64,000 bases of DNA from Candidatus Binatia bacterium. GTDB taxonomy: Bacteria > Desulfobacterota > Binatia > Bin18. Positions 1 through 64,000 of this stretch are shown piece after piece; within the stretch, counting starts at the first letter, position 1; each line of letters begins with the position of its first letter. Location of the stretch: contig CAXXHG010000043.1 of NCBI GenBank assembly GCA_963666315.2, forward strand, positions 640,001 to 704,000. The letters are read 5' to 3'. The position numbers were made by a program, and so were the translations under genes. The notes under the pieces were generated by a model. The model worked only from the letters and a program-made list of their open reading frames with translations, made no database searches and was not told where the DNA came from.

Positions 1-241
1 CCAGGATCGCTTTCCCGCTGGACTTCACTTGCACGGAGAAGGTGTAATCGGAGGAGAGTTCAGCGAACGCACGGTATCGTTTCTCAGATTCTTGCAGCGC
101 GGCGTTCGCCCTGAGCAGCTCTTCCGTCCGTTCCTGGTTCAGGGCCTCTATCTCTTCGCGTAATGCCTCTGGGAGCTGCTGGAGTCTGGATTCTGCAGCT
201 TGGGGTCGCGGGGCAATCGTAGGGCTGAGAAAGTTCTTCAT
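1..241 (-). CDS. PAS-domain sensor protein (probable histidine kinase), 5' part; runs off the window edge
   Basis: Manual translation MKNFLSP...ELLRANAALQESEKRYRAFAELSSDYTF: coiled coil followed by a PAS S-box start; purine-rich RBS-like stretch upstream. Confidence 0.7.
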   Translation of the reverse strand, partial: MKNFLSPTIAPRPQAAESRLQQLPEALREEIEALNQERTEELLRANAALQESEKRYRAFAELSSDYTFSVQVKSSGKAIL

Positions 242-348
242 GGACCCTTTCTATGTTCGCTGGTGAGTCAATTTGCTTGAGATAAACATCTGGCGAGGTG
301 AGCAGGGTGCCAAATCTGACGTGGATTCGCTGGGATACGACGGCCCCT

Positions 349-924
349 CTAGTGCGACCTACCTGCCCTTCCTTCTGTCTCTGTTACTCTCTGTAGCTCC
401 CGGCCTGCGGCTTTCTCATATTGGAACCGAGCGGCATGATGGCGCAGCCCGGCCGCTAGGCGGGAGAATGTGTGGCTGCCCTGTGCCCATGGTTTGCCCC
501 TGAGGTCAGGTTCCTCCCCGCCTGGGCTACAATGCCAGGGTGCTGGGTGCTCTGGGCACTTCACTAGCAACGTACTGACAGTTTCGAGCAACTCCTCGGA
601 TGTAAACGGCTTAGCGAGGGCCTCATGCGCCCCCAAATGCTTTGCAGCTGCTAAGACGTTTGAGAAGCTGCGACTGCCACCGCCGGAAATGGCCAAGACC
701 TTGACCTGGGGGAAGTGCTTGCGCATCGTTACAATTGTTTCGATCCCCTCTTTGCCTGGCATAAAGATGTCAGTGATGAGGAGCTGGACAGGGGTGGTGC
801 CCACCAGCTTGATCCCTGCGTCGCCATCGGCGGCTTCAAGCACGGCAAAGCCTTCGGTCTCCAAGATCTGACGCAGCAGGGCACGCACCGGAGCTTCATC
901 GTCAATGACCAGCACGTGTGTCAT
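349..924 (-). CDS. Response regulator (receiver domain)
   Basis: VLVIDDE, LLITDIFMP (phospho-Asp), ISGGG, LAKPF; C-terminal tail after the receiver is unstructured-looking. Confidence 0.9.
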   Translation of the reverse strand: MTHVLVIDDEAPVRALLRQILETEGFAVLEAADGDAGIKLVGTTPVQLLITDIFMPGKEGIETIVTMRKHFPQVKVLAISGGGSRSFSNVLAAAKHLGAHEALAKPFTSEELLETVSTLLVKCPEHPAPWHCSPGGEEPDLRGKPWAQGSHTFSRLAAGLRHHAARFQYEKAAGRELQRVTETEGRAGRSH

Positions 925-1168
925 GTGTCTCACTCTTGTGTTTGGTCATGTTTCCCGGTTTCTTGGTGCACGGGGCGTCCGCCTATAAGAAAACCATAGT
1001 GAGGCGGGGTGTTCAGGGCCACAGGCGCGGCGTTCGGAATGTTTTCAGTATGCGTTATATTTTGGGCTAGGGAGAATATAGTTTGAACGTCCTCTCCGGC
1101 GGTGTCTGTCCGTACCGGTCGCAATCAGCACTACGCTGATCCTTAAGGAGGAGCGGTAGTTGGATATA

Positions 1169-1195
1169 TAATCGACACTCTCAAGGTGAAATTAA
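1169..1195 (-). promoter_or_regulatory. Possible sigma28 (FliA) promoter
   Basis: Minus strand TTAA-N15-GTCGATTA versus consensus TAAA-N15-GCCGATAA. Confidence 0.3.
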
Positions 1196-1231
1196 AAGAA
1201 AAATTTCTTCTCCTTTTATGAGACACCTTAC

Positions 1232-1858
1232 TTAACACTTTTTCTCAAAGGCTCGGTACAGGCCGATAACGGTCCCTAGAATGCGTGGTGACGGTGCAGG
1301 CTGTGTTGACGGAATTGGGGCATAGGCGGGATTCGCTGCTTCTAGGAGCAGGACCTTGCCTTTTTTTCGCAGCCGCTTAACGGTCACTTCCTCTCCCAAA
1401 AGAGCGACTACAATTGCTCCAGGGTCGGCGGCCTCTTTTTGACGCACGATGACATAATCGCCTTCCTGAATGCCGGCTTCAATCATGCTGTCGCCCTGGA
1501 CGCGCAGGGCAAAATGGGTACCCGCGCCTAAGAACTCTGAGCTGAGATTAAGCATCCCTTCTTGGCTCTCTATTGCCAGGAGCGGCTGGCCGGCCGCCAC
1601 ACGGCCAATAATCGGAATGTTTCCCTCTGGCTGCGCCATACGTTGCAAAATCTCAATGGCGCGTCGGCGTCCCGGCGAGCGACGAATATAGCCCTTGCGT
1701 TCTAAGGCAGTCAGGTGGTCTTTGACGCCTTGGAGCGACGAAATGTTCATGGCTAGGGCCATTTCTTGCAGCGTCGGCACGTAGCCCTTCTTCTCAATCG
1801 AGGCTTCGATGATGCGCAAAAGGCGCTCTTGGCGTGCGGTGAGCGGTAGGATTGACAT
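1232..1858 (-). CDS. lexA: LexA repressor
   Basis: N-terminal wHTH (LTARQ...PTLQEM...HLTALERKGYI), cleavage site GRVAAG, catalytic GDSM and VTVKR. Confidence 0.95.
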   Translation of the reverse strand: MSILPLTARQERLLRIIEASIEKKGYVPTLQEMALAMNISSLQGVKDHLTALERKGYIRRSPGRRRAIEILQRMAQPEGNIPIIGRVAAGQPLLAIESQEGMLNLSSEFLGAGTHFALRVQGDSMIEAGIQEGDYVIVRQKEAADPGAIVVALLGEEVTVKRLRKKGKVLLLEAANPAYAPIPSTQPAPSPRILGTVIGLYRAFEKKC

Positions 1859-1868
1859 TTTGCTCAAA

Positions 1869-1888
1869 TACTGTAATTAAATACAGTA
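1869..1888. promoter_or_regulatory. SOS box (CTGT-N8-ACAG)
   Basis: TACTGT-AATTAAAT-ACAGTA directly upstream of lexA. Confidence 0.75.
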
Positions 1889-2063
1889 TATCAGAAAGGT
1901 CTTCAGACAATGGGTTCGCACTGGGTTCGATTGTTCTTTCTTCTAGCGTCTTCTCGGTCTTCTCGCCACCTGCTTCGTTCAAATAGGTGGCAACAAGAAG
2001 CGGCCTATGGGAGCAGACGACCCTACTGCAATACCATTTCCTACACAAAGAGGAGGAAGATAT

Positions 2064-2366
2064 ATGGCTCATCCTTTTACCGGTGGATGTGCGTGTGGTG
2101 CGATTCGGTATGAGGCGTCAATAGGGCCGCCTATGGCTGGAACGTCCCACTGTGGTGATTGCCAACGGGCAAGCGGTGGGAGTGGCGCACCTCCGCTTTT
2201 TGGGAAGCCAAGCATGATGCCTGATGTCGTGGGGATTCGTGCCGGGAGCCTTGATAATCCAAGTTTGTTTCAGCCCAGCATGGATATCTATACATGGAGT
2301 GCTCAGTCCTGGGACTATATGAATCCCGATTTGCCGAAATTCCCGAAGGCACCAGAGCAACCGTAA
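2064..2366 (+). pseudogene. GFA/CENP-V family protein with internal deletion
   Basis: GGCACGAIRY and HCGDCQR present, central FCxxCG segment absent; C-terminal GIRAGSLD...IYTWSAQSW retained. Confidence 0.7.
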
Positions 2367-2469
2367 GACTGGCAGGCGAGCTGAGGTTTTCTTTCAGGAA
2401 CAGGGTGGCGTCTAATGCTCACCTGGCAACAGTTTGCTGCCGCACAGCCGAAACTGGACAGCGACTTCT

Positions 2470-2880
2470 CTATTCGGCTCGTCCTTTTTTGATAATGAGG
2501 TCGAATTCTTTTTTCATGACCGGCATAACAGATAAGCGGCTTTGTTTGATAAGGACCATGTCTTGTAGTTTTTTGTCTTGTTTCATCTTGCTGAGTGTAA
2601 TCGGTGCAGTCAGGGTTTCCACCGGCTCAATATCGACAACGCTCCAGCGCTCATCAGCGGTGGTTGGATCCTGATACGCCTCCTTAGTGACACGGGCGAC
2701 ACCGACTACAGCCAGCCCCTCATTGCTGTGATAATACAGCACCAGATCGCCGACCTGCATAGCACGCAGATTATTCCGGGCTTGGTAGTTCCGCACCCCG
2801 TCCCAATACGTCCGGCCGTCTTTTTTCAGATCATCCCACGAATATTTGTGCGGTTCTGATTTCACCAGCCAGTACTTCAC
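2470..2880 (-). CDS. EVE domain protein
   Basis: YWLVKSEP, WDGVRNYQARNNLRAM, YYHS, SRLSV motifs. Confidence 0.95.
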   Translation of the reverse strand: MKYWLVKSEPHKYSWDDLKKDGRTYWDGVRNYQARNNLRAMQVGDLVLYYHSNEGLAVVGVARVTKEAYQDPTTADERWSVVDIEPVETLTAPITLSKMKQDKKLQDMVLIKQSRLSVMPVMKKEFDLIIKKGRAE

Positions 2881-4073
2881 GCCTGCTCCTCTCGTAGGCC
2901 AGCCTGAATCATCAGCGGCAAAATCTGTTCTTCAAACTGAGCCAGGCCCGCGTCGTAATCAACCCAACACAGGGTGAGCCCATCCATGCCGACATCCGAC
3001 ATGGCCTGCATACCTTCGACAACTTGCTGGGGCGTTCCTACAAGCGGCAATGCGCCGTAGCCGGCAATCATATTCGTAGCGAGGGCACGCGATTCTTCAG
3101 GAGACATGCTCTCGGAGTTTGGTATAAAGGTGTTGAGCAGATTCCGTACACCGGTCCAATCGCCCTTTTCATGAACGTAATAGCGCTCATAGGCTTTGGC
3201 CTCCTGCTCGGTATCGCGACACACCACATAGCCCATGCCGAAGACATGTATCTCGCGACCAAATTCTTGCCGAGCCAGGTCTTTGATTTCCGCTATCGAT
3301 GCGCGTGCGGTTTCAAGTGAGGAGACGACAACAAAATTAAAATCCGCATGTTCGGCGGCAAAGCGACGACCGGCAGGACTGAGACCCGCGCTCATGATCA
3401 GTGGATAGGGTGACTGAATCGGCTTGGGTTCTGAGTAGGCGTTCGGCACGCTGAAATATTTCCCCTTAAAGTCGAAGCTGTCTTCTTCGGTCCACAAGCG
3501 CTTCATAATCGTGATCCACTCGCCTGCCATCGCGTAGCGATCATCATGCAGCTTTTGGGGTGCGCCGAACATGGCGATTTCCGTTTCGTTCCAGCCTGCA
3601 ACGATATTGAGCACAAAGCGTCCACCCGAAATATGATCTATGGTCGCGCCTTGCTTAGCGGCTAAGACGAGGTGGACGGTCGGGACATGCGAGGTGGAAA
3701 AGATCGAGATCTTCTCGGTGGCCGCTGCGAGACCGGCTGCCCAAGTGTAGGTCTCAAACGAGCGGTGGTTAAAGTCGACGTCTCCACCGAAGCCCCGCCA
3801 GCGGGCAACCGGTACCATGCCTTCGATACCCATTTTTTCAGCTGCCTGCGCTATGCGTTTACTTTCCGCCCATTCGACTTGGATGGTGCCCTCAGCCGAG
3901 GTCATAGTGCAGCCGCTGCTGACGTTGACCCCGAAGACGGCTAGCTTCAGCTTATTATTGTTGCTCAAAAGTGAAGACTGGGTGCCGTCGATTCGAGAAC
4001 TACTCTGTCGAGAACCGCTTTGCCGAGAACTATTTTGCCGAGAATTTGCTTGCGCCGAGCTCATCTTCCTCAC
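2877..4073 (-). CDS. LLM class flavin-dependent monooxygenase
   Basis: PVARWRGFGG, ATIDHISGGRFVLNIVAGW, PKPIQ...AGLSPAG...FAAEHAD. Confidence 0.92.
   Translation of the reverse strand: MRKMSSAQANSRQNSSRQSGSRQSSSRIDGTQSSLLSNNNKLKLAVFGVNVSSGCTMTSAEGTIQVEWAESKRIAQAAEKMGIEGMVPVARWRGFGGDVDFNHRSFETYTWAAGLAAATEKISIFSTSHVPTVHLVLAAKQGATIDHISGGRFVLNIVAGWNETEIAMFGAPQKLHDDRYAMAGEWITIMKRLWTEEDSFDFKGKYFSVPNAYSEPKPIQSPYPLIMSAGLSPAGRRFAAEHADFNFVVVSSLETARASIAEIKDLARQEFGREIHVFGMGYVVCRDTEQEAKAYERYYVHEKGDWTGVRNLLNTFIPNSESMSPEESRALATNMIAGYGALPLVGTPQQVVEGMQAMSDVGMDGLTLCWVDYDAGLAQFEEQILPLMIQAGLREEQA
3993..4048. repeat. Imperfect 15-bp tandem repeat (about 4 copies) encoding SSRQx
   Basis: tcgagaactactctg tcgagaaccgctttg ccgagaactattttg ccgagaatttg. 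Confidence 0.8.
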
Positions 4074-4133
4074 ACAAGCGCATACACAAACACAATCCCG
4101 GCAGTCCGGCTAGATAGCCAGGCTCGAATCGCC

Positions 4134-4160
4134 GTCATTCCCGCGCAGGCGAGAAGCCAG
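4134..4160 (+). repeat. GTCATTCCCGCG...CCAG REP-like palindrome, degenerate
   Basis: gtcattcccgcgcaggcgagaagccag; same family as the pair at 59039-59104. Confidence 0.6.
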
Positions 4161-4212
4161 ACAAGTAGGGCTCCGTTCCGAGGCCCGGCTTCCGTCCGTT
4201 TCGACAGAGTTT

Positions 4213-4239
4213 CAAAATGCGCAAAATGCGCAAAATGCG
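4213..4239. repeat. 9-bp tandem repeat x3
   Basis: caaaatgcg x3, intergenic. Confidence 0.85.
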
Positions 4240-4323
4240 AAGGGTGTGTAAGGATGCGAAGAAGGAAGGGTAGGAGGGTTACACCGAGGCGCGACCCATC
4301 GCGCCTCGGCTTCTTTAGCGGGC

Positions 4324-5169
4324 CTATGCCGCCTCGCGGAGCGGGAGGACAATATCGGGCTCTTCTGCAGGGATACCCGTCTGGATCGCTTTGCGCAGAC
4401 GCTCGATCGCACGGGTACGGATCTGGCAAATTCGTCCCTCTGTGAGCTGCCATAATTCGCCGACCTCGCGCAGCGTCAGACCTTCATAATACGACAGGGT
4501 AACCACTAAGCGTTCTTGGTCTGGTAGTTTTTCTATTGTCGCCGCCAATTTTTCAATCAGATCTTTATTCTCAAAAGTGGTTTGCGGATCCTGGAAGAGG
4601 CTCAGCATGCTTTGCCCCTGGGTTGGGGTTGCAATGCCTTCATCCGAAGCAAGGGAGAGGTCTTCCAGGTTTAACAGGGTGGCTTCATTCACGCTCTGAT
4701 TGACTTGGTAATATTCTTTGAGCGATACGCCGTGTTCAGATGCAATCTCCTGCGGATCGGCATCGCGACCGAGACGAGCAGCCAGATTGACCTTGGCGGA
4801 GCTCATTTTTCTTCCCCACGAGCGAACCGAACGGCTGGTCCAGTCGAGAGACCGGAGATATTCCATGATCTCGCCATAGATCCGGTGCCGTGCGTAGTCC
4901 TGGAAGACAACGCCACGCCCTTCGTCATAACGTTGCGCCGCTTCGAGCAACCCTACGACGCCTGATTGAGTCAACGAATCCAGCTCGATGCGATGACGTG
5001 GCAGCCGACGGTGCACTCGGTCGGCCATTTGCCGCACGAGTGGCAAATAGGTGTCTATCAGTTTTTCTCGCGCCTTAGCCGTGAGCCGCTTCTTGGTTGG
5101 TTTGGCTTTTTTGCGAGATTGAGCTTGCCGTGGGGACGTTGCGCCGGCGGCAGATGAAGTAGTGGACAT
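4324..5169 (-). CDS. fliA: FliA/WhiG family sigma factor (sigma28)
   Basis: YLPLV, SGVVGLLEAAQRYD, RIYGEIMEYLRSLDW, LSYYEGLTLREVG...TEGRICQ; ATG 5169 has GGGAG RBS. Confidence 0.92.
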   Translation of the reverse strand: MSTTSSAAGATSPRQAQSRKKAKPTKKRLTAKAREKLIDTYLPLVRQMADRVHRRLPRHRIELDSLTQSGVVGLLEAAQRYDEGRGVVFQDYARHRIYGEIMEYLRSLDWTSRSVRSWGRKMSSAKVNLAARLGRDADPQEIASEHGVSLKEYYQVNQSVNEATLLNLEDLSLASDEGIATPTQGQSMLSLFQDPQTTFENKDLIEKLAATIEKLPDQERLVVTLSYYEGLTLREVGELWQLTEGRICQIRTRAIERLRKAIQTGIPAEEPDIVLPLREAA

Positions 5170-5245
5170 GAGGCTCCCCCTATGAGTGGTGTCAGTGTAG
5201 CCATGCGAGACGCACGCTTTCCGGAACTGGAAAAGGGGCGAGGAT

Positions 5246-5340
5246 CGCCTGCCAGCCCTGCGCCCGTATCCCTTTGTATCAGGACGTAGGCCAGTAGCTT
5301 TGCGTCCCACCCTTTCGAGTGGTTTGCCATTATCAAGCGC
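5246..5340 (-). ncRNA. c-di-GMP-I (GEMM-I)-type riboswitch, C92G variant
   Basis: Minus strand CGCUUGAUAAUGGCAAACCACUCGAAAGGGUGGGACGCAAAGCUACUGGCCUAC...UACGGGCGCAGGGCUGGCAGGCG: GAAA tetraloop, receptor, and P1 CGCUUG/CAGGCG. Confidence 0.88.
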
Positions 5341-5351
5341 GAGGAAAGAGA

Positions 5352-5367
5352 AGCAAATGGCATGCCG
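5352..5367 (-). promoter_or_regulatory. sigma54 promoter for riboswitch-fliA
   Basis: CGGCATGCCATTTGCT (GG-N10-GC); predicted TSS near 5341, at the riboswitch 5' end; tgtcac...gtgaca inverted repeat at 5441-5466 may be an activator site. Confidence 0.75.
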
Positions 5368-5545
5368 AATTCAGCGAACCAAGAAAAGTAGGAATTTCAA
5401 CGGGTTAGAAATTGTTCCAAAAATGAAATCGGCAATTTTTTGTCACTATCTGTCGTAATTGTGACACTTAATGTCAATCAGCATGTATTTCTAATTGCCT
5501 TTCCCGGATAGGATCTCTATAAAATGGCCTAAGGAGGGGAGAAAT

Positions 5546-7300
5546 ATGCCACGAGAGAGTCGCGCAGAATACGGAATAAAGTCTGAAAAAAACGTCCCAG
5601 CTATTATGCGGGATGGGACGACGTTATATGCTGACGTTTATCGACCTGATTCCGCAGGGCGGTTCCCCGTTATTTTGCTTCGCCTCCCGTATGGCAAACA
5701 ACTGGCGGAGGTCTTTGGCGACCATGAGTATTTCCCTGCTCGTGGCTATGTTGTCGTCGTCCAGGATGGCCGAGGCCGGTTTGCATCCGAGGGCGAATAT
5801 TATCCGCTTATCGACGAAGCACAAGACGGATATGACACAGTCGAGTGGGCGGCCTCGTTACCGTACGCAAACGGCATGGTCGGCACGCAGGGCCAGTCAT
5901 ATCTTGGGGCAACGCAGTATCAACTTGCGCCTACTCGGCCACCGCATCTCCGGTGTGCCTTTCCCGTGTCCGCTGGGGCAGATTACCACCAAGGTTGGGT
6001 ATACCACACCGGCGGCGCCTTCTCTCTGGGCTGGCAAATACCGTATGCCATATTCCTCGCCCGCAATACGATTGATCGCAAAGGAATAAAGGACCAACTT
6101 TGGCCCAAAGTCAGGCCGGATCTTTTGCGTTCGATTAATTTCGCTAATCCGCTCTGCCCAGAAGCGTATCAACGCCTGCCGCTCATGTATTGGGCCGATC
6201 TTCTTGGAGAAGTCGCGCCGTATCTGCGCGATTATTTTACTCATCCCGACGAGGGGCCGTATTGGTGGCCGATTAATATTGAACGGCAGCACCACAACAT
6301 CAGTATTCCCATGTACCACGTTAGTTCGTGGTATGACATTTTCCTGCGCGATGCGCTGGTCCACTTCTGCGGTCTGCAGTCGCGGGCCATGACGCCGGAG
6401 GCACGAGGCGGGCAAAAACTGCTCCTTGGGCCGTGGGCGCATCTTTTCCCCTACACGGCCCCGATTTCCGGTGGGACCGGCGATATTGATTTTGGTCCGA
6501 ATGCCGCTATTGAGCTGCACGACACCCAGCTGCGTTGGTTTGACTATTGGCTCAAAGGGATAGACACGGGGATTGGTGAAGAGGCGCCTATTCGGCTGTT
6601 TGTGATGGGCACAAATCAATGGCGGGATGAATATGAATGGCCGCTGGCGCGCACTCGTTACATGCCGTACTACTTCCATAGTCAGGGCAACGCGAACAGC
6701 CTGAACGGCGATGGTGGGCTGAGTGCTGAACCGCCCCAAGATGAACCAAAGGATCATTATGGATACGATCCTGCTAATCCAGTTCCGACGTGTGGCGGCA
6801 ATACCCTAATTATTCCGGTCGGTGTAGCAGATCAGCGCGAGGTCGAAAGCCGCCGGGACGTTTTGGTGTATACGGGCGACCCTTTAGAAGCACCGCTTGA
6901 AGTGACCGGGCCGCTGAAGGTTGTCCTAAACGCCTCTTCTTCCGCAATCGACACCGACTTCACCGCTAAGCTGGTCGATGTCCGTCCGGATGGCTATGCC
7001 CAAAACATTGCTGATGGAATTTTGCGAGCTCGGTATCGTGAGTCATTGAGTAATCCTAGCCTCATGACACCAGGAGAGCCGTATGAGTTCAGAATAGATT
7101 TATGGGCGACCAGTCATGTTTTTCTACCCGGTCATCGGTTGCGGGTAGAGGTTGCATCGAGTAACTTCCCGCGTTTTGACCGCAACCTAAACACCGGCGG
7201 TGATCAAGCAACCGGGACGCAGTTTCAAACCGCGCAACAGACCGTCTTTCATAACAGCCGATTTCGGTCGCATATTTTGTTGCCGGTTATTCCGTCGTAG
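5546..7300 (+). CDS. CocE/NonD family hydrolase
   Basis: MRDGTTLYADVYRP, RLPYGK, GQSYLG nucleophile elbow, WYD, GPWAH, SSNFPRFDRN. Confidence 0.95.
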   Translation: MPRESRAEYGIKSEKNVPAIMRDGTTLYADVYRPDSAGRFPVILLRLPYGKQLAEVFGDHEYFPARGYVVVVQDGRGRFASEGEYYPLIDEAQDGYDTVEWAASLPYANGMVGTQGQSYLGATQYQLAPTRPPHLRCAFPVSAGADYHQGWVYHTGGAFSLGWQIPYAIFLARNTIDRKGIKDQLWPKVRPDLLRSINFANPLCPEAYQRLPLMYWADLLGEVAPYLRDYFTHPDEGPYWWPINIERQHHNISIPMYHVSSWYDIFLRDALVHFCGLQSRAMTPEARGGQKLLLGPWAHLFPYTAPISGGTGDIDFGPNAAIELHDTQLRWFDYWLKGIDTGIGEEAPIRLFVMGTNQWRDEYEWPLARTRYMPYYFHSQGNANSLNGDGGLSAEPPQDEPKDHYGYDPANPVPTCGGNTLIIPVGVADQREVESRRDVLVYTGDPLEAPLEVTGPLKVVLNASSSAIDTDFTAKLVDVRPDGYAQNIADGILRARYRESLSNPSLMTPGEPYEFRIDLWATSHVFLPGHRLRVEVASSNFPRFDRNLNTGGDQATGTQFQTAQQTVFHNSRFRSHILLPVIPS

Positions 7301-7450
7301 GAGCATGGTGCCTCTAATTAGCGCAGGCGGCTCATCGTCTAGGCCTCTCAAAGATAGGTACCGCCATTGAGGTCGGGACTGGAAGATTGCTTTTAACCCA
7401 TCCCCCAGCCAAGATGGCTCAGAATAGTTCTTTGGTAAGGAGGTTGGATT

Positions 7451-8035
7451 ATGGCTAATCCTGTCGACCCGTGTGAGGTCCGTCTCACTGGAGAAAACTC
7501 TTTTCTCCGGCTTCGCGCTGCTGAGGACGCCCCGGTGACGACCCAGACGAGCCACTGGCGGGTTTTGCTTTCTCCCGGTGGTCCTGGTCATGCCCTGTTC
7601 TTGCAAAGTGAGCTCACAGACAACCAGGTCAGCAACTACTCCGATAACATCGCGTTAGCCCGTTGTTTGCAAGTTGAGGTCGAACAAGGGCTTAATCCGG
7701 ACTTCGCTGACGAGGGCATCGCGGTGGCCGAGGCCAGTTTTTCCCGGCATGGTGATGTTCGGTCTTTCTCCGCGGAGAAGATTGTATCCCGAGATATGGA
7801 GATTACCCTCACTTGGTATGACTTGGGTGACCCGTTCTTTATCCACTTTGAGCCGGGTAGCCTCTCTCAAGGCCTGCCGCATGGGGTGTACAGCGTCTTA
7901 ACGCCGGCAAATAAGGCTCGACTGGTGGTGAACGGAAAAGACGCTCAGGGACAGCCCTTTGCCATGGACCTCGGGGGGCATGCAGGCAGCTCTTGCTCTC
8001 TGGCTTGGTCGGAAACGTGGGTGAGACCCCGGTGA
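7451..8035 (+). CDS. Hypothetical protein
   Basis: 194-aa ORF with AGGAGG RBS; no family recognised. Confidence 0.75.
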   Translation: MANPVDPCEVRLTGENSFLRLRAAEDAPVTTQTSHWRVLLSPGGPGHALFLQSELTDNQVSNYSDNIALARCLQVEVEQGLNPDFADEGIAVAEASFSRHGDVRSFSAEKIVSRDMEITLTWYDLGDPFFIHFEPGSLSQGLPHGVYSVLTPANKARLVVNGKDAQGQPFAMDLGGHAGSSCSLAWSETWVRPR

Positions 8036-8220
8036 GGTTCCTTAACGACCAAAATTGTTCCGTTCCTATCGGAGAGCCATCCAGCAATTTCGTGAATTGC
8101 TCAAAATGACTGTTCTGGGCAATTCCTGCAAAGGAACATAAGGGTGGCTACCGCGACCCAATACCCTACGACTACGCAGAAATGGCGGATACTGGAAGGT
8201 TGCTCCTCGTGATGGGATAT

Positions 8221-9222
8221 CTACTCACTCGGTGGGAGTGCCCGGATGGGCAATGCCAGTGGCCGGATCGGAGCCCCCGTGGCGCCACGGAGTTTGATCG
8301 GCGCGGCAATAAATGCAAATTCATATACGCCTTCTTTGGCGAGCTCCTCTAACCAGAGCGACTCGACTAGACACACCCCCCGCTCAGCGAGGAGGTAGGT
8401 GTGGACACTCGCTGTGGCATTGGGGAATTTTTCCACCCCCATGTTATCAGCACCAATGAGAATCGCCCCATTATCGACCAGCCAGGCAGCACTTTCGCGG
8501 GTGATACCCGGCTCGTTGGGGACAAAATTTTTCGGGTCGGGCCAAACTGTCATCCGCCCCGTGCGAATGAGAACAGCATCTCCTGGCTGTAAGGCGATGC
8601 TTTGTTTGGTAAGAGCCCACTGCAGGTCTGCGGACGATATCTCGTACGAGTCGGGTAACATCCCGAGCCTTTTTTCGCTGGCCACGTCAATTAAGATCCC
8701 ACGCGTAATGATCGGTGGAATGGTATCCGCACCAGCTTTCGTCCAGCCCTTGTCGCCCAGGTGCTGCGAGGTTGTATAGCCGTTGAAAATCTTGTCTCCA
8801 TAGCCGAAGTGGTTGAGGGCATCGATATGCGTGCCCATAATGGGGGGCGTCAGGAACGCATCATCATACAGCGCGGTCTCTCCTTGACTCTCAACCGGCA
8901 ACAGGCCTTCAGCTTTGAGCCCGCTGGGCGTATGCGGCATCCACATGTGAAATGGGGGGTCTCCCATGCCGACCAGTAGGTCGGGCAGACCAGGCATCCC
9001 AACAAAATCGGTGACGCTCAGGTCATACACCTTGCCCTGGTCTACGCGTTGCAACACAGCCAAACTGGTAGCGCCGGTCAGAGTATTGAGTACCCCGATT
9101 TCGTCGGTCGGCCCATAGGGGCTTTTTGCTACCTCCGCTGCCTGACTGGGAGATTGCACCAATAGGCACCCCGCGAAGCCAACGATGGAACAAACCATTC
9201 GGATAGAGCGGTCTTTTTTCAT
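8221..9222 (-). CDS. Cyclase family (kynurenine formamidase-like) protein with signal peptide
   Basis: GTHIDALNH, ITRGILIDV, GDAVLIRTG, GADN, G.P.RPLA. Confidence 0.9.
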   Translation of the reverse strand: MKKDRSIRMVCSIVGFAGCLLVQSPSQAAEVAKSPYGPTDEIGVLNTLTGATSLAVLQRVDQGKVYDLSVTDFVGMPGLPDLLVGMGDPPFHMWMPHTPSGLKAEGLLPVESQGETALYDDAFLTPPIMGTHIDALNHFGYGDKIFNGYTTSQHLGDKGWTKAGADTIPPIITRGILIDVASEKRLGMLPDSYEISSADLQWALTKQSIALQPGDAVLIRTGRMTVWPDPKNFVPNEPGITRESAAWLVDNGAILIGADNMGVEKFPNATASVHTYLLAERGVCLVESLWLEELAKEGVYEFAFIAAPIKLRGATGAPIRPLALPIRALPPSE

Positions 9223-9409
9223 ACGACTCCCCCCTCTTTTGCTGCTCCGCTATACCATCTCGGCTTTCCGCAAGAAATCCTCCGAGTTGAGCACTTGGCG
9301 TAAAGAGCCGTGTTGATTTTACTGTGGATTCTGGTCTGTAGCGATGGGTAGTTTTATACTGTTTTGAGCAATTAGGGACTATTTCCTCTCTTTATTTTCG
9401 AAGACGATT

Positions 9410-9492
9410 TTGAAGTGATTCAAAACCTCCTTGCCAGCTTGTTCATTAAAAAGTCAACGGAGGACCGGGCTGGTCTCTGCGTAGAGGGTCAT
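9410..9492 (-). pseudogene. VapC/PIN toxin N-terminal remnant
   Basis: ATGA overlap with antitoxin stop; MTLYAETSPVLR*LFNEQAGKEV then similarity ends. Confidence 0.6.
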
Positions 9493-9779
9493 CGTTCTGC
9501 ACGGTCTACGGCGAGGAGGGATTGGCTCGTTCCTTTGAGCTTCACCTTCGTGCGTTTATAGGCGCGAACGTCTCGAGGCAGACCAGGGATCACAAGCCCC
9601 TCGGCATGCAGTCGTTCCAGTGTTTGTTCCGTTGTTCCGACAATAATCTCAGTCGTCGGACGACGAAGCTCAGCAACCACACGACCCCGATCCGTGATCA
9701 AAACGCGTTCCCCCTGCGCGACCTCTCGAAGATAGGCGCTCAGTTTATTTTTTAACTCTTTCACTGCGACAGCTTTCAT
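9489..9779 (-). CDS. Phd/YefM family antitoxin
   Basis: MKAVAVKELKNKLSAYLREVAQGERVLITDRGRVVAEL. Confidence 0.92.
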   Translation of the reverse strand: MKAVAVKELKNKLSAYLREVAQGERVLITDRGRVVAELRRPTTEIIVGTTEQTLERLHAEGLVIPGLPRDVRAYKRTKVKLKGTSQSLLAVDRAER

Positions 9780-9898
9780 GGCGACAAGGGTAGCCCTGCA
9801 TAGCTACTTTAGGCAATAGGCGCAGACGTGGAAATCTTGAAGGGGGCGGTCTATTCACCTCCCTTGCTCACCCCGACTGCTACTGATTCCTTGACCGC

Positions 9899-10677
9899 AT
9901 GTCGGACATCCTCCCTCCTGATGCGGAAAAGGCAGCCTCAGTGCGGGCGATGTTTGATTTGATCGCCCCACGTTACGACAGGCTGAACCGTTGGCTTTCC
10001 CTCGGCCTTGACCAATATTGGCGCTGGAAGACCATCCGAACCATTACCGTTTGTGCTGACGATGTGATTGTAGACCTTACGTGCGGAACCGGAGATTTGA
10101 GCGAACTTGCCGCAGCGACTGGTGCCCAGGTGGTCGACGTTGACTTCGCCCGGAATATGCTCGTCGGTGCAACGCGGCGTCGGATCAACGCCGCCTTTGT
10201 TCACGCAGATGCGCATGCATTACCCTTACTGTCTGCATCCGTTTCGGTTGTCTTGTCCGGCTTTGCCTTACGGAATTCTGTCTCAATCCCAAAAGCGCTC
10301 CAAGAAGCAGCGCGCGTTCTTAAACCAGGCGGCCGCTTGGCTCTGCTTGAGGTTGATACTCCGAGCAATGCTTTCCTGAAATGGGGCACAGCTGCTATTT
10401 TCAGCGTATCGTTCCCATTCTCGGCGGCTTGATCTCAGACAAAAAATCGTATGCCTATTTGCCGCGATCAGTAGTGTATCTGCCGGAGGAAGTCGAGCTG
10501 TTCGAAATGATCGGGGCGGCGGGATTTGGGCGTGTTGTGAAGCAACGTTTATCAGGCGGGGTCGCACAGCTGGTGACTCTGCGGTACGAAAATGAAAGGG
10601 ACGGTGAGAGCCGTCCCTTACGCATATTAGCAATAGCGTTGTTGTATACCGTCGAGCATATGCCACAGTGCCGTTAG
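9899..10677 (+). pseudogene. menG: UbiE/MenG quinone methyltransferase, frameshifted
   Basis: VRAMFDLIAPRYDRLN...DLTCGTGD...RVLKPGG in one frame; YFQRIVPILGG...YAYLPRSV continues in another, shift at tggggcac near 10383. Confidence 0.8.
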
Positions 10678-11040
10678 GGCTTGGTCGCAGGCAGTTGTAA
10701 TCTGGTCTGTCTCATCTGTCTCATCGGGGCTGACCTGCTGCTCAAGAATCCGACGGCTGGTGTCCGCGTGATACTTGTCGGCCTCAAGGTGAACGCGAAA
10801 GAACGCAAGACCGCGTTCATCGTTCACGCCGTAAAACTTCTTGAGTCCGTCGATCTTGGTCTCGGCGATCTCCGGCACTTGGGCCTCATATGCCAGCAAT
10901 GCCGCGGTGCCAACCAGATATGACGAATCGCGAGTGAGAGTTTTAAAGGTAGCAACTAACGCAGCGGTCTCCGGAGCGATCTGTGCATCTAAGGTGCTCA
11001 CGAGAGTGGTTTGATTGTCCATGTCTAACCTCAACCACAT
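10627..11040 (-). pseudogene. CADD/PqqC/TenA-like oxidase, C-terminal half
   Basis: ALLAYEAQVPEIAETKIDGLKKFYG...FFRVHLEADKYH...LWHMLDG; a possible N-terminal remnant lies at about 11450-11548. Confidence 0.75.
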
Positions 11041-11764
11041 AAAATAAATTTTCCGAACGGTTGATCTGTATGCCAGGAATTCATGGCTAAGGAAAGCCCG
11101 GCTCGTTTCCCCTTTTATGGCTGTGAGAAGGAATAAGGTGCTCAAGCACGTGTGGAATCTCCTCGCACGGCACATCTTCCAGCACCCTCCCCCTCTTCTT
11201 CAGTTCTGTATCAGTAGAGACCCGTGGCAGCGTAATGCCTGGGCCAGAAAGATGGACTGAATCCACAAGCTGGGTAAAGCCTAGTGACGAGGGAGGACTA
11301 CCGCGTTTCTTCCGTTTCATCGTGGGGTTTGACAATACGAGCACGATGCCAGATGCCCGCGTCACCGCTGGCACGACAGTCTGGGCAGGCTTCATCCGAG
11401 GCCTGTAAATAGCTTCGGCCATCACACTGACGGCACAAGCCGTTTAGAAGATACAGTTGGTAATAGAAGTTCGTCATATCGTGAACATTGCCAAAAAAGA
11501 TTTGATTTGCTCGATAATGTGGTCAGGGTAGAAGGCCTGGTCTTTCATGCAGATGCTCCTGTATCTGATGTATCGTTACTGCGCTGCTGACGAAGTGTGG
11601 CTGGGGCAGCTTCATACCTGCATCCCTGTCGTCCAAATCGCCTCGTCCTTTGCCTGCAGGAGAATACGCGGCAGCGGCCGCTTGGGTGGTCCGGCAAGTG
11701 GCCGGCCATCGTCAAGCGCAAAAAAGCCTTTTTTGTGAGCCGTTCAGAACACTGGACAGCAAAA

Positions 11765-11850
11765 TGCCCAGTATCAATCTCTACAATGTCATGTATTAAC
11801 AGCATTCGAATGACACGATCAATATTTATCGTATTGTTAAAATAATCCGG
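11765..11850 (-). pseudogene. HD-domain hydrolase fragment
   Basis: NIDRVIRMLLIHDIVEIDTG. Confidence 0.6.
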
Positions 11851-12024
11851 CCCTGAACGCTGCTGGTAGGCGTGCGAAAGAGTCAGTGAGATTGCTAACG
11901 TCGGCTGAAACGCTTGATCGGGAATGTAGCGTCGGCGGGGTTGGATTCATCCTTCCTTGGCGAAAGGTGGTGACTGAATGACACTGATTTTCAGCAATCG
12001 GTCCGCAACTCGACGGGGATTTCG

Positions 12025-12195
12025 ATGAGCACCTTTGAAGAACGTCGTAGAGAGATAATCAAAGCAGGCGAGGGATCCATCCCGCATATGTATCTGGATA
12101 CCGTTGGTAGGGTCACAGTTGCCGTGGGGAATATGATACCTACCGCCGCAGCAGCCGAACCGCTCACGTTTGGCTGGCTGGGAGGGCCGTACTAG
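12025..12195 (+). pseudogene. GH24 phage-type lysozyme N-terminal fragment
   Basis: Manual translation IKAGEGSIPHMYLDTVGRVTVAVG with E-x8-D-x5-T triad; only 56 aa. Confidence 0.65.
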
Positions 12196-13250
12196 GGCAC
12201 TGTCTTGTTGATCACGGCCTGTATCGGGAAGTGGTCGCTGTAGCCCTTCTTTGTCTTCTTGTTGAACCGTTTCGGCCTCTGCTTCCCAGAAGTGGCCATG
12301 ATGGCCGGCCTAAAGATATCGACGGTGGCTGGATCGAGTTGGAGCTTTTGCAAACCGTAGAAGAGTCCGCGGGAAATGATGAACTGATCCAGCACATTCA
12401 TGCTCTTTTTCGCTTCGCTGAAGTAGTAGGTTCCCCGATCTGTTTCCCCGACCAGAGCCCACATGCAGTTAAACAGAGGCGCCTGTAATCCCAGGTATTT
12501 CTTCGCCGTGGGTATCTTGAGAGGAGCATTCTTTTTCACGGGTTCTTCGAGATGATCGACACTGTTGGAGCTCTGCAGATATTCTAGGACGCTTCGATTG
12601 AAGGGTTCGTCGTTGAAGTCGCCCATCAACAGCACGTTCCTATCTCAGCGCTCATTGAGTTTCTTGAGAGATTCCTCCGAGTCCGGCAGGGACAGGAAGT
12701 CCTGCCGTCCCATCTTCAGCTGCCGGTCCACCAGCAAGCCAGCGTGGTCAGCCACACTGAGTCGATAGGGCTCGGTCTTCTCCGTTCCTGCGCTCCGAGA
12801 AGGCCAATGATTGACGAAGACGGTGAGATCCGCGTCATTCTCAAGAACTCTCAGCTGGACTTCGAAGAGGTCCCTCGTCGGGTATCTCTTGTGCACCAGG
12901 TGTGCCACCGCCCCAACCAGGTCGAACACATCCTTGGAGTAGATCAAAGACGTATCGATTCCCCGGATGTCTGGGCTTTCTATATGTGCCAGCCGATAGT
13001 CGGGCCTCCCAACCGCATTCATCAATGTCGTTGCGATTTTTTTGTTCTCGACCTCACAGATGCCCAGAAGGTCGGCGCCTTTCCCGCCGTGCATAAGCAT
13101 GAGGACTTTAGCAAGATTCTCGATCTTCTTGTTGAGCGTAGCCTGGTCCCAACCCTCTGACGAGGTGAACTCCAGATCGGCTGCGATCTCGGACGCAGTA
13201 GTGTCGAAGAGATTCTGCAGATTCCAAAATGCTGTTGTTATTTCCGTCAT
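12192..13250 (-). pseudogene. Endonuclease/exonuclease/phosphatase family protein split by in-frame TGA (12645-12647)
   Basis: FWNLQNLFD, CEVEN, DIRGID, NHWPSR, then in the same frame MGDFND...SDHFP. Confidence 0.85.
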
Positions 13251-13324
13251 AGTTGGCCTCCTTCCCTCATTCCGGAGCGAGCTTCAGCCCTCGTTCACTC
13301 TCCACGTTCCCACCCGTAATGCGC

Positions 13325-13419
13325 GGCGCTCGACATCGCGGCATACCGTCAGATCATGTTCATTCCGCGCGATGAGCAATATACGTATCCCCTTTTATGC
13401 TCCGTGGCACTCTAGGCAT
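13325..13419 (-). mobile_element. RAYT (REP-associated tyrosine transposase) remnant
   Basis: MPRVPRS... joined out of frame to EHDLTVCRDVER (compare RAYT-type DEHLLTVCRYVER); cctgacccc motif at 13470-13478. Confidence 0.45.
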
Positions 13420-13457
13420 TATTCCCAAATGCTAGGTATATAGCATTTGGGAATAAT
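13418..13457. repeat. Perfect 17-bp inverted repeat
   Basis: attattcccaaatgcta-ggtata-tagcatttgggaataat. Confidence 0.9.
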
Positions 13458-13502
13458 CAATTAATCATACCTGACCCCGCTCTCAAGCAGCGTCCCATAT
13501 CA

Positions 13503-13715
13503 CTATCCATTTTTTCGTTCCTTAAATTTCTGAGGAACCTTAAATCCTAATACACCAAGAACCATAGTTATAGTTTGCCATTCAGGTTTCCATATACCAT
13601 CAGTAAAGACTGCATGCCCCCAATCTACAAGAGTACCTATTGTTGCGAGGAGTGCGTACAATCGAGAACTACTAAATTGACCATTATTTTCCGGCAAAAA
13701 TTCCAAAATTTTCGT
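13503..13715 (-). pseudogene. Small two-TM phage holin-like protein, low GC
   Basis: EFLPENNGQFSSSRL plus two hydrophobic segments and basic tail; GGAGG RBS precedes ACG (possibly a mutated ATG). Confidence 0.45.
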
Positions 13716-14076
13716 TTTATCGCCTCCAAAAACTAGTCAGAAAATTGTGATGTATCTCTAGTAGCGCCTCCTACCCTGTGTGATGTAGCGAGGGCGGTCG
13801 CACACAAGCCGATCGCGTAAACGCTTTGCCCTACGCGGCTCAGAGCAGACGGTCGATCGAATCCGCAGAGCAGACCTCGACACACTCCTCTCATCCTTTG
13901 CCAACCTCTTCTCCTGCGGCGGTCCACTGACACAAGGATAGGCTCCCATCGTCTCCAGGTCATGAGATTCCTGTAAGATTTTTGTGAGAGAAGGAGAAAG
14001 GAGGAAAGGCTGAGACACTCAAGTGCGTTCAGTCGCAAAAGGCCGTGGCATTTGTCGCTCTTTCTTCAAAGACAAC

Positions 14077-14763
14077 TTAGCTGCTGAAAAGCCGGACAGG
14101 CAGATAGGCGTGCTGCATGGCGTGTATGTCCGCCAGTGGAGCAAAAGCCCCCATCTCTTCGAGATCGCACTCCAGGGCTTCATCAACTAACGCAGATAAG
14201 TGTGGACGAAGCTCGATGAGTATCCGCTGTGCTGCGGTGTGCCCGAGACAGCCCAGCCGCAAGGCTGCGCCCAAGAAGCTGACCATGAAGGTATACAGCA
14301 GGACGATGCCACCTGCGCGCTGGGGTATGTCCCATACTACGCACAGAAGACCCATGCTCACTGCGCTATTGCCGGCAGTCTTGCCTGCGCGTACGTCGGT
14401 GAGAAACATTTGCAGCAGGGGGGCTTGGACGAGCGGGCCGAGCGTTTCAAGCAGGGCTCTGCCCGAACGCGCAGAACCTGTGCGGAGCTCTTGGGGCAGC
14501 ACAGAAGCGCTCAGGCAGTGATCAATAGTCTGCAAGCGGACAATATCTTCCTCCGCCGCAGCCTGGTAAGCATGCATGTACGCAACCAGGTCGAATCGAG
14601 CAATTTTGCTCAGCACATAGTCTTCGAGGAGTTGTGCGATGTCGGTATCGGACGCTGGCTGCCGGCTGATAAAGGCTTCGAGACCGTGCGATAAGGTCAC
14701 CATGCCAGACGGGAAAAAGGAGTCTGCCAGCTGCAGCGCGGCCATGAGTGCTGCGTCGTCCAT
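14077..14763 (-). CDS. ureF: Urease accessory protein UreF
   Basis: LQLADSFFPSG...SHGLE; C-terminal H...RLFSS. Confidence 0.95.
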   Translation of the reverse strand: MDDAALMAALQLADSFFPSGMVTLSHGLEAFISRQPASDTDIAQLLEDYVLSKIARFDLVAYMHAYQAAAEEDIVRLQTIDHCLSASVLPQELRTGSARSGRALLETLGPLVQAPLLQMFLTDVRAGKTAGNSAVSMGLLCVVWDIPQRAGGIVLLYTFMVSFLGAALRLGCLGHTAAQRILIELRPHLSALVDEALECDLEEMGAFAPLADIHAMQHAYLPVRLFSS

Positions 14764-14766
14764 GGA

Positions 14767-15261
14767 TTAGTCTTGTGGCCAGGCGCGTTGCTCGTAGTGC
14801 AGCGTAAAGCGTTCAGTCAGGTGGTGCGTGCGCAGTACGGTTTCCATGACGGCCCGGCCTAAGGTGACCGGTACCAGAATCTGTTCTCCGACAACGGCGA
14901 TCGGCCAGTGTTGATTGCCGAGTACGTGCCCGAGACGCACAGCCCACTTGAGACCCTCGGCTGCATCGGTATGCGGCTGTGGGCTGAGGACCATCACCTC
15001 TTGGAGCGAGATGTGGACAAGCAATCCGCCTGCCTCGTCCTTGAGGCCGAAAACGTCTCCATCGGCGATGGTTGTCCCGCGCGGCAACACGAAACCGATC
15101 TCCCGCTTGCCGGCCGTAAGCAAACGGAAGCGGCTCTTGTGCGCGTGGCGTTCTTCGATGTAGATTTCCTCCAACTGTCCGGTCTGCTGCCACTCACGGA
15201 CTGTGGTAGCGAGTTTCCGATCAGTATGGATATTGCCCAGACGGTGACTCACGCGCAGCAT
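14767..15261 (-). CDS. ureE: Urease accessory protein UreE (no His-rich tail)
   Basis: KSRFRL...LPRGT.IADGD, GHVLGNQHWP. Confidence 0.9.
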   Translation of the reverse strand: MLRVSHRLGNIHTDRKLATTVREWQQTGQLEEIYIEERHAHKSRFRLLTAGKREIGFVLPRGTTIADGDVFGLKDEAGGLLVHISLQEVMVLSPQPHTDAAEGLKWAVRLGHVLGNQHWPIAVVGEQILVPVTLGRAVMETVLRTHHLTERFTLHYEQRAWPQD

Positions 15262-15300
15262 CGATTTGCTCCATAAAATACTTGACATTTCTTGAAAATA

Positions 15301-16284
15301 TTACTTGAGAAATTGTGTTGCCGGAACGCCGAGGTGACGCAGGCGGAGCTGATGCCGGGCCATATGCAGGACACGCCGTACCGCTCGGACATCTGAGCCG
15401 ACGACCTTGACGCATAGGCCCCGGTCTTGTGGCAGCAGCGTCGTGCCGCATATCGTGCGTGGTTCGGAAGAGAGCTGATCGTGTACTTCGCGAGCCCAGA
15501 CGGCAGGCACGTGCGGACCAATGAAAAATGCCTGTCCCCACACATGATGCTGAGCGAGAATACCCGGCCCGGTGGTCGGATAGAGGGCGGGCAGTACCAG
15601 GCTGTGGTCACGCACGAGCAGTCTGCCGTTGTCGTCGGTAACCCGTAGGCTTGTTGTGAGTGCATCTAAAGTTGCACCATCAGCGCGGGGATAGGCCAGA
15701 AAGATATCAGCCGAAAAAAAGCTTGCTTCTGCTCCCAGCTGAATCTGCAGTTGCTGTCCGAATCGAGATCCGGGAAAAAGGATCGTCGGCTCGGGACAAT
15801 ATTCGGCATAGGCGCCAGCGTCCAAGGCGAAAGAAATGCGCTGTAGGGCACAGTTTGCGGTCATAGTGTGAATTTTCTCTGCGGCTTGGTTTGTAATATG
15901 GACCTGAGCGGCAGAGTCTAGAGTAAAACACAGACGTGCCCGGTCGCCTTGAATAAAACCACCGGCTGGAGTTTGGACGTATACGACGGCCATGTCCGGT
16001 AGGGCAGGGTCTAAATACCAAGGGTGGGTCAGGTGAAAGGGGTGTGAGACAAACGTATGCTGCAGGCGTGTTTTTCCGGATTTGGTGCTGAAGCTCAACC
16101 GACACTCGCCACACTTGCCGACAGAACCGGCAGGACGCTGATCGAGCGGCTCCTCCAAATAGACGCGGAAAGGACGTGGCCAGGAAAGGACGTCGTCTAT
16201 AGGCGTTGCTGGTAATCGGCAACTCGTGGGTTGTGGCATAGGGACAAGGGCAGCTAGGCAAAGAGCAATTCGTGTTCGATCCAC
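15301..16284 (-). CDS. ureD: Urease accessory protein UreD/UreH
   Basis: [29 protein letters not shown]. Confidence 0.92.
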
Positions 16285-16871
16285 GCCCCTACTGCAGCAA
16301 TGCCCTGGCCGGTCTTACAGTTGGTAAAAAGATACGGTCGTAGCCCTCGGACATGTTGCGCATCGCGTGCCATGACTTCGAGGTCGGCACCTACGTACGG
16401 GGCCAGGTCGGTCTTGTTAATGACCAACAGGTCGGAGCGCGTAATCCCCAAGCCTTGTTTGCGGGGGATATCATCTCCTCCCGCAACATCAATGACAAAG
16501 ACAAAGGCGTCCGCAAGTTCGGGTGAGTAGGTTGATGAGAGATTGTCTCCTCCACTTTCCAGGATGATGAGGTCCAGGGCCGGGAACTGCGCTTCCAATT
16601 GTCGTACGGCTTCCAGGTTCATGGTTGGATCTTCGCGGATCACGGTATGCGGGCACCCGCCGGTCTCAACGCCGACGATCCGCTCTGGTGCCAAGAAACC
16701 GCGCCTGCGCAGCCGATCCGCGTCCTCCTGAGTCAGAATGTCATTTGTGACAATGGCGACCTGCTTATTCTGTTGCTGCAGATAGGGTACCAGTTGCTCA
16801 ATCAGGGCCGTCTTCCCCGAGCCGACCGGCCCTCCGACTCCCAGGCGTGGAACCTCTGTTTGTGCTGTCAT
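16254..16871 (-). CDS. ureG: Urease accessory GTPase UreG
   Basis: [28 protein letters not shown]. Confidence 0.97.
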
Positions 16872-16901
16872 ATCTTTGCTCCGTACTGAGACTGTCCTTC
16901 T

Positions 16902-17339
16902 TTACGCATCTTTCCCCGCTTCTTCCGCTTCTTCCGCTTCTTCCGCCGATGAGAGAAAACCCTGCTCCGAGGCTCTCTTGAGCGCTTGTTGGCGGACGGT
17001 CGCATCCTGGGTGTCGCCGTCAGTCAGACTGTTCAAGCCCAGGACTATACGTTGTCCACCGAACGGGACGAGGCTGACGTCTTTCTCTTCTCCAGGCTCA
17101 AACCGAACTGCCGTACCAGCTGGAATGTTCAAGTGTAGACCAAAGGCGGCGCTACGATCAAAACGCAAAGCTCTATTGGCTTCGAAGAAATGATAATGAG
17201 AGCCGACCTGAATGGGGCGATCACCGGTATTGACAACAACCAGAGATTGAGTCGGGCGTCCGGCGTTTAAAGTGAGCGAACCTGCTGCCGGGAGTATCTC
17301 TCCCGGTATTATCGTGTGTGTTGTGTTCTCCGAAGACAT
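16902..17339 (-). CDS. ureB: Urease beta subunit
   Basis: [35 protein letters not shown]. Confidence 0.97.
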
Positions 17340-17398
17340 ACGATTCCTCTCTTGCTTCTTGCAAGCACTGTTTCTATTTGCCACGTACACGTTCCCAA

Positions 17399-17414
17399 CG
17401 CAAGAATCCTGCCT
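17399..17414 (-). promoter_or_regulatory. sigma54 promoter for ureB-ureGDEF
   Basis: AGGCAGGATTCTTGCG (GG-N10-GC); NtrC-like sites TGC-N11-GCC at 17466-17482 and TGT-N11-GCA at 17498-17514. Confidence 0.65.
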
Positions 17415-17682
17415 GCCCTGTATGAGGTGAAAAATGGGCGCGGAGTACGGTTTGTTATATGCAGGTGCCGAAATTATAAGCCTGAGAATCAACACCCTGT
17501 GCTAAAACACAGCAGATTACTGACTGGCGAACGCAGCCCAGTGTCACGTCATCTTAATGTTTACGGAGTTGAAATACGGTCGTGAGGTGTGCCTGGCGCT
17601 TTGATAAGGTTGTATTTATTTGGGACTAGCCGTTTCTGATCTGTGTCGAAAATCACTCTCATTTTTCATTCTTACTTGCTGT

Positions 17683-17698
17683 TGGCCCCCCTTTTGCT
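17683..17698 (+). promoter_or_regulatory. sigma54 promoter for porin-urtABCDE-ureAC
   Basis: TGGCCCCCCTTTTGCT. Confidence 0.7.
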
Positions 17699-17743
17699 CC
17701 TTTCCGTCTCCGCAAGTGCCTCGTTTTCAGTGGAGAGAAAGGA

Positions 17744-19054
17744 GTGAAAGGCTTTATGAAAGAAAGAAGAGGAATCGCCCTCATCGCAGGAATGTGTCTT
17801 GCTTTCGGAGGTTTTGTCGGCGCCCCGACCACCCCCGTGCTGGCATCTGGAGATGAGCTCGGCGAGCTGCGCCAGCTGCTCGCCGAGCAGCACAAGGTCA
17901 TGCAGGCGTTGGAGAGTCGCATGATCGAGCTCGAATCCAAAGAAATAGAGCGAGACGAAAAAGGGGTAGATTTCGGTTACGCTGCCGGGACACGAAAAAA
18001 AGGCTTTGCGGCGGAAGACGTGTATGACAACGGCTTCTTCATACGTAGTAAAGATGACCGGTTCTCGCTGAACGTCAACGGGTTCATTCAGGCCAGATAT
18101 ACGTTGACGGCCCCGGATGAAGGGAAAAGTCGAAATAACTTCGACCTTGCCCTCGGCCGGTTAGCGTTCTCGGGCAATGTATTTGATCCCAAGGTGAAAT
18201 ATTTCTTTCAGTATGAAGGAACTACATTCGGGAATAACAACCGCGCAACCATGCTCGACTGGTGGATGCAGTACAGTTACTCCCAGTACTTAAATGTGCA
18301 AGCGGGGCGTTTCATCCTGCCCTATAGTCGCCAATTCTATACTCATCCGGGTAATTTGTTGTTTACAGATTTGTCTGAAGCGGACTATGCGTTCAACTTG
18401 CAACGGGCGGTTGGTGCGAATATCAGCGGAAAAGTTGGCCGTCTGTCCTACCACGGTGTAGTGACCAACAGTATTCGGGCACTGGATGCTGGGGGACAGC
18501 AGAATACCGGAGCAGAGGTCGCTTGGCAGGGTCGCTTAGAATACGACATCCTCGACTCGTATGGCTATCTGGAAAGCTCACCCACCCCAGCCTCAACACC
18601 GCAGCTGTCGATTGGAATCGCGGCGGCCTTCAATCCGGTTGACGAGGGATCGCGCTTTCAGAACGTGATGCCCGGTGACCGAACGACCAATGTCACCATA
18701 GACGGCGGATTTCGCTATCTGGGCTTAAGCCTGCAGGCCGCCGGGTATTTTCGCAGGAATAATTATGCAGCCATTAGCGCGATCGGCCATGACTGGGGCT
18801 ATTATGGTCAGATCGGCTATTACATCACTGAAAACTTAGAGCTGGCCGGCCGGGTATCTGGCGTAGATTTTCAGTTTGCCAATAACCCCCGCACAGGTGG
18901 TGACGTGCGCGAGTATATGGCCGGCTTCAACTACTATCTGTATGGCCACAATGTCAAACTGCAGGTGGACTACAGTTACCTGGACGGTGATCCGTTCTTC
19001 GGTAATAGCACGCATACAAATCGTCTTCGTATTCAGACCCAAGTTTTATTCTAA
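17744..19054 (+). CDS. OprO/OprP-like outer membrane porin
   Basis: Signal peptide, short coiled coil, GFFIRS.D..FSL...Q.RY, alternating beta strands, C-terminal F. Confidence 0.85.
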   Translation: MKGFMKERRGIALIAGMCLAFGGFVGAPTTPVLASGDELGELRQLLAEQHKVMQALESRMIELESKEIERDEKGVDFGYAAGTRKKGFAAEDVYDNGFFIRSKDDRFSLNVNGFIQARYTLTAPDEGKSRNNFDLALGRLAFSGNVFDPKVKYFFQYEGTTFGNNNRATMLDWWMQYSYSQYLNVQAGRFILPYSRQFYTHPGNLLFTDLSEADYAFNLQRAVGANISGKVGRLSYHGVVTNSIRALDAGGQQNTGAEVAWQGRLEYDILDSYGYLESSPTPASTPQLSIGIAAAFNPVDEGSRFQNVMPGDRTTNVTIDGGFRYLGLSLQAAGYFRRNNYAAISAIGHDWGYYGQIGYYITENLELAGRVSGVDFQFANNPRTGGDVREYMAGFNYYLYGHNVKLQVDYSYLDGDPFFGNSTHTNRLRIQTQVLF

Positions 19055-19082
19055 AAGTACAAAACAGAGGAGGAAAAAGAAG

Positions 19083-20429
19083 ATGGGAGCACGTTTGTAT
19101 ACCCCAAGCTTTTTCGGTTCTTTACGTTCTTTATGGCGCACCCATTCGCGGAGTGCCGTCGTCGTGCTTGGAGCCCTTATCTACGCATTGACCACGGCAG
19201 CCGTCGTCCGGGCAGCCGACCCGATCAAAGTCGGTATTCTGCACTCGCTCAGTGGGACCATGGCGATCAGTGAAACCTCGCTGAAAGACGTGGCGTTAAT
19301 GACGATCGAAGAGATCAACGATAATGGCGGGGTGCTTGGACGCCAGATCGAGCCTGTTGTTGTAGACCCGGCCTCAGACTGGCCGTTGTTTGCTGAGAAG
19401 GCTCGGGGACTGATTCAACAGGAGAAAGTCGCGGTGGTGTTTGGCTGCTGGACCTCAGTGTCACGAAAATCTGTCTTGCCGGTGTTTGAAGAGCTGAACG
19501 GCCTGCTCTTCTACCCGGTTCAGTATGAAGGCGAGGAGTCCTCGTACAACGTCTTCTACACCGGTGCCGCCCCAAACCAGCAAGCCATCCCTGCGGTTGA
19601 GTATTTAATGAGCGAAGACGGTGGGGGGGCCGAGCGGTTTGTGCTCCTGGGAACCGACTATGTCTATCCACGCACCACCAATAAGATTCTCAACTACTTT
19701 CTGGAATCTAAAGGGGTCGCGAAAAAAGACATTATGGAGCTGTACACCCCCTTTGGTCATAGCGACTATCAGACCATAGTGGCGGATATTAAGAAGTTCG
19801 CCGCGGGCAAGCCAACGGCGGTGGTTTCGACCATTAACGGCGACTCGAACGTGCCGTTCTACAAAGAACTTGCCAACCAGGGTCTGAAGGCAGAGGACAT
19901 TCCGGTTATTGCGTTTTCGGTCGGCGAAGAAGAGTTGCGAGGGATTGATACCAAGCCGCTGGTGGGTCATCTGGCTGCATGGAACTACTTCATGTCGGTG
20001 GATACGCCGGAAAATAAAGAGTTCGTGGCGAAGTGGAACGCATATGTCAAGAAACACGACCTCCCTGGTGGAGCCAAACGTGTGACAAATGACCCGATGG
20101 AGGCGACCTATATCGGCATCAAGATGTGGGCCCAGGCGGTGGAACAGGCGGGCACGACGGACGTAGATGCCGTCCGCCAGGCGGTCGGGGGTCAGGTCGT
20201 TCGTGCCCCGTCCGGTTTTGATATTACGATGGACGCCAAGAACCATCACCTGCACAAGCCGGTCTTAATTGCCGAGGTACAGGCAGACGGTCAATTCGAC
20301 ATCGTCTGGAATACCGAGGGACCCGTCCGGGCCCAAGCCTGGAGCCCTTTTATTCCAGATAGTGCCAAGAAGGTGGCTGACTGGACGTACCCCTGGGTGT
20401 GCGGTAATTGTACCGAGCCCAGATTCTAG
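19083..20429 (+). CDS. urtA: Urea ABC transporter substrate-binding protein
   Basis: IKVGILHSLSGTMAISE, FGCWTSVSRK, YPVQYEG, TINGDSN. Confidence 0.97.
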   Translation: MGARLYTPSFFGSLRSLWRTHSRSAVVVLGALIYALTTAAVVRAADPIKVGILHSLSGTMAISETSLKDVALMTIEEINDNGGVLGRQIEPVVVDPASDWPLFAEKARGLIQQEKVAVVFGCWTSVSRKSVLPVFEELNGLLFYPVQYEGEESSYNVFYTGAAPNQQAIPAVEYLMSEDGGGAERFVLLGTDYVYPRTTNKILNYFLESKGVAKKDIMELYTPFGHSDYQTIVADIKKFAAGKPTAVVSTINGDSNVPFYKELANQGLKAEDIPVIAFSVGEEELRGIDTKPLVGHLAAWNYFMSVDTPENKEFVAKWNAYVKKHDLPGGAKRVTNDPMEATYIGIKMWAQAVEQAGTTDVDAVRQAVGGQVVRAPSGFDITMDAKNHHLHKPVLIAEVQADGQFDIVWNTEGPVRAQAWSPFIPDSAKKVADWTYPWVCGNCTEPRF

Positions 20430-20468
20430 CCTACCGAACTTAGATCAACTCGATTCGGAGGGAGAGAT

Positions 20469-20503
20469 GGGCCCGTTGATCTCATATGTAGATTAACGGG
20501 CCC
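20469..20503 (+). terminator. Intercistronic hairpin after urtA
   Basis: gggcccgttgatct...agattaacgggccc. Confidence 0.6.
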
Positions 20504-20517
20504 TTGTCGTTGCCCGT

Positions 20518-22188
20518 ATGCAGATGACCGTGGAAATTTTACCTTGGCGATGGGCCTTAGGGCTCATGCTGGGCGCGGCATTTGGTATCTGGGCGGCGCC
20601 GGCGAGCGCGTCTGATCTGCAATCTGCACTGGCCGGATTAGGGGCAAAGCGGCGGAGTGATATTAAGCAAGCCGTTGTCGCGCTTGGTACGCTGAATGAT
20701 CCAGCTGCGTTGCCCGCGCTCGAAGCCTTGCGCGACCGACGTTTGCGGGTAGATGCGGCAGGCCGCGTCTATATTAGTAGCGAGGATGGGAAGGCTGGCG
20801 ACGCTGGGAAGACTGGAGATACATTCTCTCTAGCGTCGGGTGGAGGGCCGGTTGGCGTTGATGTCAGTCAGTTGCGTACTCCGCGCATCAATAATGTCGT
20901 GCGACGTTCTCTGCGGGTGGTGATTGCGCAGCTCCAATTGCACTCGTCGGATGCCGGCGTTCGCTTGGCTGCAGCCCAGGAATTAAATAAACAGCCCCGG
21001 GCCACACTGCTGGGGGTTCTGCGCGTAGCATTTGACAAGGAAAACGATCCGGCTGTTCGTAACGCCCTAGCGGTTGGGTTAGCCCAAATGCAACTGAAGA
21101 GTGAGGACGGACAAGAACGCTTGGCTGCGATAGCGATGATACGAGAGTCTGGCAATCTCGGCCTCAAATCGCAACTAGAGGCGCTGCTTGCAAAAAATGA
21201 GGATGGCTCGTTCGTCGAGGCTGAGGTGGCGATTCGTGTGGCGGCAGGGAAGGCGTTGGAGAGTTTTGAGCGCACCCAGTTCCTCATTAATACCGCAGGG
21301 AATTTGTTCTACGGGATCAGTCTTGGCAGCATATTGTTGCTCGCTGCGCTGGGTCTTGGCATCACTTTCGGTTTGATGGGAGTGATCAATATGGCGCATG
21401 GCGAGATGTTGATGCTCGGCGCGTATGCGACGTATGTCGTCCAGGGCTTCTTCCAGGAGAGTCTGCCGAATTTTTTCGATTGGTATCTCGCGGCTGCTAT
21501 TCCGGCCGCATTTGGCGTGTGCCTGCTGACCGGCATGATCTTGGAGCGCGGGATTATTCGTTTCTTATACGGACGCCCACTGGAAACCCTGCTGGCCACG
21601 TGGGGGATTAGTCTCGTCCTTATTCAAACTGTCCGTCTGCTGTTTGGGGCGCAGAATGTTCAGGTCGCCAACCCGGCTTGGCTATCCGGCGGAATAGAGG
21701 TGCTGTATGGCGTTGTCCTGCCGTATAGCCGGATAGCCATTATCGTTTTTGTGGTGCTGGTGGTTGGACTGGTGTGGATCATCCTGCAGCGGACGCGCCT
21801 CGGCTTACAAGTCCGGGCGGTGACACAGAATCGGCCTATGGCGGCATGCATGGGGATCTCGGCTGCACGCGTGGATATGTGGACCTTTGGGTTAGGTTCG
21901 GGTATTGCGGGTCTGGGTGGCGTTGCTTTGTCCCAGATCGGCAACGTCGGACCCGAACTGGGGCGATTGTATATCGTCGATTCGTTTATGGTTGTGGTGC
22001 TTGGTGGGGTAGGCAGTATTGTCGGTACGGTCGTTGGGGCGTTGGGACTCGGACTCGTGAATAAGCTGCTCGAACCGGTGTCGGGAGCCGTATTGGGCAA
22101 GATCGGCGTCCTCATTTTTGTGGTGTTATTCATCCAGCGTCGTCCGCAAGGGCTTTTCGCGCTCAAGGGCCGCATGGCCGAAGGGTAA
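20518..22188 (+). CDS. urtB: Urea ABC transporter permease with HEAT-like N-terminus
   Basis: ITFGLMGVINMAHGE, RPLETLLATWG, DSFMVVVLGG. Confidence 0.95.
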   Translation: MQMTVEILPWRWALGLMLGAAFGIWAAPASASDLQSALAGLGAKRRSDIKQAVVALGTLNDPAALPALEALRDRRLRVDAAGRVYISSEDGKAGDAGKTGDTFSLASGGGPVGVDVSQLRTPRINNVVRRSLRVVIAQLQLHSSDAGVRLAAAQELNKQPRATLLGVLRVAFDKENDPAVRNALAVGLAQMQLKSEDGQERLAAIAMIRESGNLGLKSQLEALLAKNEDGSFVEAEVAIRVAAGKALESFERTQFLINTAGNLFYGISLGSILLLAALGLGITFGLMGVINMAHGEMLMLGAYATYVVQGFFQESLPNFFDWYLAAAIPAAFGVCLLTGMILERGIIRFLYGRPLETLLATWGISLVLIQTVRLLFGAQNVQVANPAWLSGGIEVLYGVVLPYSRIAIIVFVVLVVGLVWIILQRTRLGLQVRAVTQNRPMAACMGISAARVDMWTFGLGSGIAGLGGVALSQIGNVGPELGRLYIVDSFMVVVLGGVGSIVGTVVGALGLGLVNKLLEPVSGAVLGKIGVLIFVVLFIQRRPQGLFALKGRMAEG

Positions 22189-22192
22189 GGAC

Positions 22193-23407
22193 GTGCCGAA
22201 CGCCTCATCCATATCTCGCGAATCCAGCGAAAGCCCAACTCGACTCCTTGTGCAGCCCGCGGCGCAGCAGACTGCGGCGCAGCAGACGGCAGGGGCGGCG
22301 TCTGCGGGTTCCGAGAGACCGCGCCTCCATACCCGTCGGGAGTGGATCCTCATAGGGACACTGACCGCAATCACGCTCATACTGGTGCCCGTCTTCAACC
22401 AGTTACCGGCTGAGTCTGCGGTGCATCTTCCTGATTATTTCATCCCGCTGTTCGGAAAATTTCTGTGTTATGCGCTGGTGGCCTTGGCCGTTGACCTGAT
22501 CTGGGGCTACGCGGGCATCCTCAGCTTGGGGCACGGCGTGTTCTTCGCCCTCGGCGGCTATCCCATGGGCATGTATCTGATGCGTGCGATTGGGACAGAA
22601 GGCGTCTACCGGAGTGCGCTCCCGGACTTTATGGTGTTTCTCGATTGGAAGGAACTGCCGTGGTTCTGGTACGGGTTCAGTAACTTTGGATTTGCGCTGC
22701 TGATGGCGCTTTTCGTGCCCGGATTCCTGGCCTATATCTTTGGCTATTTTGCATTTCGTTCCCGTATCCGCGGGGTATATTTTTCCATTATTACTCAGAC
22801 CATGACGTATGCCCTGATGCTGCTCTTTTTCCGGAATAATACTGGCTTTGGCGGGAATAATGGCCTGACCGACTTTAAGCGTATTCTGGGCTTTTCCCTG
22901 CAGGCGCAGTCGACCAAGCTCGGTCTGTATATGGTCTCGGTCGTGGTTTTATTGGGCGCCTATCTGATGTGTCGCTATCTGGTGGTCTCGAAGCTCGGCC
23001 GTGTATTGACCGCCGTGCGTGACGCCGAGAGTCGGCTCATGTTCTGCGGCTACAATCCGCACAGCTATAAACTGTTTTTATGGACGCTGTCGGCCGTCAT
23101 GTGTGGTCTGGCGGGAGCTTTATATGCGCCTCAGGTCGGTATTATTAATCCGAGTGAAATGCAGCCCTCGAACTCTATTGAGATGACCATCTGGGTGGCA
23201 GTGGGCGGGCGAGGAACCCTGTCCGGAGCGCTTGTCGGTGCATTTTTGGTGAATGGGCTGAAGAGTTGGTGTACGACTGCGTTTCCCGATCTGTGGCTAT
23301 ATATCCTGGGCGTTTTGTTCATCGCTGTCACCTTGTTCCTGCCGCGTGGCATTGTCGGCCTCTTGCCGACCAATGATGAGTCAACGAAGACCCGGGCGCA
23401 GTCATGA
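22193..23407 (+). CDS. urtC: Urea ABC transporter permease
   Basis: DLIWGYAGILSLGHG, LPDFM, GGNNGLT, WVAVGGRG. Confidence 0.95.
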   Translation: MPNASSISRESSESPTRLLVQPAAQQTAAQQTAGAASAGSERPRLHTRREWILIGTLTAITLILVPVFNQLPAESAVHLPDYFIPLFGKFLCYALVALAVDLIWGYAGILSLGHGVFFALGGYPMGMYLMRAIGTEGVYRSALPDFMVFLDWKELPWFWYGFSNFGFALLMALFVPGFLAYIFGYFAFRSRIRGVYFSIITQTMTYALMLLFFRNNTGFGGNNGLTDFKRILGFSLQAQSTKLGLYMVSVVVLLGAYLMCRYLVVSKLGRVLTAVRDAESRLMFCGYNPHSYKLFLWTLSAVMCGLAGALYAPQVGIINPSEMQPSNSIEMTIWVAVGGRGTLSGALVGAFLVNGLKSWCTTAFPDLWLYILGVLFIAVTLFLPRGIVGLLPTNDESTKTRAQS

Positions 23408-24231
23408 CTGCGCATGTCACACAAGAAGGCCCCGGCTGGGAAGGCAATCCGGCCTTGGCGCACATTGCCCGGCCCGGCGAGATCGATACGAGTCATGGTG
23501 TTATCCTGTATATCGAAAATCTCACTGTCAGTTTTGACGGCTTCAAGGCCCTGGATGGCCTGAATTTTTACCTGAACACCGGCGAGCTGCGCTGCCTGAT
23601 TGGTCCGAACGGGGCTGGAAAAACCACGCTCATGGATGTGATTACCGGGAAAACTCGGCCGGATACGGGCACGGTGTTTTTCGGAAATGTGGTGGATCTC
23701 ACCCAGCTGTCGGAGTACGAAATCGCCCTGGCCGGAATTGGACGCAAGTTTCAGCGACCGACGGTATTTCAGGGACATAGCGTTTTTGAGAACCTGGAAT
23801 TGGCGATGCAGGCCGATAAGGGCGTGTGGCAGAGTCTTATCGCCCGGCTGACGGGTGAACAGCGCACGCGGATTGAAGCCACGGCGGAAACTATTGGTCT
23901 CATCGGACAGCTGCATACCCGGGCAGGGTTATTATCCCACGGGCAAAAACAATGGTTAGAAATCGGCATGCTGTTGATGCAAGATCCACAGCTGCTGTTA
24001 GTCGACGAGCCGGTCGCCGGGATGACCCAGCATGAGACCGAGCGCACGGCCGAGCTACTGGTGTCGCTTGCGGGCAAACGGACTGTGGTAGTGGTCGAGC
24101 ACAACATGGAGTTTGTGCGGAGCTTGGCCCGCCAGGTGACGGTACTTCACGAAGGGCGTATCCTGGCCGAAGGCACGATGGAGGCTGTGCAGAATGACCC
24201 ACGGGTGGTTGAGGTGTATTTAGGAACGTAG
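23404..24231 (+). CDS. urtD: Urea ABC transporter ATP-binding protein
   Basis: GPNGAGKT, GRKFQRP, LSHGQKQWLEIGM. Confidence 0.96.
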   Translation: MTAHVTQEGPGWEGNPALAHIARPGEIDTSHGVILYIENLTVSFDGFKALDGLNFYLNTGELRCLIGPNGAGKTTLMDVITGKTRPDTGTVFFGNVVDLTQLSEYEIALAGIGRKFQRPTVFQGHSVFENLELAMQADKGVWQSLIARLTGEQRTRIEATAETIGLIGQLHTRAGLLSHGQKQWLEIGMLLMQDPQLLLVDEPVAGMTQHETERTAELLVSLAGKRTVVVVEHNMEFVRSLARQVTVLHEGRILAEGTMEAVQNDPRVVEVYLGT

Positions 24232-24251
24232 GAAAGTGGGCTGGGGCGGCA

Positions 24252-24947
24252 ATGATCAAAATTCGCGGACTCAACCAAGCGTACGGAGAGAGTCATATCT
24301 TATGGGATGTTGAGTTGACTGTCCCGACGGGATCCTGCACCTGCCTCATGGGCCGCAATGGGGTCGGCAAGACGACGCTGCTCAAAACGATTATGGGCAC
24401 GTTGCCCATCACGTCAGGCAGCCTCCAGTTCGAGGGCAGTGAATTAAGCCATCGTCCCGCCGAGCTGCGCGCGCGCCTGGGCATAGGCTATGTCCCGCAG
24501 GGACGAGAGATCTTTCCTCAACTGACGGTGGAGGAGAATTTGCGCCTCGGCCTGCAGGCTCGTCGGGATAATGTATGGGCTATCCCGGAGTCTGTCTTTC
24601 ATTTTTTTCCGGTCCTGCAACAGATGTTAGGCCGTCGGGGTGGAGACCTGTCTGGTGGGCAACAACAGCAGCTTGCCATCGCCCGAGCCTTGGTGATTGA
24701 TCCCAAGCTGCTGATTCTCGACGAGCCGACGGAAGGCATACAGCCGAACATCGTGCACGAGATCGGGAAAATTCTCCTGCGGCTGAATCGAGAAGAGAAT
24801 CTCACTATTTTACTGGTCGAGCAGAAACTCCCCTTTGCCCGACGTTTGGCTGATGCGTTTGCGGTCATGGAAAAAGGATCTATCGTTGCCGCCGGGGCCA
24901 TTGCGGATTTGAATGATGACGTGGTGCGCAGACATTTATCTGTATGA
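24252..24947 (+). CDS. urtE: Urea ABC transporter ATP-binding protein
   Basis: GRNGVGKT, YVPQGR, LSGGQQQQL, DEPTEGIQP. Confidence 0.96.
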   Translation: MIKIRGLNQAYGESHILWDVELTVPTGSCTCLMGRNGVGKTTLLKTIMGTLPITSGSLQFEGSELSHRPAELRARLGIGYVPQGREIFPQLTVEENLRLGLQARRDNVWAIPESVFHFFPVLQQMLGRRGGDLSGGQQQQLAIARALVIDPKLLILDEPTEGIQPNIVHEIGKILLRLNREENLTILLVEQKLPFARRLADAFAVMEKGSIVAAGAIADLNDDVVRRHLSV

Positions 24948-24969
24948 CGAGAAGTGAAGGAGCAGTGTC

Positions 24970-25272
24970 ATGAACCTCACCCCACGTGAGCAAGAGAAAT
25001 TGCTGATCTATGTCGCTGCCCAGTTGGCGCGTGAACGACGTGCTCGTGGTCTCAAGCTCAACTATCCTGAGGCCATGGCCCTGATCACCAGTGCGATTCT
25101 CGAAGGAGCGCGGGACGGCCAATCCGTTGTAGACTTGATGTCGTACGGTGCCACCATTCTGACGCGTGAAGATGTGATGGACGGCATTCCGGAGATGATT
25201 GATCTAGTCCAGGTGGAAGCGACATTTCAGGACGGTACCAAGCTTGTCAGCGTGCATCAGCCTATTCGGTAA
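24970..25272 (+). CDS. ureA: Urease gamma subunit
   Basis: [30 protein letters not shown]. Confidence 0.98.
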
Positions 25273-25281
25273 GGAGGACGT

Positions 25282-27000
25282 ATGAGTCGGACAATTGAAC
25301 GACGCCACTACGCTGAGATGTTTGGCCCGACGACGGGCGATCGGCTCCGGTTGGCTGACACCGAGTTGATCATCGAAATTGAGCAGGATCACACCGTATA
25401 CGGAGATGAGGTCAAGTTCGGTGGGGGCAAGGTGATACGCGACGGTATGGGCCAATCGCCTCTCCACACCTCTGCTCAGGGTGCTCCCGACCTCGTTATT
25501 ACGAACGCGGTTATTCTTGATCACTGGGGCATAGTCAAAGCCGATGTCGGGATCAAAGATGGGCGTATTTGCGGTATCGGCAAGGCCGGGAATCCATTGC
25601 TCATGGATGGAGTCTGCCCAGAACTCGTGATTGGGCCTGGCACAGAAATTCTCGCAGGGGAAGGCAAGATTCTTACTGCTGGCGGACTGGACGTGCATAT
25701 CCATTTCATCTGCCCCCAGCAGATTACCGAAGCACTCGCCTCGGGCGTGACGACGATGATAGGCGGTGGCACTGGTCCGGCCACCGGTACGAATGCGACG
25801 ACGTGCACACCCGGGGCGTGGAATATCGCCCGTATGTTGGAGTCGATTGAACACTATCCGCTCAATTTCGGCTTTCTGGCTAAGGGTAACGCCTCTCGAC
25901 CTGAGGCCCTCCATGAGCAGATCGAAGCCGGGGCGGTAGGCCTCAAGTTGCATGAAGACTGGGGCTCGACTCCTGCGGCTATTGATACCGCTCTCTCGGT
26001 GGCAGACGAACACGATGTCCAGGTCGCCATACACACCGACACGCTGAACGAGACCGGCTTTGTTGAGGATACAATCGCCGCGTTCAAAGGCCGTACCATA
26101 CATACCTACCATACTGAAGGAGCCGGCGGCGGGCATGCTCCCGATATTATCAAGGTGTGTGGATTGCCGAATGTACTACCGTCTTCAACAAATCCGACCC
26201 GGCCCTTTACCGTCAACACAATAGACGAGCATCTGGATATGCTTATGGTCTGCCACCACCTCGACCCAGACGTCCCTGAAGACGTGGCCTTTGCCGAGTC
26301 CCGCATTCGACCCGAGACGATAGCCGCTGAGGATGTCCTGCACGATATTGGGGCCTTTAGTATGATGGCATCTGACTCGCAAGCCATGGGTAGAGTCGGA
26401 GAAGTCATTATTCGGACGTGGCAGACCGCTCACAAAATGAGAGTTCAACGCGGCCGACTTTCAGAAGAAATCGGCCAGAATGATAATTTTCGGGTCAAAC
26501 GCTATGTGGCAAAATATACCATCAACCCGGCATTAGCCCATGGGATTGCGAGCCATGTCGGTTCGGTTGAGGCTGGCAAACTGGCAGATCTGGTGCTCTG
26601 GCAGCCCGCATTCTTTGGAGTCAAACCCGACATTGTTTTAAAAGGCGGTTTTATCGTCTGGGCAGCAATGGGTGATGCCAATGCGTCGATCCCGACCCCA
26701 CAGCCGGTATTTGGGCGGCCTATGTTTGGACACTTCGGGCGCGCACCGGCAACGCTTTCGTATAGTTTCGTCTCGCGTGCAGCCTATGACCGTGGGATTG
26801 CTCAGCAGCTGGGCCTGCAAAAACAGGTCATGCCTGTACAGGACTGTCGGAGCGTGCAGAAAAAGGACCTGGTGCATAATCAGCTAATGCCGCATATAGA
26901 GGTCAACCCGGAGACGTATGTGGTGAAGGCCGACGGCGAGGTGCTGACGTGCGAGCCTGCCCGAACGCTGCCCTTGGCCCAGCGCTATTTTCTTTTCTAA
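25282..27000 (+). CDS. ureC: Urease alpha subunit
   Basis: [27 protein letters not shown]-terminal AQRYFLF. Confidence 0.98.
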
Positions 27001-27005
27001 AGAGC

Positions 27006-27035
27006 GGGACGAGGCTACGTCGACTGGCTCGTCCC
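27006..27035. terminator. Hairpin after ureC
   Basis: gggacgag...ctcgtccc. Confidence 0.5.
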
Positions 27036-27199
27036 TTCTCGTCAGTCGATGAGACTCGCGTTCGAAATAAATTTTCGTACAGGTCTTGAGAGAGATCGCA
27101 AACAATATGCTGCTCAGGTCACCGCAAGGTTGACGCAGCGAGATTGAAAACAAGAGCGGGGAAGAAAGAAGTCATGAGAGGTGAGGGTCAGCAGAACAG

Positions 27200-27333
27200 G
27201 GAAACACACAAGTAGCAGCGAGAAGGGAAGGCTAAGGGCGGCTGGAGGGACAGCCGCCCCAGGGGCGTCTAGAAGAGGGCGGAAGGAAGGCTAACCCTCT
27301 TCTAAAACTCAATAATGAGCATTGACTTACAAG
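27200..27333 (-). ncRNA. Candidate sigma54-dependent sRNA with CU-rich loops (3' end uncertain)
   Basis: Downstream of an orphan sigma54 promoter; two strong hairpins; UUAGCCUUCC present twice; no credible ORF. Confidence 0.55.
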
Positions 27334-27343
27334 TGAGGTATAG

Positions 27344-27359
27344 AGCATGAAGTATGCCA
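27344..27359 (-). promoter_or_regulatory. sigma54 promoter with NtrC-like site at 27410-27426
   Basis: TGGCATACTTCATGCT; TGC-ttatcttttta-GCA upstream. Confidence 0.7.
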
Positions 27360-27616
27360 GGTTGAATGACTAGGAAATACTACGCTTTTTGTTGTTTTCT
27401 GCTTTGGGCTGCTTATCTTTTTAGCAATGGGCTCGTCCTGAACTGTTACTCTTCCAACAGGGGCAGGAGAGAGCTGTGTTGCTCTTTTGACTTTCTCTGT
27501 CTTGAGCGATTAATGAAGGCATGCAACTGAAACGCAATCTAACAGGCAGTAAGCCTGAACATGACACTGCGTTTCGGATATGACAGAAAAATACGACCAC
27601 GCTGACCAACGGCGGC

Positions 27617-29374
27617 ATGACTATGCTTCCTCACGGACATTATCTCAGTGAACAGCACTTCTTAATTTTCCTCGTGCAGATTCTCCTATTGCTGACATTG
27701 GCGCGTGGATTTGGAGAAGTCCTCCGGCATTGGGGGCACCCGCCCGTTGTCGGAGAAATTTTGGTGGGCTTGCTCCTCGGCCCGACCCTGCTCGGACGCA
27801 TAGCGCCTGAATTGTATCAGGCCCTTTTCCCACCCGATCCGATACAGCACACCATGCTGGCAACAGTGGCTTGGTTCGGCGTGCTTTTACTGCTCTTGGA
27901 GACCGGCCTTGAAGTCGATGTATCTGCGGCCTGGCAGCAGAGGGGCTCTGCGCTGCGCATCGGGATCATCGGCGTCATTATTCCCTTGGCGCTTGGCTTT
28001 CTTCTGTCTCTTTTCCTGCCCGACCGGTATCTCGCCGCGCCGGACCAACGGATTATATTTGCGTTGTTTTTAGGAACGACTATGGCCATTAGTGCCATGG
28101 TCATTATCGCGCGCGTATTGCATGACCTTGATCTCGTCAAGAGTGACCTCGGGCTCTTAACCCTGTGTGGTTATGCGGTCAACGATATTTTGGCGTGGGT
28201 CATTCTCAGCCTCGTGTTTGCCTCTGCGGCCAGTGCCACGCTGAGCGTCGGCGCTGTTGTCATATTGCTGAGTACTGCCGTCGGCTTTACGGCCTTTTGT
28301 CTGTCGTTCGGCTTGCGCATTGTTGACCGATCTCTGGCCGGACTGGTGAAACAGCTCCCTCAACAACCCGGCACAGTTCTCACTTTTGTGTGCTGCTTAG
28401 GACTCCTGTGCGGAGCAGTAACGCAGTGGATCGGATTGACCGCGCTGCTGGGATTTTTTCTGGCTGGGATTATGGCTGGAGACGCGAGCGCCTTATCTGA
28501 GCGAGTGCGGCAGATTCTGACCCAAATGGTCCACGCTATTTTTGTGCCGCTGTACTTTGCCAGCATTGCTCTACAGATAGACTTCCTGGAAAACTTTGAC
28601 ACCTTCCTGGTGCTTTTCGTGACTGTCGTTTCGATTGGGGGCAAGTATTTCGGGGCGTGGCTGGGAGCACAACGGGCTGGGCTATCTAACGTGGACTGCG
28701 TCTCAATCGGTATTGCCTTTACCCCAAGCGGAGTCACCGGCATTGTGGTGGCAGCGGTCGCGGTTGAGTATCAGATCATTACCATTCCGGTGTTTGTCTC
28801 CATCGTTTTCTCCGCGCTGATCTCTTCCCTTATTGTGGGCCCGTGGCTGGTCTGGTCGCTTCGGCGCAGACCGACCATAAATATCAGCGAGCTTTTTGTA
28901 CGCCGCGCCATGATTCCCAATCTGCAGGCAACGACCCGCCAGGCTGTGATCCAAGAACTGTGTCAGGAGTTGGCAGAACACGACCACGTGCCGGATTATG
29001 AGACTTTATCTGCGGCGGTCTGTGCGCGGGAGAAATTGATGGGAACCGGCGTCGGAAATGGTATTGCTGTGCCCCACGCTCGGCTGGAGGTACTCTCCAA
29101 ACCTATCATTACCTGTGGGCGCTCGCTGATTGGCGTGGACTGGGACGCGCCGGATGGTTTGCCGGTGCATCTCGTCTTTCTCTTGTTAACGCCCACCCAG
29201 GATGAGGGGGCGCAGCTCCAGATTCTCGCTGCGCTGGCGCGTACCATGGGGGAGGAAGCAGTGCGTAATGCACTCGTGCAAGCCCCGAATGAACACGAAC
29301 TGTGGCGGCTCTTGCAAGAGACGCTCAGGTCCCAAGACCTCGTCCTAAATGAACAAACGCATGGACGGGAATAA
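27617..29374 (+). CDS. Cation:proton antiporter (CPA2) fused to PTS EIIA domain
   Basis: P.VVGEILVGLLLGP, GLEVD, AVNDILAW, multiple TMs; C-terminal REKLMGTGVGNGIAVPHAR...DAPDG.PV.LVFLL. Confidence 0.92.
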   Translation: MTMLPHGHYLSEQHFLIFLVQILLLLTLARGFGEVLRHWGHPPVVGEILVGLLLGPTLLGRIAPELYQALFPPDPIQHTMLATVAWFGVLLLLLETGLEVDVSAAWQQRGSALRIGIIGVIIPLALGFLLSLFLPDRYLAAPDQRIIFALFLGTTMAISAMVIIARVLHDLDLVKSDLGLLTLCGYAVNDILAWVILSLVFASAASATLSVGAVVILLSTAVGFTAFCLSFGLRIVDRSLAGLVKQLPQQPGTVLTFVCCLGLLCGAVTQWIGLTALLGFFLAGIMAGDASALSERVRQILTQMVHAIFVPLYFASIALQIDFLENFDTFLVLFVTVVSIGGKYFGAWLGAQRAGLSNVDCVSIGIAFTPSGVTGIVVAAVAVEYQIITIPVFVSIVFSALISSLIVGPWLVWSLRRRPTINISELFVRRAMIPNLQATTRQAVIQELCQELAEHDHVPDYETLSAAVCAREKLMGTGVGNGIAVPHARLEVLSKPIITCGRSLIGVDWDAPDGLPVHLVFLLLTPTQDEGAQLQILAALARTMGEEAVRNALVQAPNEHELWRLLQETLRSQDLVLNEQTHGRE

Positions 29375-29400
29375 CGGGCGCGGCGTGCCTATCTTATTCT

Positions 29401-30816
29401 CTAGAGCAACTTATAGCGTTTCATCCGTTCGCGCAGTACGTTCCGACTCACGCCGAGCAGGCGTGCGGCCTGGACTTGATTATAGCGGGAGAGTTCGAGT
29501 GCCTTGGAAACAACAAGCTGTTCGGACCGGGCGAGAACGTTGCCCACATGCTGAGAAAACAACTCTTCAAGGGTTGTGTTGAGAGCGATTTCGGTACTTG
29601 GGGAGGAGGCTTCGACTGCGGTTTTGTTGCTGATGTCATGCAAGGGCAGATCGTCTTCGGTAATCAAGGGCCCGCGTGTATTGAGTACGGCCTGCGCAAT
29701 AATATTCTCCAGCTCGCGCACATTCCCTGGCCATGTATAGGAGAGCAGTTTTTCACACGCTGTGGGAGAAAATCCTTGCGGTCCGAGCGTCTTAGCCTTC
29801 CCAGTCTTCCTATCGTTGGTGTGGAGCTGCAGCAGGTGGTTCGCGATGAGGAGGATGTCGTCGCCTCGCTCCCGTAAAGGGGGCAGATTGATACGAACGA
29901 CATCGAGACGATAATACAGGTCTTCGCGAAAACGCCCCTCCCGCATAAGTCTGTCGAGGGATTGGTTCGTTGCCGCGATAATCCGTATATCGATGTGTCG
30001 CGGCTGCCGAGCGCCTAACCGGGATATTTCCCGCTCTTGTAAGACCCGCAGCAGTTTGGACTGCAACAGCGGCGGCATGTCGCCGATTTCATCCAAGAAC
30101 AGTGTCCCGCCATGGGCCAGTTCGAATTTCCCCGGCCGCGATTCCACCGCACCGGAGAAGGCGCCCTTTTCGAATCCAAAGAGTTCACTTTCGAGCAGAG
30201 CGTCCGGAATCGCGGCACAGTTGATAGCCAGGAATGGGCCCTTACTCCGTTGGGAATAGGTATGCAGCGCACGTGCAACGAGCTCTTTGCCGGTGCCGCT
30301 CTCGCCTGTGATAAGCACGGTGATATCTCGGGCGGCACTCTTGCCGATAATCTTATACACCTCCTGCATGGCCCGGCTGTTGCCCAGCATAGGGACGGCA
30401 TCCGGCGGACGCGTCTCGGGGATGGCTTGAGGCAGCTGCTGGGGCATTTCTACGGAGGCGTGTTTTTGCAGAGTCTGAGCAATGAGTTGCTTGAGGGCCG
30501 CGACGTCAAACGGCTTCACGAGATAGTCGTCGGCGTCTAGCGCTGTCGAACGGATGGCTGTCTCGGCAGACACAAAGGCCGTCATCATGATAACGGGGAG
30601 GCTTGGTCGGCGCTGTTTGACTTCTTCCAGCGTATCCAGCCCGTCACGGTTCGGCATACGGACGTCCATGAGGATCAGGCGTAAGGCGGGATCGTCTATC
30701 TTGCTGAGGGCTTCGTCGCCTGAATAGGCAGACAGGATTTCGTATTCCTGGCCCAGAACACGCCGAAAGGAGTAATGGACGTTGCGTTCGTCATCAACAA
30801 CAAGAATTTTTTCCAT
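29401..30816 (-). CDS. NtrC-family sigma54-dependent response regulator
   Basis: Receiver, GESGTGKE, ESELFG..KGAFSGA, LFLDEIG, WPGNVREL, Fis-type HTH. Confidence 0.95.
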   Translation of the reverse strand: MEKILVVDDERNVHYSFRRVLGQEYEILSAYSGDEALSKIDDPALRLILMDVRMPNRDGLDTLEEVKQRRPSLPVIMMTAFVSAETAIRSTALDADDYLVKPFDVAALKQLIAQTLQKHASVEMPQQLPQAIPETRPPDAVPMLGNSRAMQEVYKIIGKSAARDITVLITGESGTGKELVARALHTYSQRSKGPFLAINCAAIPDALLESELFGFEKGAFSGAVESRPGKFELAHGGTLFLDEIGDMPPLLQSKLLRVLQEREISRLGARQPRHIDIRIIAATNQSLDRLMREGRFREDLYYRLDVVRINLPPLRERGDDILLIANHLLQLHTNDRKTGKAKTLGPQGFSPTACEKLLSYTWPGNVRELENIIAQAVLNTRGPLITEDDLPLHDISNKTAVEASSPSTEIALNTTLEELFSQHVGNVLARSEQLVVSKALELSRYNQVQAARLLGVSRNVLRERMKRYKLL

Positions 30817-30820
30817 AGTG

Positions 30821-32023
30821 TTATAGTGGCAGCCGAATGACGACCGTTGTGCCTTGCCCCGGTTTGGAGAAGAGCCGGAGTCGGCCGTTGTGTCCTTCAA
30901 TGATACGTTGCGATATGGACAGCCCGAGACCTGTACCGCCTTCTTTGGTAGTAAAAAATGGATCAAAAAGCTGGGACCGAACCAGGGGTGAGATGCCTTC
31001 TCCCTCGTCGGCTATGGTAACCAGGAAGCTGCCACCACTAGTCGTGATCCGGACCGTGAGTGTTCCCCCTCGCGCCATCGCCTGGAGGGCGTTGAGCAAG
31101 AGGTTGAGGAAGACTTGTTTGATCTGGGCACCGTCCACCCAGGCCAAAGGCAGCTCCTGCGCCCACTCTGTATAGATCAAGATCTCGCGAATACGCGCTT
31201 CCGGTCCGATCAACAGCAAGGTCTCCTGCATGATTTCTTCGAGCCGTTCACGTTGAAAATGAGGCGGGCGGGGACGGGCGAATTCCAGAAACTGCTCAAG
31301 CAAGAGCTTCATGCGCTGTAACTCGTCCTGGACAACACTGAGATCATCGGCCAACGCATTATCGAGCGGACTCTCAGATGTTCTGTCCTGCGCCATGGCA
31401 TAAATGAGCATGCTGACCGTATTCAACGGGTTACGGAGTTCGTGGGCCAGGCCGGCTGAGAGTTTGCCCAGGGCTGCCAATTTTTCGGACTGACGCAGCT
31501 GTTCCCTAGACTGCAGTTCTTCCCGGTGCAAGGTCGCATTCTCAATGGCGATGGCGGATTGGCTGGCAAGGAGGGTGAGTAGGCGGATATCATTCTCCTC
31601 AAAGCAGCGTGGCTCAGTCGTGTATACATTCAGCACGCCGATAATATCGGTCTTAGTCCGGAGCGGAACGGAAAGCAGTGAGCACAATCCCTCACGCCGG
31701 GCTAAGTCGGCAACGCGGTAGCGCGTTTCTTTGCGGACATCGGGAGTGTAGAGCGGCCTCCCGGTTTTGATGACTTCGCCGGTCAGGCTAGTTGCCACCT
31801 CGCGGGCCGGCTGGGCAAGATATTTCTCGCTAGCGCCGTGAGTGGCCACAGGACGTAAGGTCCCTTCTTCAGGATCAAGCAGGAGGATAGAGGATACGCG
31901 CGCGGCCATGAGGCGACAGGCATGAGCGACTATGCGCTGCAAAACTTCTTCAAGCTGCAGCGTTGACGAGATTTCCGCACCAACGGTGAACAGAGCTTCG
32001 AGACGTTCTTGGAGCGCATTCAT
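30821..32023 (-). CDS. Cytoplasmic GAF-domain histidine kinase
   Basis: GAF (SLLSVPL...IGVLNV), LAHELRNPL H-box, PFFTTK.GGTGLGL. Confidence 0.93.
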   Translation of the reverse strand: MNALQERLEALFTVGAEISSTLQLEEVLQRIVAHACRLMAARVSSILLLDPEEGTLRPVATHGASEKYLAQPAREVATSLTGEVIKTGRPLYTPDVRKETRYRVADLARREGLCSLLSVPLRTKTDIIGVLNVYTTEPRCFEENDIRLLTLLASQSAIAIENATLHREELQSREQLRQSEKLAALGKLSAGLAHELRNPLNTVSMLIYAMAQDRTSESPLDNALADDLSVVQDELQRMKLLLEQFLEFARPRPPHFQRERLEEIMQETLLLIGPEARIREILIYTEWAQELPLAWVDGAQIKQVFLNLLLNALQAMARGGTLTVRITTSGGSFLVTIADEGEGISPLVRSQLFDPFFTTKEGGTGLGLSISQRIIEGHNGRLRLFSKPGQGTTVVIRLPL

Positions 32024-32151
32024 AATGATGCTCGGAGTACAGCAGCGAGAGTTGATGCACTTAATGCATTCCGTCTTTCATCACAGGGGCTTGTCGTTTC
32101 GGAGATCCTCAAAAGAAGAAGCGCTGCCTTGAGAGGCTAGTATGTGTGAGA

Positions 32152-32178
32152 GGGCAGGGTAGACAATCTACCCTGCCC
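32152..32178. repeat. Perfect 12-bp hairpin (terminator or REP-like)
   Basis: gggcagggtaga-caa-tctaccctgccc. Confidence 0.7.
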
Positions 32179-32251
32179 GCGTATTACGTCTCTTCCGTGC
32201 GGAGACGCGGGGCTGATTCCGCCTGTATTGCCCGTCTTGATTGATCGCGGG

Positions 32252-32650
32252 TCAGCCCGATAGCAGAACTCCTTGGAGAGGACATCTAGGAAGTACCGTA
32301 GGCCACGTTCCGAGGTTAAATCCGCACAGCGCGTAGGTCAGGATGCCGATGCAGATAATAAAAGTGTTTTTGAATAAGATATTGACCGTGTTCTTGGATT
32401 GGGCCAAATCCGACTCAAGTGAGGCAAAGCCCAGGTGCATAATGAACACGAGCGCCGCCGCGATCATCATCCACAAAGTATGCGCGGTAAACAGGGCGAA
32501 GCCCGGTGAAGCAGCAAATTCCGCATAATCTTTGTATTGTGGAGCGTCTTCGGCAAAAGCGAGAGACGCAAGCACACCTGTGCTTAGAGCAGCGCCTGTG
32601 GTTAAAACAGCGAATGATCCAATAGAAAATGGAGAAAATAGACGTTTCAT
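32252..32650 (-). pseudogene. amtB: Ammonium transporter AmtB, truncated by a large deletion
   Basis: TLWMMIAAALVFIMHLGFASLES...SKNTVNILFKN...GFNL then lost; follows glnK. Confidence 0.88.
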
Positions 32651-32793
32651 CTCAACCTCCTTGTGCGGTGCACGACCTTCCTGTGCCTGCTGTTGAGATG
32701 CCCCTGATATACCCGGTGTTTGGTGCTGCTGCCGAGGCTCTTCCTCTCGTTGCCCTCACAACCTCGGAGCCCCGGCAGGGATCGTACAGTCGG

Positions 32794-34424
<1,631 letters not shown>

Positions 34425-34483
34425 GCACTACCGCCTTGATACGAGATATGCCTTGTATTCTGTATAGGGCATCCCTGGTTAAA

Positions 34484-34499
34484 AGCAAAGCTGATGCCA
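34484..34499 (-). promoter_or_regulatory. sigma54 promoter for porin-glnK-amtB, NtrC-like site at 34560-34576
   Basis: TGGCATCAGCTTTGCT; TGC-acagaagagcg-GCA. Confidence 0.85.
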
Positions 34500-34685
34500 G
34501 ACCTGGAGCGATAAAAACTGTAGAAAAATCAAAGATTTTCTGCTTTTGTCAGAAAAAATTGCACAGAAGAGCGGCAATTTGGCAGGCGTCTGCTTAAACT
34601 CTGGACAGACTAAGTTGACACAACCCCTATGATTTCTGCTATGTGTCCTGTAAGTGCCTAAAAAAGTCTGAAAGGAGAAACGACT

Positions 34686-35300
34686 ATGTCAAATGCCGAT
34701 TTTGAGGTACGTCAATTGCTCAAGGCGTATCGGAAGGGTGTCATCTCGGATGCGCTGTTCGAGGAGCAGATGAATGAACTTTCCAACGACCACACGAATG
34801 GGGCTGGTGCGTACACGTATAATGAGACGAGCCATGCCTCTGAGAAGGATATGATTCTCGCACTCTTAGACGAGTTCCGATGTGGGGAGAATTTTGCGGC
34901 CGAATATCTCAACAGTTGGATTGAGGCCAGTGATCAAGAGTGCGTCAAAGGCGGGTTGCGTACGGTACAGCAGCGTGAGGCCTTTCACGCCCAACTCTTA
35001 GAAGCCCGGCTGCGTGAACTTGGTGGGAGTCCGCAGTGCACGGTCCCGGGTGAGCGTCGGGATAAAGAGCTGCCTTTCTATTCGTCAAAGAAAAAGACCG
35101 ACGTGGAAAAACTCCAATCCATTGCGGAGCTGCTCAAAGATCCCCAAGCCGCGCTTAAGCCGTTAACCGATTCGATAGCTCAGATTCAGGACGATCAGCA
35201 GACCAAAGAACTGTTGCGGACAATTCTTGATGACGAGATGTCGAGCATTAAATGGCTATTAGCGTCGTGTGAGGCGCTGAGCGCGCCACAAGCGGCATAA
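34686..35300 (+). CDS. Ferritin-like fold protein with short N-terminal helical domain
   Basis: LDEFRCGE...REAFH...ILDDE carboxylate/His pattern; AGGAG RBS. Confidence 0.7.
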   Translation: MSNADFEVRQLLKAYRKGVISDALFEEQMNELSNDHTNGAGAYTYNETSHASEKDMILALLDEFRCGENFAAEYLNSWIEASDQECVKGGLRTVQQREAFHAQLLEARLRELGGSPQCTVPGERRDKELPFYSSKKKTDVEKLQSIAELLKDPQAALKPLTDSIAQIQDDQQTKELLRTILDDEMSSIKWLLASCEALSAPQAA

Positions 35301-35334
35301 TGCACTAGGCATTAGCCTAGATAATCACGCTTTG

Positions 35335-35364
35335 CGGAGGGGCACGGTATGCCATGCCCCTCCG
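35335..35364 (+). terminator. Hairpin (terminator or REP-like)
   Basis: cggaggggca...tgcccctccg followed by tgttt. Confidence 0.55.
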
Positions 35365-35393
35365 TGTTTAGAGCCCTTTGCTCAGAATGCCTC

Positions 35394-38300
35394 ATGCCCA
35401 GTGTTGACGACGTCTCGCCCAACATTCTCCAGCCGCTCTTTCCCCTCCGTAAAAACCTGACTCCCGCCTGGAATCATATTGTGATCGGTGTTGCCCGCGC
35501 TCCGGACCCCGCGCTGGCTGCGGTCAATTTGAGCCGTTTGGTCGAATACGAGATCGGTACGGGAGAGGTGCTGGGCTCATTTGATCTCTGCTGTGATCTC
35601 TTATTTATCTTAGGCGCAAGCCGGCATCTCACACACGTATTGCTTGGTCAGGGGCGGGACTGGGAGGCGGCCTTTCTGGCGGACTGTGACGCAGCAGAAA
35701 AGACGGCGTCCATCCATCTGTCATCTTTACGAACCAGGCTGACTTTGGATCTGTCTGAAGACGATTTTCGGGCTGGTTTACGGGCGTACCGAAATCGAGA
35801 ATATCTTCGTATCGGGACGCGTGATTTGCTCGCGCGTGCCTCGTTAGAAGAGACGACGCGGGACCTGAGCGCGTTGGCTGAGGCCGCAGTCCAGATTGCG
35901 TATGAATACAGCCGAGCACAGCTCACAGTTGACTGTGGAGAGGCGGTAGTAGGAGAAAAGCCTGGGCGACGCCCGATTGAATTTGTCGTCTTGGGCATGG
36001 GCAAGCTCGGAGGAGAAGAGCTCAATTTTAGCTCGGATATCGACCTTATCTATATGTATGAATGTGACGCGGGGATGACTACAGGCGGGAGAAAAGGACA
36101 GGTGAATGCGCGCACCTTTTTTACCACGCTAGCCCAAAACCTCACCCAAACCCTGAGTATGCCGGTTGCGGGCGGTATTGTCTTTCGGGTTGACCTCGGC
36201 CTGCGACCGGACGGGACAAACGGACACATTGTCAATTCCTTATCCAACACATTGCTCTACTACGAGTCCTGGGGTCAAACCTGGGAGCGAGCTGCACTGC
36301 TCAAAGCGCGGCCGATTGCCGGAGAGAAAACCCTTGGGGAACGATTTTTACACGAGGTTGCACCGTTTATCCTGCGGCGTTATCTCGACTTCACAACGGT
36401 CGAGGACCTGAAAGACATGAAAGCGCGGGTGGAGCGCTCACTACGATGGGCTGACCGAGAACGGATGAACGTCAAGCTCAGCCGTGGCGGTATACGCGAG
36501 GTCGAGTTTATTGCCCAAGTCCTGCAGCTCATCCATGCTGGAAAAGATCCGCGTGTCTTAGAGCGCAATACGCTCCGGGCCCTGGATCGACTCTGTGAAG
36601 GGGCCTATTTGACAGCGGCTGATCGCGATGTCTTGGCCCACGCATACCAATTCCTGCGCCAGGTTGAGCACAAGATTCAAGTCGTGCAGGATCGCCAGAC
36701 GCATACCTTACCGGGCACAGAAGCGGAAATGCGGGCTTTGGCCCGCCGCCTTCGCCTAAATGGCATAAAGGAACAGACTGGAACGGATATCCTAGACCCG
36801 CGGGCCGTCTTTGTGACCACACTCCAGATGCACGCGAGCGCAGTACATCAGATTTTCCGTTCGCTGTTTCAGGTGCCTGACGAAAACCCTGAGGCGCAAG
36901 TCGCTGAAGAGAACGCCAAGATTGAGGCCTTACTCCAAGAGTTGCGGAATGCACAGCGGACGAAACAGCGCCTCGAACGGCTCGGATTTCGAGAACTGGC
37001 GCAGAGCTATGAATGCCTGCGTTTATTGCATGACGGCCCACCGTATGCCCCTGCCTCGCCGAAACGGCGTAAGATCTTCTACGCTCTGGCGCCCATGCTT
37101 TTCCGCGAAGTCTGTCAAGCGCCAGACCCGGATCGGGCCTTGGCCTATATCGCGGAGCTCATTGCCTCCATTGGTGCCCGGTCTAGTTTTTTGGCCTTGC
37201 TGCGCGAAAATCCCCACACGCTGCGTACGTTGATCGGTCTGTTTGGAACCAGTTCGTATTTGTCCCAAATTTTTTTACGCCGACCAGAGCTCCTCGACAG
37301 CTTGGTCCGGGCGGACTTGGTGCATGTCCATAAATCTCGGGCCATGATGTGTGACGAACTCATGGCCCGGATTGATGGGGCTCCTGATTTAGAGGACCGA
37401 CTCGACATCTTACGCCAATATCGGAGTGAAGAATTTCTGCGAATCGGCATTAATGACACGAATGGTTTGCTGGACTTCCCTGCGGTGAGTATGCAGTTGT
37501 CTGACTTAGCCGAGAGCTGTCTGCACGGCGCGTACGAAACGGCGCGGGCGGCACTCCTTGCCCAGTTGGGTCTTACCGCCTTACCCGGACGGATGACTAT
37601 TGTGGCTATGGGGAAATTGGGTGCGGGTGAACTGAATTATAACTCTGATTTAGATCTTATTTTTTTATATGAGCCCGAGGAAAAAAAGGGGAGCCGAGCG
37701 GAGCTGAGTGCGCAAGAGATCTTTACGAAACTTGTCCAGCGGCTTATCTCTGCGCTGCAGGTCCAGACACGGGAAGGCATGGTCTATCAGATCGACACGC
37801 GTCTGCGACCCTCTGGTCGAGCGGGTTCGCTTGTGTCCTCTGTAGTAGCCTTTAAACGCTACCACCAAACGCAGACGCAGCTATGGGAACGCCAGGCGTT
37901 GATCAAGGCCCGCGCCGCTGTTGGAGACCGCCAGCTGATAGACCAAGTCAACGGTCTATTTGAACATTTTGTCTATGCTGAGGTGATTGATGCTGCCGGC
38001 GTTGCCGAGATCCAACGTCTGCGCGGCCGTATGGAACACGAGTTAGCACACGAGACAGCTGAGCGGTTTAATATCAAGACTGGACGGGGAGGTATTGTTG
38101 ATGTCGAGTTCCTTGTCCAGATGCTGCAGTTGCGGTATGGTCAGCGCTTCGACGCACTGAGACAGCGGAATACATTGGCTGCTCTGGATGCCTTGACTGT
38201 ATGTGGCATTGTCTCTGCCGAGGAGAGCCAGGTGCTGACGCAGGGCTATCAGTTCTTACGCAGACTGGAAAACCGACTGCGTATCGAACGAGACCAACCC

Positions 38301-38465
38301 GTCGAAGTATTAGAGAGCGACGCAGAGCAGCTCACGGCACTTGCCCGCCGGATGGGCTATGAAGAGGCGGCACCAGGCCGTCTCTTGCTGGCCGAATATC
38401 AGCGCCAGCGCGAAGCGATTCGAGCGTGCTACAGCCGCTTGTTTGTCCGAGAACAAGGAGACTGA
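35394..38465 (+). CDS. glnE: Bifunctional glutamine synthetase adenylyltransferase/adenylyl-removing enzyme
   Basis: Two MGKLG..ELN..SD.DL nucleotidyltransferase motifs, D..LRP.G, WER.AL.KAR. Confidence 0.96.
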   Translation: MPSVDDVSPNILQPLFPLRKNLTPAWNHIVIGVARAPDPALAAVNLSRLVEYEIGTGEVLGSFDLCCDLLFILGASRHLTHVLLGQGRDWEAAFLADCDAAEKTASIHLSSLRTRLTLDLSEDDFRAGLRAYRNREYLRIGTRDLLARASLEETTRDLSALAEAAVQIAYEYSRAQLTVDCGEAVVGEKPGRRPIEFVVLGMGKLGGEELNFSSDIDLIYMYECDAGMTTGGRKGQVNARTFFTTLAQNLTQTLSMPVAGGIVFRVDLGLRPDGTNGHIVNSLSNTLLYYESWGQTWERAALLKARPIAGEKTLGERFLHEVAPFILRRYLDFTTVEDLKDMKARVERSLRWADRERMNVKLSRGGIREVEFIAQVLQLIHAGKDPRVLERNTLRALDRLCEGAYLTAADRDVLAHAYQFLRQVEHKIQVVQDRQTHTLPGTEAEMRALARRLRLNGIKEQTGTDILDPRAVFVTTLQMHASAVHQIFRSLFQVPDENPEAQVAEENAKIEALLQELRNAQRTKQRLERLGFRELAQSYECLRLLHDGPPYAPASPKRRKIFYALAPMLFREVCQAPDPDRALAYIAELIASIGARSSFLALLRENPHTLRTLIGLFGTSSYLSQIFLRRPELLDSLVRADLVHVHKSRAMMCDELMARIDGAPDLEDRLDILRQYRSEEFLRIGINDTNGLLDFPAVSMQLSDLAESCLHGAYETARAALLAQLGLTALPGRMTIVAMGKLGAGELNYNSDLDLIFLYEPEEKKGSRAELSAQEIFTKLVQRLISALQVQTREGMVYQIDTRLRPSGRAGSLVSSVVAFKRYHQTQTQLWERQALIKARAAVGDRQLIDQVNGLFEHFVYAEVIDAAGVAEIQRLRGRMEHELAHETAERFNIKTGRGGIVDVEFLVQMLQLRYGQRFDALRQRNTLAALDALTVCGIVSAEESQVLTQGYQFLRRLENRLRIERDQPVEVLESDAEQLTALARRMGYEEAAPGRLLLAEYQRQREAIRACYSRLFVREQGD

Positions 38466-38466
38466 C

Positions 38467-39933
38467 ATGAGTGAGGAACAGAAGCCCTCGATCCGGAAAG
38501 AAGATGTCACCGAAGACGGTGGCGCCGAAGAGAACTTTGCTACACTCTTAGGACGCGAACAGACCGGGCCTGCACTGCACACTGGGCAGGTGGTCAAGGG
38601 ACGGGTCATTTTGATTAGTGTGGACAGCGTCTTTGTTGATGTTCGAAATAAAGGTGAGGGCATCATTGACCGCGCAGAACTGGAAAGTACGCAGGGAGAA
38701 CTCGAAGTCTCGGTGGGGGACGAAATCGAAGCGACCATAGTATCAACAGAAGGGGAACTTCGCCTGTCGCGGAAATTACTCAGCGGCGCTCGGGCGCAAG
38801 AGCGGTTGGAGCTGGCCGTAGACAATCAATTACCTGTTGAAGGCAAAGTGACAAATATTATCAAAGGGGGGTATGAAGTCACCGTTGCCGGATTTCGTGC
38901 CTTCTGTCCATTCTCACAGATGGATATGCGCCGACCCGAGTCGTCGGAGGCGTTTCTCGAACAGACGCTAGAGTTCTATGTAACCCGATACAGTGAGAAC
39001 GGACGCAATATCGTTTTGTCACGACGGCAACTGCTCGAAGAGCAGGCGGCCCAAGCGGCGAAAGAAACGCTGCGTACAATCGTACCCGACGCTGTCTTGC
39101 CTGGCACCGTAGCCTCGCTGACGAATTTCGGGGCGTTTATTGACCTGGGCGGGGTCCAGGGGCTGGTGCATGTTTCTGAAATATCTCACTCCCGGTTAGG
39201 AACGCCGGCTGACCGACTCAGTGTTGACGAGGCGGTAACGGTGAAGGTGCTCAAGATTGATGCGCAGACCGGCAAAATTGCGCTCAGTATGAAAGCCCTC
39301 GAAGGAGACCCGTGGGCAGCCGTTGCCGAGCAACTCCGTGAACGACAAGTCGTGAGTGGACGACTCGTCCGGATGGCAGACTTTGGCGCGTTCGTCGAAT
39401 TGCTCTCGGGTGTGGATGGCCTGCTGCATATCAGTGAGATTCCACGTAATCAGCATGGGCAGTTAAAGGAAGCGGTGACGACGCACGGGGAAGTAGCGGT
39501 CTTGATTCTGAGCATTGATCCCGACAAGCGACGCATCGCTCTGGCCCTGGCACCGGAAGGGTTGGTCCCCGGCGATCAAGCTGAGGCCCTGACTCTCACC
39601 CCAGGGGCGGTTGTGACCGGGACAGTCGAACGTATCGAATCGTTTGGCGTGTTTCTGCGTCTTGGCCCTGGGCAGACGGGCTTGATTCCCAATGCTGAGA
39701 TGGGCACCCCGCGCGGGACGGACCACCGTAAAGAATTTCCGCCTGAAACCGAAGTCAAAGTTACCGTGCTGGCAATTGAGGAGGGAGGAAAACGCATTCG
39801 GCTGTCCAGGACTAAGGCACATGCCCACGAAGAGCGGGCCGAAACACAAGCCTATTTGTCATCCACACAAAAACAACAAGGATTTGGACTGAATCTGGGA
39901 GAGTTACTCCAGCAGAGCAAGAAGAAGAAATGA
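38467..39933 (+). CDS. S1 RNA-binding domain protein (ribosomal protein S1-like)
   Basis: Repeated S1 motifs FGAFIDLGGVQGLVHVSEIS, FGAFVEL..GVDGLLHISEI. Confidence 0.9.
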   Translation: MSEEQKPSIRKEDVTEDGGAEENFATLLGREQTGPALHTGQVVKGRVILISVDSVFVDVRNKGEGIIDRAELESTQGELEVSVGDEIEATIVSTEGELRLSRKLLSGARAQERLELAVDNQLPVEGKVTNIIKGGYEVTVAGFRAFCPFSQMDMRRPESSEAFLEQTLEFYVTRYSENGRNIVLSRRQLLEEQAAQAAKETLRTIVPDAVLPGTVASLTNFGAFIDLGGVQGLVHVSEISHSRLGTPADRLSVDEAVTVKVLKIDAQTGKIALSMKALEGDPWAAVAEQLRERQVVSGRLVRMADFGAFVELLSGVDGLLHISEIPRNQHGQLKEAVTTHGEVAVLILSIDPDKRRIALALAPEGLVPGDQAEALTLTPGAVVTGTVERIESFGVFLRLGPGQTGLIPNAEMGTPRGTDHRKEFPPETEVKVTVLAIEEGGKRIRLSRTKAHAHEERAETQAYLSSTQKQQGFGLNLGELLQQSKKKK

Positions 39934-39977
39934 TGAAGGATCGAAAGAAAGTCAGATGACCAGGAGCGGGAGAACAA

Positions 39978-40649
39978 TTACCCGCTCGCTGAGAGACTGG
40001 CCCGAAGCTGCCGTACGCCTGCACCTGGACCTCCTGGCGCACCGAATATAGCTGAGCCGGCCACAAGGAGTGAGGCCCCTGCGGCAACAACGTGTGGGGC
40101 GGTGGTAGAATCAATACCTCCGTCGACTTCAATTGCGGCATGCGCACCACGTTCATCAAGAAGATGGCGCAGACGACGCACCTTCTCTGTGCTGGAGGCA
40201 ATAAAGCGCTGCCCACCAAACCCAGGATTGACGCTCATGAGGAGGATCTGGTCAACCTCGTCGAGACTCTCTTCCAGCGTCGTCAGGGGAGTGCTGGGAT
40301 TGAGGACCACACCAGCCAGCTTGTCAAGCTGCTTGATTTGCTGAATAGTCCGGTGCAGATGGGGGCAGGTTTCTTGGTGCACGAGGATAATATCGGCTCC
40401 CGCATTAGCAAAATCGACTACATAGCGTTCGGGCTCGACAATCATCAGGTGGACGTCGAGAGGCAAGGTCGTGCTTTTGCGTGCGGCCTCGACGATAAGT
40501 GGGCCTATGCTGATGTTGGGGACAAAACGGCCGTCCATAACGTCTATATGGATACGATCCGCCCCAGCCTGTTCGACTTCGGCAATCTGTTGTCCGAGAC
40601 AGCGAAAGTCAGCAGACAGAATTGAGGGGAGAATTTGGGCTGTAGCCAT
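39978..40649 (-). CDS. rpe: Ribulose-phosphate 3-epimerase
   Basis: [34 protein letters not shown]. Confidence 0.97.
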
Positions 40650-40680
40650 GATTTTCCTCAGCGCCTGCGCTCTTTTCTGC

Positions 40681-41919
40681 CTATCTCCTCCGATGGGGGT
40701 GGAATTCCACATCCCAGCACGCGAGGGTACCCGGCGCAATGGCCTGTGGCGTGCTGGGCGGTGTGAGTGGCAGGGCATAGATGTGAGGTGGTGCGCTTGG
40801 ATCTGATGCTGCTGTCTCAAGGAGATGGCCGGCGACGGCCAACGTGTTTCCATCAGGAGCCAGTAGTGGATGAGAGCAGGCATACTGATCAAAGAATGAA
40901 AACAGCAGGGCCTGCTCTCGGCTGGGAAGGAAACGGACGAGTTCTGTCGTTTCGCCAGTCGTCCGATCAAGTCTATGCCATCTGAGCTGGTTCTGCTGCA
41001 TGTCGACGCTCAGGTAAAACAGGTCGGCTCCGTGCGGAGACCAAAAGAACCCGGCTAGCGGGGTTTCGAGTAACGGGGTGATCTGTCCGGTTGAAAGATC
41101 AAGGAGGCGCAGGCTGGGGAACAGCAGAGAGCCCTGGTGGGCAGTACTGCCAAAGGCGAGCGTTTGCCCATCTGGTGACCACAGGGCTACCGTCATGCCG
41201 GCGGCGACACTTATCGGGGCACTCTCTCCGCTCCGGACGTCGAAGAGCCGCAGGGTCTCGGTTCCGTGTGCATCTCTTTCCACAAACGTGAGCAAATCGC
41301 CGCGTGGCGACCAGGCAGGAACGCGAAACGTTCCTGGCCGAGTAGAGAGCTCTCGCACGATCTGTCCAGTTGAGGCCTCAAGCAGGACAATGCGCGCTGG
41401 CACCGAGTTCTTCCGATCTTCTCCAACGTGGGCGGCCAAAAGCCCGCCCTGCGGAGACCAAGACCAAAACAGTGGCGCTCCACTGAGCAGTGGGGTGGTA
41501 TGGCCAGGTTGGGCTAGGATTATGGTTTCTAACGAGAGCTGCTTTTCTCCGCGTTGAACTAAGACGGTAAACACATCAGCCTGTGGAGACCAGTTGCCGT
41601 AGATGGGCATGCCATCCCCTAATCCTGCCCGCTCCCACGATTCTACCCCGTCTGCGGAAACCGTATACACACCAGCCTGGCCAGTCTCGCCGCGTACAGC
41701 AAAGCAGGCCAGCTGCCTCCCGTCCGGGGACCAGGTCGGCCAGGCATAGGTCAATTGCTGCGAGTCTGCGTTCGCGGGAACGTGGTCATTCCAACTCCAG
41801 GTGAGTTGACGACTCTGACCTGATGGGAAATGGCGGACAAAGATCTGACCGTCTAATCCGATATAAGCAAGTTGAGAAGAGGGAGAAGCGCTGGACTCCG
41901 ACCGGCTTTTCTCACTCAC
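40681..41919 (-). CDS. TolB-like PD40-repeat beta-propeller protein
   Basis: Multiple WSP(D/Q)G repeats. Confidence 0.85.
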
Positions 41920-42619
41920 GTTTAGCCCCCTCCAGAATCAGAACGGGTTTCTTCCGGCCCCGTTTACGTCGGAGGAGGATATACATCGAACCCAGCCCTC
42001 CATCATGGGGGCGCGCGGATGAGAATGCGCGCACCATTTTAGCCAACCTTCCGCGTGTGAGCCATTGCTTGAGTCTATCTTTAAGAATGGGGAAGTGGCC
42101 GGGAGAGTTTTTGCCGCGGCCGTGCACAACGAGTACGCAGCGTATACTGGCACGAGCAGCGTGGGCCAGGAACTGCTCAATTTCAGAGTAAGCCTCGTCT
42201 GTTTTCATGCCGTGCAAGTCCAATGCCGCCTGACGTGAAAACTCTCCCTGTCTCAATTTGCGGACCAGGCGGGTATCGGTGCCTGCTATACAGCCTTCAA
42301 CATATTCATCTGTGTCGGTGATGTCGAAGTCGCTCCGCCCGGCGACGAGATCGTACAGCTCAGCAACGGCCTCGCTCTCACTTTCTCCGGGAGCGCGGCG
42401 TACCACGCCAGGCGGGGGATTACTCACACGAGGGTCGTGCTTGAGAGGGGTGACATCTCGCATCTCGCGTTGAAAGAGATCCTCATCGTTCTCACTCCTC
42501 TCCTTCTGGATAGGCGCAATTTTCGACACAGCCGGTTTGGCGGGAGGGAGTCCCTCCTTATACGGCTTGAGGGTCTTTTTGAGTTGGCGAAAAGGCGTGT
42601 TGAAGCCCGCCATGGCCAT
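41912..42619 (-). CDS. Smr/MutS2 domain protein
   Basis: KLRQG...LDLHGM, VVHGRGKNS, DGGLGS.YILL. Confidence 0.93.
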   Translation of the reverse strand: MAMAGFNTPFRQLKKTLKPYKEGLPPAKPAVSKIAPIQKERSENDEDLFQREMRDVTPLKHDPRVSNPPPGVVRRAPGESESEAVAELYDLVAGRSDFDITDTDEYVEGCIAGTDTRLVRKLRQGEFSRQAALDLHGMKTDEAYSEIEQFLAHAARASIRCVLVVHGRGKNSPGHFPILKDRLKQWLTRGRLAKMVRAFSSARPHDGGLGSMYILLRRKRGRKKPVLILEGAKRE

Positions 42620-42746
42620 GTCATGTTATACGGGAAGAGAGGGGAGGACAAGCAAGGCCGAATACGTCGAGGCAGGCGGCAGAAGGCACAGGACAGACGA
42701 GTAGACTGAGAAGAAAAAGGCGTAGGCGCCGACAGCGGAGAAGAGA

Positions 42747-43553
42747 TTGCTACGAGTAGCACCTTTCTTTATACTCTTCGCCTATGCAGGCAGGAGCGTG
42801 GGGGGGCTGTGCAGCCTGATTTTTATTCTAGCGGGATGTGGTCATACTACACGGTCAGCGACCGCTACTCGGACGATGCTTGCTCCGCCTGGCCACCCCC
42901 CTGGGGTGCATCCGTTGCAGTCCGAAAGTGAGCTCACGAATTTCAATAATCTCAATCCGCAGCCTGGCAGAACTCCGGTTATACACGCTTCACTCTTCGT
43001 CCAAACTGGAATGGCTTCCTGGTACGGGCCGGGGTTTCATGGCAAGCTGACGGCCAATGGGGAAATCTATAACCAATACGACATGACGGCCGCCCATCGG
43101 AGCTTGCCCCTCGGCACTCGTGTCATGGTAACGAATCTCCGAACAGGACAAGCCGTTGAGGTGCGCATTAATGACCGCGGTCCATTTGTCGAAGGGCGTA
43201 TTATTGACTTGTCCTTTGTTGCGGCAAAAAGTATTGGCGTCTACGGGCCAGGGGTCGTAACCGTACGGCTGGAGGTCATTTCCGCCCCGACACGAGTGCT
43301 CTCGGTGTTGTACGCAGTCCAAGTCGGCTCGTATACCGACGCGGCCAAAGCGGCAACGTTCAAATAATATCTCACCAGGCGCTTCACGCCGGTTTATATC
43401 AGTCCGTTTTCAACAAGTCGTTTTCGTTACTACCAAGTGCGCTTAGGTCCGTTTGTAGAACGGCGGCAAGCGGAGCAGCAGGCCCGGGCTCTTGCTCAGA
43501 CTGGAATGTACGCGGTTATAGTTGAAGAAGACGATCGGTGGGCTGAATGGTAA
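42747..43553 (+). pseudogene. rlpA: RlpA lytic transglycosylase with in-frame TAA inside the SPOR domain
   Basis: ASWYG..FHG..TANGE, TAAH, RINDRGPF; after TAA 43365-43367 the frame continues YYQVRLGPF...to TAA 43553. Confidence 0.85.
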
Positions 43554-43569
43554 AGCAACGGAAAATCGG

Positions 43570-43896
43570 TCAGTCTTCTCTCCGCGTCTCTCGCTGAATC
43601 CAGTCTAGATAATTCTGTGCCCCGGCCAGAATGGGTAGGGCGATAACCTCCGGCACCTCGTAGGAATGCAGCGTACGGACGCGTGTGGCTAACGCATCGA
43701 ATACATCCGCTTGTGTCTTGATCATCAGCAGCCATTCCCGATCATCGGCAATGCCGCCTTGCCAGCGGTAGAACGAACGGACCGGACTGATGATATTTAC
43801 GCATGCCGCTAGGCGCTCTTCGACGAGAGTTTTGGCAATGCTTTCGGCTTCGGCCTCGGAGCCGGCGGTAACGAAGACGACAATATGCTGTGTCAT
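43570..43896 (-). CDS. cutA: Divalent-cation tolerance protein CutA
   Basis: LVEERLAACVN, S.Y.WQG, HSYEVPE. Confidence 0.95.
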   Translation of the reverse strand: MTQHIVVFVTAGSEAEAESIAKTLVEERLAACVNIISPVRSFYRWQGGIADDREWLLMIKTQADVFDALATRVRTLHSYEVPEVIALPILAGAQNYLDWIQRETRRED

Positions 43897-43931
43897 GCAA
43901 TATGCTGCGTTATGCAATATGCTGCGTCATG
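43881..43931. repeat. 17-bp tandem repeat x3 over the cutA start
   Basis: caatatgctgtgtcatg caatatgctgcgttatg caatatgctgcgtcatg. Confidence 0.9.
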
Positions 43932-44208
43932 AATGAGTCTCGCGCTCTGTTCCAGCGCGATTCAGACGCTCGCGGCTCAGACGCCGGCGCAGTTCACCGG
44001 ATGTCACCCGATATTTAAACGCTTTACGGCCATTGACAAAAAGCACCGGGATTTCCTGGCCAAAGCGGGCTTCTAGTTCTGCCTGTGCTGAGATGTCGAT
44101 TTCTTCAAGGTCAAAAGGCAAGTCGGACTCGACTTCAGCCAGAACGGCTTTCATGTCTTCACACAGGCAGCAGCCCGACCGAGAATATAACGTCAGCGGG
44201 ACGGCCAT
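43927..44208 (-). CDS. Glutaredoxin-like protein (DUF836 type)
   Basis: LYSRSGCCLCE, IDI, IPVL. Confidence 0.9.
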   Translation of the reverse strand: MAVPLTLYSRSGCCLCEDMKAVLAEVESDLPFDLEEIDISAQAELEARFGQEIPVLFVNGRKAFKYRVTSGELRRRLSRERLNRAGTERETHS

Positions 44209-45554
44209 GACGGCTCTTCGGGAGTGACTGAGGTTGGCGAAGGTTGCACCTCAGCAAGTTTTTCTATTTTCACTTGGGCAACATGATGGTTGTCGGTTTT
44301 AAGGATCGTCATGCGAACAGTATCGTATTCAAATGTCTCGTCAACTTCCGGAATGTGGCCGAGCCACTTATTAATGAGTCCGCTGACGCTGGTGTAATCA
44401 CTGCCCTCGGGAAGCTCGAATGCAGCAATACGATCATTGACATCTGCAACTGACAGTGAAGCATTCACAACATACGTATGCTCGTCCACCTGATGAATAT
44501 CGTCCGGCTCGATGTCGTATTCATCCTGGATTTCGCCGACCAGCTCCTCCAAGATGTCTTCCATCGTAACCAGGCCGGCTGTACTGCCAAATTCATCAAC
44601 AACAATCGCAATATGGACCTTGCGGTGCTGGAACTCACGCAGCAAGTCATCGATAGGTTTCGTTTCGGGCACATAATACACAGATCGTAGCAGGTCGCGC
44701 AGGATAATCAGGTCACGATGTTCCATCAGGGTAAGCAGATCCTTGGCATGTACGATGCCGAGGATGGTGTCGAGTGAGCCCTCATACACCGGCACGCGGC
44801 TATACCCGCCTTCGACCAAGAGCTTCACCAAGTCATTCGACGGTGCGGTCACGTCCATGGCTGCGATATGTGTTCGTGGAACCATGATTTCCCGAACCAC
44901 CGTCTCACCAAACTCAAAGACATTCTCGATGAGTTCGTGCTCCTCCTCTTCTATGGTGCCGCCTGCACGGCCCTGCTCAAGAAGAAATCGGAGTTCTTCT
45001 CCAGAGTGGTAGTGAGCAGACTCGCCTGCAGGCTCAACGCCAAAGAGACGCAGCACCTGGTTAGCGGCCCAGTTCAGGACACTAATGACTGGGGAAAAAA
45101 TGAGAGCAAAAAACCAGAGCGGATAGGCAATGGCCAGCGTTGTGGACTGGGGATGTTGAATCGCCAGCGATTTTGGTGCGAGTTCGCCAAAGACAATATG
45201 CAGAAATATGATAAAGAGAAAGGCAATAGGCAGTGCGATCTGGTGTGCCAGCTCGGGGTCAACTGCAAACCCAGCCAAGTGCATTGCCTCGATGATAAGT
45301 TTGGCCACAACCGGCTCCCCAATCCATCCCAACCCAAGCGAGGCCAGCGTAATCCCGAGCTGGGTCGCGGACAGGTAGGCATCCAGGTGGGAAATGAGAT
45401 GCTGGCCCAGCTTGGCCGTTCGGCTGCCAGTTTGAACGAGCAGTTCGATTTGAGAGGCGCGGACTTTCACGATCGCGAACTCTGCCGCGACAAAAAATGC
45501 GTTGGCTAGGACTAACAAGAGTGCGATCAATAGGCCGAGGGTCGGACTCTCCAT
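44193..45554 (-). CDS. Hemolysin-family CNNM/CBS/CorC membrane protein
   Basis: NAFFVAAEFA, QLGIT, GELAPK, IMVPR, VVDEFG..AGLVT.EDILEELVGEI.DE. Confidence 0.95.
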   Translation of the reverse strand: MESPTLGLLIALLLVLANAFFVAAEFAIVKVRASQIELLVQTGSRTAKLGQHLISHLDAYLSATQLGITLASLGLGWIGEPVVAKLIIEAMHLAGFAVDPELAHQIALPIAFLFIIFLHIVFGELAPKSLAIQHPQSTTLAIAYPLWFFALIFSPVISVLNWAANQVLRLFGVEPAGESAHYHSGEELRFLLEQGRAGGTIEEEEHELIENVFEFGETVVREIMVPRTHIAAMDVTAPSNDLVKLLVEGGYSRVPVYEGSLDTILGIVHAKDLLTLMEHRDLIILRDLLRSVYYVPETKPIDDLLREFQHRKVHIAIVVDEFGSTAGLVTMEDILEELVGEIQDEYDIEPDDIHQVDEHTYVVNASLSVADVNDRIAAFELPEGSDYTSVSGLINKWLGHIPEVDETFEYDTVRMTILKTDNHHVAQVKIEKLAEVQPSPTSVTPEEPSWPSR

Positions 45555-45695
45555 GCGTGCGCTTCACACCTCCTGATTGGTCAGGGTGCACCACGACGGA
45601 GACTGAGGCCATCGGTCACCAGATGGGGGGTCATCCATATCTTGGAAAGCATAATACGAGTTGGCTCTGTATTGCAAGTGGGAAAATCTGTCGCA

Positions 45696-47753
45696 TCACC
45701 CTGCGCCCTCGTTTTCCGTGAGAAATAGATGGATAGCCTCGACTGAGAGGGGCGTCCAATGCTCGGCCAGCGCAACAGCCGCTTGAACGGCTGTCCGTTC
45801 ACTCGCACCAATCACCTCACGGGTGACGGCATACTGCCGGGTGTGGACCTGGAGCCGAATACTGTTGCCGTTTTCCGTCCAAGCTGATTGTTGGAGAAGA
45901 ATGGGAGCCATGGGTAAAGAGACAATGACGTCATGTAGGAGCGGATCATCGCCATCAACGAGAAAATGGCACCGAGAGCCCACAGTCTGACACAGGACCT
46001 GCATTTCGTCCTGGAGTGTCCGCAGCAGGTCAACGTCGGTACTATAGCTGGGGGTCAGAGTGGTCAGAATAGCAATATCCGGCACAACGGTCCGCAAGAG
46101 CTGGCGCATATCTCCCTGACTCCGCGTACCAAATTCGAGCACGAGTACCTCGACCGCATCTTGACTCAAGAATGCAGTCCACACGGCCTGGCAAAAGGCC
46201 CGGATCAGGCTCCCCCAGCGCAATGATCCTAATTCGATGTTCAGCACGGCGAGGGGCAAGCCTATCTCGGTATTATAGGAGCGTGGGTTGGTTTGGACGT
46301 GGTAACGCATGGCCAGCAACTCGGCCACTATGCGTTTCACCACAGTCTTGCCGTGACTGCCGGCAATTGCGATGACACGCGGCTTTTTACGCCACACAAA
46401 GACGCGCGCTAGCGCTTGGAGAGCAAGGATAGCGCATCGTCGCAACCGGTGCCGCGCAAAGGGATGAGAGGCGATAAGAGGAGCTGGAGACTGACGGTCG
46501 GGCGCTGAACCGTGGACAGCGGTGTGAGCTGTGTGGACGCGATCCGAGTGAGGCTGCGTGGTGGCTGGGGAACAAAAATAGTCTTCCAGACGTGCAAAGG
46601 CGGTTTCAATATCATTCGCTTCGCGGCCAAAGTTGAAGCGCAGATGGGCCTCTCCGCTTGGACCAAACGCAATACCCGGAACAAGGGCAACTTTTGCTTT
46701 CTCGAGAATATCGCGCGCGAGCGTGTGTGAATTCCGTGCGCCGGCCACAGTGTCTTTGACACGTGGAAAAACAAAATACGCGCCTTCCGGTTTCTGGTAG
46801 TCAAACACGTGGGACAGCCGGTCGAGATGGGTCAGAGTCAGATCTCGGCGGGCCTTAAATGCCTGTCGAAATGCCATGAGGTGCTCGTGACCGTCTTCCA
46901 GCGCCGCCAGCGCGGCGTACTGCGAGACAACGGGCGCACACGTCACCAATGCGTCATGCACTTTAAGGATTTCTTGGACATTGCGTACCGCGGAATGCAG
47001 ATAGCCCACGCGCCAGCCGGTCATGGCGTACGCTTTTGAGAAGGTGAAGATGCGGACAACGCGGTTCCGTACGTCTGCGATCTGGGCCGGACTAAAATAT
47101 GCCTCTTTGGTGAAAACAAAATCTTTGTACGCCTCATCACTAATGAGGAGGAGGTCGTGCCGTTCGGCTAAGGCAACAAGTGCGCGGGTTTCCGCCTGCG
47201 AGAACACGGTGCCGGTGGGATTGTTCGGATTACAGTACAGGATGGCTCGGGTGCGCGTGGACAGACACCGTTCGAACGCCTCTTCGTCAAACGCAAAATT
47301 GTGTTCTTCCAGCAAAGGGGCGAACCGCGGGGTACAGCCTGCCATGCGGACGACCTCTTGATAGGAGGCATAACTCGGAGACGGAAGAATCACCTCATCC
47401 CCCGGTTGTGTCAGAGTGAGCAGCGTTGCAGCGATGGCCTGGATAGACCCGCAGGAGATAATGATTTCCTGGTCCGGGTCGTAGTGCATGCCTTCGCGTA
47501 GGAGAGACTCTGCAACGCATTCACGCAGTTGCGGCAGGCCCGGAGTGAGCGAATATGTGGCGCACGCGCCTTCTGCAATTTTTTGTTGCACAAAAGCCTT
47601 AATCGGCTCAGGTGTGTCAAAGCTCGGGATGCCTTGGGCTAGAGAAACTACGCCGGGAATCCGACTGGCTGCCAGCTCGATCTCTTTAATCGGGGAAAGT
47701 TTGACCTCGGCAGTCCGAACAAAGTGTCGATTTTCTCCCTTTCTGCGGTCCAC
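45696..47753 (-). CDS. Class I/II PLP aminotransferase fused to a Mur-ligase central domain
   Basis: NPNNPTG, SDEAY, FSKAYAMTGWRVG; then AGSHGKT, SYNTEIGLPL, VLVLEFG, PDIAILT. Confidence 0.88.
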   Translation of the reverse strand: MDRRKGENRHFVRTAEVKLSPIKEIELAASRIPGVVSLAQGIPSFDTPEPIKAFVQQKIAEGACATYSLTPGLPQLRECVAESLLREGMHYDPDQEIIISCGSIQAIAATLLTLTQPGDEVILPSPSYASYQEVVRMAGCTPRFAPLLEEHNFAFDEEAFERCLSTRTRAILYCNPNNPTGTVFSQAETRALVALAERHDLLLISDEAYKDFVFTKEAYFSPAQIADVRNRVVRIFTFSKAYAMTGWRVGYLHSAVRNVQEILKVHDALVTCAPVVSQYAALAALEDGHEHLMAFRQAFKARRDLTLTHLDRLSHVFDYQKPEGAYFVFPRVKDTVAGARNSHTLARDILEKAKVALVPGIAFGPSGEAHLRFNFGREANDIETAFARLEDYFCSPATTQPHSDRVHTAHTAVHGSAPDRQSPAPLIASHPFARHRLRRCAILALQALARVFVWRKKPRVIAIAGSHGKTVVKRIVAELLAMRYHVQTNPRSYNTEIGLPLAVLNIELGSLRWGSLIRAFCQAVWTAFLSQDAVEVLVLEFGTRSQGDMRQLLRTVVPDIAILTTLTPSYSTDVDLLRTLQDEMQVLCQTVGSRCHFLVDGDDPLLHDVIVSLPMAPILLQQSAWTENGNSIRLQVHTRQYAVTREVIGASERTAVQAAVALAEHWTPLSVEAIHLFLTENEGAG

Positions 47754-47896
47754 AGTGCGTCAATCTCCTTTTGTCATTGGTGGGATGGGTGGGACGTACG
47801 GGTGAGATGTACGGTACCCAGGACCCTATGGCTTTGCAATGTGGTAGGCAGTTGGGATATATCCCGGACAAGAACTACAAGCATAAGGAGGGCCGC

Positions 47897-48580
47897 ATGA
47901 GCGAACGTTTTTTTTCTGAAGAGGAAATTCGCCAAATGGAAAAACGCACGGTTGATCGATTGACCGAAGCCATAGAAGCCGGTGACACAGAAAAGGCGAA
48001 AAAGATTGCCCAACGTATGTATAACGAATTTCTCAGCATGCACGACCTGTACCGCAACTGGACCACTGCCACTTTGAGCGAGGTTGGGCGTCGTTTTGGT
48101 GATGAGGTACTTGAAGAGATCATGGCCGAAGGAGTCAAAGCCTGGTGGCTGCCTAGTCTGGAGAAGATGCCCTCAGAGCCTGAAGCCTTGCCAAAGAAGA
48201 TCAAAATGTTCATTGCCGGGTTGCACGGCCATCTACAACCCATGAATATTGAAGAAGATGATGAAAAGGTCGTTATTCAGATGCGTCCGTGTGGGAGTGG
48301 CGGACGGCTTGTCCTGGAAGGAAAGTACGAAGGTCCGAATGCGTTTCATACTGTGGAGAAACCGCAGCGTATGACCTATGGCCGGGAAAATTTCCCAGTT
48401 TATTGTGCGCATGAACCATCCATGGAGCTGGTGGATATTGAAAAGAACGGCAAGCCGTTTGTGGTGGTTGAACCGGCCGCCGTGCTTGGAAAAGAACACT
48501 GCTCATTTATTATTTATAAAGACCCGGACAAAGTCCCGAAAAAATATTACGAACGCCTGGGCCTCAAGAAGCCGGAATAG
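47897..48580 (+). CDS. Hypothetical protein with His/Cys motifs
   Basis: AAGGAGG RBS; GLHGH, PCGSGGR, YCAHE. Confidence 0.8.
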   Translation: MSERFFSEEEIRQMEKRTVDRLTEAIEAGDTEKAKKIAQRMYNEFLSMHDLYRNWTTATLSEVGRRFGDEVLEEIMAEGVKAWWLPSLEKMPSEPEALPKKIKMFIAGLHGHLQPMNIEEDDEKVVIQMRPCGSGGRLVLEGKYEGPNAFHTVEKPQRMTYGRENFPVYCAHEPSMELVDIEKNGKPFVVVEPAAVLGKEHCSFIIYKDPDKVPKKYYERLGLKKPE

Positions 48581-48609
48581 ATCTGATTCACCGGCTGTAA
48601 GGAGCACGT

Positions 48610-49815
48610 ATGCTAGCGGCTGGAGTCGGCTTATCGAAACAGCAGGACACGGAACTGGCCACGCGCGAAGCCGTACACACTGCCCTCAGCCGAGCGGGGA
48701 GTGATACGGCCGATTTTGTCGTAGTCTTTGCGACTGCGCATCATGGCGCAGCCTACGGTCGTCTGCTGCGAACCGTGCGAGAGATGACGCAAGCAGATCA
48801 CGTTGTTGGCTGTAGTGCCGGCGGGGTGCTCACGTCAGACGGCGAAGTCGAGCGCTCTCCAGGTGTGGCTGTTTTGACCGTGCGCTCGGATACGCTGTCG
48901 GCTCAACGTTTCTTCGTGCCCCGGCTTCGCGGCCGTGCGGATGCACTCGGCCAAGAGATCGTCTCCAGCATGAAGCCGCACCTGGGCCAGGAGAATCTGA
49001 CCGTAGTCTTTCCAGATACCTATAATTTTGACTCTCGTGCCTTCTTCCAAGGCATAGCGCAAGGAATAGCAGAGGCCGGCTTGCCGGATGTTCCCTTTGT
49101 GGGTGGCGGAGCGTCAGAAGACGGCAGCCTGGGCGAGACCTTCCAGTTGTGTGGGGAGACGGTCGGCAATGACGCGGTGAGCGGCGTTCTGCTCACCGGC
49201 CATTTTATCCATACGATTAGTGTCACCCAGGCATGCCAGCCCATTAGCCCCATCTATACCGTTACCAAAGCGCATGGAAATCTTCTTTTGGAGCTGGACG
49301 GAAAGCCGGCTTTTGAAGTCTTCTCTAATGCGGTCAGCGCGCCGTTGCGGGAAGATTTGCAGCGTGCCGCCGCGTTTATCTTTGTCGGCTTGCCCGTTGA
49401 TGCTGAACGCCAGCATATTGCGCCGGGCGAATATATCGTTCGCAATATTACGGGTTTTGATCCGGAACGCGGCATTGTTGCGGTGGGTGACGAGATTGTC
49501 GAGGGTCAGAAATTGATCTTCACCCTCCGTGACGGTAATGGCGCACGGACAGATCTCAAACGCACCCTGGAAGAACAGGCTCAAAACTGGCAGGCCGGCA
49601 GGCCGGCATTCGGCCTGTATTTCAATTGCGTGGGCCGGGGGAGTGGTCTGTACGGCATTCCCGATATCGACACCTCATATCTGAGCCAATATCTGGAATC
49701 TGTGCCGATTGTCGGGTTTTTTACCGGTTGTGAGATCGCTCCCATTCAGCACCAGGCATGGGTGCACCAGTATTCCGGGGTACTGGTCCTGGTTGGGGAA
49801 AAGAATCTACACTGA
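48610..49815 (+). CDS. FIST domain protein
   Basis: VGCSAGG, GGGAS, QAC.PI, FNCVGRG, GFFTGCEI. Confidence 0.93.
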   Translation: MLAAGVGLSKQQDTELATREAVHTALSRAGSDTADFVVVFATAHHGAAYGRLLRTVREMTQADHVVGCSAGGVLTSDGEVERSPGVAVLTVRSDTLSAQRFFVPRLRGRADALGQEIVSSMKPHLGQENLTVVFPDTYNFDSRAFFQGIAQGIAEAGLPDVPFVGGGASEDGSLGETFQLCGETVGNDAVSGVLLTGHFIHTISVTQACQPISPIYTVTKAHGNLLLELDGKPAFEVFSNAVSAPLREDLQRAAAFIFVGLPVDAERQHIAPGEYIVRNITGFDPERGIVAVGDEIVEGQKLIFTLRDGNGARTDLKRTLEEQAQNWQAGRPAFGLYFNCVGRGSGLYGIPDIDTSYLSQYLESVPIVGFFTGCEIAPIQHQAWVHQYSGVLVLVGEKNLH

Positions 49816-49843
49816 GCTCCACTGATTTTGTCCGAGCCCACGA

Positions 49844-50221
49844 CTAAAACGGCCACAGACTGCTGAGAAAGCTCGGATCTTCTTCGCTCCGGGCAGGCTG
49901 GGCCTCTTCTTCGTCTCCGCCAAAGCCCTTGAACGGGTTATACTTGGAGAGCAGACCCGGCTTAGTGATCGTCTCACCTGGTGCGGGTTCAAAGTCACGC
50001 GCACTGCCATAGACGGGCACTGACGGTGTGAAAGACATGGGCTCCTGCCCCGCCGTTCTGGCATAGCGTGGCAGGCAGCAGATGTCTCCGTAGCAACACG
50101 CGGCCTCTTTTTCGCAACATTCGATTTTTTTCCTCGCGAACGGACCCCACGAACAGGCGTAGGCAAGAAAAAGAAAGCCCAGCAAAAAATAATAGGTTTT
50201 GAAACTGCTAGTTTTGTTCAT
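49844..50221 (-). CDS. Small Cys-rich putative lipoprotein
   Basis: Signal peptide ending LAYAC; ECCEKEAACCYGDICC. Confidence 0.6.
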   Translation of the reverse strand: MNKTSSFKTYYFLLGFLFLAYACSWGPFARKKIECCEKEAACCYGDICCLPRYARTAGQEPMSFTPSVPVYGSARDFEPAPGETITKPGLLSKYNPFKGFGGDEEEAQPARSEEDPSFLSSLWPF

Positions 50222-50345
50222 AAATAGCTTGGACCTACGGTCACAGATGGTCAGAAAATACCCTGACAACCACCACGCCCATGCGCGTGACCCGCAGTGG
50301 GCGTTACCATAGCACGAGGGGAAAGAAGAAACAGGATACCTGACA

Positions 50346-50546
50346 CTACCTCTTGGCGAACGTCTGCCCAAACTTGAGACACTACTGGCGCACGGCTTCG
50401 TAGCTGACGATCACTCCACGCTCGGCTAGTATCTCCTCGACATCGCGGAAGCTGAGGCTAAATCGATGGTAGAGCCAGACGGAGTGAGTAATGATTTTAG
50501 GCGGAAACCGATGATTTCTATAGAGACTTATGGTACGGGGGGGCAT
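50346..50546 (-). mobile_element. IS6-family transposase remnant
   Basis: YRNHRFPPKIITHSVWLYHRFSLSFRDVEEILAERGVIVSYEAVRQ*CLKFG. Confidence 0.85.
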
Positions 50547-50640
50547 ATCTCAATTACGGCATGCAGAGTCACTGCTGTACAAGGGCCTCGATAACTCGAC
50601 AGTACCCTTTTAGATTCGAAACGAAGGACAAATTATCGGC

Positions 50641-51240
50641 ATGCCAAACAAGATCATAGACTTGTACTGGGACCTGGGGAGTACCAACACCTATTTCGCC
50701 ATCAAGTTGATCCAGCCCATTACTGCCCGCTACGGCGCTGAGATTCGATGGCATCCATTCAACCTGGGGTACGTGTTCAAATCGAACCACTATGTCTTGA
50801 TGGAGGAGCCGCGAGACAAGCTCAAGAATCGGTTTGATGATCTGATGCGCTGGGCAAAGAAGTACGATCTGCCCTTTCATATACCAACCAATTTCCCAAT
50901 CAAAACAGCCCGCGCCCTCAGAGGCGCGCTGGCCATGAGAAAGTGAGACCTCGAGCTGAAGTACATCGAGGCGATCTTCTCGGCGTATTGGGAGCAGGAC
51001 GTCGGCACTATTGGCGAATATGAGGAGTTGAGCCGAATCGCGGAAGCCCTGGGCGTTGACCCAAGCGCATTCATAGCCGTGAGCGACAGCGAGAAAATCC
51101 GTCAGGGGCTTATCGATTCAACAAATCTCGCTCGCGAACGGGGCGTGTTTGGCGCCCCATCGATCATAATCGAAGACGAGCTGTATTGGGGCAAAGACCG
51201 GATGGACTTCGTTGAGGACCATCTCGCGAGGCTGGACTAG
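50641..51240 (+). pseudogene. 2-hydroxychromene-2-carboxylate isomerase/DsbA family, in-frame TGA at 50944-50946
   Basis: YWDLGSTNTY...GVFGAPS...YWGKDR, with both halves in one frame. Confidence 0.88.
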
Positions 51241-51354
51241 CACCGCGAACGCAGAGCAGTCTTGGTGTCTATCTACTCTAGGGTCAAAAGGAAGTTTCGC
51301 ACTGTACCCTCTCATGTTCCCATATTGCTTAAGTCGGGTCAGACTGGTCAGACT

Positions 51355-52781
51355 CTGAGGGATCCCCACGAATCACACCAAAAAAGCGTCTAAAAACAAG
51401 AGGATAAAAAAATCGATCCCTCCAGGGGACCGGTCCGGTGCGTCTCGATCTGCTCTAATGCGGAGCAAAATCAGGATCAGAGGAGACCGCACCGTGCCAG
51501 CTTAACACGTCTTACGCACATTGCTCAACGACACCTGTTCCACCATGCATCAAGCCCGGCGGCGGGCCCTTGAGGTGACTGTGCTGGCCGCCTTGTCCGG
51601 GGCACGCTTGACGGTGACGGCTTTAGGCCGCTCCATCGCGAGCCGGGCGAAACAGAAGCATTGCATTAAACGAGCGGACCGCTTGTTATCGAACACGCAC
51701 CTCCACCGGGAACGTGGCGCCATTTATGCGGAGCTGGTTCGCCGGCTTATCGGCAGGTGCCACCGCCCCATCATCCTGGTGGATTGGTCGGACCTGGGTA
51801 ACTGCAAGCGCCATTTTTTACTGCGCGCTGCCGTAGCGGTGAAAGGGCGGTCGGTCACCTTGTATGAGAAAGTGCATACGATCCAGACCAAAGAAAAACC
51901 CAAGAGCCATCGCCATTTTCTGCAGACACTGAAGGGGATGTTAGCGGCGGATTGCTCCCCCCTCATCGTTTCCGACGCCGGCTTTCGCGTCCCCTGGTTT
52001 AAGTTAGTCGAGTCGTTGGGCTGGGATTGGCTCGGGCGCGTCAGGAACCGGACGTTTGTACAATTAGCGGAGGAGGAGCCCTGGTTTCCCTGTAAAGCCC
52101 TGTACCTCCTGGCCACCAAAACACCCCAAGCCCTGGGGCAAGCTTGCATGGCCCAGAGCAACCCCCTGGCCTGCCACCTCGTGCTGTACAACGCCCCGTC
52201 CCAAGGACGCGTGCATAAGAATCGCCTCGGGCACAAAGCGCGGAATGCCCGCAGTCGACGATACGCCGTCTCAACCACAGAACCGTGGCTCTTAGCCACC
52301 TCGCTCCCGCCATGTTCTCACTTCGCCAAGCAGGTTGTTGCGTGGTATGCCTTGCGCATGCAAATCGAAGAAGCTTTCCGCGATCTCAAGAGCACGCGCT
52401 TTGGGTTGTCATTGGAACACCATCTGACCCAGCACGTCGAACGTTTACAAGTCCTGTTGTTGATTGCGCTGTTGGCCTTGATGGTGGCTTGGCTGATGGG
52501 GAAAGCGACGGAATTAACAGGCCAACAGTGGCAATATCAAGCCAACACCGTGAGGCGGCGGACAGTCCTCTCGACGATTTTTATTGGCTTCATCGTGAGT
52601 GCCGATAGACGGACCACACTCACTGCACAGGACCTCACCGGCGCGTGGGAATCGTTGCTGGAGAGTAGTCAGTCCCATTGTCTGTGCCCGCTGATCGAGG
52701 CGGCGGCGACCACTCGCAACAGGGCCGCGTGAACCCCCATGAACTTCCTCGAAATTACTCCTATTCGTGGGGATCCCTCAG
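51355..52781 (+). mobile_element. IS4-family (IS10-like) insertion sequence
   Basis: Perfect 19-bp IRs ctgagggatccccacgaat; 9-bp flanks ggtcagact/ggtcagacc. Confidence 0.93.
51494..52732 (+). pseudogene. IS4 DDE transposase, TAA at codon 4
   Basis: AGGAG then GTG CCA GCT TAA; LVDWS, SDAGF, Y..RMQIEE.FRDLK. Confidence 0.8.
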
Positions 52782-52829
52782 GGTCAGACCCGATTTATTA
52801 GCAACGTAAAACTTACAGGCAATGCTCAG

Positions 52830-52976
52830 GATATCGTTGTTGTTGGCCGTGTTGCCGGTGAACGTGTTGAAATCCCCTTTTATGTTAAAGCCTTCGTCAT
52901 CGTTCCCATTTGCTGTGTTGTTAGTGAACTCGTTGTTATCTCCATTAACCGCGAAGCCTTCATCGTCGTTGCCGGC
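52830..52976 (-). pseudogene. Parallel beta-helix repeat fragment
   Basis: GNDDEGFAVNGDNNEFTNNTAN GNDDEGFNIKGDFNTFTGNTAN (22-aa period). Confidence 0.6.
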
Positions 52977-52990
52977 TCACAGCTCATCGC

Positions 52991-53784
52991 TCATGGGCAC
53001 AGAAATAAGTTCGTTTCGTACTTCGTTTTTGCGGTTTTGCCAGTTAAGAGATGCAGACCTAACGACGTAGGTCCCGGGTGCATCTTTGCAAGCGTGTCTT
53101 GAAACCATTCGACTGAATGCACACTCTTATCGAGCCAGTCGACTACACGTAAGCCCGCACCTTCAATGATGTCTCGCAGATGTGTCACTGGAACGAGAGC
53201 ACTGATTGAGCGTTCTTCGGCCCACGGTACGGGATAGTGTAGCTCGCCGCCTGACCGCTGGAAAATATCGTGAAAGACCAGCCGTCCCCCGGGCTTGAGT
53301 ACACGTGCGATCTCGGCATAAAAGGCGTGCTTGTCAGCAATATTTATCTGCACATGTTCAGTCCAGACAAGGTCAAATGTTCGATCGTCAAACGGCAGTT
53401 CCAGCGCGTTGGCTTGACGGAATTCTACGGCCGACTGCAAGTCAACCAGCTTTCCGAGGGCATTCGCCGCATCAACATATTCCTGGGTGAGATCAACGCC
53501 AGTCACATGACACTGGTACTCCGTTGCCAGATATCTCGCTGAACCACCCAGCCCGCAGCCGACATCAAGCACACGCATCCCGGCCGTTAAGCTGGCGCGA
53601 CTCGCCAACTCTACCGTGGCTGCGCGACCTCGAATATGGAACTCATCCACAGGTGCGAGATCGATAGGCGTTAGTTGGCTTACATCTTTTCCCATGTCAG
53701 CCAGTGCCTTGAGGATGGAGTCCAATATCCCGCCAAGGCCATAGTGATTTTCAACAGGGTTTTTGTCTCGGCCGCACGGTCCAT
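52991..53784 (-). pseudogene. Class I SAM methyltransferase, 5' frameshift and probably truncated C-terminus
   Basis: DEFHIRG, VLDVGCGLGG, RVLKPGG; RBS-bearing ATG at 53784 is out of frame with the body. Confidence 0.75.
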
Positions 53785-54019
53785 ATTTTCCTTCCTTGGC
53801 TGCCCATGAACAATGAACATTGAGCGGTTTGTTGTCTTATTTCTGTTGCTGCATCTTATTGAAAAAGCATGGCTCTAACTCAAATTGTAGTCATTTCTGA
53901 CCTCCCTGGTTCGCGTGAGCGCTTACCCTTCTCAGACCGGTCGACGCCCGGCAGTATTGGCTAGTGGTCAACTGCCACCCCTGATGACCCGGGCGATGTC
54001 GATATCTCGTTCCACTGCG

Positions 54020-54173
54020 CACTAGAGGACGGCTCTCTCATCTCCAAGATGTTACCGACGAAGGCCGACTGACAATAGCCGTGGGTGCCCGGCAAGTTGA
54101 ACTGGCAGCCTCAATTCACAGCGCAATTGCAATTATCGTAGGTATGGCTCTTGAATTCCCATTGATCGGTCAT
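54020..54173 (-). pseudogene. DUF1326-like N-terminal remnant
   Basis: MTDQWEFKSHTYDNCNCAVN*GCQFNLPGTHGYCQ. Confidence 0.65.
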
Positions 54174-54472
54174 CAGTCTCCCCTTTCTGGCAGGGCAACC
54201 CGGCCACTAGAGATGTTGCACGCTCACCGCGGCGCCATGGGCTCTAGCCTGTGCTGAACCATCTCGGCCGTCAAGTGCAAAAAGTGCACTAGATTCTTCT
54301 TTGACTCTTCAGGTAGCCTGCTGGCCGCTCAGCGCTTCTTCTTTCTTGGACTCCATGAACACATCCCTCCCAGTTTAAGTTCGTTGCTTTTGATGCGTTT
54401 ACTATTGGAACCCCAAGACGAATTCGGCTTAGAGCCTATCAGGACAACCCCGTACGGGTTTTTCCGAAGGCA

Positions 54473-54557
54473 AAAATCCCCCGCCAACCCCGCGATGCGT
54501 GTCTGTCGGCTCCCTTTGACAAAGGGGGCGGCGAAGGCGTAGCCGAGCGGGGGATTT
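54473..54557. repeat. Palindromic intergenic repeat element
   Basis: aaatcccccgc...ccctttgacaaaggg...gcgggggattt nested inverted repeats. Confidence 0.7.
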
Positions 54558-54698
54558 GTCCAGCCTAGCGGCGTAGCGTGCTTGAGAGTTATTCGGATAG
54601 GCTTTTAGCATGCTACGACAGAGGAGAAAGTATCGGACCAAGATAGGCTGTTGACTCCCCTGCGAACCCGTGTGAACTTCAGAAAACGCCATTCCCTT

Positions 54699-56309
54699 AT
54701 GAAGAACAACGCTGATACGTCTGTGCAGTGGACGCTTGACGACATCGCTGACTACGAATACCTGACTTTCTGTGACCAGGAGAAAGACGAAGATGTTCTG
54801 CATGAAAGAGACCGGAATATTTATCTGCGCTGGCCGCGAAAGGCGAAAGACCTAAGACTCGAAGGTTCTGGAAAACCCTCGCTTTTACATTTCTGGCTGG
54901 ACCAGCGCCGTCATGAACTGGCGAATGCGGAAAAAATTCTGCTGCCGGGTGCTTCTGTTGCAAGCGGTCTCACCTTCCTGAAAACACTCCTTATTCTCTT
55001 TGGGCTTCTTTCCGGATTTGGCCTTGTAAAAAACTTGCTCCAGTATGAAGGCAATAATCCGACGAATGTGAGCTATTACTTTCTCTTTGTCATTCTTATT
55101 CAGATTGTCTTAATTCTGCTCGCTGTCTTAGTCTCAGTGTTGAGGAAACTGGGGTCGGCTGATCATATGCGTCAGCAATTGAGTCTGGCCACCGAACTGC
55201 TCAGACCTGTTTTTACTTGGTTCGCTGAGAAAGCGTATGCGTCTCGGCTGCGACTGATTCCAGCGGACACGCGCCTGCAGATGCTGGCGTGGAGAGATAC
55301 GCTGACCGCTCGCTCCGGTCTGTATACCCAAGCCATACGCTGGCATCTGGTTGCAATTGTCCAGTGGTTCGGCATTGCCTTTAATGCGGCTGCTATTCTG
55401 ACTTTCTTTGTGATGATTGTCTTTAGTGATCGTGCCTTTGGTTGGCAGACGACTATTGAATTTGCGAGTGATACGCGTGTGTATCAGCTGTGTCGAACAT
55501 TAGCCTTGCCTTGGAGCGGGTTTCTCGGCGAAGGCCTAGGCTTCCCCGATCCGCAGCAGATCGCGGTTAGCCGTATCATCTTGCATCAACCTATTACAGA
55601 CCTGTCTGCCGGAGCGCTGCATGCCTGGTGGCCGTTTCTTATGATGGCCACAGTCGTATATGGATTGCTCCCCAGAGTGCTGCTCGCCGTGTGGATACAC
55701 ACAAAAGTGAGAACTGTCTCCCGTACACTTATTTTCAATGAGTATGAAAGTGATAAGCTCTGCCGTCGGCTTATTACGCCGGTATTTATGGAGACTCCTC
55801 AGGAGCAAAACGAGCAACAAGAAGAAGTCGTGCCAACTCCGGTCCAATACCAAGACGTACAAGCGGTGATCCAAAAACCGTCCAATCAGGGCCAGGGAGA
55901 AAGTCTTATTCTCCTTTCCGTTGATCTTGAGGATGAGTTGAATACCCAATCACTGAGCGAAGCATTGACGCAGCGTTTCGGCAGCGTGGTGCAGGAATGC
56001 CTCATATTTGGTCGCAGTGGCGCGGACGATCTACTGACGGAAGAGGTCATTCGCAGCAAAAAAATCGCTTACCTCTTCTTGATTGATCAGGACTGGAATA
56101 GCCCCATCCCTGAGGATCTGGACAGAATGCAAAAATTTATCTCTGCCGCTGGGGATCAATCCTTACTCGCCGTTCTTCTGACCGGTACCCCGACGGACGG
56201 TTCTCCGACTGCCGTTGACCCGGAGAATATGCAGATTTGGAAACAGCAAATTGCCACACTTCGCCAGCCTCGGATTGGGGTCCAAGCGGTCCCAGCCCTG
56301 GTTGAGTAA
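54699..56309 (+). CDS. DUF2868-type membrane protein
   Basis: LL.Y.G..P.NV, FGWQTT, ALPW, WWPFL....VVYGLLPR. Confidence 0.85.
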   Translation: MKNNADTSVQWTLDDIADYEYLTFCDQEKDEDVLHERDRNIYLRWPRKAKDLRLEGSGKPSLLHFWLDQRRHELANAEKILLPGASVASGLTFLKTLLILFGLLSGFGLVKNLLQYEGNNPTNVSYYFLFVILIQIVLILLAVLVSVLRKLGSADHMRQQLSLATELLRPVFTWFAEKAYASRLRLIPADTRLQMLAWRDTLTARSGLYTQAIRWHLVAIVQWFGIAFNAAAILTFFVMIVFSDRAFGWQTTIEFASDTRVYQLCRTLALPWSGFLGEGLGFPDPQQIAVSRIILHQPITDLSAGALHAWWPFLMMATVVYGLLPRVLLAVWIHTKVRTVSRTLIFNEYESDKLCRRLITPVFMETPQEQNEQQEEVVPTPVQYQDVQAVIQKPSNQGQGESLILLSVDLEDELNTQSLSEALTQRFGSVVQECLIFGRSGADDLLTEEVIRSKKIAYLFLIDQDWNSPIPEDLDRMQKFISAAGDQSLLAVLLTGTPTDGSPTAVDPENMQIWKQQIATLRQPRIGVQAVPALVE

Positions 56310-56324
56310 ACCACGTGGAAAGAC

Positions 56325-57776
56325 GTGAGTATGTCGGATCTCCCGGTTTTCGCCTTTATCGGTCATCCCAATGTTGGGAAAACGTCTGTCCTTGCAACCC
56401 TTGCCGAATGCGATAGCGCGGAAATCGATCGAACCCCAGGGACCACAAAGATCACCATTCCGTATCCGCTCAAATTTGACGAGGAAAGATATATCCAACT
56501 GGTTGATACCCCTGGATTCGAACACCATCAGTATATGCTGGAGTGGTTTGAGCAGCACTATAATCAACACGACAATCCGGCTCAGGCTTTTATTAATGAA
56601 CACCGGGAGAAGCGAAAATATCGCCAGGACTGCAAGATCATACACGTCATCGCTGAGGGCGCTATTGTTCTGTATGTGGTTGATGATTCCAACCCTGTCC
56701 GTCAGGCGGATAAAAATGAAATGCGTATTATCGGTCTGACCGGCTCTTCACGCATGGCCGTGGTCAATGCCCATAAGGAAAACAGCCTTACACGAGAGAA
56801 ATGGCGCCGAGAACTGAAGCCCAATTTCTCGATTGTCCGGGAATTTAATGCGTATAATGCCTGGCATCCTGAGCGGCAGGCTCTGCTCAGAGCCCTGCGT
56901 GAGGTTGACGACCGTTTCAGGGAGCGCATTGACTACTGCCTGACTGCACTTCAGGCTGACTGGCATAATCGGCTTACCGCTTCTGCCGAGACGATGACCG
57001 AGCTGTTGAGAGATATCCTGCAGTATCAGCTATCTGAGAGTATCTCAGGACTCTCAGCTGAGGAGATTGAGAAAAAAAGGCATCAACTCGAAGAGCAATA
57101 CAAAAAGACGGTTCGCCACCGACTCTCCGTGGCAGAGGAGAAAATCCGTAAGCTCTATAAACACACCAAGTGGCAGAAAAAGCTCGCGGAGCACCCCGTC
57201 CGCTCGACAGACCTTTTCGCCGACGAAACAGTTCGCGCACTGGGTATGACTCCTCGGCAACTGGCTGTCGCAACGGCTCTGGTCGGCGCTAGTCTCGGAG
57301 GCTCCATTGATGCTGCTGTTGGTGGTACCTCTTTTCTGATCGGCACTCTAATGGGAGGCACTGCCGGTGCCCTTGTCGGCTATTTCTCGACACCGACCCT
57401 CATGGAAGTACAGGTCCCCGGCCTTCTGTCCTGGGCGCTGCCGTCCTCAGACAAAAGAATTCAGGTTCAGGCGATTGATAACCCGAATTTCATTGCCGTC
57501 ATCCTTGACTGGATGCTCCTATACTGTCACGAAGCCATGCGCTGGTCACATGCCCGAGAACAGACTGCTGACACTGACGGCGGTGCGGCGGGTTTTATCC
57601 ATCAACTGAGCAAACACGACCTCGCCGTTTCAGCAGCGTTCATCGCGTGGGTGAAAAAGGGCAAGACGAGTAGATCCTTCCCAAACCCGATGAAGAATAT
57701 GAAAGACCTGATCGGCGATCTGCTTGAAAGGATCGCCGACGGTAAACTGCTGCCCAAAGCCAAGGCGGCGCGGTAG
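56325..57776 (+). CDS. GTPase with DUF3482-type C-terminus
   Basis: GHPNVGKTS, PGTT, DTPGFE; glycine-zipper GASLGGSIDAAVGG. Confidence 0.88.
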   Translation: MSMSDLPVFAFIGHPNVGKTSVLATLAECDSAEIDRTPGTTKITIPYPLKFDEERYIQLVDTPGFEHHQYMLEWFEQHYNQHDNPAQAFINEHREKRKYRQDCKIIHVIAEGAIVLYVVDDSNPVRQADKNEMRIIGLTGSSRMAVVNAHKENSLTREKWRRELKPNFSIVREFNAYNAWHPERQALLRALREVDDRFRERIDYCLTALQADWHNRLTASAETMTELLRDILQYQLSESISGLSAEEIEKKRHQLEEQYKKTVRHRLSVAEEKIRKLYKHTKWQKKLAEHPVRSTDLFADETVRALGMTPRQLAVATALVGASLGGSIDAAVGGTSFLIGTLMGGTAGALVGYFSTPTLMEVQVPGLLSWALPSSDKRIQVQAIDNPNFIAVILDWMLLYCHEAMRWSHAREQTADTDGGAAGFIHQLSKHDLAVSAAFIAWVKKGKTSRSFPNPMKNMKDLIGDLLERIADGKLLPKAKAAR

Positions 57777-57816
57777 CCGGTCAGGTGTAGGATGTTTCTG
57801 CGTATGAATCTGTACA

Positions 57817-58149
57817 ATGGAGGCGTTGTGCGTCTTTCACCTGTCTAGTCAGTCACCGAGACCAGCCGGCTCCGTTACACCTTTTGTCGAAGGTTTCGCT
57901 CAACCCAAGGGCCTTGTGTTACAGGACAAAGGCCTGCTCGTGCTCGATCACGGTACTAAAGAGCTGCATGCTGTAACGCTGGCGACGAATAAACAGCAGA
58001 TTTTGGCGAGCCAGCTTCCTGTAGGAGAACCAGATGGGTTGAGCCGCTGTCCAATGGATTTTCTAGGCGGTATTGCCACAAGTATAGACGGCACGATTTA
58101 TATTGCCGCAGACGCAGAAGGTAGTGTTCTCACGTTGCACCAGGTCTAG
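57817..58149 (+). pseudogene. C-terminal fragment of a beta-propeller (gluconolactonase/NHL-like) protein
   Basis: GFAQPKGL, LPVG, GIATSIDGTIYIAAD.EGSV; too short to be complete. Confidence 0.55.
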
Positions 58150-58466
58150 CCGCAGAACTCAAAAGAAAACGGTTCGAGAAGGGGCCTCCGGTCCTGAGGA
58201 CGTGACGGGCTGGGTCCTTTTTCTCCGTTCTCTATCCGCTTAAGTCCGATATTTCTTGACTGGCCTGATATTGTTGCATTATTTATCTCTCTCTATTTTT
58301 ACAGAAATCTTATAAAAATCTTATATTTTTCTTATGATTTTAGAGCCATCCCCAGCTTATAGTTATGGCCTCTGAGAGGACAGTCCGACATCACAGTTGA
58401 AGCGGAAACTCTCTCAAGCAAGCGTTATGTGTTTCAGCATGGAAAAGGAGAGAGGGCAGGCAAAAA

Positions 58467-58482
58467 TGGCATGCCCTTTGCT
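58467..58482 (+). promoter_or_regulatory. sigma54 promoter
   Basis: TGGCATGCCCTTTGCT. Confidence 0.75.
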
Positions 58483-58613
58483 CTCCAATGTCCAACAAGT
58501 AACGGCAGACCTGCGCTGCTGGGCCAAGGTGACCTGTCGAGAGGCGGTCACTACCGTGGGGAACGCATCATATCTCGTCATTGATGCGCTCCCGATGGAA
58601 AGGGAAAGACTAC

Positions 58614-58952
58614 ATGAGAGGGCGACAAGCGAAATGGCTTAACCTGTCAAATGATGACCAGGAAGTATTGCAGCGCTTAGCATGGGACAAGAACAGTGTC
58701 CCACGCACGGCCCGTCGTGCATATGTATTGTTAGCAATGAGTGATCGGACGACGTGTGTTAAGAAGTTGGCGAAACGTGTTGAGCTGACACGAAGCGCAG
58801 TATGGCGTCTATGCCGCGGCTTTAATGACCGCGGGCTCAATGCTCTCTTTGATGCGCCACGTCCCGGCCGTCCGAAATGTGCCCCAGCCATTCTTGTCGA
58901 TGTAGAAGTTCCGGCAAGTAGCGAACAGCACGAGATGCGCAATATTTCATAA
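58614..58952 (+). CDS. IS630-type HTH-only protein
   Basis: RRAYVLLAM, LAKRVELTRSAVWRLCRGF...GL.AL.DAPRPGRP; no DDE domain. Confidence 0.75.
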   Translation: MRGRQAKWLNLSNDDQEVLQRLAWDKNSVPRTARRAYVLLAMSDRTTCVKKLAKRVELTRSAVWRLCRGFNDRGLNALFDAPRPGRPKCAPAILVDVEVPASSEQHEMRNIS

Positions 58953-59038
58953 TCTGGGAGGAGAATGCGGATAAACCGTTCCCGGGTGTTTGTGACAGAC
59001 TTCTTAGAATCACTAACAAAACTGCCCCAGCCCCGCCC

Positions 59039-59104
59039 CTGGATTCCCGTTTCCACGGGAATGACAGTCCTTTTTGCGTCATACCTGCGAAAGCAGGAAT
59101 CCAG
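59039..59104. repeat. Inverted pair of GTCATTCCC...GGAATCCAG REP-like palindromes
   Basis: ctggattcccgtttccacgggaatgac / gtcatacctgcgaaagcaggaatccag. Confidence 0.8.
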
Positions 59105-59202
59105 GCCTACGGGACAAGGGTGAGTTTCGTTAGGTACTCTTAGCCAGATACATCTGTCAAGAGAAATTCATATTGGACCGGCGTGGGCCGCCCAATTTAA
59201 GG

Positions 59203-60570
59203 TCAGGGCGAAGCAAGTGGTCGTTGGTAGACTACCTGTCCATTCAAAATAACTGTTTGAATATGAGATGTATATTCAAACGGGTCCCCATCGAATAGCA
59301 CGAGATCTGCATCCTTTCCAGCCTCCAGTGAGCCTACGCGCGCGTCAATGCCGAGGATTTGAGCGGCATCGAGTGTAATCGCACGCAGGGCACGCTCAAA
59401 ACCCAACCCGTTGACCATGGCAATCGCGGCCTCAAAAAGAACAATGCGGGTTTTCGGTACATAACTCTCGAAACCCGACTGCAGGGCAATACGAATGCCT
59501 GCATCAGCTAAAATTGCGGCATTCTCCAAGGACGTATTCGACGTTTCCAGACTGCTGATACGCTGCATGCTGGGATGGACAATTACCGGAACACCGGCCT
59601 GCTGGATTTCCGGCACGACCAGATAACCCTCAGTCGTCGCATCAAGGAGAAGGGTGAGGTTGAACTCTTTGGCAATACGCAGTGCGGTGAGGATATCGTC
59701 CTCACGATGCACGGTAAATAATGCCGGAAGTTCGCCCCGGACGACTGCGGCTAAGGCTTCTTTTTTTAGGTCTCTGTCAGGCGCTTTATGGTCTTTATCT
59801 TCCGACGTATCATTGGCAGACGCTTCTTGCGCAGACGCTTCGTCGGCCGACGAAACATAATCTTGCCACTGCTTGGCATAGCTCTGCGCACCAAGCAGCG
59901 CTTGCCGAATCAGAGCAGCAGTACCCATGCGAGTCATAGGCGTTTGTTTACGTTCCCCATACGTTCTCTTTGGAACTTCTCCGAGGGTAAAGATCATGGC
60001 CGAGGGAAAGCGAATCGTCATCGCTTCCACGGTCGATCCATGCGTTTTGAAGATTCCGGCCTGGCCGCCTATCGGATTGCTGCGGCCCGGTCCGGCTTGG
60101 ATGACCGTGACCCCGTGCTGCAGGAGATAGGCAAGAAGAGGCTCTGAGGGATTGAAACCGTCAATTGCTCTGAGCTCGGCGTGGTTCGGCGCTGTGGTTT
60201 CGTCCTGGTCTTGATCTGCGAGTACGTTATACCATCCGGCGAGGCCAACCACAGAATGGGCATCAATAAAACCGGGTGTGATGGTGTCACTCGTCAACCG
60301 TTCATAGCCGTCTGGCACGGTAATATCAGCAGCCGACCCGATCTGCGTAATCTTGCCGTTCTCTATCAGAACCACGCCGTCCTGAATCCTTCCTGAGGAC
60401 GAGACCGTATGAAGCGTGGTCGCGGATATTGCAAGCTGCTGTGCCCAAGCGAGCGGACAGGAGAAACCGAGCAGGAAGAGGCTAACGACCGAGAAAGAGT
60501 GGATGCGCAGCGCTCCAATGCGCCCCCAGTGATGCACAGCGGACTGTTGCTTTCGTACGATTTTCTTCAT
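59203..60570 (-). CDS. Amidohydrolase family protein (exported)
   Basis: PGFIDAHS, TRMG, HREDDI, GSLEAGKDADLV. Confidence 0.9.
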   Translation of the reverse strand: MKKIVRKQQSAVHHWGRIGALRIHSFSVVSLFLLGFSCPLAWAQQLAISATTLHTVSSSGRIQDGVVLIENGKITQIGSAADITVPDGYERLTSDTITPGFIDAHSVVGLAGWYNVLADQDQDETTAPNHAELRAIDGFNPSEPLLAYLLQHGVTVIQAGPGRSNPIGGQAGIFKTHGSTVEAMTIRFPSAMIFTLGEVPKRTYGERKQTPMTRMGTAALIRQALLGAQSYAKQWQDYVSSADEASAQEASANDTSEDKDHKAPDRDLKKEALAAVVRGELPALFTVHREDDILTALRIAKEFNLTLLLDATTEGYLVVPEIQQAGVPVIVHPSMQRISSLETSNTSLENAAILADAGIRIALQSGFESYVPKTRIVLFEAAIAMVNGLGFERALRAITLDAAQILGIDARVGSLEAGKDADLVLFDGDPFEYTSHIQTVILNGQVVYQRPLASP

Positions 60571-61952
60571 TGCGTTTTCTGCCGAGCCGGATACCGATCG
60601 GCTACAGCAAAACCTCCAGTTGCATAGCGGATGTCTGATGGCCGGCTTCTATCAAAAACCTTTTCGCCTTCGATATAGGTTTCAAGGACATGGCTGTATA
60701 CGCTGAACGGCGGGCCGGACAGGACAACCAGGTCAGCATCCTTTCCGACTTCGAGAGAACCAATGCGATCTTGGAGGTCGAGCATTTCTGCCGCGTGGAT
60801 GGTTAACGCGCGCAGGGCCGCCGCCTCGCTCATGCCGGCCCTAATAGCCAGGGCGGCCATACGCAGGAAAAATCGCGAGTCAGTGATTGGGTCATCGGTG
60901 TGAAAGGCGACTTTCACCCCGGCTTTTTCAAGTACGGCTGCATTACGTAGCGTCATCTCGATGGCTTCGGGCTTGCCGCCCGGCGCGTCCAGAACAATGA
61001 CCGAGCAGGGGATATTCCGGCGGGCAATCTCATCTGCCACTTTGTAGCCTTCACTCACATGCTGCAGAACCAGTGGAAATTGGAACTCCTCAGCCAACCG
61101 AATGGCGGTCATGATGTCGTCTGCCCGGTGGGTGTGGAAATGGACTGTACGTTTGCCTTGCAGAATCTCGATAACCGGATCGAGGGCAATGTCGGGGTCA
61201 GGTGGTTTGGCCTTCTCGCCCTCTTCTTTTTTCTCTGCGTAAGCGTCCCATTTTTTCTGATGATTCTGCGCACGAATAAAGAGCTGGCGTTGCAGAGCTG
61301 CCACGGCCATACGGGTTGCAGGCGTTTGCTTACGTGAGGCATAGGCTCGTTTGGGATTCTCGCCATTGGCCATTTTCATCCCACCCTGAATCCCGTCCTT
61401 ATGGATGAGCATGTCTTCAATCGTGCGGCCACGCAGCTTCACATAGGCGGTTTGACCTCCAACCGCATTGCCACTGCCGGGCATGATATTCGCCGTAGTA
61501 ATGCCGCCCGCCTGCGCCATGCGAATGCCGGGGTCAGACGGATAAATCGCATCCAACGCCCGCACAACGCTTTGGACCGGCCCGGTTGTCTCATTTCCAT
61601 CTGCGTTAGCCGGAACGCGGGGATGCGGGTATACGCCCAGGTGGGAGTGGGTATCGACCAGACCCGGCAGGATGACTTTTCCACTGACATCACGGACAAC
61701 GGCGTCGTCGGGAACCGTTACCTCAGAAGATGGACCAACTGTAACGATCTTTCCGTCTTGAACGACGAGAATACCGTTTGGCACAATGCCGTCTGTGACG
61801 GTGTAGAGGGTTGCGCCTTTGAGAACGAGTGCGGCCACCTGCTTCTCTTCGAGCACAGGCATTTGCGGCTCTTCGGATGCAGCGATCTCAGTAACGCCCC
61901 AAGGTATGAAGAGTATGGCGAAGATAAGACAACGGGCGAGAAAGTCTTTCAC
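60567..61952 (-). CDS. Amidohydrolase family protein (exported)
   Basis: PGLVDTHSH, KMANGENPK, HTHRADDI, HTDDP, GSLEVGKDAD. Confidence 0.92.
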   Translation of the reverse strand: MKDFLARCLIFAILFIPWGVTEIAASEEPQMPVLEEKQVAALVLKGATLYTVTDGIVPNGILVVQDGKIVTVGPSSEVTVPDDAVVRDVSGKVILPGLVDTHSHLGVYPHPRVPANADGNETTGPVQSVVRALDAIYPSDPGIRMAQAGGITTANIMPGSGNAVGGQTAYVKLRGRTIEDMLIHKDGIQGGMKMANGENPKRAYASRKQTPATRMAVAALQRQLFIRAQNHQKKWDAYAEKKEEGEKAKPPDPDIALDPVIEILQGKRTVHFHTHRADDIMTAIRLAEEFQFPLVLQHVSEGYKVADEIARRNIPCSVIVLDAPGGKPEAIEMTLRNAAVLEKAGVKVAFHTDDPITDSRFFLRMAALAIRAGMSEAAALRALTIHAAEMLDLQDRIGSLEVGKDADLVVLSGPPFSVYSHVLETYIEGEKVFDRSRPSDIRYATGGFAVADRYPARQKTQ

Positions 61953-62086
61953 AGTTCACTCCAGACCGTTTTCGATGTTGATGAAGTTCACCTGTTTGAC
62001 ACAGCCGAGCGCGAAGCACTATACACTGGGAGCCAGGAGGGGAGAAAGGGCGGTTCCTATTTGGACTACTGAAAAGGAGGATAATA

Positions 62087-62941
62087 ATGTCAAGTTTAGA
62101 TCATACGCATCACACGACTTTTGTGAATGACGTGCGTCTCCATTACGTCACCGCAGGACAAGGCGATCCGGTTGTTCTGCTCCACGGCTGGCCGGAGACG
62201 TGGTACCAGTGGCGCAAGATCATTCCTGCCTTAGCCGAGCGTTACACGGTCATTGCGCCCGACCTGCGCGGCTTGGGCGACTCGTCCAAGCCCAAGACCG
62301 GCTATGACAAGCGCACGCTGGCAGATGATGTGTATAAACTGGTCAGCAAGCTTGGCCATGAACGCATTTTCCTAGTCGGGCATGACTGGGGTGGGCCGAC
62401 TGCCTATGCGTATGCCTGTGCGCATCCAGACGATGTCCGGCGGCTGGTCATTCTGGATGTTCCGATTCCAGGTGCCGGTTTGGAAAAAATTCCTCAGATG
62501 TCACCCAAAGGTGGTTTGTGGCATATCTCGTTTCACAGCGTACCCGATCTACCCGAAGTCCTCGTCGCTGGACGCGAGCGTGAATATTTGTCGTGGTTCT
62601 ACCGGACGGCCTATAATCCCACGGCGATCACGGAAGAAGATATTGATGAATACGTGCGCTGCTATGCAGCTCCGGGCGGTATGCGCGCCGGGTTTGAGTA
62701 CTACCGCGCCTTCTGGGATGATGTTGCTCACAACACCGAAAACGCCAAGACCAAGCTGACCATGCCCGTCCTTGCTTTAGGCGGAAAGTACAGCTTCGGC
62801 AAACAGACCCTGCGCTCTTTGCAAACGCTGGCTGAGAATGTACGTGGCGGAGAAATTGACCAGTGCGGGCATTGGGTGGCTGAGGAGCAGCCCGAATATC
62901 TAACTAAGCAGTTGCTCACGTTCTTTGGGGAAGAGGGATAA
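62087..62941 (+). CDS. Alpha/beta hydrolase (epoxide hydrolase-like)
   Basis: LHGWPE, PDLRGLGDS, GHDWGG, CGHWVAEE. Confidence 0.93.
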   Translation: MSSLDHTHHTTFVNDVRLHYVTAGQGDPVVLLHGWPETWYQWRKIIPALAERYTVIAPDLRGLGDSSKPKTGYDKRTLADDVYKLVSKLGHERIFLVGHDWGGPTAYAYACAHPDDVRRLVILDVPIPGAGLEKIPQMSPKGGLWHISFHSVPDLPEVLVAGREREYLSWFYRTAYNPTAITEEDIDEYVRCYAAPGGMRAGFEYYRAFWDDVAHNTENAKTKLTMPVLALGGKYSFGKQTLRSLQTLAENVRGGEIDQCGHWVAEEQPEYLTKQLLTFFGEEG

Positions 62942-63044
62942 ATAAAACAATGCCTAAAATCGAATGACTCTTCTCTTGTCAGTTGTATGCTCGTGACGTT
63001 TTCGATCATTGCTTACTATGCCGACGGGGTCGAAAGAAGCACTT

Positions 63045-63428
63045 TTAAGAGTTCGTCGGGAGTGTACTTCGGGAGAAATCACTGACGTTACGAGTAACGA
63101 TTCCCCCTGCACCGGCATGGTGAGCTGCCTCGTAGAGAACCGCATCTTCGTAGTCAGTGAAATTGAGTGAAAGCGCATCTAATATGACGACGCCATTGAC
63201 TGGCGCGACCTCAAATAATGCGAGGAGTGTTCGGAGATGCTTCCTCGCTTGTGTCTTACCAACAGCTTTTGTTGCCAGATAGTGGATAGTGGTAACTGTA
63301 GTCGCCCCTAAGAGTCCTTCGATAGCGTTCCGCTCAACATATACAAAGAGGCGAGAAGCCGTAGCGGCATGCGGCTTCCGATTCAGTAAGACATCGAGGA
63401 CCACATTTGTATCAAAGAGAATTCTCAC
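63045..63428 (-). CDS. PIN-domain toxin (last residues probably frameshifted)
   Basis: LFDTNVVLD, DYEDA, IVTRN..DF; a PDELL tail lies in another frame. Confidence 0.88.
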   Translation of the reverse strand: MRILFDTNVVLDVLLNRKPHAATASRLFVYVERNAIEGLLGATTVTTIHYLATKAVGKTQARKHLRTLLALFEVAPVNGVVILDALSLNFTDYEDAVLYEAAHHAGAGGIVTRNVSDFSRSTLPTNS

Positions 63429-63667
63429 TAATACTTCTCTTCAATATGTCGATAGTAATCTTGTTTTGTGAGTGATGTATCCTCCAGTGCCCCTAAGAGA
63501 GAACGAACTGCCGACGTGAGCTCTTCTTCCGCTCCCCCTGAAGGTGAGTCAAGAAGAGTGAAGAAGTCGGCCACAAGACTGGAGACCGACTTTCCGGACC
63601 GATGGGCATACGCCTTCGCTTTTTGGATAAGCGCCTCGTCGAGCCGTAAAGTGAGCTTTGTTTGCAT
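63428..63667 (-). CDS. DUF6364-type RHH antitoxin
   Basis: MQTKLTLRLD...AKAYA...GKSVS.LV...HIEEKY; coupled to the PIN gene. Confidence 0.9.
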   Translation of the reverse strand: MQTKLTLRLDEALIQKAKAYAHRSGKSVSSLVADFFTLLDSPSGGAEEELTSAVRSLLGALEDTSLTKQDYYRHIEEKY

Positions 63668-63775
63668 GGTATGCCTCTTCTATGCCGTATCATTTTACTC
63701 TTATCGTACGTCTCGAAAGCAATAAGAACAAGATTATTTTACTATCCAAGCTAAGCAAAAGAGCCTTTCGTGAAT

Positions 63776-64000
63776 CTACTTCCCCTCCAACCATTGATTA
63801 AACTTCGCTGGCCGGTTTTCCTGAAACGCTTGCATGCCTTCCATGGCATCCGGGTGATGGTCGGAGACCGCAGTCTTGGACGCGATTTCGTCCAGCGACT
63901 GGGCAAACGTCATTTCAGCCGCGTTGTAGATTGAGCGTTTGAGCATACGCATAGAAACCTGCGGGCCGTTAGCCAGCTCGCGCGCAAGGTCCAGCGTCCG
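63776..64000 (-). CDS. Enoyl-CoA hydratase/isomerase, 3' end
   Basis: LARELANGPQVSMRMLKRSI...DAMEGMQAFQENRPAKF. Confidence 0.85.
   Translation of the reverse strand, partial: RTLDLARELANGPQVSMRMLKRSIYNAAEMTFAQSLDEIASKTAVSDHHPDAMEGMQAFQENRPAKFNQWLEGK

Follow-up and report, generated by a model that had tools for sequence, protein, structure and literature searches.

A derived G at the ligand-pairing position of a c-di-GMP-I riboswitch, private to one strain, upstream of a FliA/WhiG-family sigma factor gene in a Candidatus Binatia genome

The closest described counterpart of the RNA considered here is Vc2 of Vibrio cholerae (RF01051), the ligand pocket of which is lined by G14, G21, C46, A47 and C92 according to the accessible text of PMC9049102. 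In the accessible parts of PMC5888326 and PMC6140456, G20 is described as contacting the Hoogsteen edge of one ligand guanine and C92 as forming a Watson-Crick pair with ligand G-beta. The same scaffold is found in the GEMM-Ib riboswitches of Geobacter, which bind 3'3'-cGAMP and in which, as far as the accessible part of PMC6140456 goes, a single ligand-contact base has changed. There A replaces G20, a change that many riboswitches of the lineage share, and C92 is kept. Engineered Vc2 mutants at G20 and C92 (PDB 3MUM, 3MUR and 3MUT) indicate, in the sources accessible to us, that changes at position 92 alter both affinity and specificity. The double mutant G20A/C92U binds c-di-AMP, and its affinity for c-di-GMP is no better than 4900 nM as against 0.011 nM for the wild type (both quoted in the accessible text of PMC9049102). 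Two further variants, c-di-GMP-I-GGC (RF03167) and UAU, belong to the same clan and are named by their three contact bases, the RF03167 consensus reading GCGAA where that of RF01051 reads GCAAA.

Here we describe a c-di-GMP-I (GEMM-I) aptamer that has G at the base equivalent to C92, in a 64,000-nucleotide stretch of a Candidatus Binatia bacterium genome (the whole of this stretch is referred to below as the window, and positions are counted from its first letter). The RF01051 match lies on the minus strand at 5338..5248, spans the family model from end to end (positions 1-87 of 87) and scores 67.9 bits in cmscan (E = 3.6e-11; the gathering score is 35 bits), with one pair flagged as non-standard. 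It is the single GEMM-I hit in an assembly of 4.99 Mb, 47 contigs and 92% completeness. The hallmarks of the family can be read directly in the sequence, namely the motif GGCAAA, a GAAA-capped hairpin, GACGCAAA and the receptor CCUAC/UACGG, and the GAAA loop and CCUAC...UACGG align to the RF01051 consensus as a GNRA tetraloop with its receptor. P1 joins CGCUUG (5334..5339, minus strand) to CAGGCG (5246..5251, minus strand) in six pairs, which run, for 5339-5334 with 5251-5246, C-G, G-C, C-G, U-G, U-A and G-C; it thus includes one G-U, and C 5251 pairs with G 5334 as in the family consensus. This register is shared with 69 relatives; in relatives it reads G-C-C-G, and the second C has as its partner the conserved G of the P1 5' strand.

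cmscan aligns this end without gaps and sets the window letters '...GCU G G C AGG' beneath the consensus '...GcU g C C gaa', so that the first C of the consensus CC (model position 83) corresponds to a G at 5252. We take model position 83, and hence window position 5252, to be C92 of Vc2, by a count from Vc2 numbering that puts G20 at 5328 and A47 at 5301; at both of the latter the expected ligand-contact base is present. The assignment of 5252 is supported by its fit with the positions of A47 and G20 and with the pocket bases listed in the accessible text of PMC9049102. The aptamer with its loop and receptor, the fully paired P1, the coordinates of the three specificity bases and the replacement of C92 by G are all as the original prediction, made from the window letters, had described them.

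Set beside Vc2, the window aptamer has the same fold, P1, GAAA hairpin, receptor, G20 and A47, but differs in the G at its ligand-pairing base and in one G-G mismatch in P2. It also differs in its surroundings, since it stands before a FliA/WhiG-type sigma factor gene, behind a sigma-54-like promoter candidate and in a genome in which no flagellar genes were found. An identity as a 3'3'-cGAMP riboswitch (GEMM-Ib) is ruled out by G rather than A at position 20 (5328), and, in contrast to the GEMM-Ib change, the change in the window is private to one strain. The c-di-GMP-I-GGC class can likewise be set aside, as the best match is to RF01051 and position 47 (5301) is A and not G. Moreover, the G-A-G triple matches neither GGC nor UAU, and those families are conserved whereas G92 is not; the engineered Vc2 mutants described in the accessible sources carry U92 and A20, whereas the window has G92. 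By descent the window RNA is a true c-di-GMP-I family member whose orthologs have C, but it lacks one defining feature, C92, and may not work like a member.

Two aptamers of sister genera, each near position 1501 of its locus (L017 in G035 and L020 in G030), have A at position 20 and read AAAAGCAAA and AAGAGCAAA; they are candidate 3'3'-cGAMP-type (GEMM-Ib) switches within the window's family. Elsewhere in the window, positions 25435-25732 (minus strand) gave an Rfam match to the Helicobacter 5' ureB sRNA, at 78.5 bits and with many non-standard pairs. As that sRNA is antisense to ureB, the match is probably a conserved urease beta-subunit coding sequence rather than an sRNA.

The base at position 92 was surveyed by reading the fifth base from the 3' end in full-length RF01051 hits with retrieved DNA, an unbiased sample of 70 natural GEMM-I aptamers taken from a pool with about 180 further RF01051 hits listed or counted. 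C is found in 69 of the 70, the window being the sole exception: hits from the genus and family have C in 29 of 30 cases, and the further hits from the class and phylum in 40 of 40. A wider scan, in which an IUPAC pattern requiring G at position 92 was applied to one genome per species across about 185,000 species, returned nine stretches, at a sensitivity such that the pattern recovers 41 of the 70 sampled aptamers when C or G is allowed and misses about four in ten. Six of the nine have C at the position by cmscan and had been matched out of register. L109 is ambiguous, a one-base insertion giving a better P1, and L117 is a degenerate aptamer (49.8 bits, four broken pairs). This leaves L116, at 72.7 bits, as the only other clean G92 aptamer in the scan; it reads UGGCAAG, with a P1 of GCUUG/CAAG. 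Taken together, scan and survey make G92 very rare, though not unique.

The host of L116 (G364) has a genome of 7.6 Mb with 21 GEMM-I hits, in which position 92 is C in 18 and G, U and A in one each; the last two are L128 and L136, one with U (68 bits) and one with A (46.9 bits). Sporadic variants of every kind occur at position 92. The L116 ortholog in another genome (G365), the aptamer of which is 90% identical, reads UGCCAAG and so has C. On the minus strand of L116 (6571-7290) the aptamer has a good sigma-70-type promoter, TTGACA ... TATTAT, and stands before a gene for a 139-aa protein with a signal-peptide-like start and without an NCBIfam match.

C stands at position 92 in all three leaders orthologous to that of the window, the aligned leaders having a mean column identity of 85%. 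Of the two from other species of the genus, G024 reads UGCUAGG and G020 UGCUCGG, with U at position 93 forming a G-U pair that tops P1. The third, L151, was the single contig recovered by a metagenome scan for further orthologs; it comes from a G020-like strain and reads the same as G020 at position 92.

Variation among closely related strains was examined in assembled contigs of 75-550 nt from four public sequencing runs of four studies (X1 to X4), over window positions 4300-5600; the alleles in such contigs are unphased, and their depths are not true frequencies. Position 5252 (minus strand) is polymorphic. The C allele occurs in all four runs, with a depth of 2 out of a total of 4 in X1, 5 of 9.27 in X2, 11.7 of 11.7 in X3 and 5.76 of 5.76 in X4, and the window's G is found only in X1 (2 of 4) and X2 (about 4.3 of 9.27), runs of two different studies, either of which may be the source sample of the window assembly. 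C-bearing contigs diverge from the window by about 2-4% in X3 and X4 and by up to about 8% overall. For example, there are 13 differences in the 548 places of the X4 contig spanning 4766-5313, and 13 in 367 for one X3 contig. A short contig of a second strain in X1 and X2 differs from the window at just three sites, 5227, 5252 and 5263. At each of these G024 and G020 agree with the second-strain contig against the window, and X3 and X4 carry the same alleles as that contig; the states seen in the window are therefore derived.

One of these sites, 5263 (minus strand), is a second derived change within the aptamer, G for U. Here G024 and G020 read GGTCGC and all four runs show C>A on the plus strand, and with the window's G a G-U pair of P2 becomes the G-G mismatch marked as non-standard by cmscan. 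Since G at 5252 occurs in two runs and C in close strains, the G is real but private to one strain. The original prediction had called for base 5252 to be confirmed in sequencing data, and the G allele in contigs of X1 and X2 indicates that it is no assembly slip. It had also raised the possibility of altered specificity, to be given up should every orthologous leader have C92 or the reads show C. C is indeed found in three of three orthologous leaders, and a C allele in four of four runs; G92 is therefore not a conserved variant class here. Contig depth over the aptamer core (5268-5355) rises from about 10 to 120-570 in X2 to X4, a peak that was not used as evidence and that probably reflects other organisms of those samples whose aptamer cores have words in common with the window. 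In the RNA runs X18-X20, only 0.07-0.11 of the sampled words of the window stretch are present.

The gene that follows the riboswitch (4324..5169, minus strand) is intact, without stops, and encodes a 281-aa sigma factor of the FliA/WhiG family that matches TIGR02479 at 209.4 bits (cut-off 189.6) and contains Pfam sigma-70 regions 2, 3 and 4 (r2, r3 and r4). A ribosome-binding site, GGGGGAG (5174..5180, minus strand), is separated by 4 nt from the ATG at 5169-5167; G024 has it too, and in G020 and L151 it is deleted or changed. Just after the stop codon an 11-bp GC-rich hairpin (4284..4309), listed by the scan on the plus strand and, being a palindrome, folding in the same way on the minus strand, is likely to be the terminator of the riboswitch-sigma unit. 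The description 'upstream of fliA' in the original prediction is borne out as regards the protein family but not as regards flagella, for neither FHIPEP/FlhA nor a flagellin N domain was found in the window's genome (G000, 92% complete). With no flagellar genes found in the genome or beside the gene, the neighbours of which are a peptidase and a monooxygenase, a strict identity as flagellar sigma-28 (FliA) was rejected, and the sigma gene does not appear to be flagellar in any demonstrable sense. FlhA was found in 6 of 61 relatives and was not found in G030, G031 and G032, sister genera that keep a 58-59% identical sigma gene. The only member of the genus with FlhA, G001, has two matches of identical score 30 kb apart (G001:C1:3133087-3135081 and 3163395-3165389), which suggests a recent duplication or a repeated island.

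Riboswitch and sigma gene occur in the same 3 of 28 genomes of the genus, namely the window's, G024 and G020. Accordingly the riboswitch is present in 2 of the 27 other genus genomes, both times as an ortholog at the same locus. In the 16 sigma loci scanned from other genera and families, no GEMM-I came up ahead of the gene at E values as high as 0.1, and no sigma gene was found beside the other riboswitch loci (L002-L030); among the genomes searched, the pairing is therefore confined to these three. The sigma gene is broken in G024 by one frameshift and a TAA stop, and in G020 by two frameshifts and two TAG stops; its start region is deleted in G020 and L151, and in the second strain of X1 and X2 there is an 8-nt deletion inside it. 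The aptamers have fared similarly, with AAAA in place of the GAAA loop and an A-C mismatch in G024, and several broken pairs in G020 (48.8 bits). The locus thus has every appearance of a relic, a unit mostly lost in the genus and reduced to a pseudogene in two other species.

Upstream of the aptamer, a candidate sigma-54-type promoter, CGGCATG-N4-TTGCT (5352..5367, minus strand), places the GC of its -12 element some 12 nt before the 5' strand of P1. It has two mismatches to TGGCACGNNNNTTGCW, a level at which the window holds 19 matches against 11.8 expected from shuffled sequence, and the motif alone is not significant. Comparison with the orthologs is more favourable to the sigma-54 promoter that had been predicted here: G020 has a near-perfect copy, TGGCACGCCATTTGCC (TGGCACG-N4-TTGC), at the same column, and rpoN is present in the window's genome, and these stand against the commonness of two-mismatch motifs, about 12 per shuffled window. 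In G024 the motif is degraded, the GG of the -24 element being lost. No sigma-70-like site was found in window positions 4200-5600. About 90 nt upstream of the sigma-54-like motif the orthologs share a palindrome, GGCAAT-N-ATTGCC, which could be an activator site; in the window (about 5430-5445, minus strand) its left half reads GACAA.

Downstream, the short hairpin GGCGA-UCC-UCGCC (5237..5249, minus strand; -6.6 kcal/mol alone) has a 5' arm that overlaps the P1 3' strand and is followed by CC and then by a run of four U (5231..5234, minus strand) that is conserved in all orthologs. The element at 5249-5231 was therefore correctly predicted, and the arrangement, a 5' leader with a candidate platform overlapping P1, resembles that of riboswitches of the Vc2 type. 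The window leader folds at -40.6 kcal/mol with the hairpin and at -38.5 kcal/mol with P1 enforced, values that have to be read with the qualification that the minimum-energy fold shifts with the chosen 3' end and that thermodynamic folding cannot decide function. The 5-bp hairpin, with only four U, is not listed by the terminator scan. In G024 and G020, by contrast, the minimum-energy leader fold is a 14-16-bp helix followed by UUUU, built from the P3 3' strand (AAGGGGAUAUGGUCGC in G024) and a complement just after P1, and in G024 this terminator fold reaches -43.9 kcal/mol against -31.9 kcal/mol with P1 enforced. Since the long helix and the aptamer are mutually exclusive, ligand should block termination, giving an ON switch. 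The ON switch of the original prediction consequently fits the folds in its logic, but the window hairpin is weak, and the complementarity behind the long terminator is largely gone there. The expression platform has turned over between species, with a 14-16-bp terminator in G024 and G020 and a short local hairpin in the window.

As to the second messenger itself, the window's genome has four GGDEF genes, two of them broken by stops, and one EAL, and neither PilZ nor a CD-NTase (SMODS-type cyclase) was found in it at 92% completeness. Of the two GGDEF genes without stops, one combines GGEEF with the usual NRR. The other (G000:C40:20183-20635, minus strand) has an intact GGDEF motif with NW replacing the conserved NR of the nucleotide-binding helix. 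The EAL (G000:C18:27415-28554, minus strand) follows closely after a stop-interrupted GGDEF stretch of the same strand, and the two together look like a partly decayed GGDEF-EAL gene. Hypr GGDEF enzymes are marked by Ser/Thr at a known motif position, and this residue is absent from both unbroken genes. The search for divergent cyclases that had been proposed thus yielded no CD-NTase and no Hypr residue. On this gene content, c-di-GMP signalling in the window's genome is thin.

We consider it reasonably probable that the C92-to-G change is a recent and probably disabling substitution in a decaying locus. The ancestral unit would have been an ON switch, in which the c-di-GMP-bound aptamer, with P1 and P2/P3 folded, lets transcription run on, and in which a terminator would form without c-di-GMP, in G024 and G020 by consuming the P3 3' strand. 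The aptamer of this strain has since acquired two derived substitutions, C92 to G and U to G at 5263, and a weak 5-bp hairpin with four U stands in place of the long terminator. G92 would remove the Watson-Crick pair to the ligand, the P2 mismatch would add to the damage, and the RNA would no longer sense c-di-GMP at physiological levels. The weak hairpin would then pass polymerase, so that the sigma gene would be read independently of ligand, probably by leaky read-through, and such read-through would fit its intact frame. The locus as it now stands would represent a step in the loss of a unit already gone from most of the genus. Family membership, the register, the derived and polymorphic character of G92 and the decay in relatives are shown by the sequences, whereas lost binding and the current default of the switch are what we infer. 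The single loss-of-function mutation that the original prediction offered as an alternative accords with the decay of the whole locus in relatives.

Several observations sit less comfortably with decay. The aptamer is otherwise sound, at 67.9 bits and with its GAAA loop, its receptor and a P1 of 6 bp in order, and the sigma ORF is unbroken; a freely decaying unit might be expected to look worse. In addition, one of the two aptamer substitutions falls on one of three contact bases, for which the chance under neutrality is roughly 6%, a figure that must be discounted for the fact that the window was picked out because of base 5252. Finally, the same substitution, C to G at position 92, has arisen independently in L116.

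It is conceivable, if rather unlikely, that the riboswitch still senses c-di-GMP with lower affinity and a raised switching threshold, either through a non-Watson-Crick contact of G92 or through pairing of C 5251 with the ligand while G92 is bulged out. Both natural G92 cases read G-G-C, so that a C is available one base further along, but the required shift of register would cost P1 its conserved topmost G-C pair. The otherwise intact aptamer and sigma ORF would suit a retained function, as would the near balance of P1 and hairpin (-38.5 against -40.6 kcal/mol), which resembles that of a working switch, and the two stop-free GGDEF genes and one EAL that remain. Single C92 mutants are reported to keep nanomolar binding. 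With a wild-type Vc2 affinity of about 0.011 nM, moreover, a large loss could still leave useful binding, and even the G20A/C92U double mutant remains at 4900 nM (both values quoted in the accessible text of PMC9049102). For C92G itself a literature search found no affinity value, the primary mutagenesis paper being outside its reach. Against a weakened sensor stand the conservation of G92 in no ortholog or sister strain, and its accompaniment by a second, pair-breaking change in P2.

Far less credible is the proposal that G92 is a natural G-A-G variant with a new ligand, which would be a cytosine-containing cyclic dinucleotide or a purine read on its Hoogsteen edge. Precedents for such a shift come from G20A, which gives 3'3'-cGAMP binding (PMC6140456, accessible part), and from G20A/C92U, which binds c-di-AMP (PMC9049102, accessible text). 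There are also two independent G92 cases in otherwise good aptamers (67.9 and 72.7 bits), and NW replaces NR in one of the two GGDEF genes that are free of stops. However, in neither lineage does G92 extend beyond a single strain or species, the orthologs having C; each genome has one G92 RNA only; and the regulated gene is a pseudogene in relatives. Nor does the genome (92% complete) offer an evident source of such a ligand, with no CD-NTase (SMODS) gene found and with neither unbroken GGDEF gene having the Hypr Ser/Thr at what we take to be the diagnostic motif position. We give equally little credence to the broader notion that C92-to-G is a recurrent retuning of the GEMM-I fold, seen in the window and in the unrelated genome of L116, that yields a working G-A-G class. 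Were it true, G92 would pair with a cytosine-containing cyclic dinucleotide, or both ligand purines would be read on their Hoogsteen edges. Binding of another dinucleotide, and nothing short of it, would make this RNA important.

It is hardly believable that the organism really has C and that the G read at 5252 is a mistake of sequencing or assembly: the assembly is a draft of 47 contigs and the C allele co-occurs in the same runs, but the window letter is found in two runs of two studies, at the depths given above for X1 and X2, and is accompanied by two further private changes, at 5227 and 5263.

Returning to a recent and probably disabling substitution as the preferred reading, we regard the leader with its G92 as mostly a known riboswitch class caught soon after a ligand-contact substitution, at a locus that is being lost, and not as a new class. 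Its value would lie in the comparison that it allows. Three species display different stages of decay, in an aptamer base, a tetraloop, helix pairs, a terminator, a promoter and a coding frame, and the expression platform has been rebuilt between species, which gives the locus some use for studying how riboswitches die. Above all, the coexistence of G92 and C92 alleles in closely related strains is a clean natural experiment, in which two natural alleles, set side by side, would give the cost of C92G.

Follow-up and report, generated by a model that had tools for sequence, protein, structure and literature searches.

Between ureC and a divergently oriented antiporter gene in a Candidatus Binatia genome (G000) lies an intergenic region with a sigma-54-type promoter that points toward ureC and has no credible open reading frame downstream. 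What is such a promoter for? A preliminary description of the window (the whole 64-kb stretch of DNA that was analysed here) had proposed that it drives a probable nitrogen-regulated small RNA with loops resembling the anti-Shine-Dalgarno (anti-SD) sequence. Re-reading the minus strand, we found every feature listed there at its position, among them the promoter, the TGC-N11-GCA upstream of it and two stems, and the lack of an open reading frame was upheld (Table 1). As judged from sequence comparison, hairpins and promoter together make up a genuine small RNA gene, with a predicted transcript, that is conserved in a bacterial group without cultured members. The proposed interpretation is supported: we see a little better than an even chance that this is a stand-alone sigma-54 small RNA gene that is activated by an NtrC-type regulator under nitrogen limitation and whose product pairs in trans, without Hfq, through anti-SD motifs.

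Promoter, upstream sites and predicted transcript

Table 1 Features of the element and its surroundings in the window.
Feature	Position	Strand	Remarks
Sigma-54 (-24/-12) promoter TGGCATACTTCATGCT	27359..27344	-	Spacing of GG and GC 10 nt, matching the sigma-54 consensus
Proximal upstream site TGCTAAAAAGATAAGCA, TGC-N11-GCA, NtrC-like dyad	27426..27410	-	50 nt upstream of the promoter
Distal upstream inverted repeat CTGTTGGAAGAGTAACAG, TGT-N10-ACA type	27443..27460	-	-101 from the promoter
Predicted small RNA	27215..27333	-	Predicted start near 27333, 12 nt downstream of the -12 GC
Hairpin 0, short 5-bp stem	27307..27320	-	Fold prediction and covariation
Hairpin 1	27268..27306	-	10-bp stem 27304..27270; loop 27294..27280 = UUAGCCUUCCUUCCG, contains CCUUCCUUCC
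Hairpin 2, GC-rich	27235..27260	-	9-bp stem 27259/60..27236; loop 27250..27245 = UCCCUC(C)
3' tail motif UUAGCCUUCC, third CCYUCC copy	27235..27226	-	Sequence read
CPA2 cation/proton antiporter with C-terminal PtsN-like EIIA domain	27617..29374	+	Pfam Na_H_Exchanger and PTS_EIIA_2; NCBIfam PtsN-like
NtrC-family response regulator/sigma-54 activator	29401..30966	-	Pfam Response_reg, Sigma54_activat and HTH_8
GAF-HisKA-HATPase sensor kinase, partner of the activator	30821..32023	-	Pfam, NCBIfam
glnK (PII)	32794..33132	-	Sequence read, Pfam
Sigma-54 promoter of the porin-glnK operon, TGGCATCAGCTTTGCT	34499..34484	-	TGC-N11-GCA at 34576..34560, 60 nt upstream

The promoter conforms to TGGCAC-N5-TTGCW, with GG at -24 and GC at -12, and the host encodes RpoN (Sigma54_DBD, 212 bits, G000:C30). 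It lay outside the covariance model with which homologs were sought. TGGCAY-N5-YTGC precedes 28 of 29 homologs, six of seven distant hits found by the model only and all four tandem second copies. Upstream, the proximal TGC-N11-GCA stands at -65 to -67 from the first T of the promoter in 20 of the 22 homologs of the genus that were examined; none of the six promoter-bearing homologs of divergent type has it there, and it is confined to the genus. CTGYT-N8-ARCAG repeats related to the distal inverted repeat are found upstream in the genus and also in two genomes of other genera (G045 and G059). The distal repeat is a candidate binding site for an activator, and an NtrC-family protein would probably bind the conserved sites 50-100 bp upstream and fire the promoter.

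The porin-glnK operon promoter, which the preliminary description had named as similarly arranged, does exist, and both promoters have AAAGCAGAAAA 35-36 nt before TGGCAT. In the window, TGGCAYNNNNNNTGCW occurs four times against 0.76 expected (two of 100 shuffles reach four). A wider regulon did not emerge. Among 86 relaxed sigma-54 hits, 12 have TGC-N11-GCA within 220 nt (about six expected by our own estimate), only three of them at -67 to -77. In five closed genomes the strict proximal motif always occurs at the small RNA promoter, and only one other hit recurs, within a coding sequence. Neither the relaxed sigma-54 hits nor these five genomes revealed a regulon with the strict motif in common.

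From this promoter, an RNA of about 105-125 nt would be made as a stand-alone minus-strand unit. The minus-strand RNA folds with -49.3 kcal/mol (z = -5.8; none of 200 shuffles as good), and the loops of hairpins 1 and 2, of 13-15 and 6 nt, are both C/U-rich. The 3' end is uncertain and would fall at about 27235-27205: the model match in G000 runs from 27336 to 27204 (114.6 bits), and the block conserved with the nearest relatives stops near 27228. Hairpin 2 may double as a terminator. A U-run follows it in some homologs only, as in G064, where UUUUCUUUUUU comes after the hairpin; it is absent in G000 and most of the genus, and read-through may occur. Public sequencing runs add little: 24 share words with the stretch, two of them on record as RNA. 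Contigs from runs X17-X19 are restricted to 26821-27013 and represent the 3' end of ureC from relatives (95-99% identity), and run X20 (probably DNA) contributed a single 151-nt contig, which spans 27220-27335 and shows 12 differences; all are contigs without strand or ends.

Conservation, covariation and strand

The covariance model matches 28 of the 55 genomes of the family, G000 included. The others are 22 of 27 further genomes of the same genus and five of 27 from nine other genera; there was no match in 132 genomes across 18 other families of the class. Promoter and both stems are conserved, with compensatory changes, across one genus and into four other genera, in line with the preliminary description. 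One of 25 pattern hits, in a Nannocystaceae MAG (L071), was a false positive, being coding and without a model match.

All three hairpins covary. Compensatory changes were seen in 20 of 24 pairs: three of four pairs in hairpin 0, eight of 11 in hairpin 2 and nine of nine, changed on both sides, in hairpin 1, where 97-99% of the cells are paired. None of 500 shuffles attained the observed score. Altogether, 96.5% of 767 cells pair, against 50-56% in slid controls; the alignment behind this count was fitted to the structure of the model and hence favours that structure. RNAalifold, run on a structure-blind MAFFT alignment, recovers the same three hairpins.

The hairpins are GC-rich, intergenic and downstream of ureC, as would suit a repeated sequence, the terminator of ureC or a chance occurrence, but we give this explanation hardly any credence. 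The element lies 236 nt beyond the ureC stop, with a separate hairpin at 27003-27040, it is conserved where ureC is absent, and it covaries strongly. A REP or other multicopy intergenic repeat would be expected in many copies per genome. In G000, the similarity search returned the element itself alone, all further matches being of at most 18 nt; it is single-copy and therefore not a REP. At E <= 0.001 the model matches each genome once, and in four relatives a weaker tandem second copy adjoins. Between G000 and G020 or G024, only RNA, promoter and upstream site can be aligned, at 89-90% identity, and the 228-nt spacer to ureC is unalignable, a pattern which suggests selection on the element as an orphan gene.

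The same counts decide on the strand. On the minus strand 740 of the 767 cells pair, versus 702 on the opposite strand, which loses 38 more because G-U pairs (47 cells) turn into C-A. This bears on the alternative, also raised in the preliminary description, that the plus strand acts as a CsrA/RsmA sponge of the CsrB/RsmZ type. The plus strand does have GGA in both hairpin loops and also folds (z = -2.9), but the conserved promoter faces the other way and CsrA (PF02599) was not found in G000 or five closed genomes of the genus, in which positive controls were detected. We reject the sponge on account of the G-U pairs and the missing CsrA; its chance is next to nil.

The small RNA belongs to no family that Rfam matched. 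A gathering scan of the window, a scan of 26950-27700 at E up to 10 and scans of the loci of eight relatives at E up to 1 returned chance-level matches only (microRNA, snoRNA and SIB).

Genomic neighbourhood and the probable nitrogen signal

The nitrogen island described for the window is indeed there: glnK, an amt remnant, an NtrC-like activator, glnE, urea transport and urease lie nearby. Nitrogen genes adjoin the element in three different contexts, namely glnK-amt together with a two-component system of NtrC-like type, nirB, and urease. Two kilobases from the element, the glnK operon comprises a BBP2 porin (33159-34424), glnK, the amt remnant (32252-32650), the kinase and the activator. 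This kinase/regulator pair is the likely activator in the genus, and nitrogen limitation the likely trigger. The response regulator, with orthologs in the same place in G018 and G021, is named here as a candidate activator of the small RNA promoter, one with at least 11 paralogs in G000.

Would the signal have to be nitrogen? A sigma-54-dependent small RNA could also answer to a GAF-kinase cue or through a PtsN-like link to the antiporter, for example to potassium or energy status. The kinase carries a GAF domain and its best families are AtoS and ZraS, not NtrB; the regulator scores about equally for NtrC and AtoC, both below the cut-off (best NCBIfam NtrC, 450 bits, cut-off 558.6); and the antiporter-EIIA gene is upstream and divergent in all 19 loci of the genus examined. 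Nor was a regulon found in which other nitrogen genes share the motif. Against this, the two-component genes share one operon, with a similar promoter, with glnK and amt, and in other genera the element lies beside nirB without the antiporter. A signal other than nitrogen appears doubtful to us, if deserving of some attention.

The preliminary description had called the element an orphan. This holds for G000, G020 and G024, where the next gene is the convergent ureC. Most relatives have a same-strand gene downstream: in 16 of 19 genus loci an Alginate_exp porin at 150-290 nt, and in two loci of other genera (L079 and L059) nirB at about 300-390 nt. The porin has no homolog in G000 by tblastn at E <= 1e-3 (the genome is 92% complete). 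Such genes usually have a sigma-54 promoter of their own, the porin TGGCTCCAGCATTGCT in 13 of 16 loci and nirB a sigma-54-like one in both, which speaks for the element as an independent transcription unit.

The arrangement invites another explanation, in which the element would act in cis on a same-strand nitrogen-assimilation gene (the porin in the genus, nirB in other genera), as its leader or attenuator or as a tandem promoter upstream of it. It would resemble the sigma-54/NtrC-driven leaders NalA and nasF, and the G000 copy would be a relic left after the urease cluster replaced the porin. NalA is the leader of nirB, and the hexaloops of ANTAR-type leaders carry A and G. The same-strand genes themselves, the three porin loci without an intact second promoter and the missing clear U-run after hairpin 2 in most of the genus, which makes read-through plausible, fit this explanation. 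What speaks against it is that RNA, promoter and upstream site are so well preserved in the three genomes with convergent ureC amid unalignable flanks, that a promoter intervenes between element and start codon in 13 of 16 porin and both nirB cases, that each tandem second copy has its own promoter, and that the spacer to the downstream gene varies in length and is not conserved. Moreover, in L079 and L060 the element comes after the porin, not before it. An ANTAR/NasR-type leader has a terminator and two hexaloop hairpins, and no promoter separates it from its operon; here we found intervening promoters, no downstream gene in G000 and C/U-rich loops of 13-15 and 6 nt. A mention of NalA as an RNA with an RpoN consensus is found in the literature on NrsZ (PMC4253122). 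Altogether, we hold a function in cis to be unlikely and prefer a separate small RNA gene.

Anti-Shine-Dalgarno-like loops and known small RNAs

In the preferred reading, the RNA would fold into three hairpins and expose CCYUCC in loops 1 and 2 and in the tail after hairpin 2. These motifs match the anti-SD core of the organism's own 16S rRNA, whose 3' end is GGAUCACCUCCUUUCU; the likeness claimed for the loops thus holds. The loops read CCCUCCUU, UCCCUCC or CCUUCCUUCC. By eye, a CCYUCC-type core was read in loop 1 of 33 distinct homologs; it also directly follows hairpin 2 in most homologs, being absent there in the near relative G024, and hairpin 0 has no such motif. The second UUAGCCUUCC reported after hairpin 2 is present in G000 but is not conserved as such, only the shorter CCYUCC recurring at this place. 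The motifs, copies of the anti-SD core, would pair in trans with purine-rich ribosome-binding sites on several mRNAs and thereby prevent the start of translation; Hfq was not found in any of six genomes searched.

Targets were sought with a crude gene call (5350 ORFs) by running loop 1, loop 2 and the tail through RNAduplex on 5334 start regions. The mean was -15.5 kcal/mol versus -14.6 to -15.2 for five shuffled seed sets, and the first percentile -26.9 versus -24.3 to -25.5, the top hits being dominated by the non-conserved tail; duplex energies do not separate the real loops from shuffled ones. In ten relatives, the start regions of their own porin or nirB genes reach only the 5th to 62nd percentile as targets. 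GGAGG precedes 877 of 5338 crude gene starts, so that a repeated motif which is a generic anti-SD core has little target specificity. Of the 25 neighbours considered, one gave a hit for loop 2, namely glnE, with its start region in the top 0.5%; this region, however, forms its own SD-sequestering hairpin. GGAAGG-type SD sequences precede 81 of the 5338 starts, and the 19 annotated genes among them include an ammonium transporter, two DUF1302 outer-membrane proteins and Porin_O_P; these are leads without a baseline.

Several copies of one short loop motif are the usual design of protein sponges. The RNA might therefore be made as proposed and bind a protein or the ribosome instead, titrating a pyrimidine-binding protein such as S1 or mimicking the 16S 3' end. 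The repeated loop motif resembles that design, its low specificity and the scan without excess over shuffled seeds would agree with it, but no candidate protein was found (neither CsrA nor Hfq in six of six genomes), and alpha-r14/NfeR1 RNAs with repeated anti-SD loops are described as pairing at start regions (PMC10746234). We consider binding of this kind quite improbable and retain pairing with mRNAs.

It is tempting to go further and to see in the RNA the first of a family of anti-SD mimics that is specific to Binatia and driven by sigma-54, a general post-transcriptional arm of the nitrogen-stress response. With up to three copies of the anti-SD core, sometimes in tandem genes, and in a host without Hfq or CsrA, it would compete against ribosomes at the strong Shine-Dalgarno sites on many mRNAs, such as those for porins and transporters. 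If true, this would be a third, independent invention of the NfeR1/CcsR design of alpha-proteobacteria and the Pxr gene layout of myxobacteria. We offer this as a speculation with rather low chances.

A search of the papers available turned up nothing on small RNAs of Binatota. Together with the lack of an Rfam match, this would make the element a first candidate riboregulator for Candidatus Binatia, known here only from metagenome-assembled genomes. The support from covariation and promoter conservation is better than for most computational small RNA candidates, and the alignment could be put forward as it stands as a new RNA family. In organisms that cannot yet be cultivated, the gene gives a point of entry to nitrogen regulation (uptake of urea, nitrite and ammonium). 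The mechanism itself would not surprise a specialist; it adds an independent example of two designs, a sigma-54 small RNA beside a two-component system and repeated anti-SD loops.

Sigma-54-dependent small RNAs encoded beside their activator are represented by Qrr, GlmY and CrcZ, which act by Hfq-dependent pairing, as a RapZ decoy and as an Hfq/Crc sponge, respectively. All three, among them Qrr with its activator LuxO, share with the Binatia RNA the sigma-54 promoter and an activator (here a candidate) encoded nearby, but their sequences, structures and modes of action are unlike it. CrcZ is mentioned in the paper on NrsZ (PMC4253122).

The alpha-r14 family is included in Rfam 15, and CcsR and the 'cuckoo' RNAs belong with it; the Rfam scans of the locus (E up to 10) and of eight relatives (E up to 1) gave no match to it. 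As described for NfeR1, its members have three hairpins with one anti-SD motif unpaired and redundant seeds that pair at start regions, and NfeR1 is induced by nitrogen stress and wired to NtrBC (PMC10746234). Its promoter is of the sigma-70 type, activated by LsrB and repressed by NtrC (PMC10746234), in contrast to the sigma-54 promoter here, and the lineages are unrelated. The nonamer CCUCCUCCC is identical in all three alpha-r14 hairpins, whereas the Binatia RNA has the shorter CCYUCC in two loops, as CCUUCCUUCC and UCCCUC(C), and in the tail.

NrsZ of Pseudomonas has a TGGCAC-N5-TTGCW-type RpoN promoter, is induced by NtrB/C under nitrogen limitation and lies beside ntrC; its repeated stem-loops carry one conserved loop motif, their number varies between species, and they are processed into modules of about 40 nt (PMC4253122). 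The RpoN-type promoter, the NtrC-like regulator nearby and the repeated loop motif are common to the Binatia RNA, but the motif differs: ACAGGCAG of NrsZ is absent from the Binatia RNA, whose loops have CCYUCC. NrsZ is modelled as undoing a self-inhibitory structure in which the rhlA SD is sequestered, by a mechanism its authors call still unknown (PMC4253122), versus the SD occlusion predicted here.

Pxr of Myxococcus and other Cystobacterineae is described as an RNA of about 108 nt for which a triple stem-loop and a sigma-54 promoter are predicted, in a host without Hfq (PMC5568312, PMC5684412). Its gene adjoins the one for Nla19, a response regulator that depends on sigma-54, and is single-copy in most species, with tandem paralogs in some genera, each with its own sigma-54 promoter (PMC5568312, PMC5684412). 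The Binatia RNA has every one of these listed traits: predicted length, triple stem-loop, sigma-54 promoter, nearby regulator, tandem copies and no Hfq. Local synteny differs, pxr lying between nla19 and an NADH dehydrogenase gene, and Pxr gates fruiting-body development, whereas the context here is nitrogen assimilation. Homology was not detected: in 151 genomes sampled from the phylum to which the Nannocystaceae MAG belongs, model R1 had no full-length match and a single one to a 24-nt hairpin (E = 0.015), though few Pxr-bearing species may be among them; Pxr is set beside the Binatia RNA by description. Taken together, the element represents a new family within a familiar class of small RNAs, its design coming nearest to those of Pxr, NrsZ and NfeR1.

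Features and strand of the predicted RNA

The promoter, the TGC-N11-GCA dyad, both stems with their loops and the second UUAGCCUUCC, as laid out in the preliminary description, were all found on the minus strand between ureC and an antiporter gene, and the glnK-operon promoter invoked there for comparison is also present. The minus-strand RNA has a folding energy of −49.3 kcal/mol (z = −5.8; equalled by none of 200 shuffles); for the plus strand of the element, z is −2.9. The TGGCAYNNNNNNTGCW pattern occurs four times in the 64-kb window compared to 0.76 expected. An Rfam match to 5_ureB_sRNA (78.5 bits, 25435-25732, minus strand), antisense within ureC, is suspected to reflect conservation of the urease coding sequence and not an RNA gene here.

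Positions of the predicted sRNA, its signals and neighbors (window coordinates unless a locus, L0nn, of a relative is named)
Feature	Position	Strand	Remarks	Basis
Intergenic region	27001-27616		between ureC and cation/proton antiporter gene	
ureC	25282-27000	+	flanks the intergenic region	
Distal inverted repeat CTGYT-N8-ARCAG	27460..27443		also seen in the genus and in relatives G045 and G059	
TGC-N11-GCA dyad	27426..27410	-		sequence
Sigma-54 promoter TGGCATACTTCATGCT	27359..27344	-		sequence
Hairpin 1	27304..27270	-	10-bp stem, loop UUAGCCUUCCUUCCG	sequence
Hairpin 2	27260..27235	-	9-10-bp stem, loop UCCCUC	sequence
Second UUAGCCUUCC	27235..27226	-		sequence
CPA2 cation/proton antiporter fused to PtsN-like (nitrogen-PTS EIIA) domain	27617-29374	+	divergent from sRNA	
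glnK-operon promoter	34499..34484	-	one of four TGGCAYNNNNNNTGCW matches; TGC-N11-GCA 60 nt upstream	
Second sRNA copies	L074:3123-3251, L073:1868-2024, L076:3097-3231, L014:890-1044	-, +, -, +	19-28 bits; between main copy and antiporter gene	

RNAalifold predicted three hairpins on a MAFFT alignment of 19 RNA-only sequences, each starting 3' of the promoter, from which a covariance model (R1) was built; R1 leaves out the promoter. Covariation across relatives, a check proposed at the outset, was evident when 33 distinct homologs were aligned to R1, a fit that favors the structure of the model: 96.5% of 767 cells were standard pairs, compared to 50-56% in controls with the partner displaced by 1-3 columns, both sides had changed in 20 of 24 pairs, and none of 500 shuffles reached the observed score. 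These helices had already emerged from the unfitted MAFFT alignment, in which three pairs showed compensatory changes. With the same pairs counted, 740 cells are paired on the minus strand versus 702 on the opposite strand, and 47 cells are G-U, which identifies the minus strand as the RNA strand.

Of 29 homologs examined, 28 have TGGCAY-N5-YTGC 14-32 nt 5' of the R1 start, among them six of seven distant homologs found through R1 alone. The sole homolog of the 29 without it, in genome G064, carries a textbook U-run after hairpin 2. RpoN is encoded in the source genome (G000), in which a relaxed promoter pattern occurs just 86 times, both strands counted. The dyad is found at −65 to −67 in 20/22 genus homologs and is absent from these positions in homologs of other genera. 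Common to the sRNA and glnK-operon promoters is AAAGCAGAAAA, 35-36 nt ahead of TGGCAT.

Novelty and distribution

The 616-nt spacer matched only itself in the 4.99-Mb assembly, all remaining matches being ≤18 nt; the reading of the hairpins as members of a multicopy REP family is thus ruled out. The suggested Rfam scan (Rfam 15) matched the element to no known RNA at gathering scores, nothing credible was obtained for the region at E up to 10, and the loci of eight relatives, scanned at E up to 1, were equally without a credible match. A literature search for Binatota and small RNA gave no paper; some 1.7 million PubMed Central articles and most subscription-journal papers lie outside its scope.

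Promoter and stems are conserved in relatives, contrary to a refuting outcome named in the preliminary description. BLAST matched 17 of 41 genomes including G000 (16/24 in the genus, 0/16 outside the family), with window 27236-27377, that is hairpins plus promoter, as the conserved block; genus-wide, 19 of 28 genomes matched. R1 found 28 of 55 family genomes including G000, with one match per genome (22/27 in the genus, 5/27 across nine other genera). Of 151 genomes sampled across the class, 11 matched, all from this genus, and none of 132 genomes of 18 other families did, under strict filters that may lose weak matches. When 185,579 species genomes were scanned for an exact pattern, 25 places were returned, 24 with an R1 match; the 25th, locus L071 (Nannocystaceae), was rejected as coding sequence. 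All 25 records are metagenome-assembled genomes, most labelled Candidatus Binatia bacterium, others uncultured Enterobacteriaceae (four) or Thermodesulfobacteriota, delta proteobacterium and Nannocystaceae (one each). We are highly confident that this RNA gene, whose transcript is predicted, is real, conserved and covarying, and that its sigma-54 promoter is conserved as well.

Flanking genes and nitrogen context

The antiporter gene (75-84% amino-acid identity across the genus) is upstream and divergent in all 19 genus loci examined. Convergent ureC lies downstream in G000 and its relatives G020 and G024, where the designation "orphan" holds; it fails in the other 16 loci, which have a same-strand Alginate_exp-family porin 150-290 nt downstream. 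Read-through from the element into downstream genes is possible, since hairpin 2 has no adjoining U-run in most of the genus. An own TGGCTCCAGCATTGCT is located between element and porin start codon in 13 of these 16 loci (missing in three). In other genera the element follows an Alginate_exp-type porin and lies ~300-390 nt ahead of a nirB-type nitrite reductase gene, which has its own sigma-54-like promoter in 2/2 loci. When G000 is compared with its nearest relatives, the alignable part is limited to RNA, promoter and upstream site (89-90% identity), and the 228 nt on the ureC side of the RNA gave no alignment. Four genomes have, immediately upstream, a further copy that has diverged and is preceded by a TGGCATGCTTTATGC promoter of its own. 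These observations favor what would be an independent RNA gene maintained by selection. The loops of the second copies (UUUCCCUCCUUUA) are similar to those in other genera. In G020, a stop-to-stop frame 3' of the sRNA and in its sense (L002:1919-2347, ...SVSASLRVRG...) looks like the N-terminus of the porin that occupies this place in other species, and may be a porin remnant from the arrival of the urease cluster.

The operon behind the glnK promoter encodes a BBP2 porin, glnK, an amt remnant, a GAF histidine kinase and an NtrC-family activator, which scores 450 bits against NCBIfam NtrC, below the cut-off of 558.6; it is one candidate activator of the sRNA promoter, G000 having at least 11 paralogs. 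Since nitrogen genes form the context three times (glnK-amt with two-component system, urea/urease, nirB) and the promoter layout is common with the glnK operon, we infer a nitrogen link of the sRNA. The amt gene (32252-32650, minus) is shortened to about 113-132 residues in G000, and relative G018 has a full-length amt of 501 residues at the same place; the short form reflects either a deletion or a fault in the assembly. At the glnE start (35320-35380, plus), a perfect 10-bp inverted repeat, CGGAGGGGCA ... UGCCCCUCCG, is predicted to pair glnE's own Shine-Dalgarno (SD) sequence with codons 2-6.

A sigma-54-type promoter, TGGCCCCCCTTTTGCT (17684-17699, plus), with palindrome CTGTGCTAAAACACAG ~185 nt upstream, precedes a porin-like ORF (17744-19054), followed by urea ABC transporter genes (18876-24947) and by ureA and ureC (24970-27000, plus); the urease genes are thus divided between strands, since ureB (16902-17495), ureG, ureD, ureE and ureF occupy minus-strand positions 14077-17495. 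At 5248-5338 (minus), a c-di-GMP-I riboswitch (67.9 bits) extends over the start annotated for a FliA/WhiG-type sigma factor ORF (4324-5310, minus); c-di-GMP may control this sigma factor, whose true start may then lie further downstream. A UbiE/MenG-type methyltransferase (9899-10677, plus) is divided between two overlapping ORFs (9899-10432, 10381-10677), suggestive of a frameshift. At 51521-52732 (plus) there is a transposase of the IS4 family (330 bits).

Loop motifs and comparable RNAs

Loop 1 has a CCYUCC-type core in all 33 homologs (CCUUCCUUCC, CCCUCCUU or CCUCCUCCUUCC), loop 2 is UCCCUCC in most, and a third CCYUCC follows hairpin 2 in most, being absent in G024. Since the 16S rRNA of G000 ends with GGAUCACCUCCUUUCU, the motifs copy the anti-SD core, in line with the likeness noted earlier. 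Neither Hfq nor CsrA was found in G000 (92% complete) or five closed genomes, and the searches did detect the control genomes. The alternative of a plus-strand CsrA/RsmA sponge is contradicted by the minus-strand assignment and by CsrA in 0/6 genomes searched. Given these motifs and the lack of both proteins in the search, the sRNA would most likely act by Hfq-independent pairing with purine-rich ribosome-binding sites. Duplex scans of its putative seeds against start regions performed no better than shuffled seeds, and adjoining genes were not outstanding partners. We lean slightly towards the full model of RNA gene, nitrogen control and anti-SD pairing.

The sRNA is a new family of known kind. 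Nearest in gene layout is Pxr (PMC5568312, PMC5684412), an RNA of about 108 nt for which three stem-loops and a sigma-54 promoter are predicted and which adjoins the regulator gene nla19 in a host without Hfq and has in some genera tandem paralogs, each with its own promoter. Among 151 genomes sampled from the phylum to which the Nannocystaceae MAG belongs, none matched R1 over its full length, and we therefore regard the two RNAs as apparently analogous and claim no homology. NrsZ (PMC4253122) shares NtrC/RpoN control, as proposed for the sRNA here, and repeated loop motifs, but differs in loop motif and mode of action. NfeR1/alpha-r14 (PMC10746234) likewise has repeated anti-SD loops and is tied to NtrBC, but its promoter is of the sigma-70 type and its motif is a nonamer.
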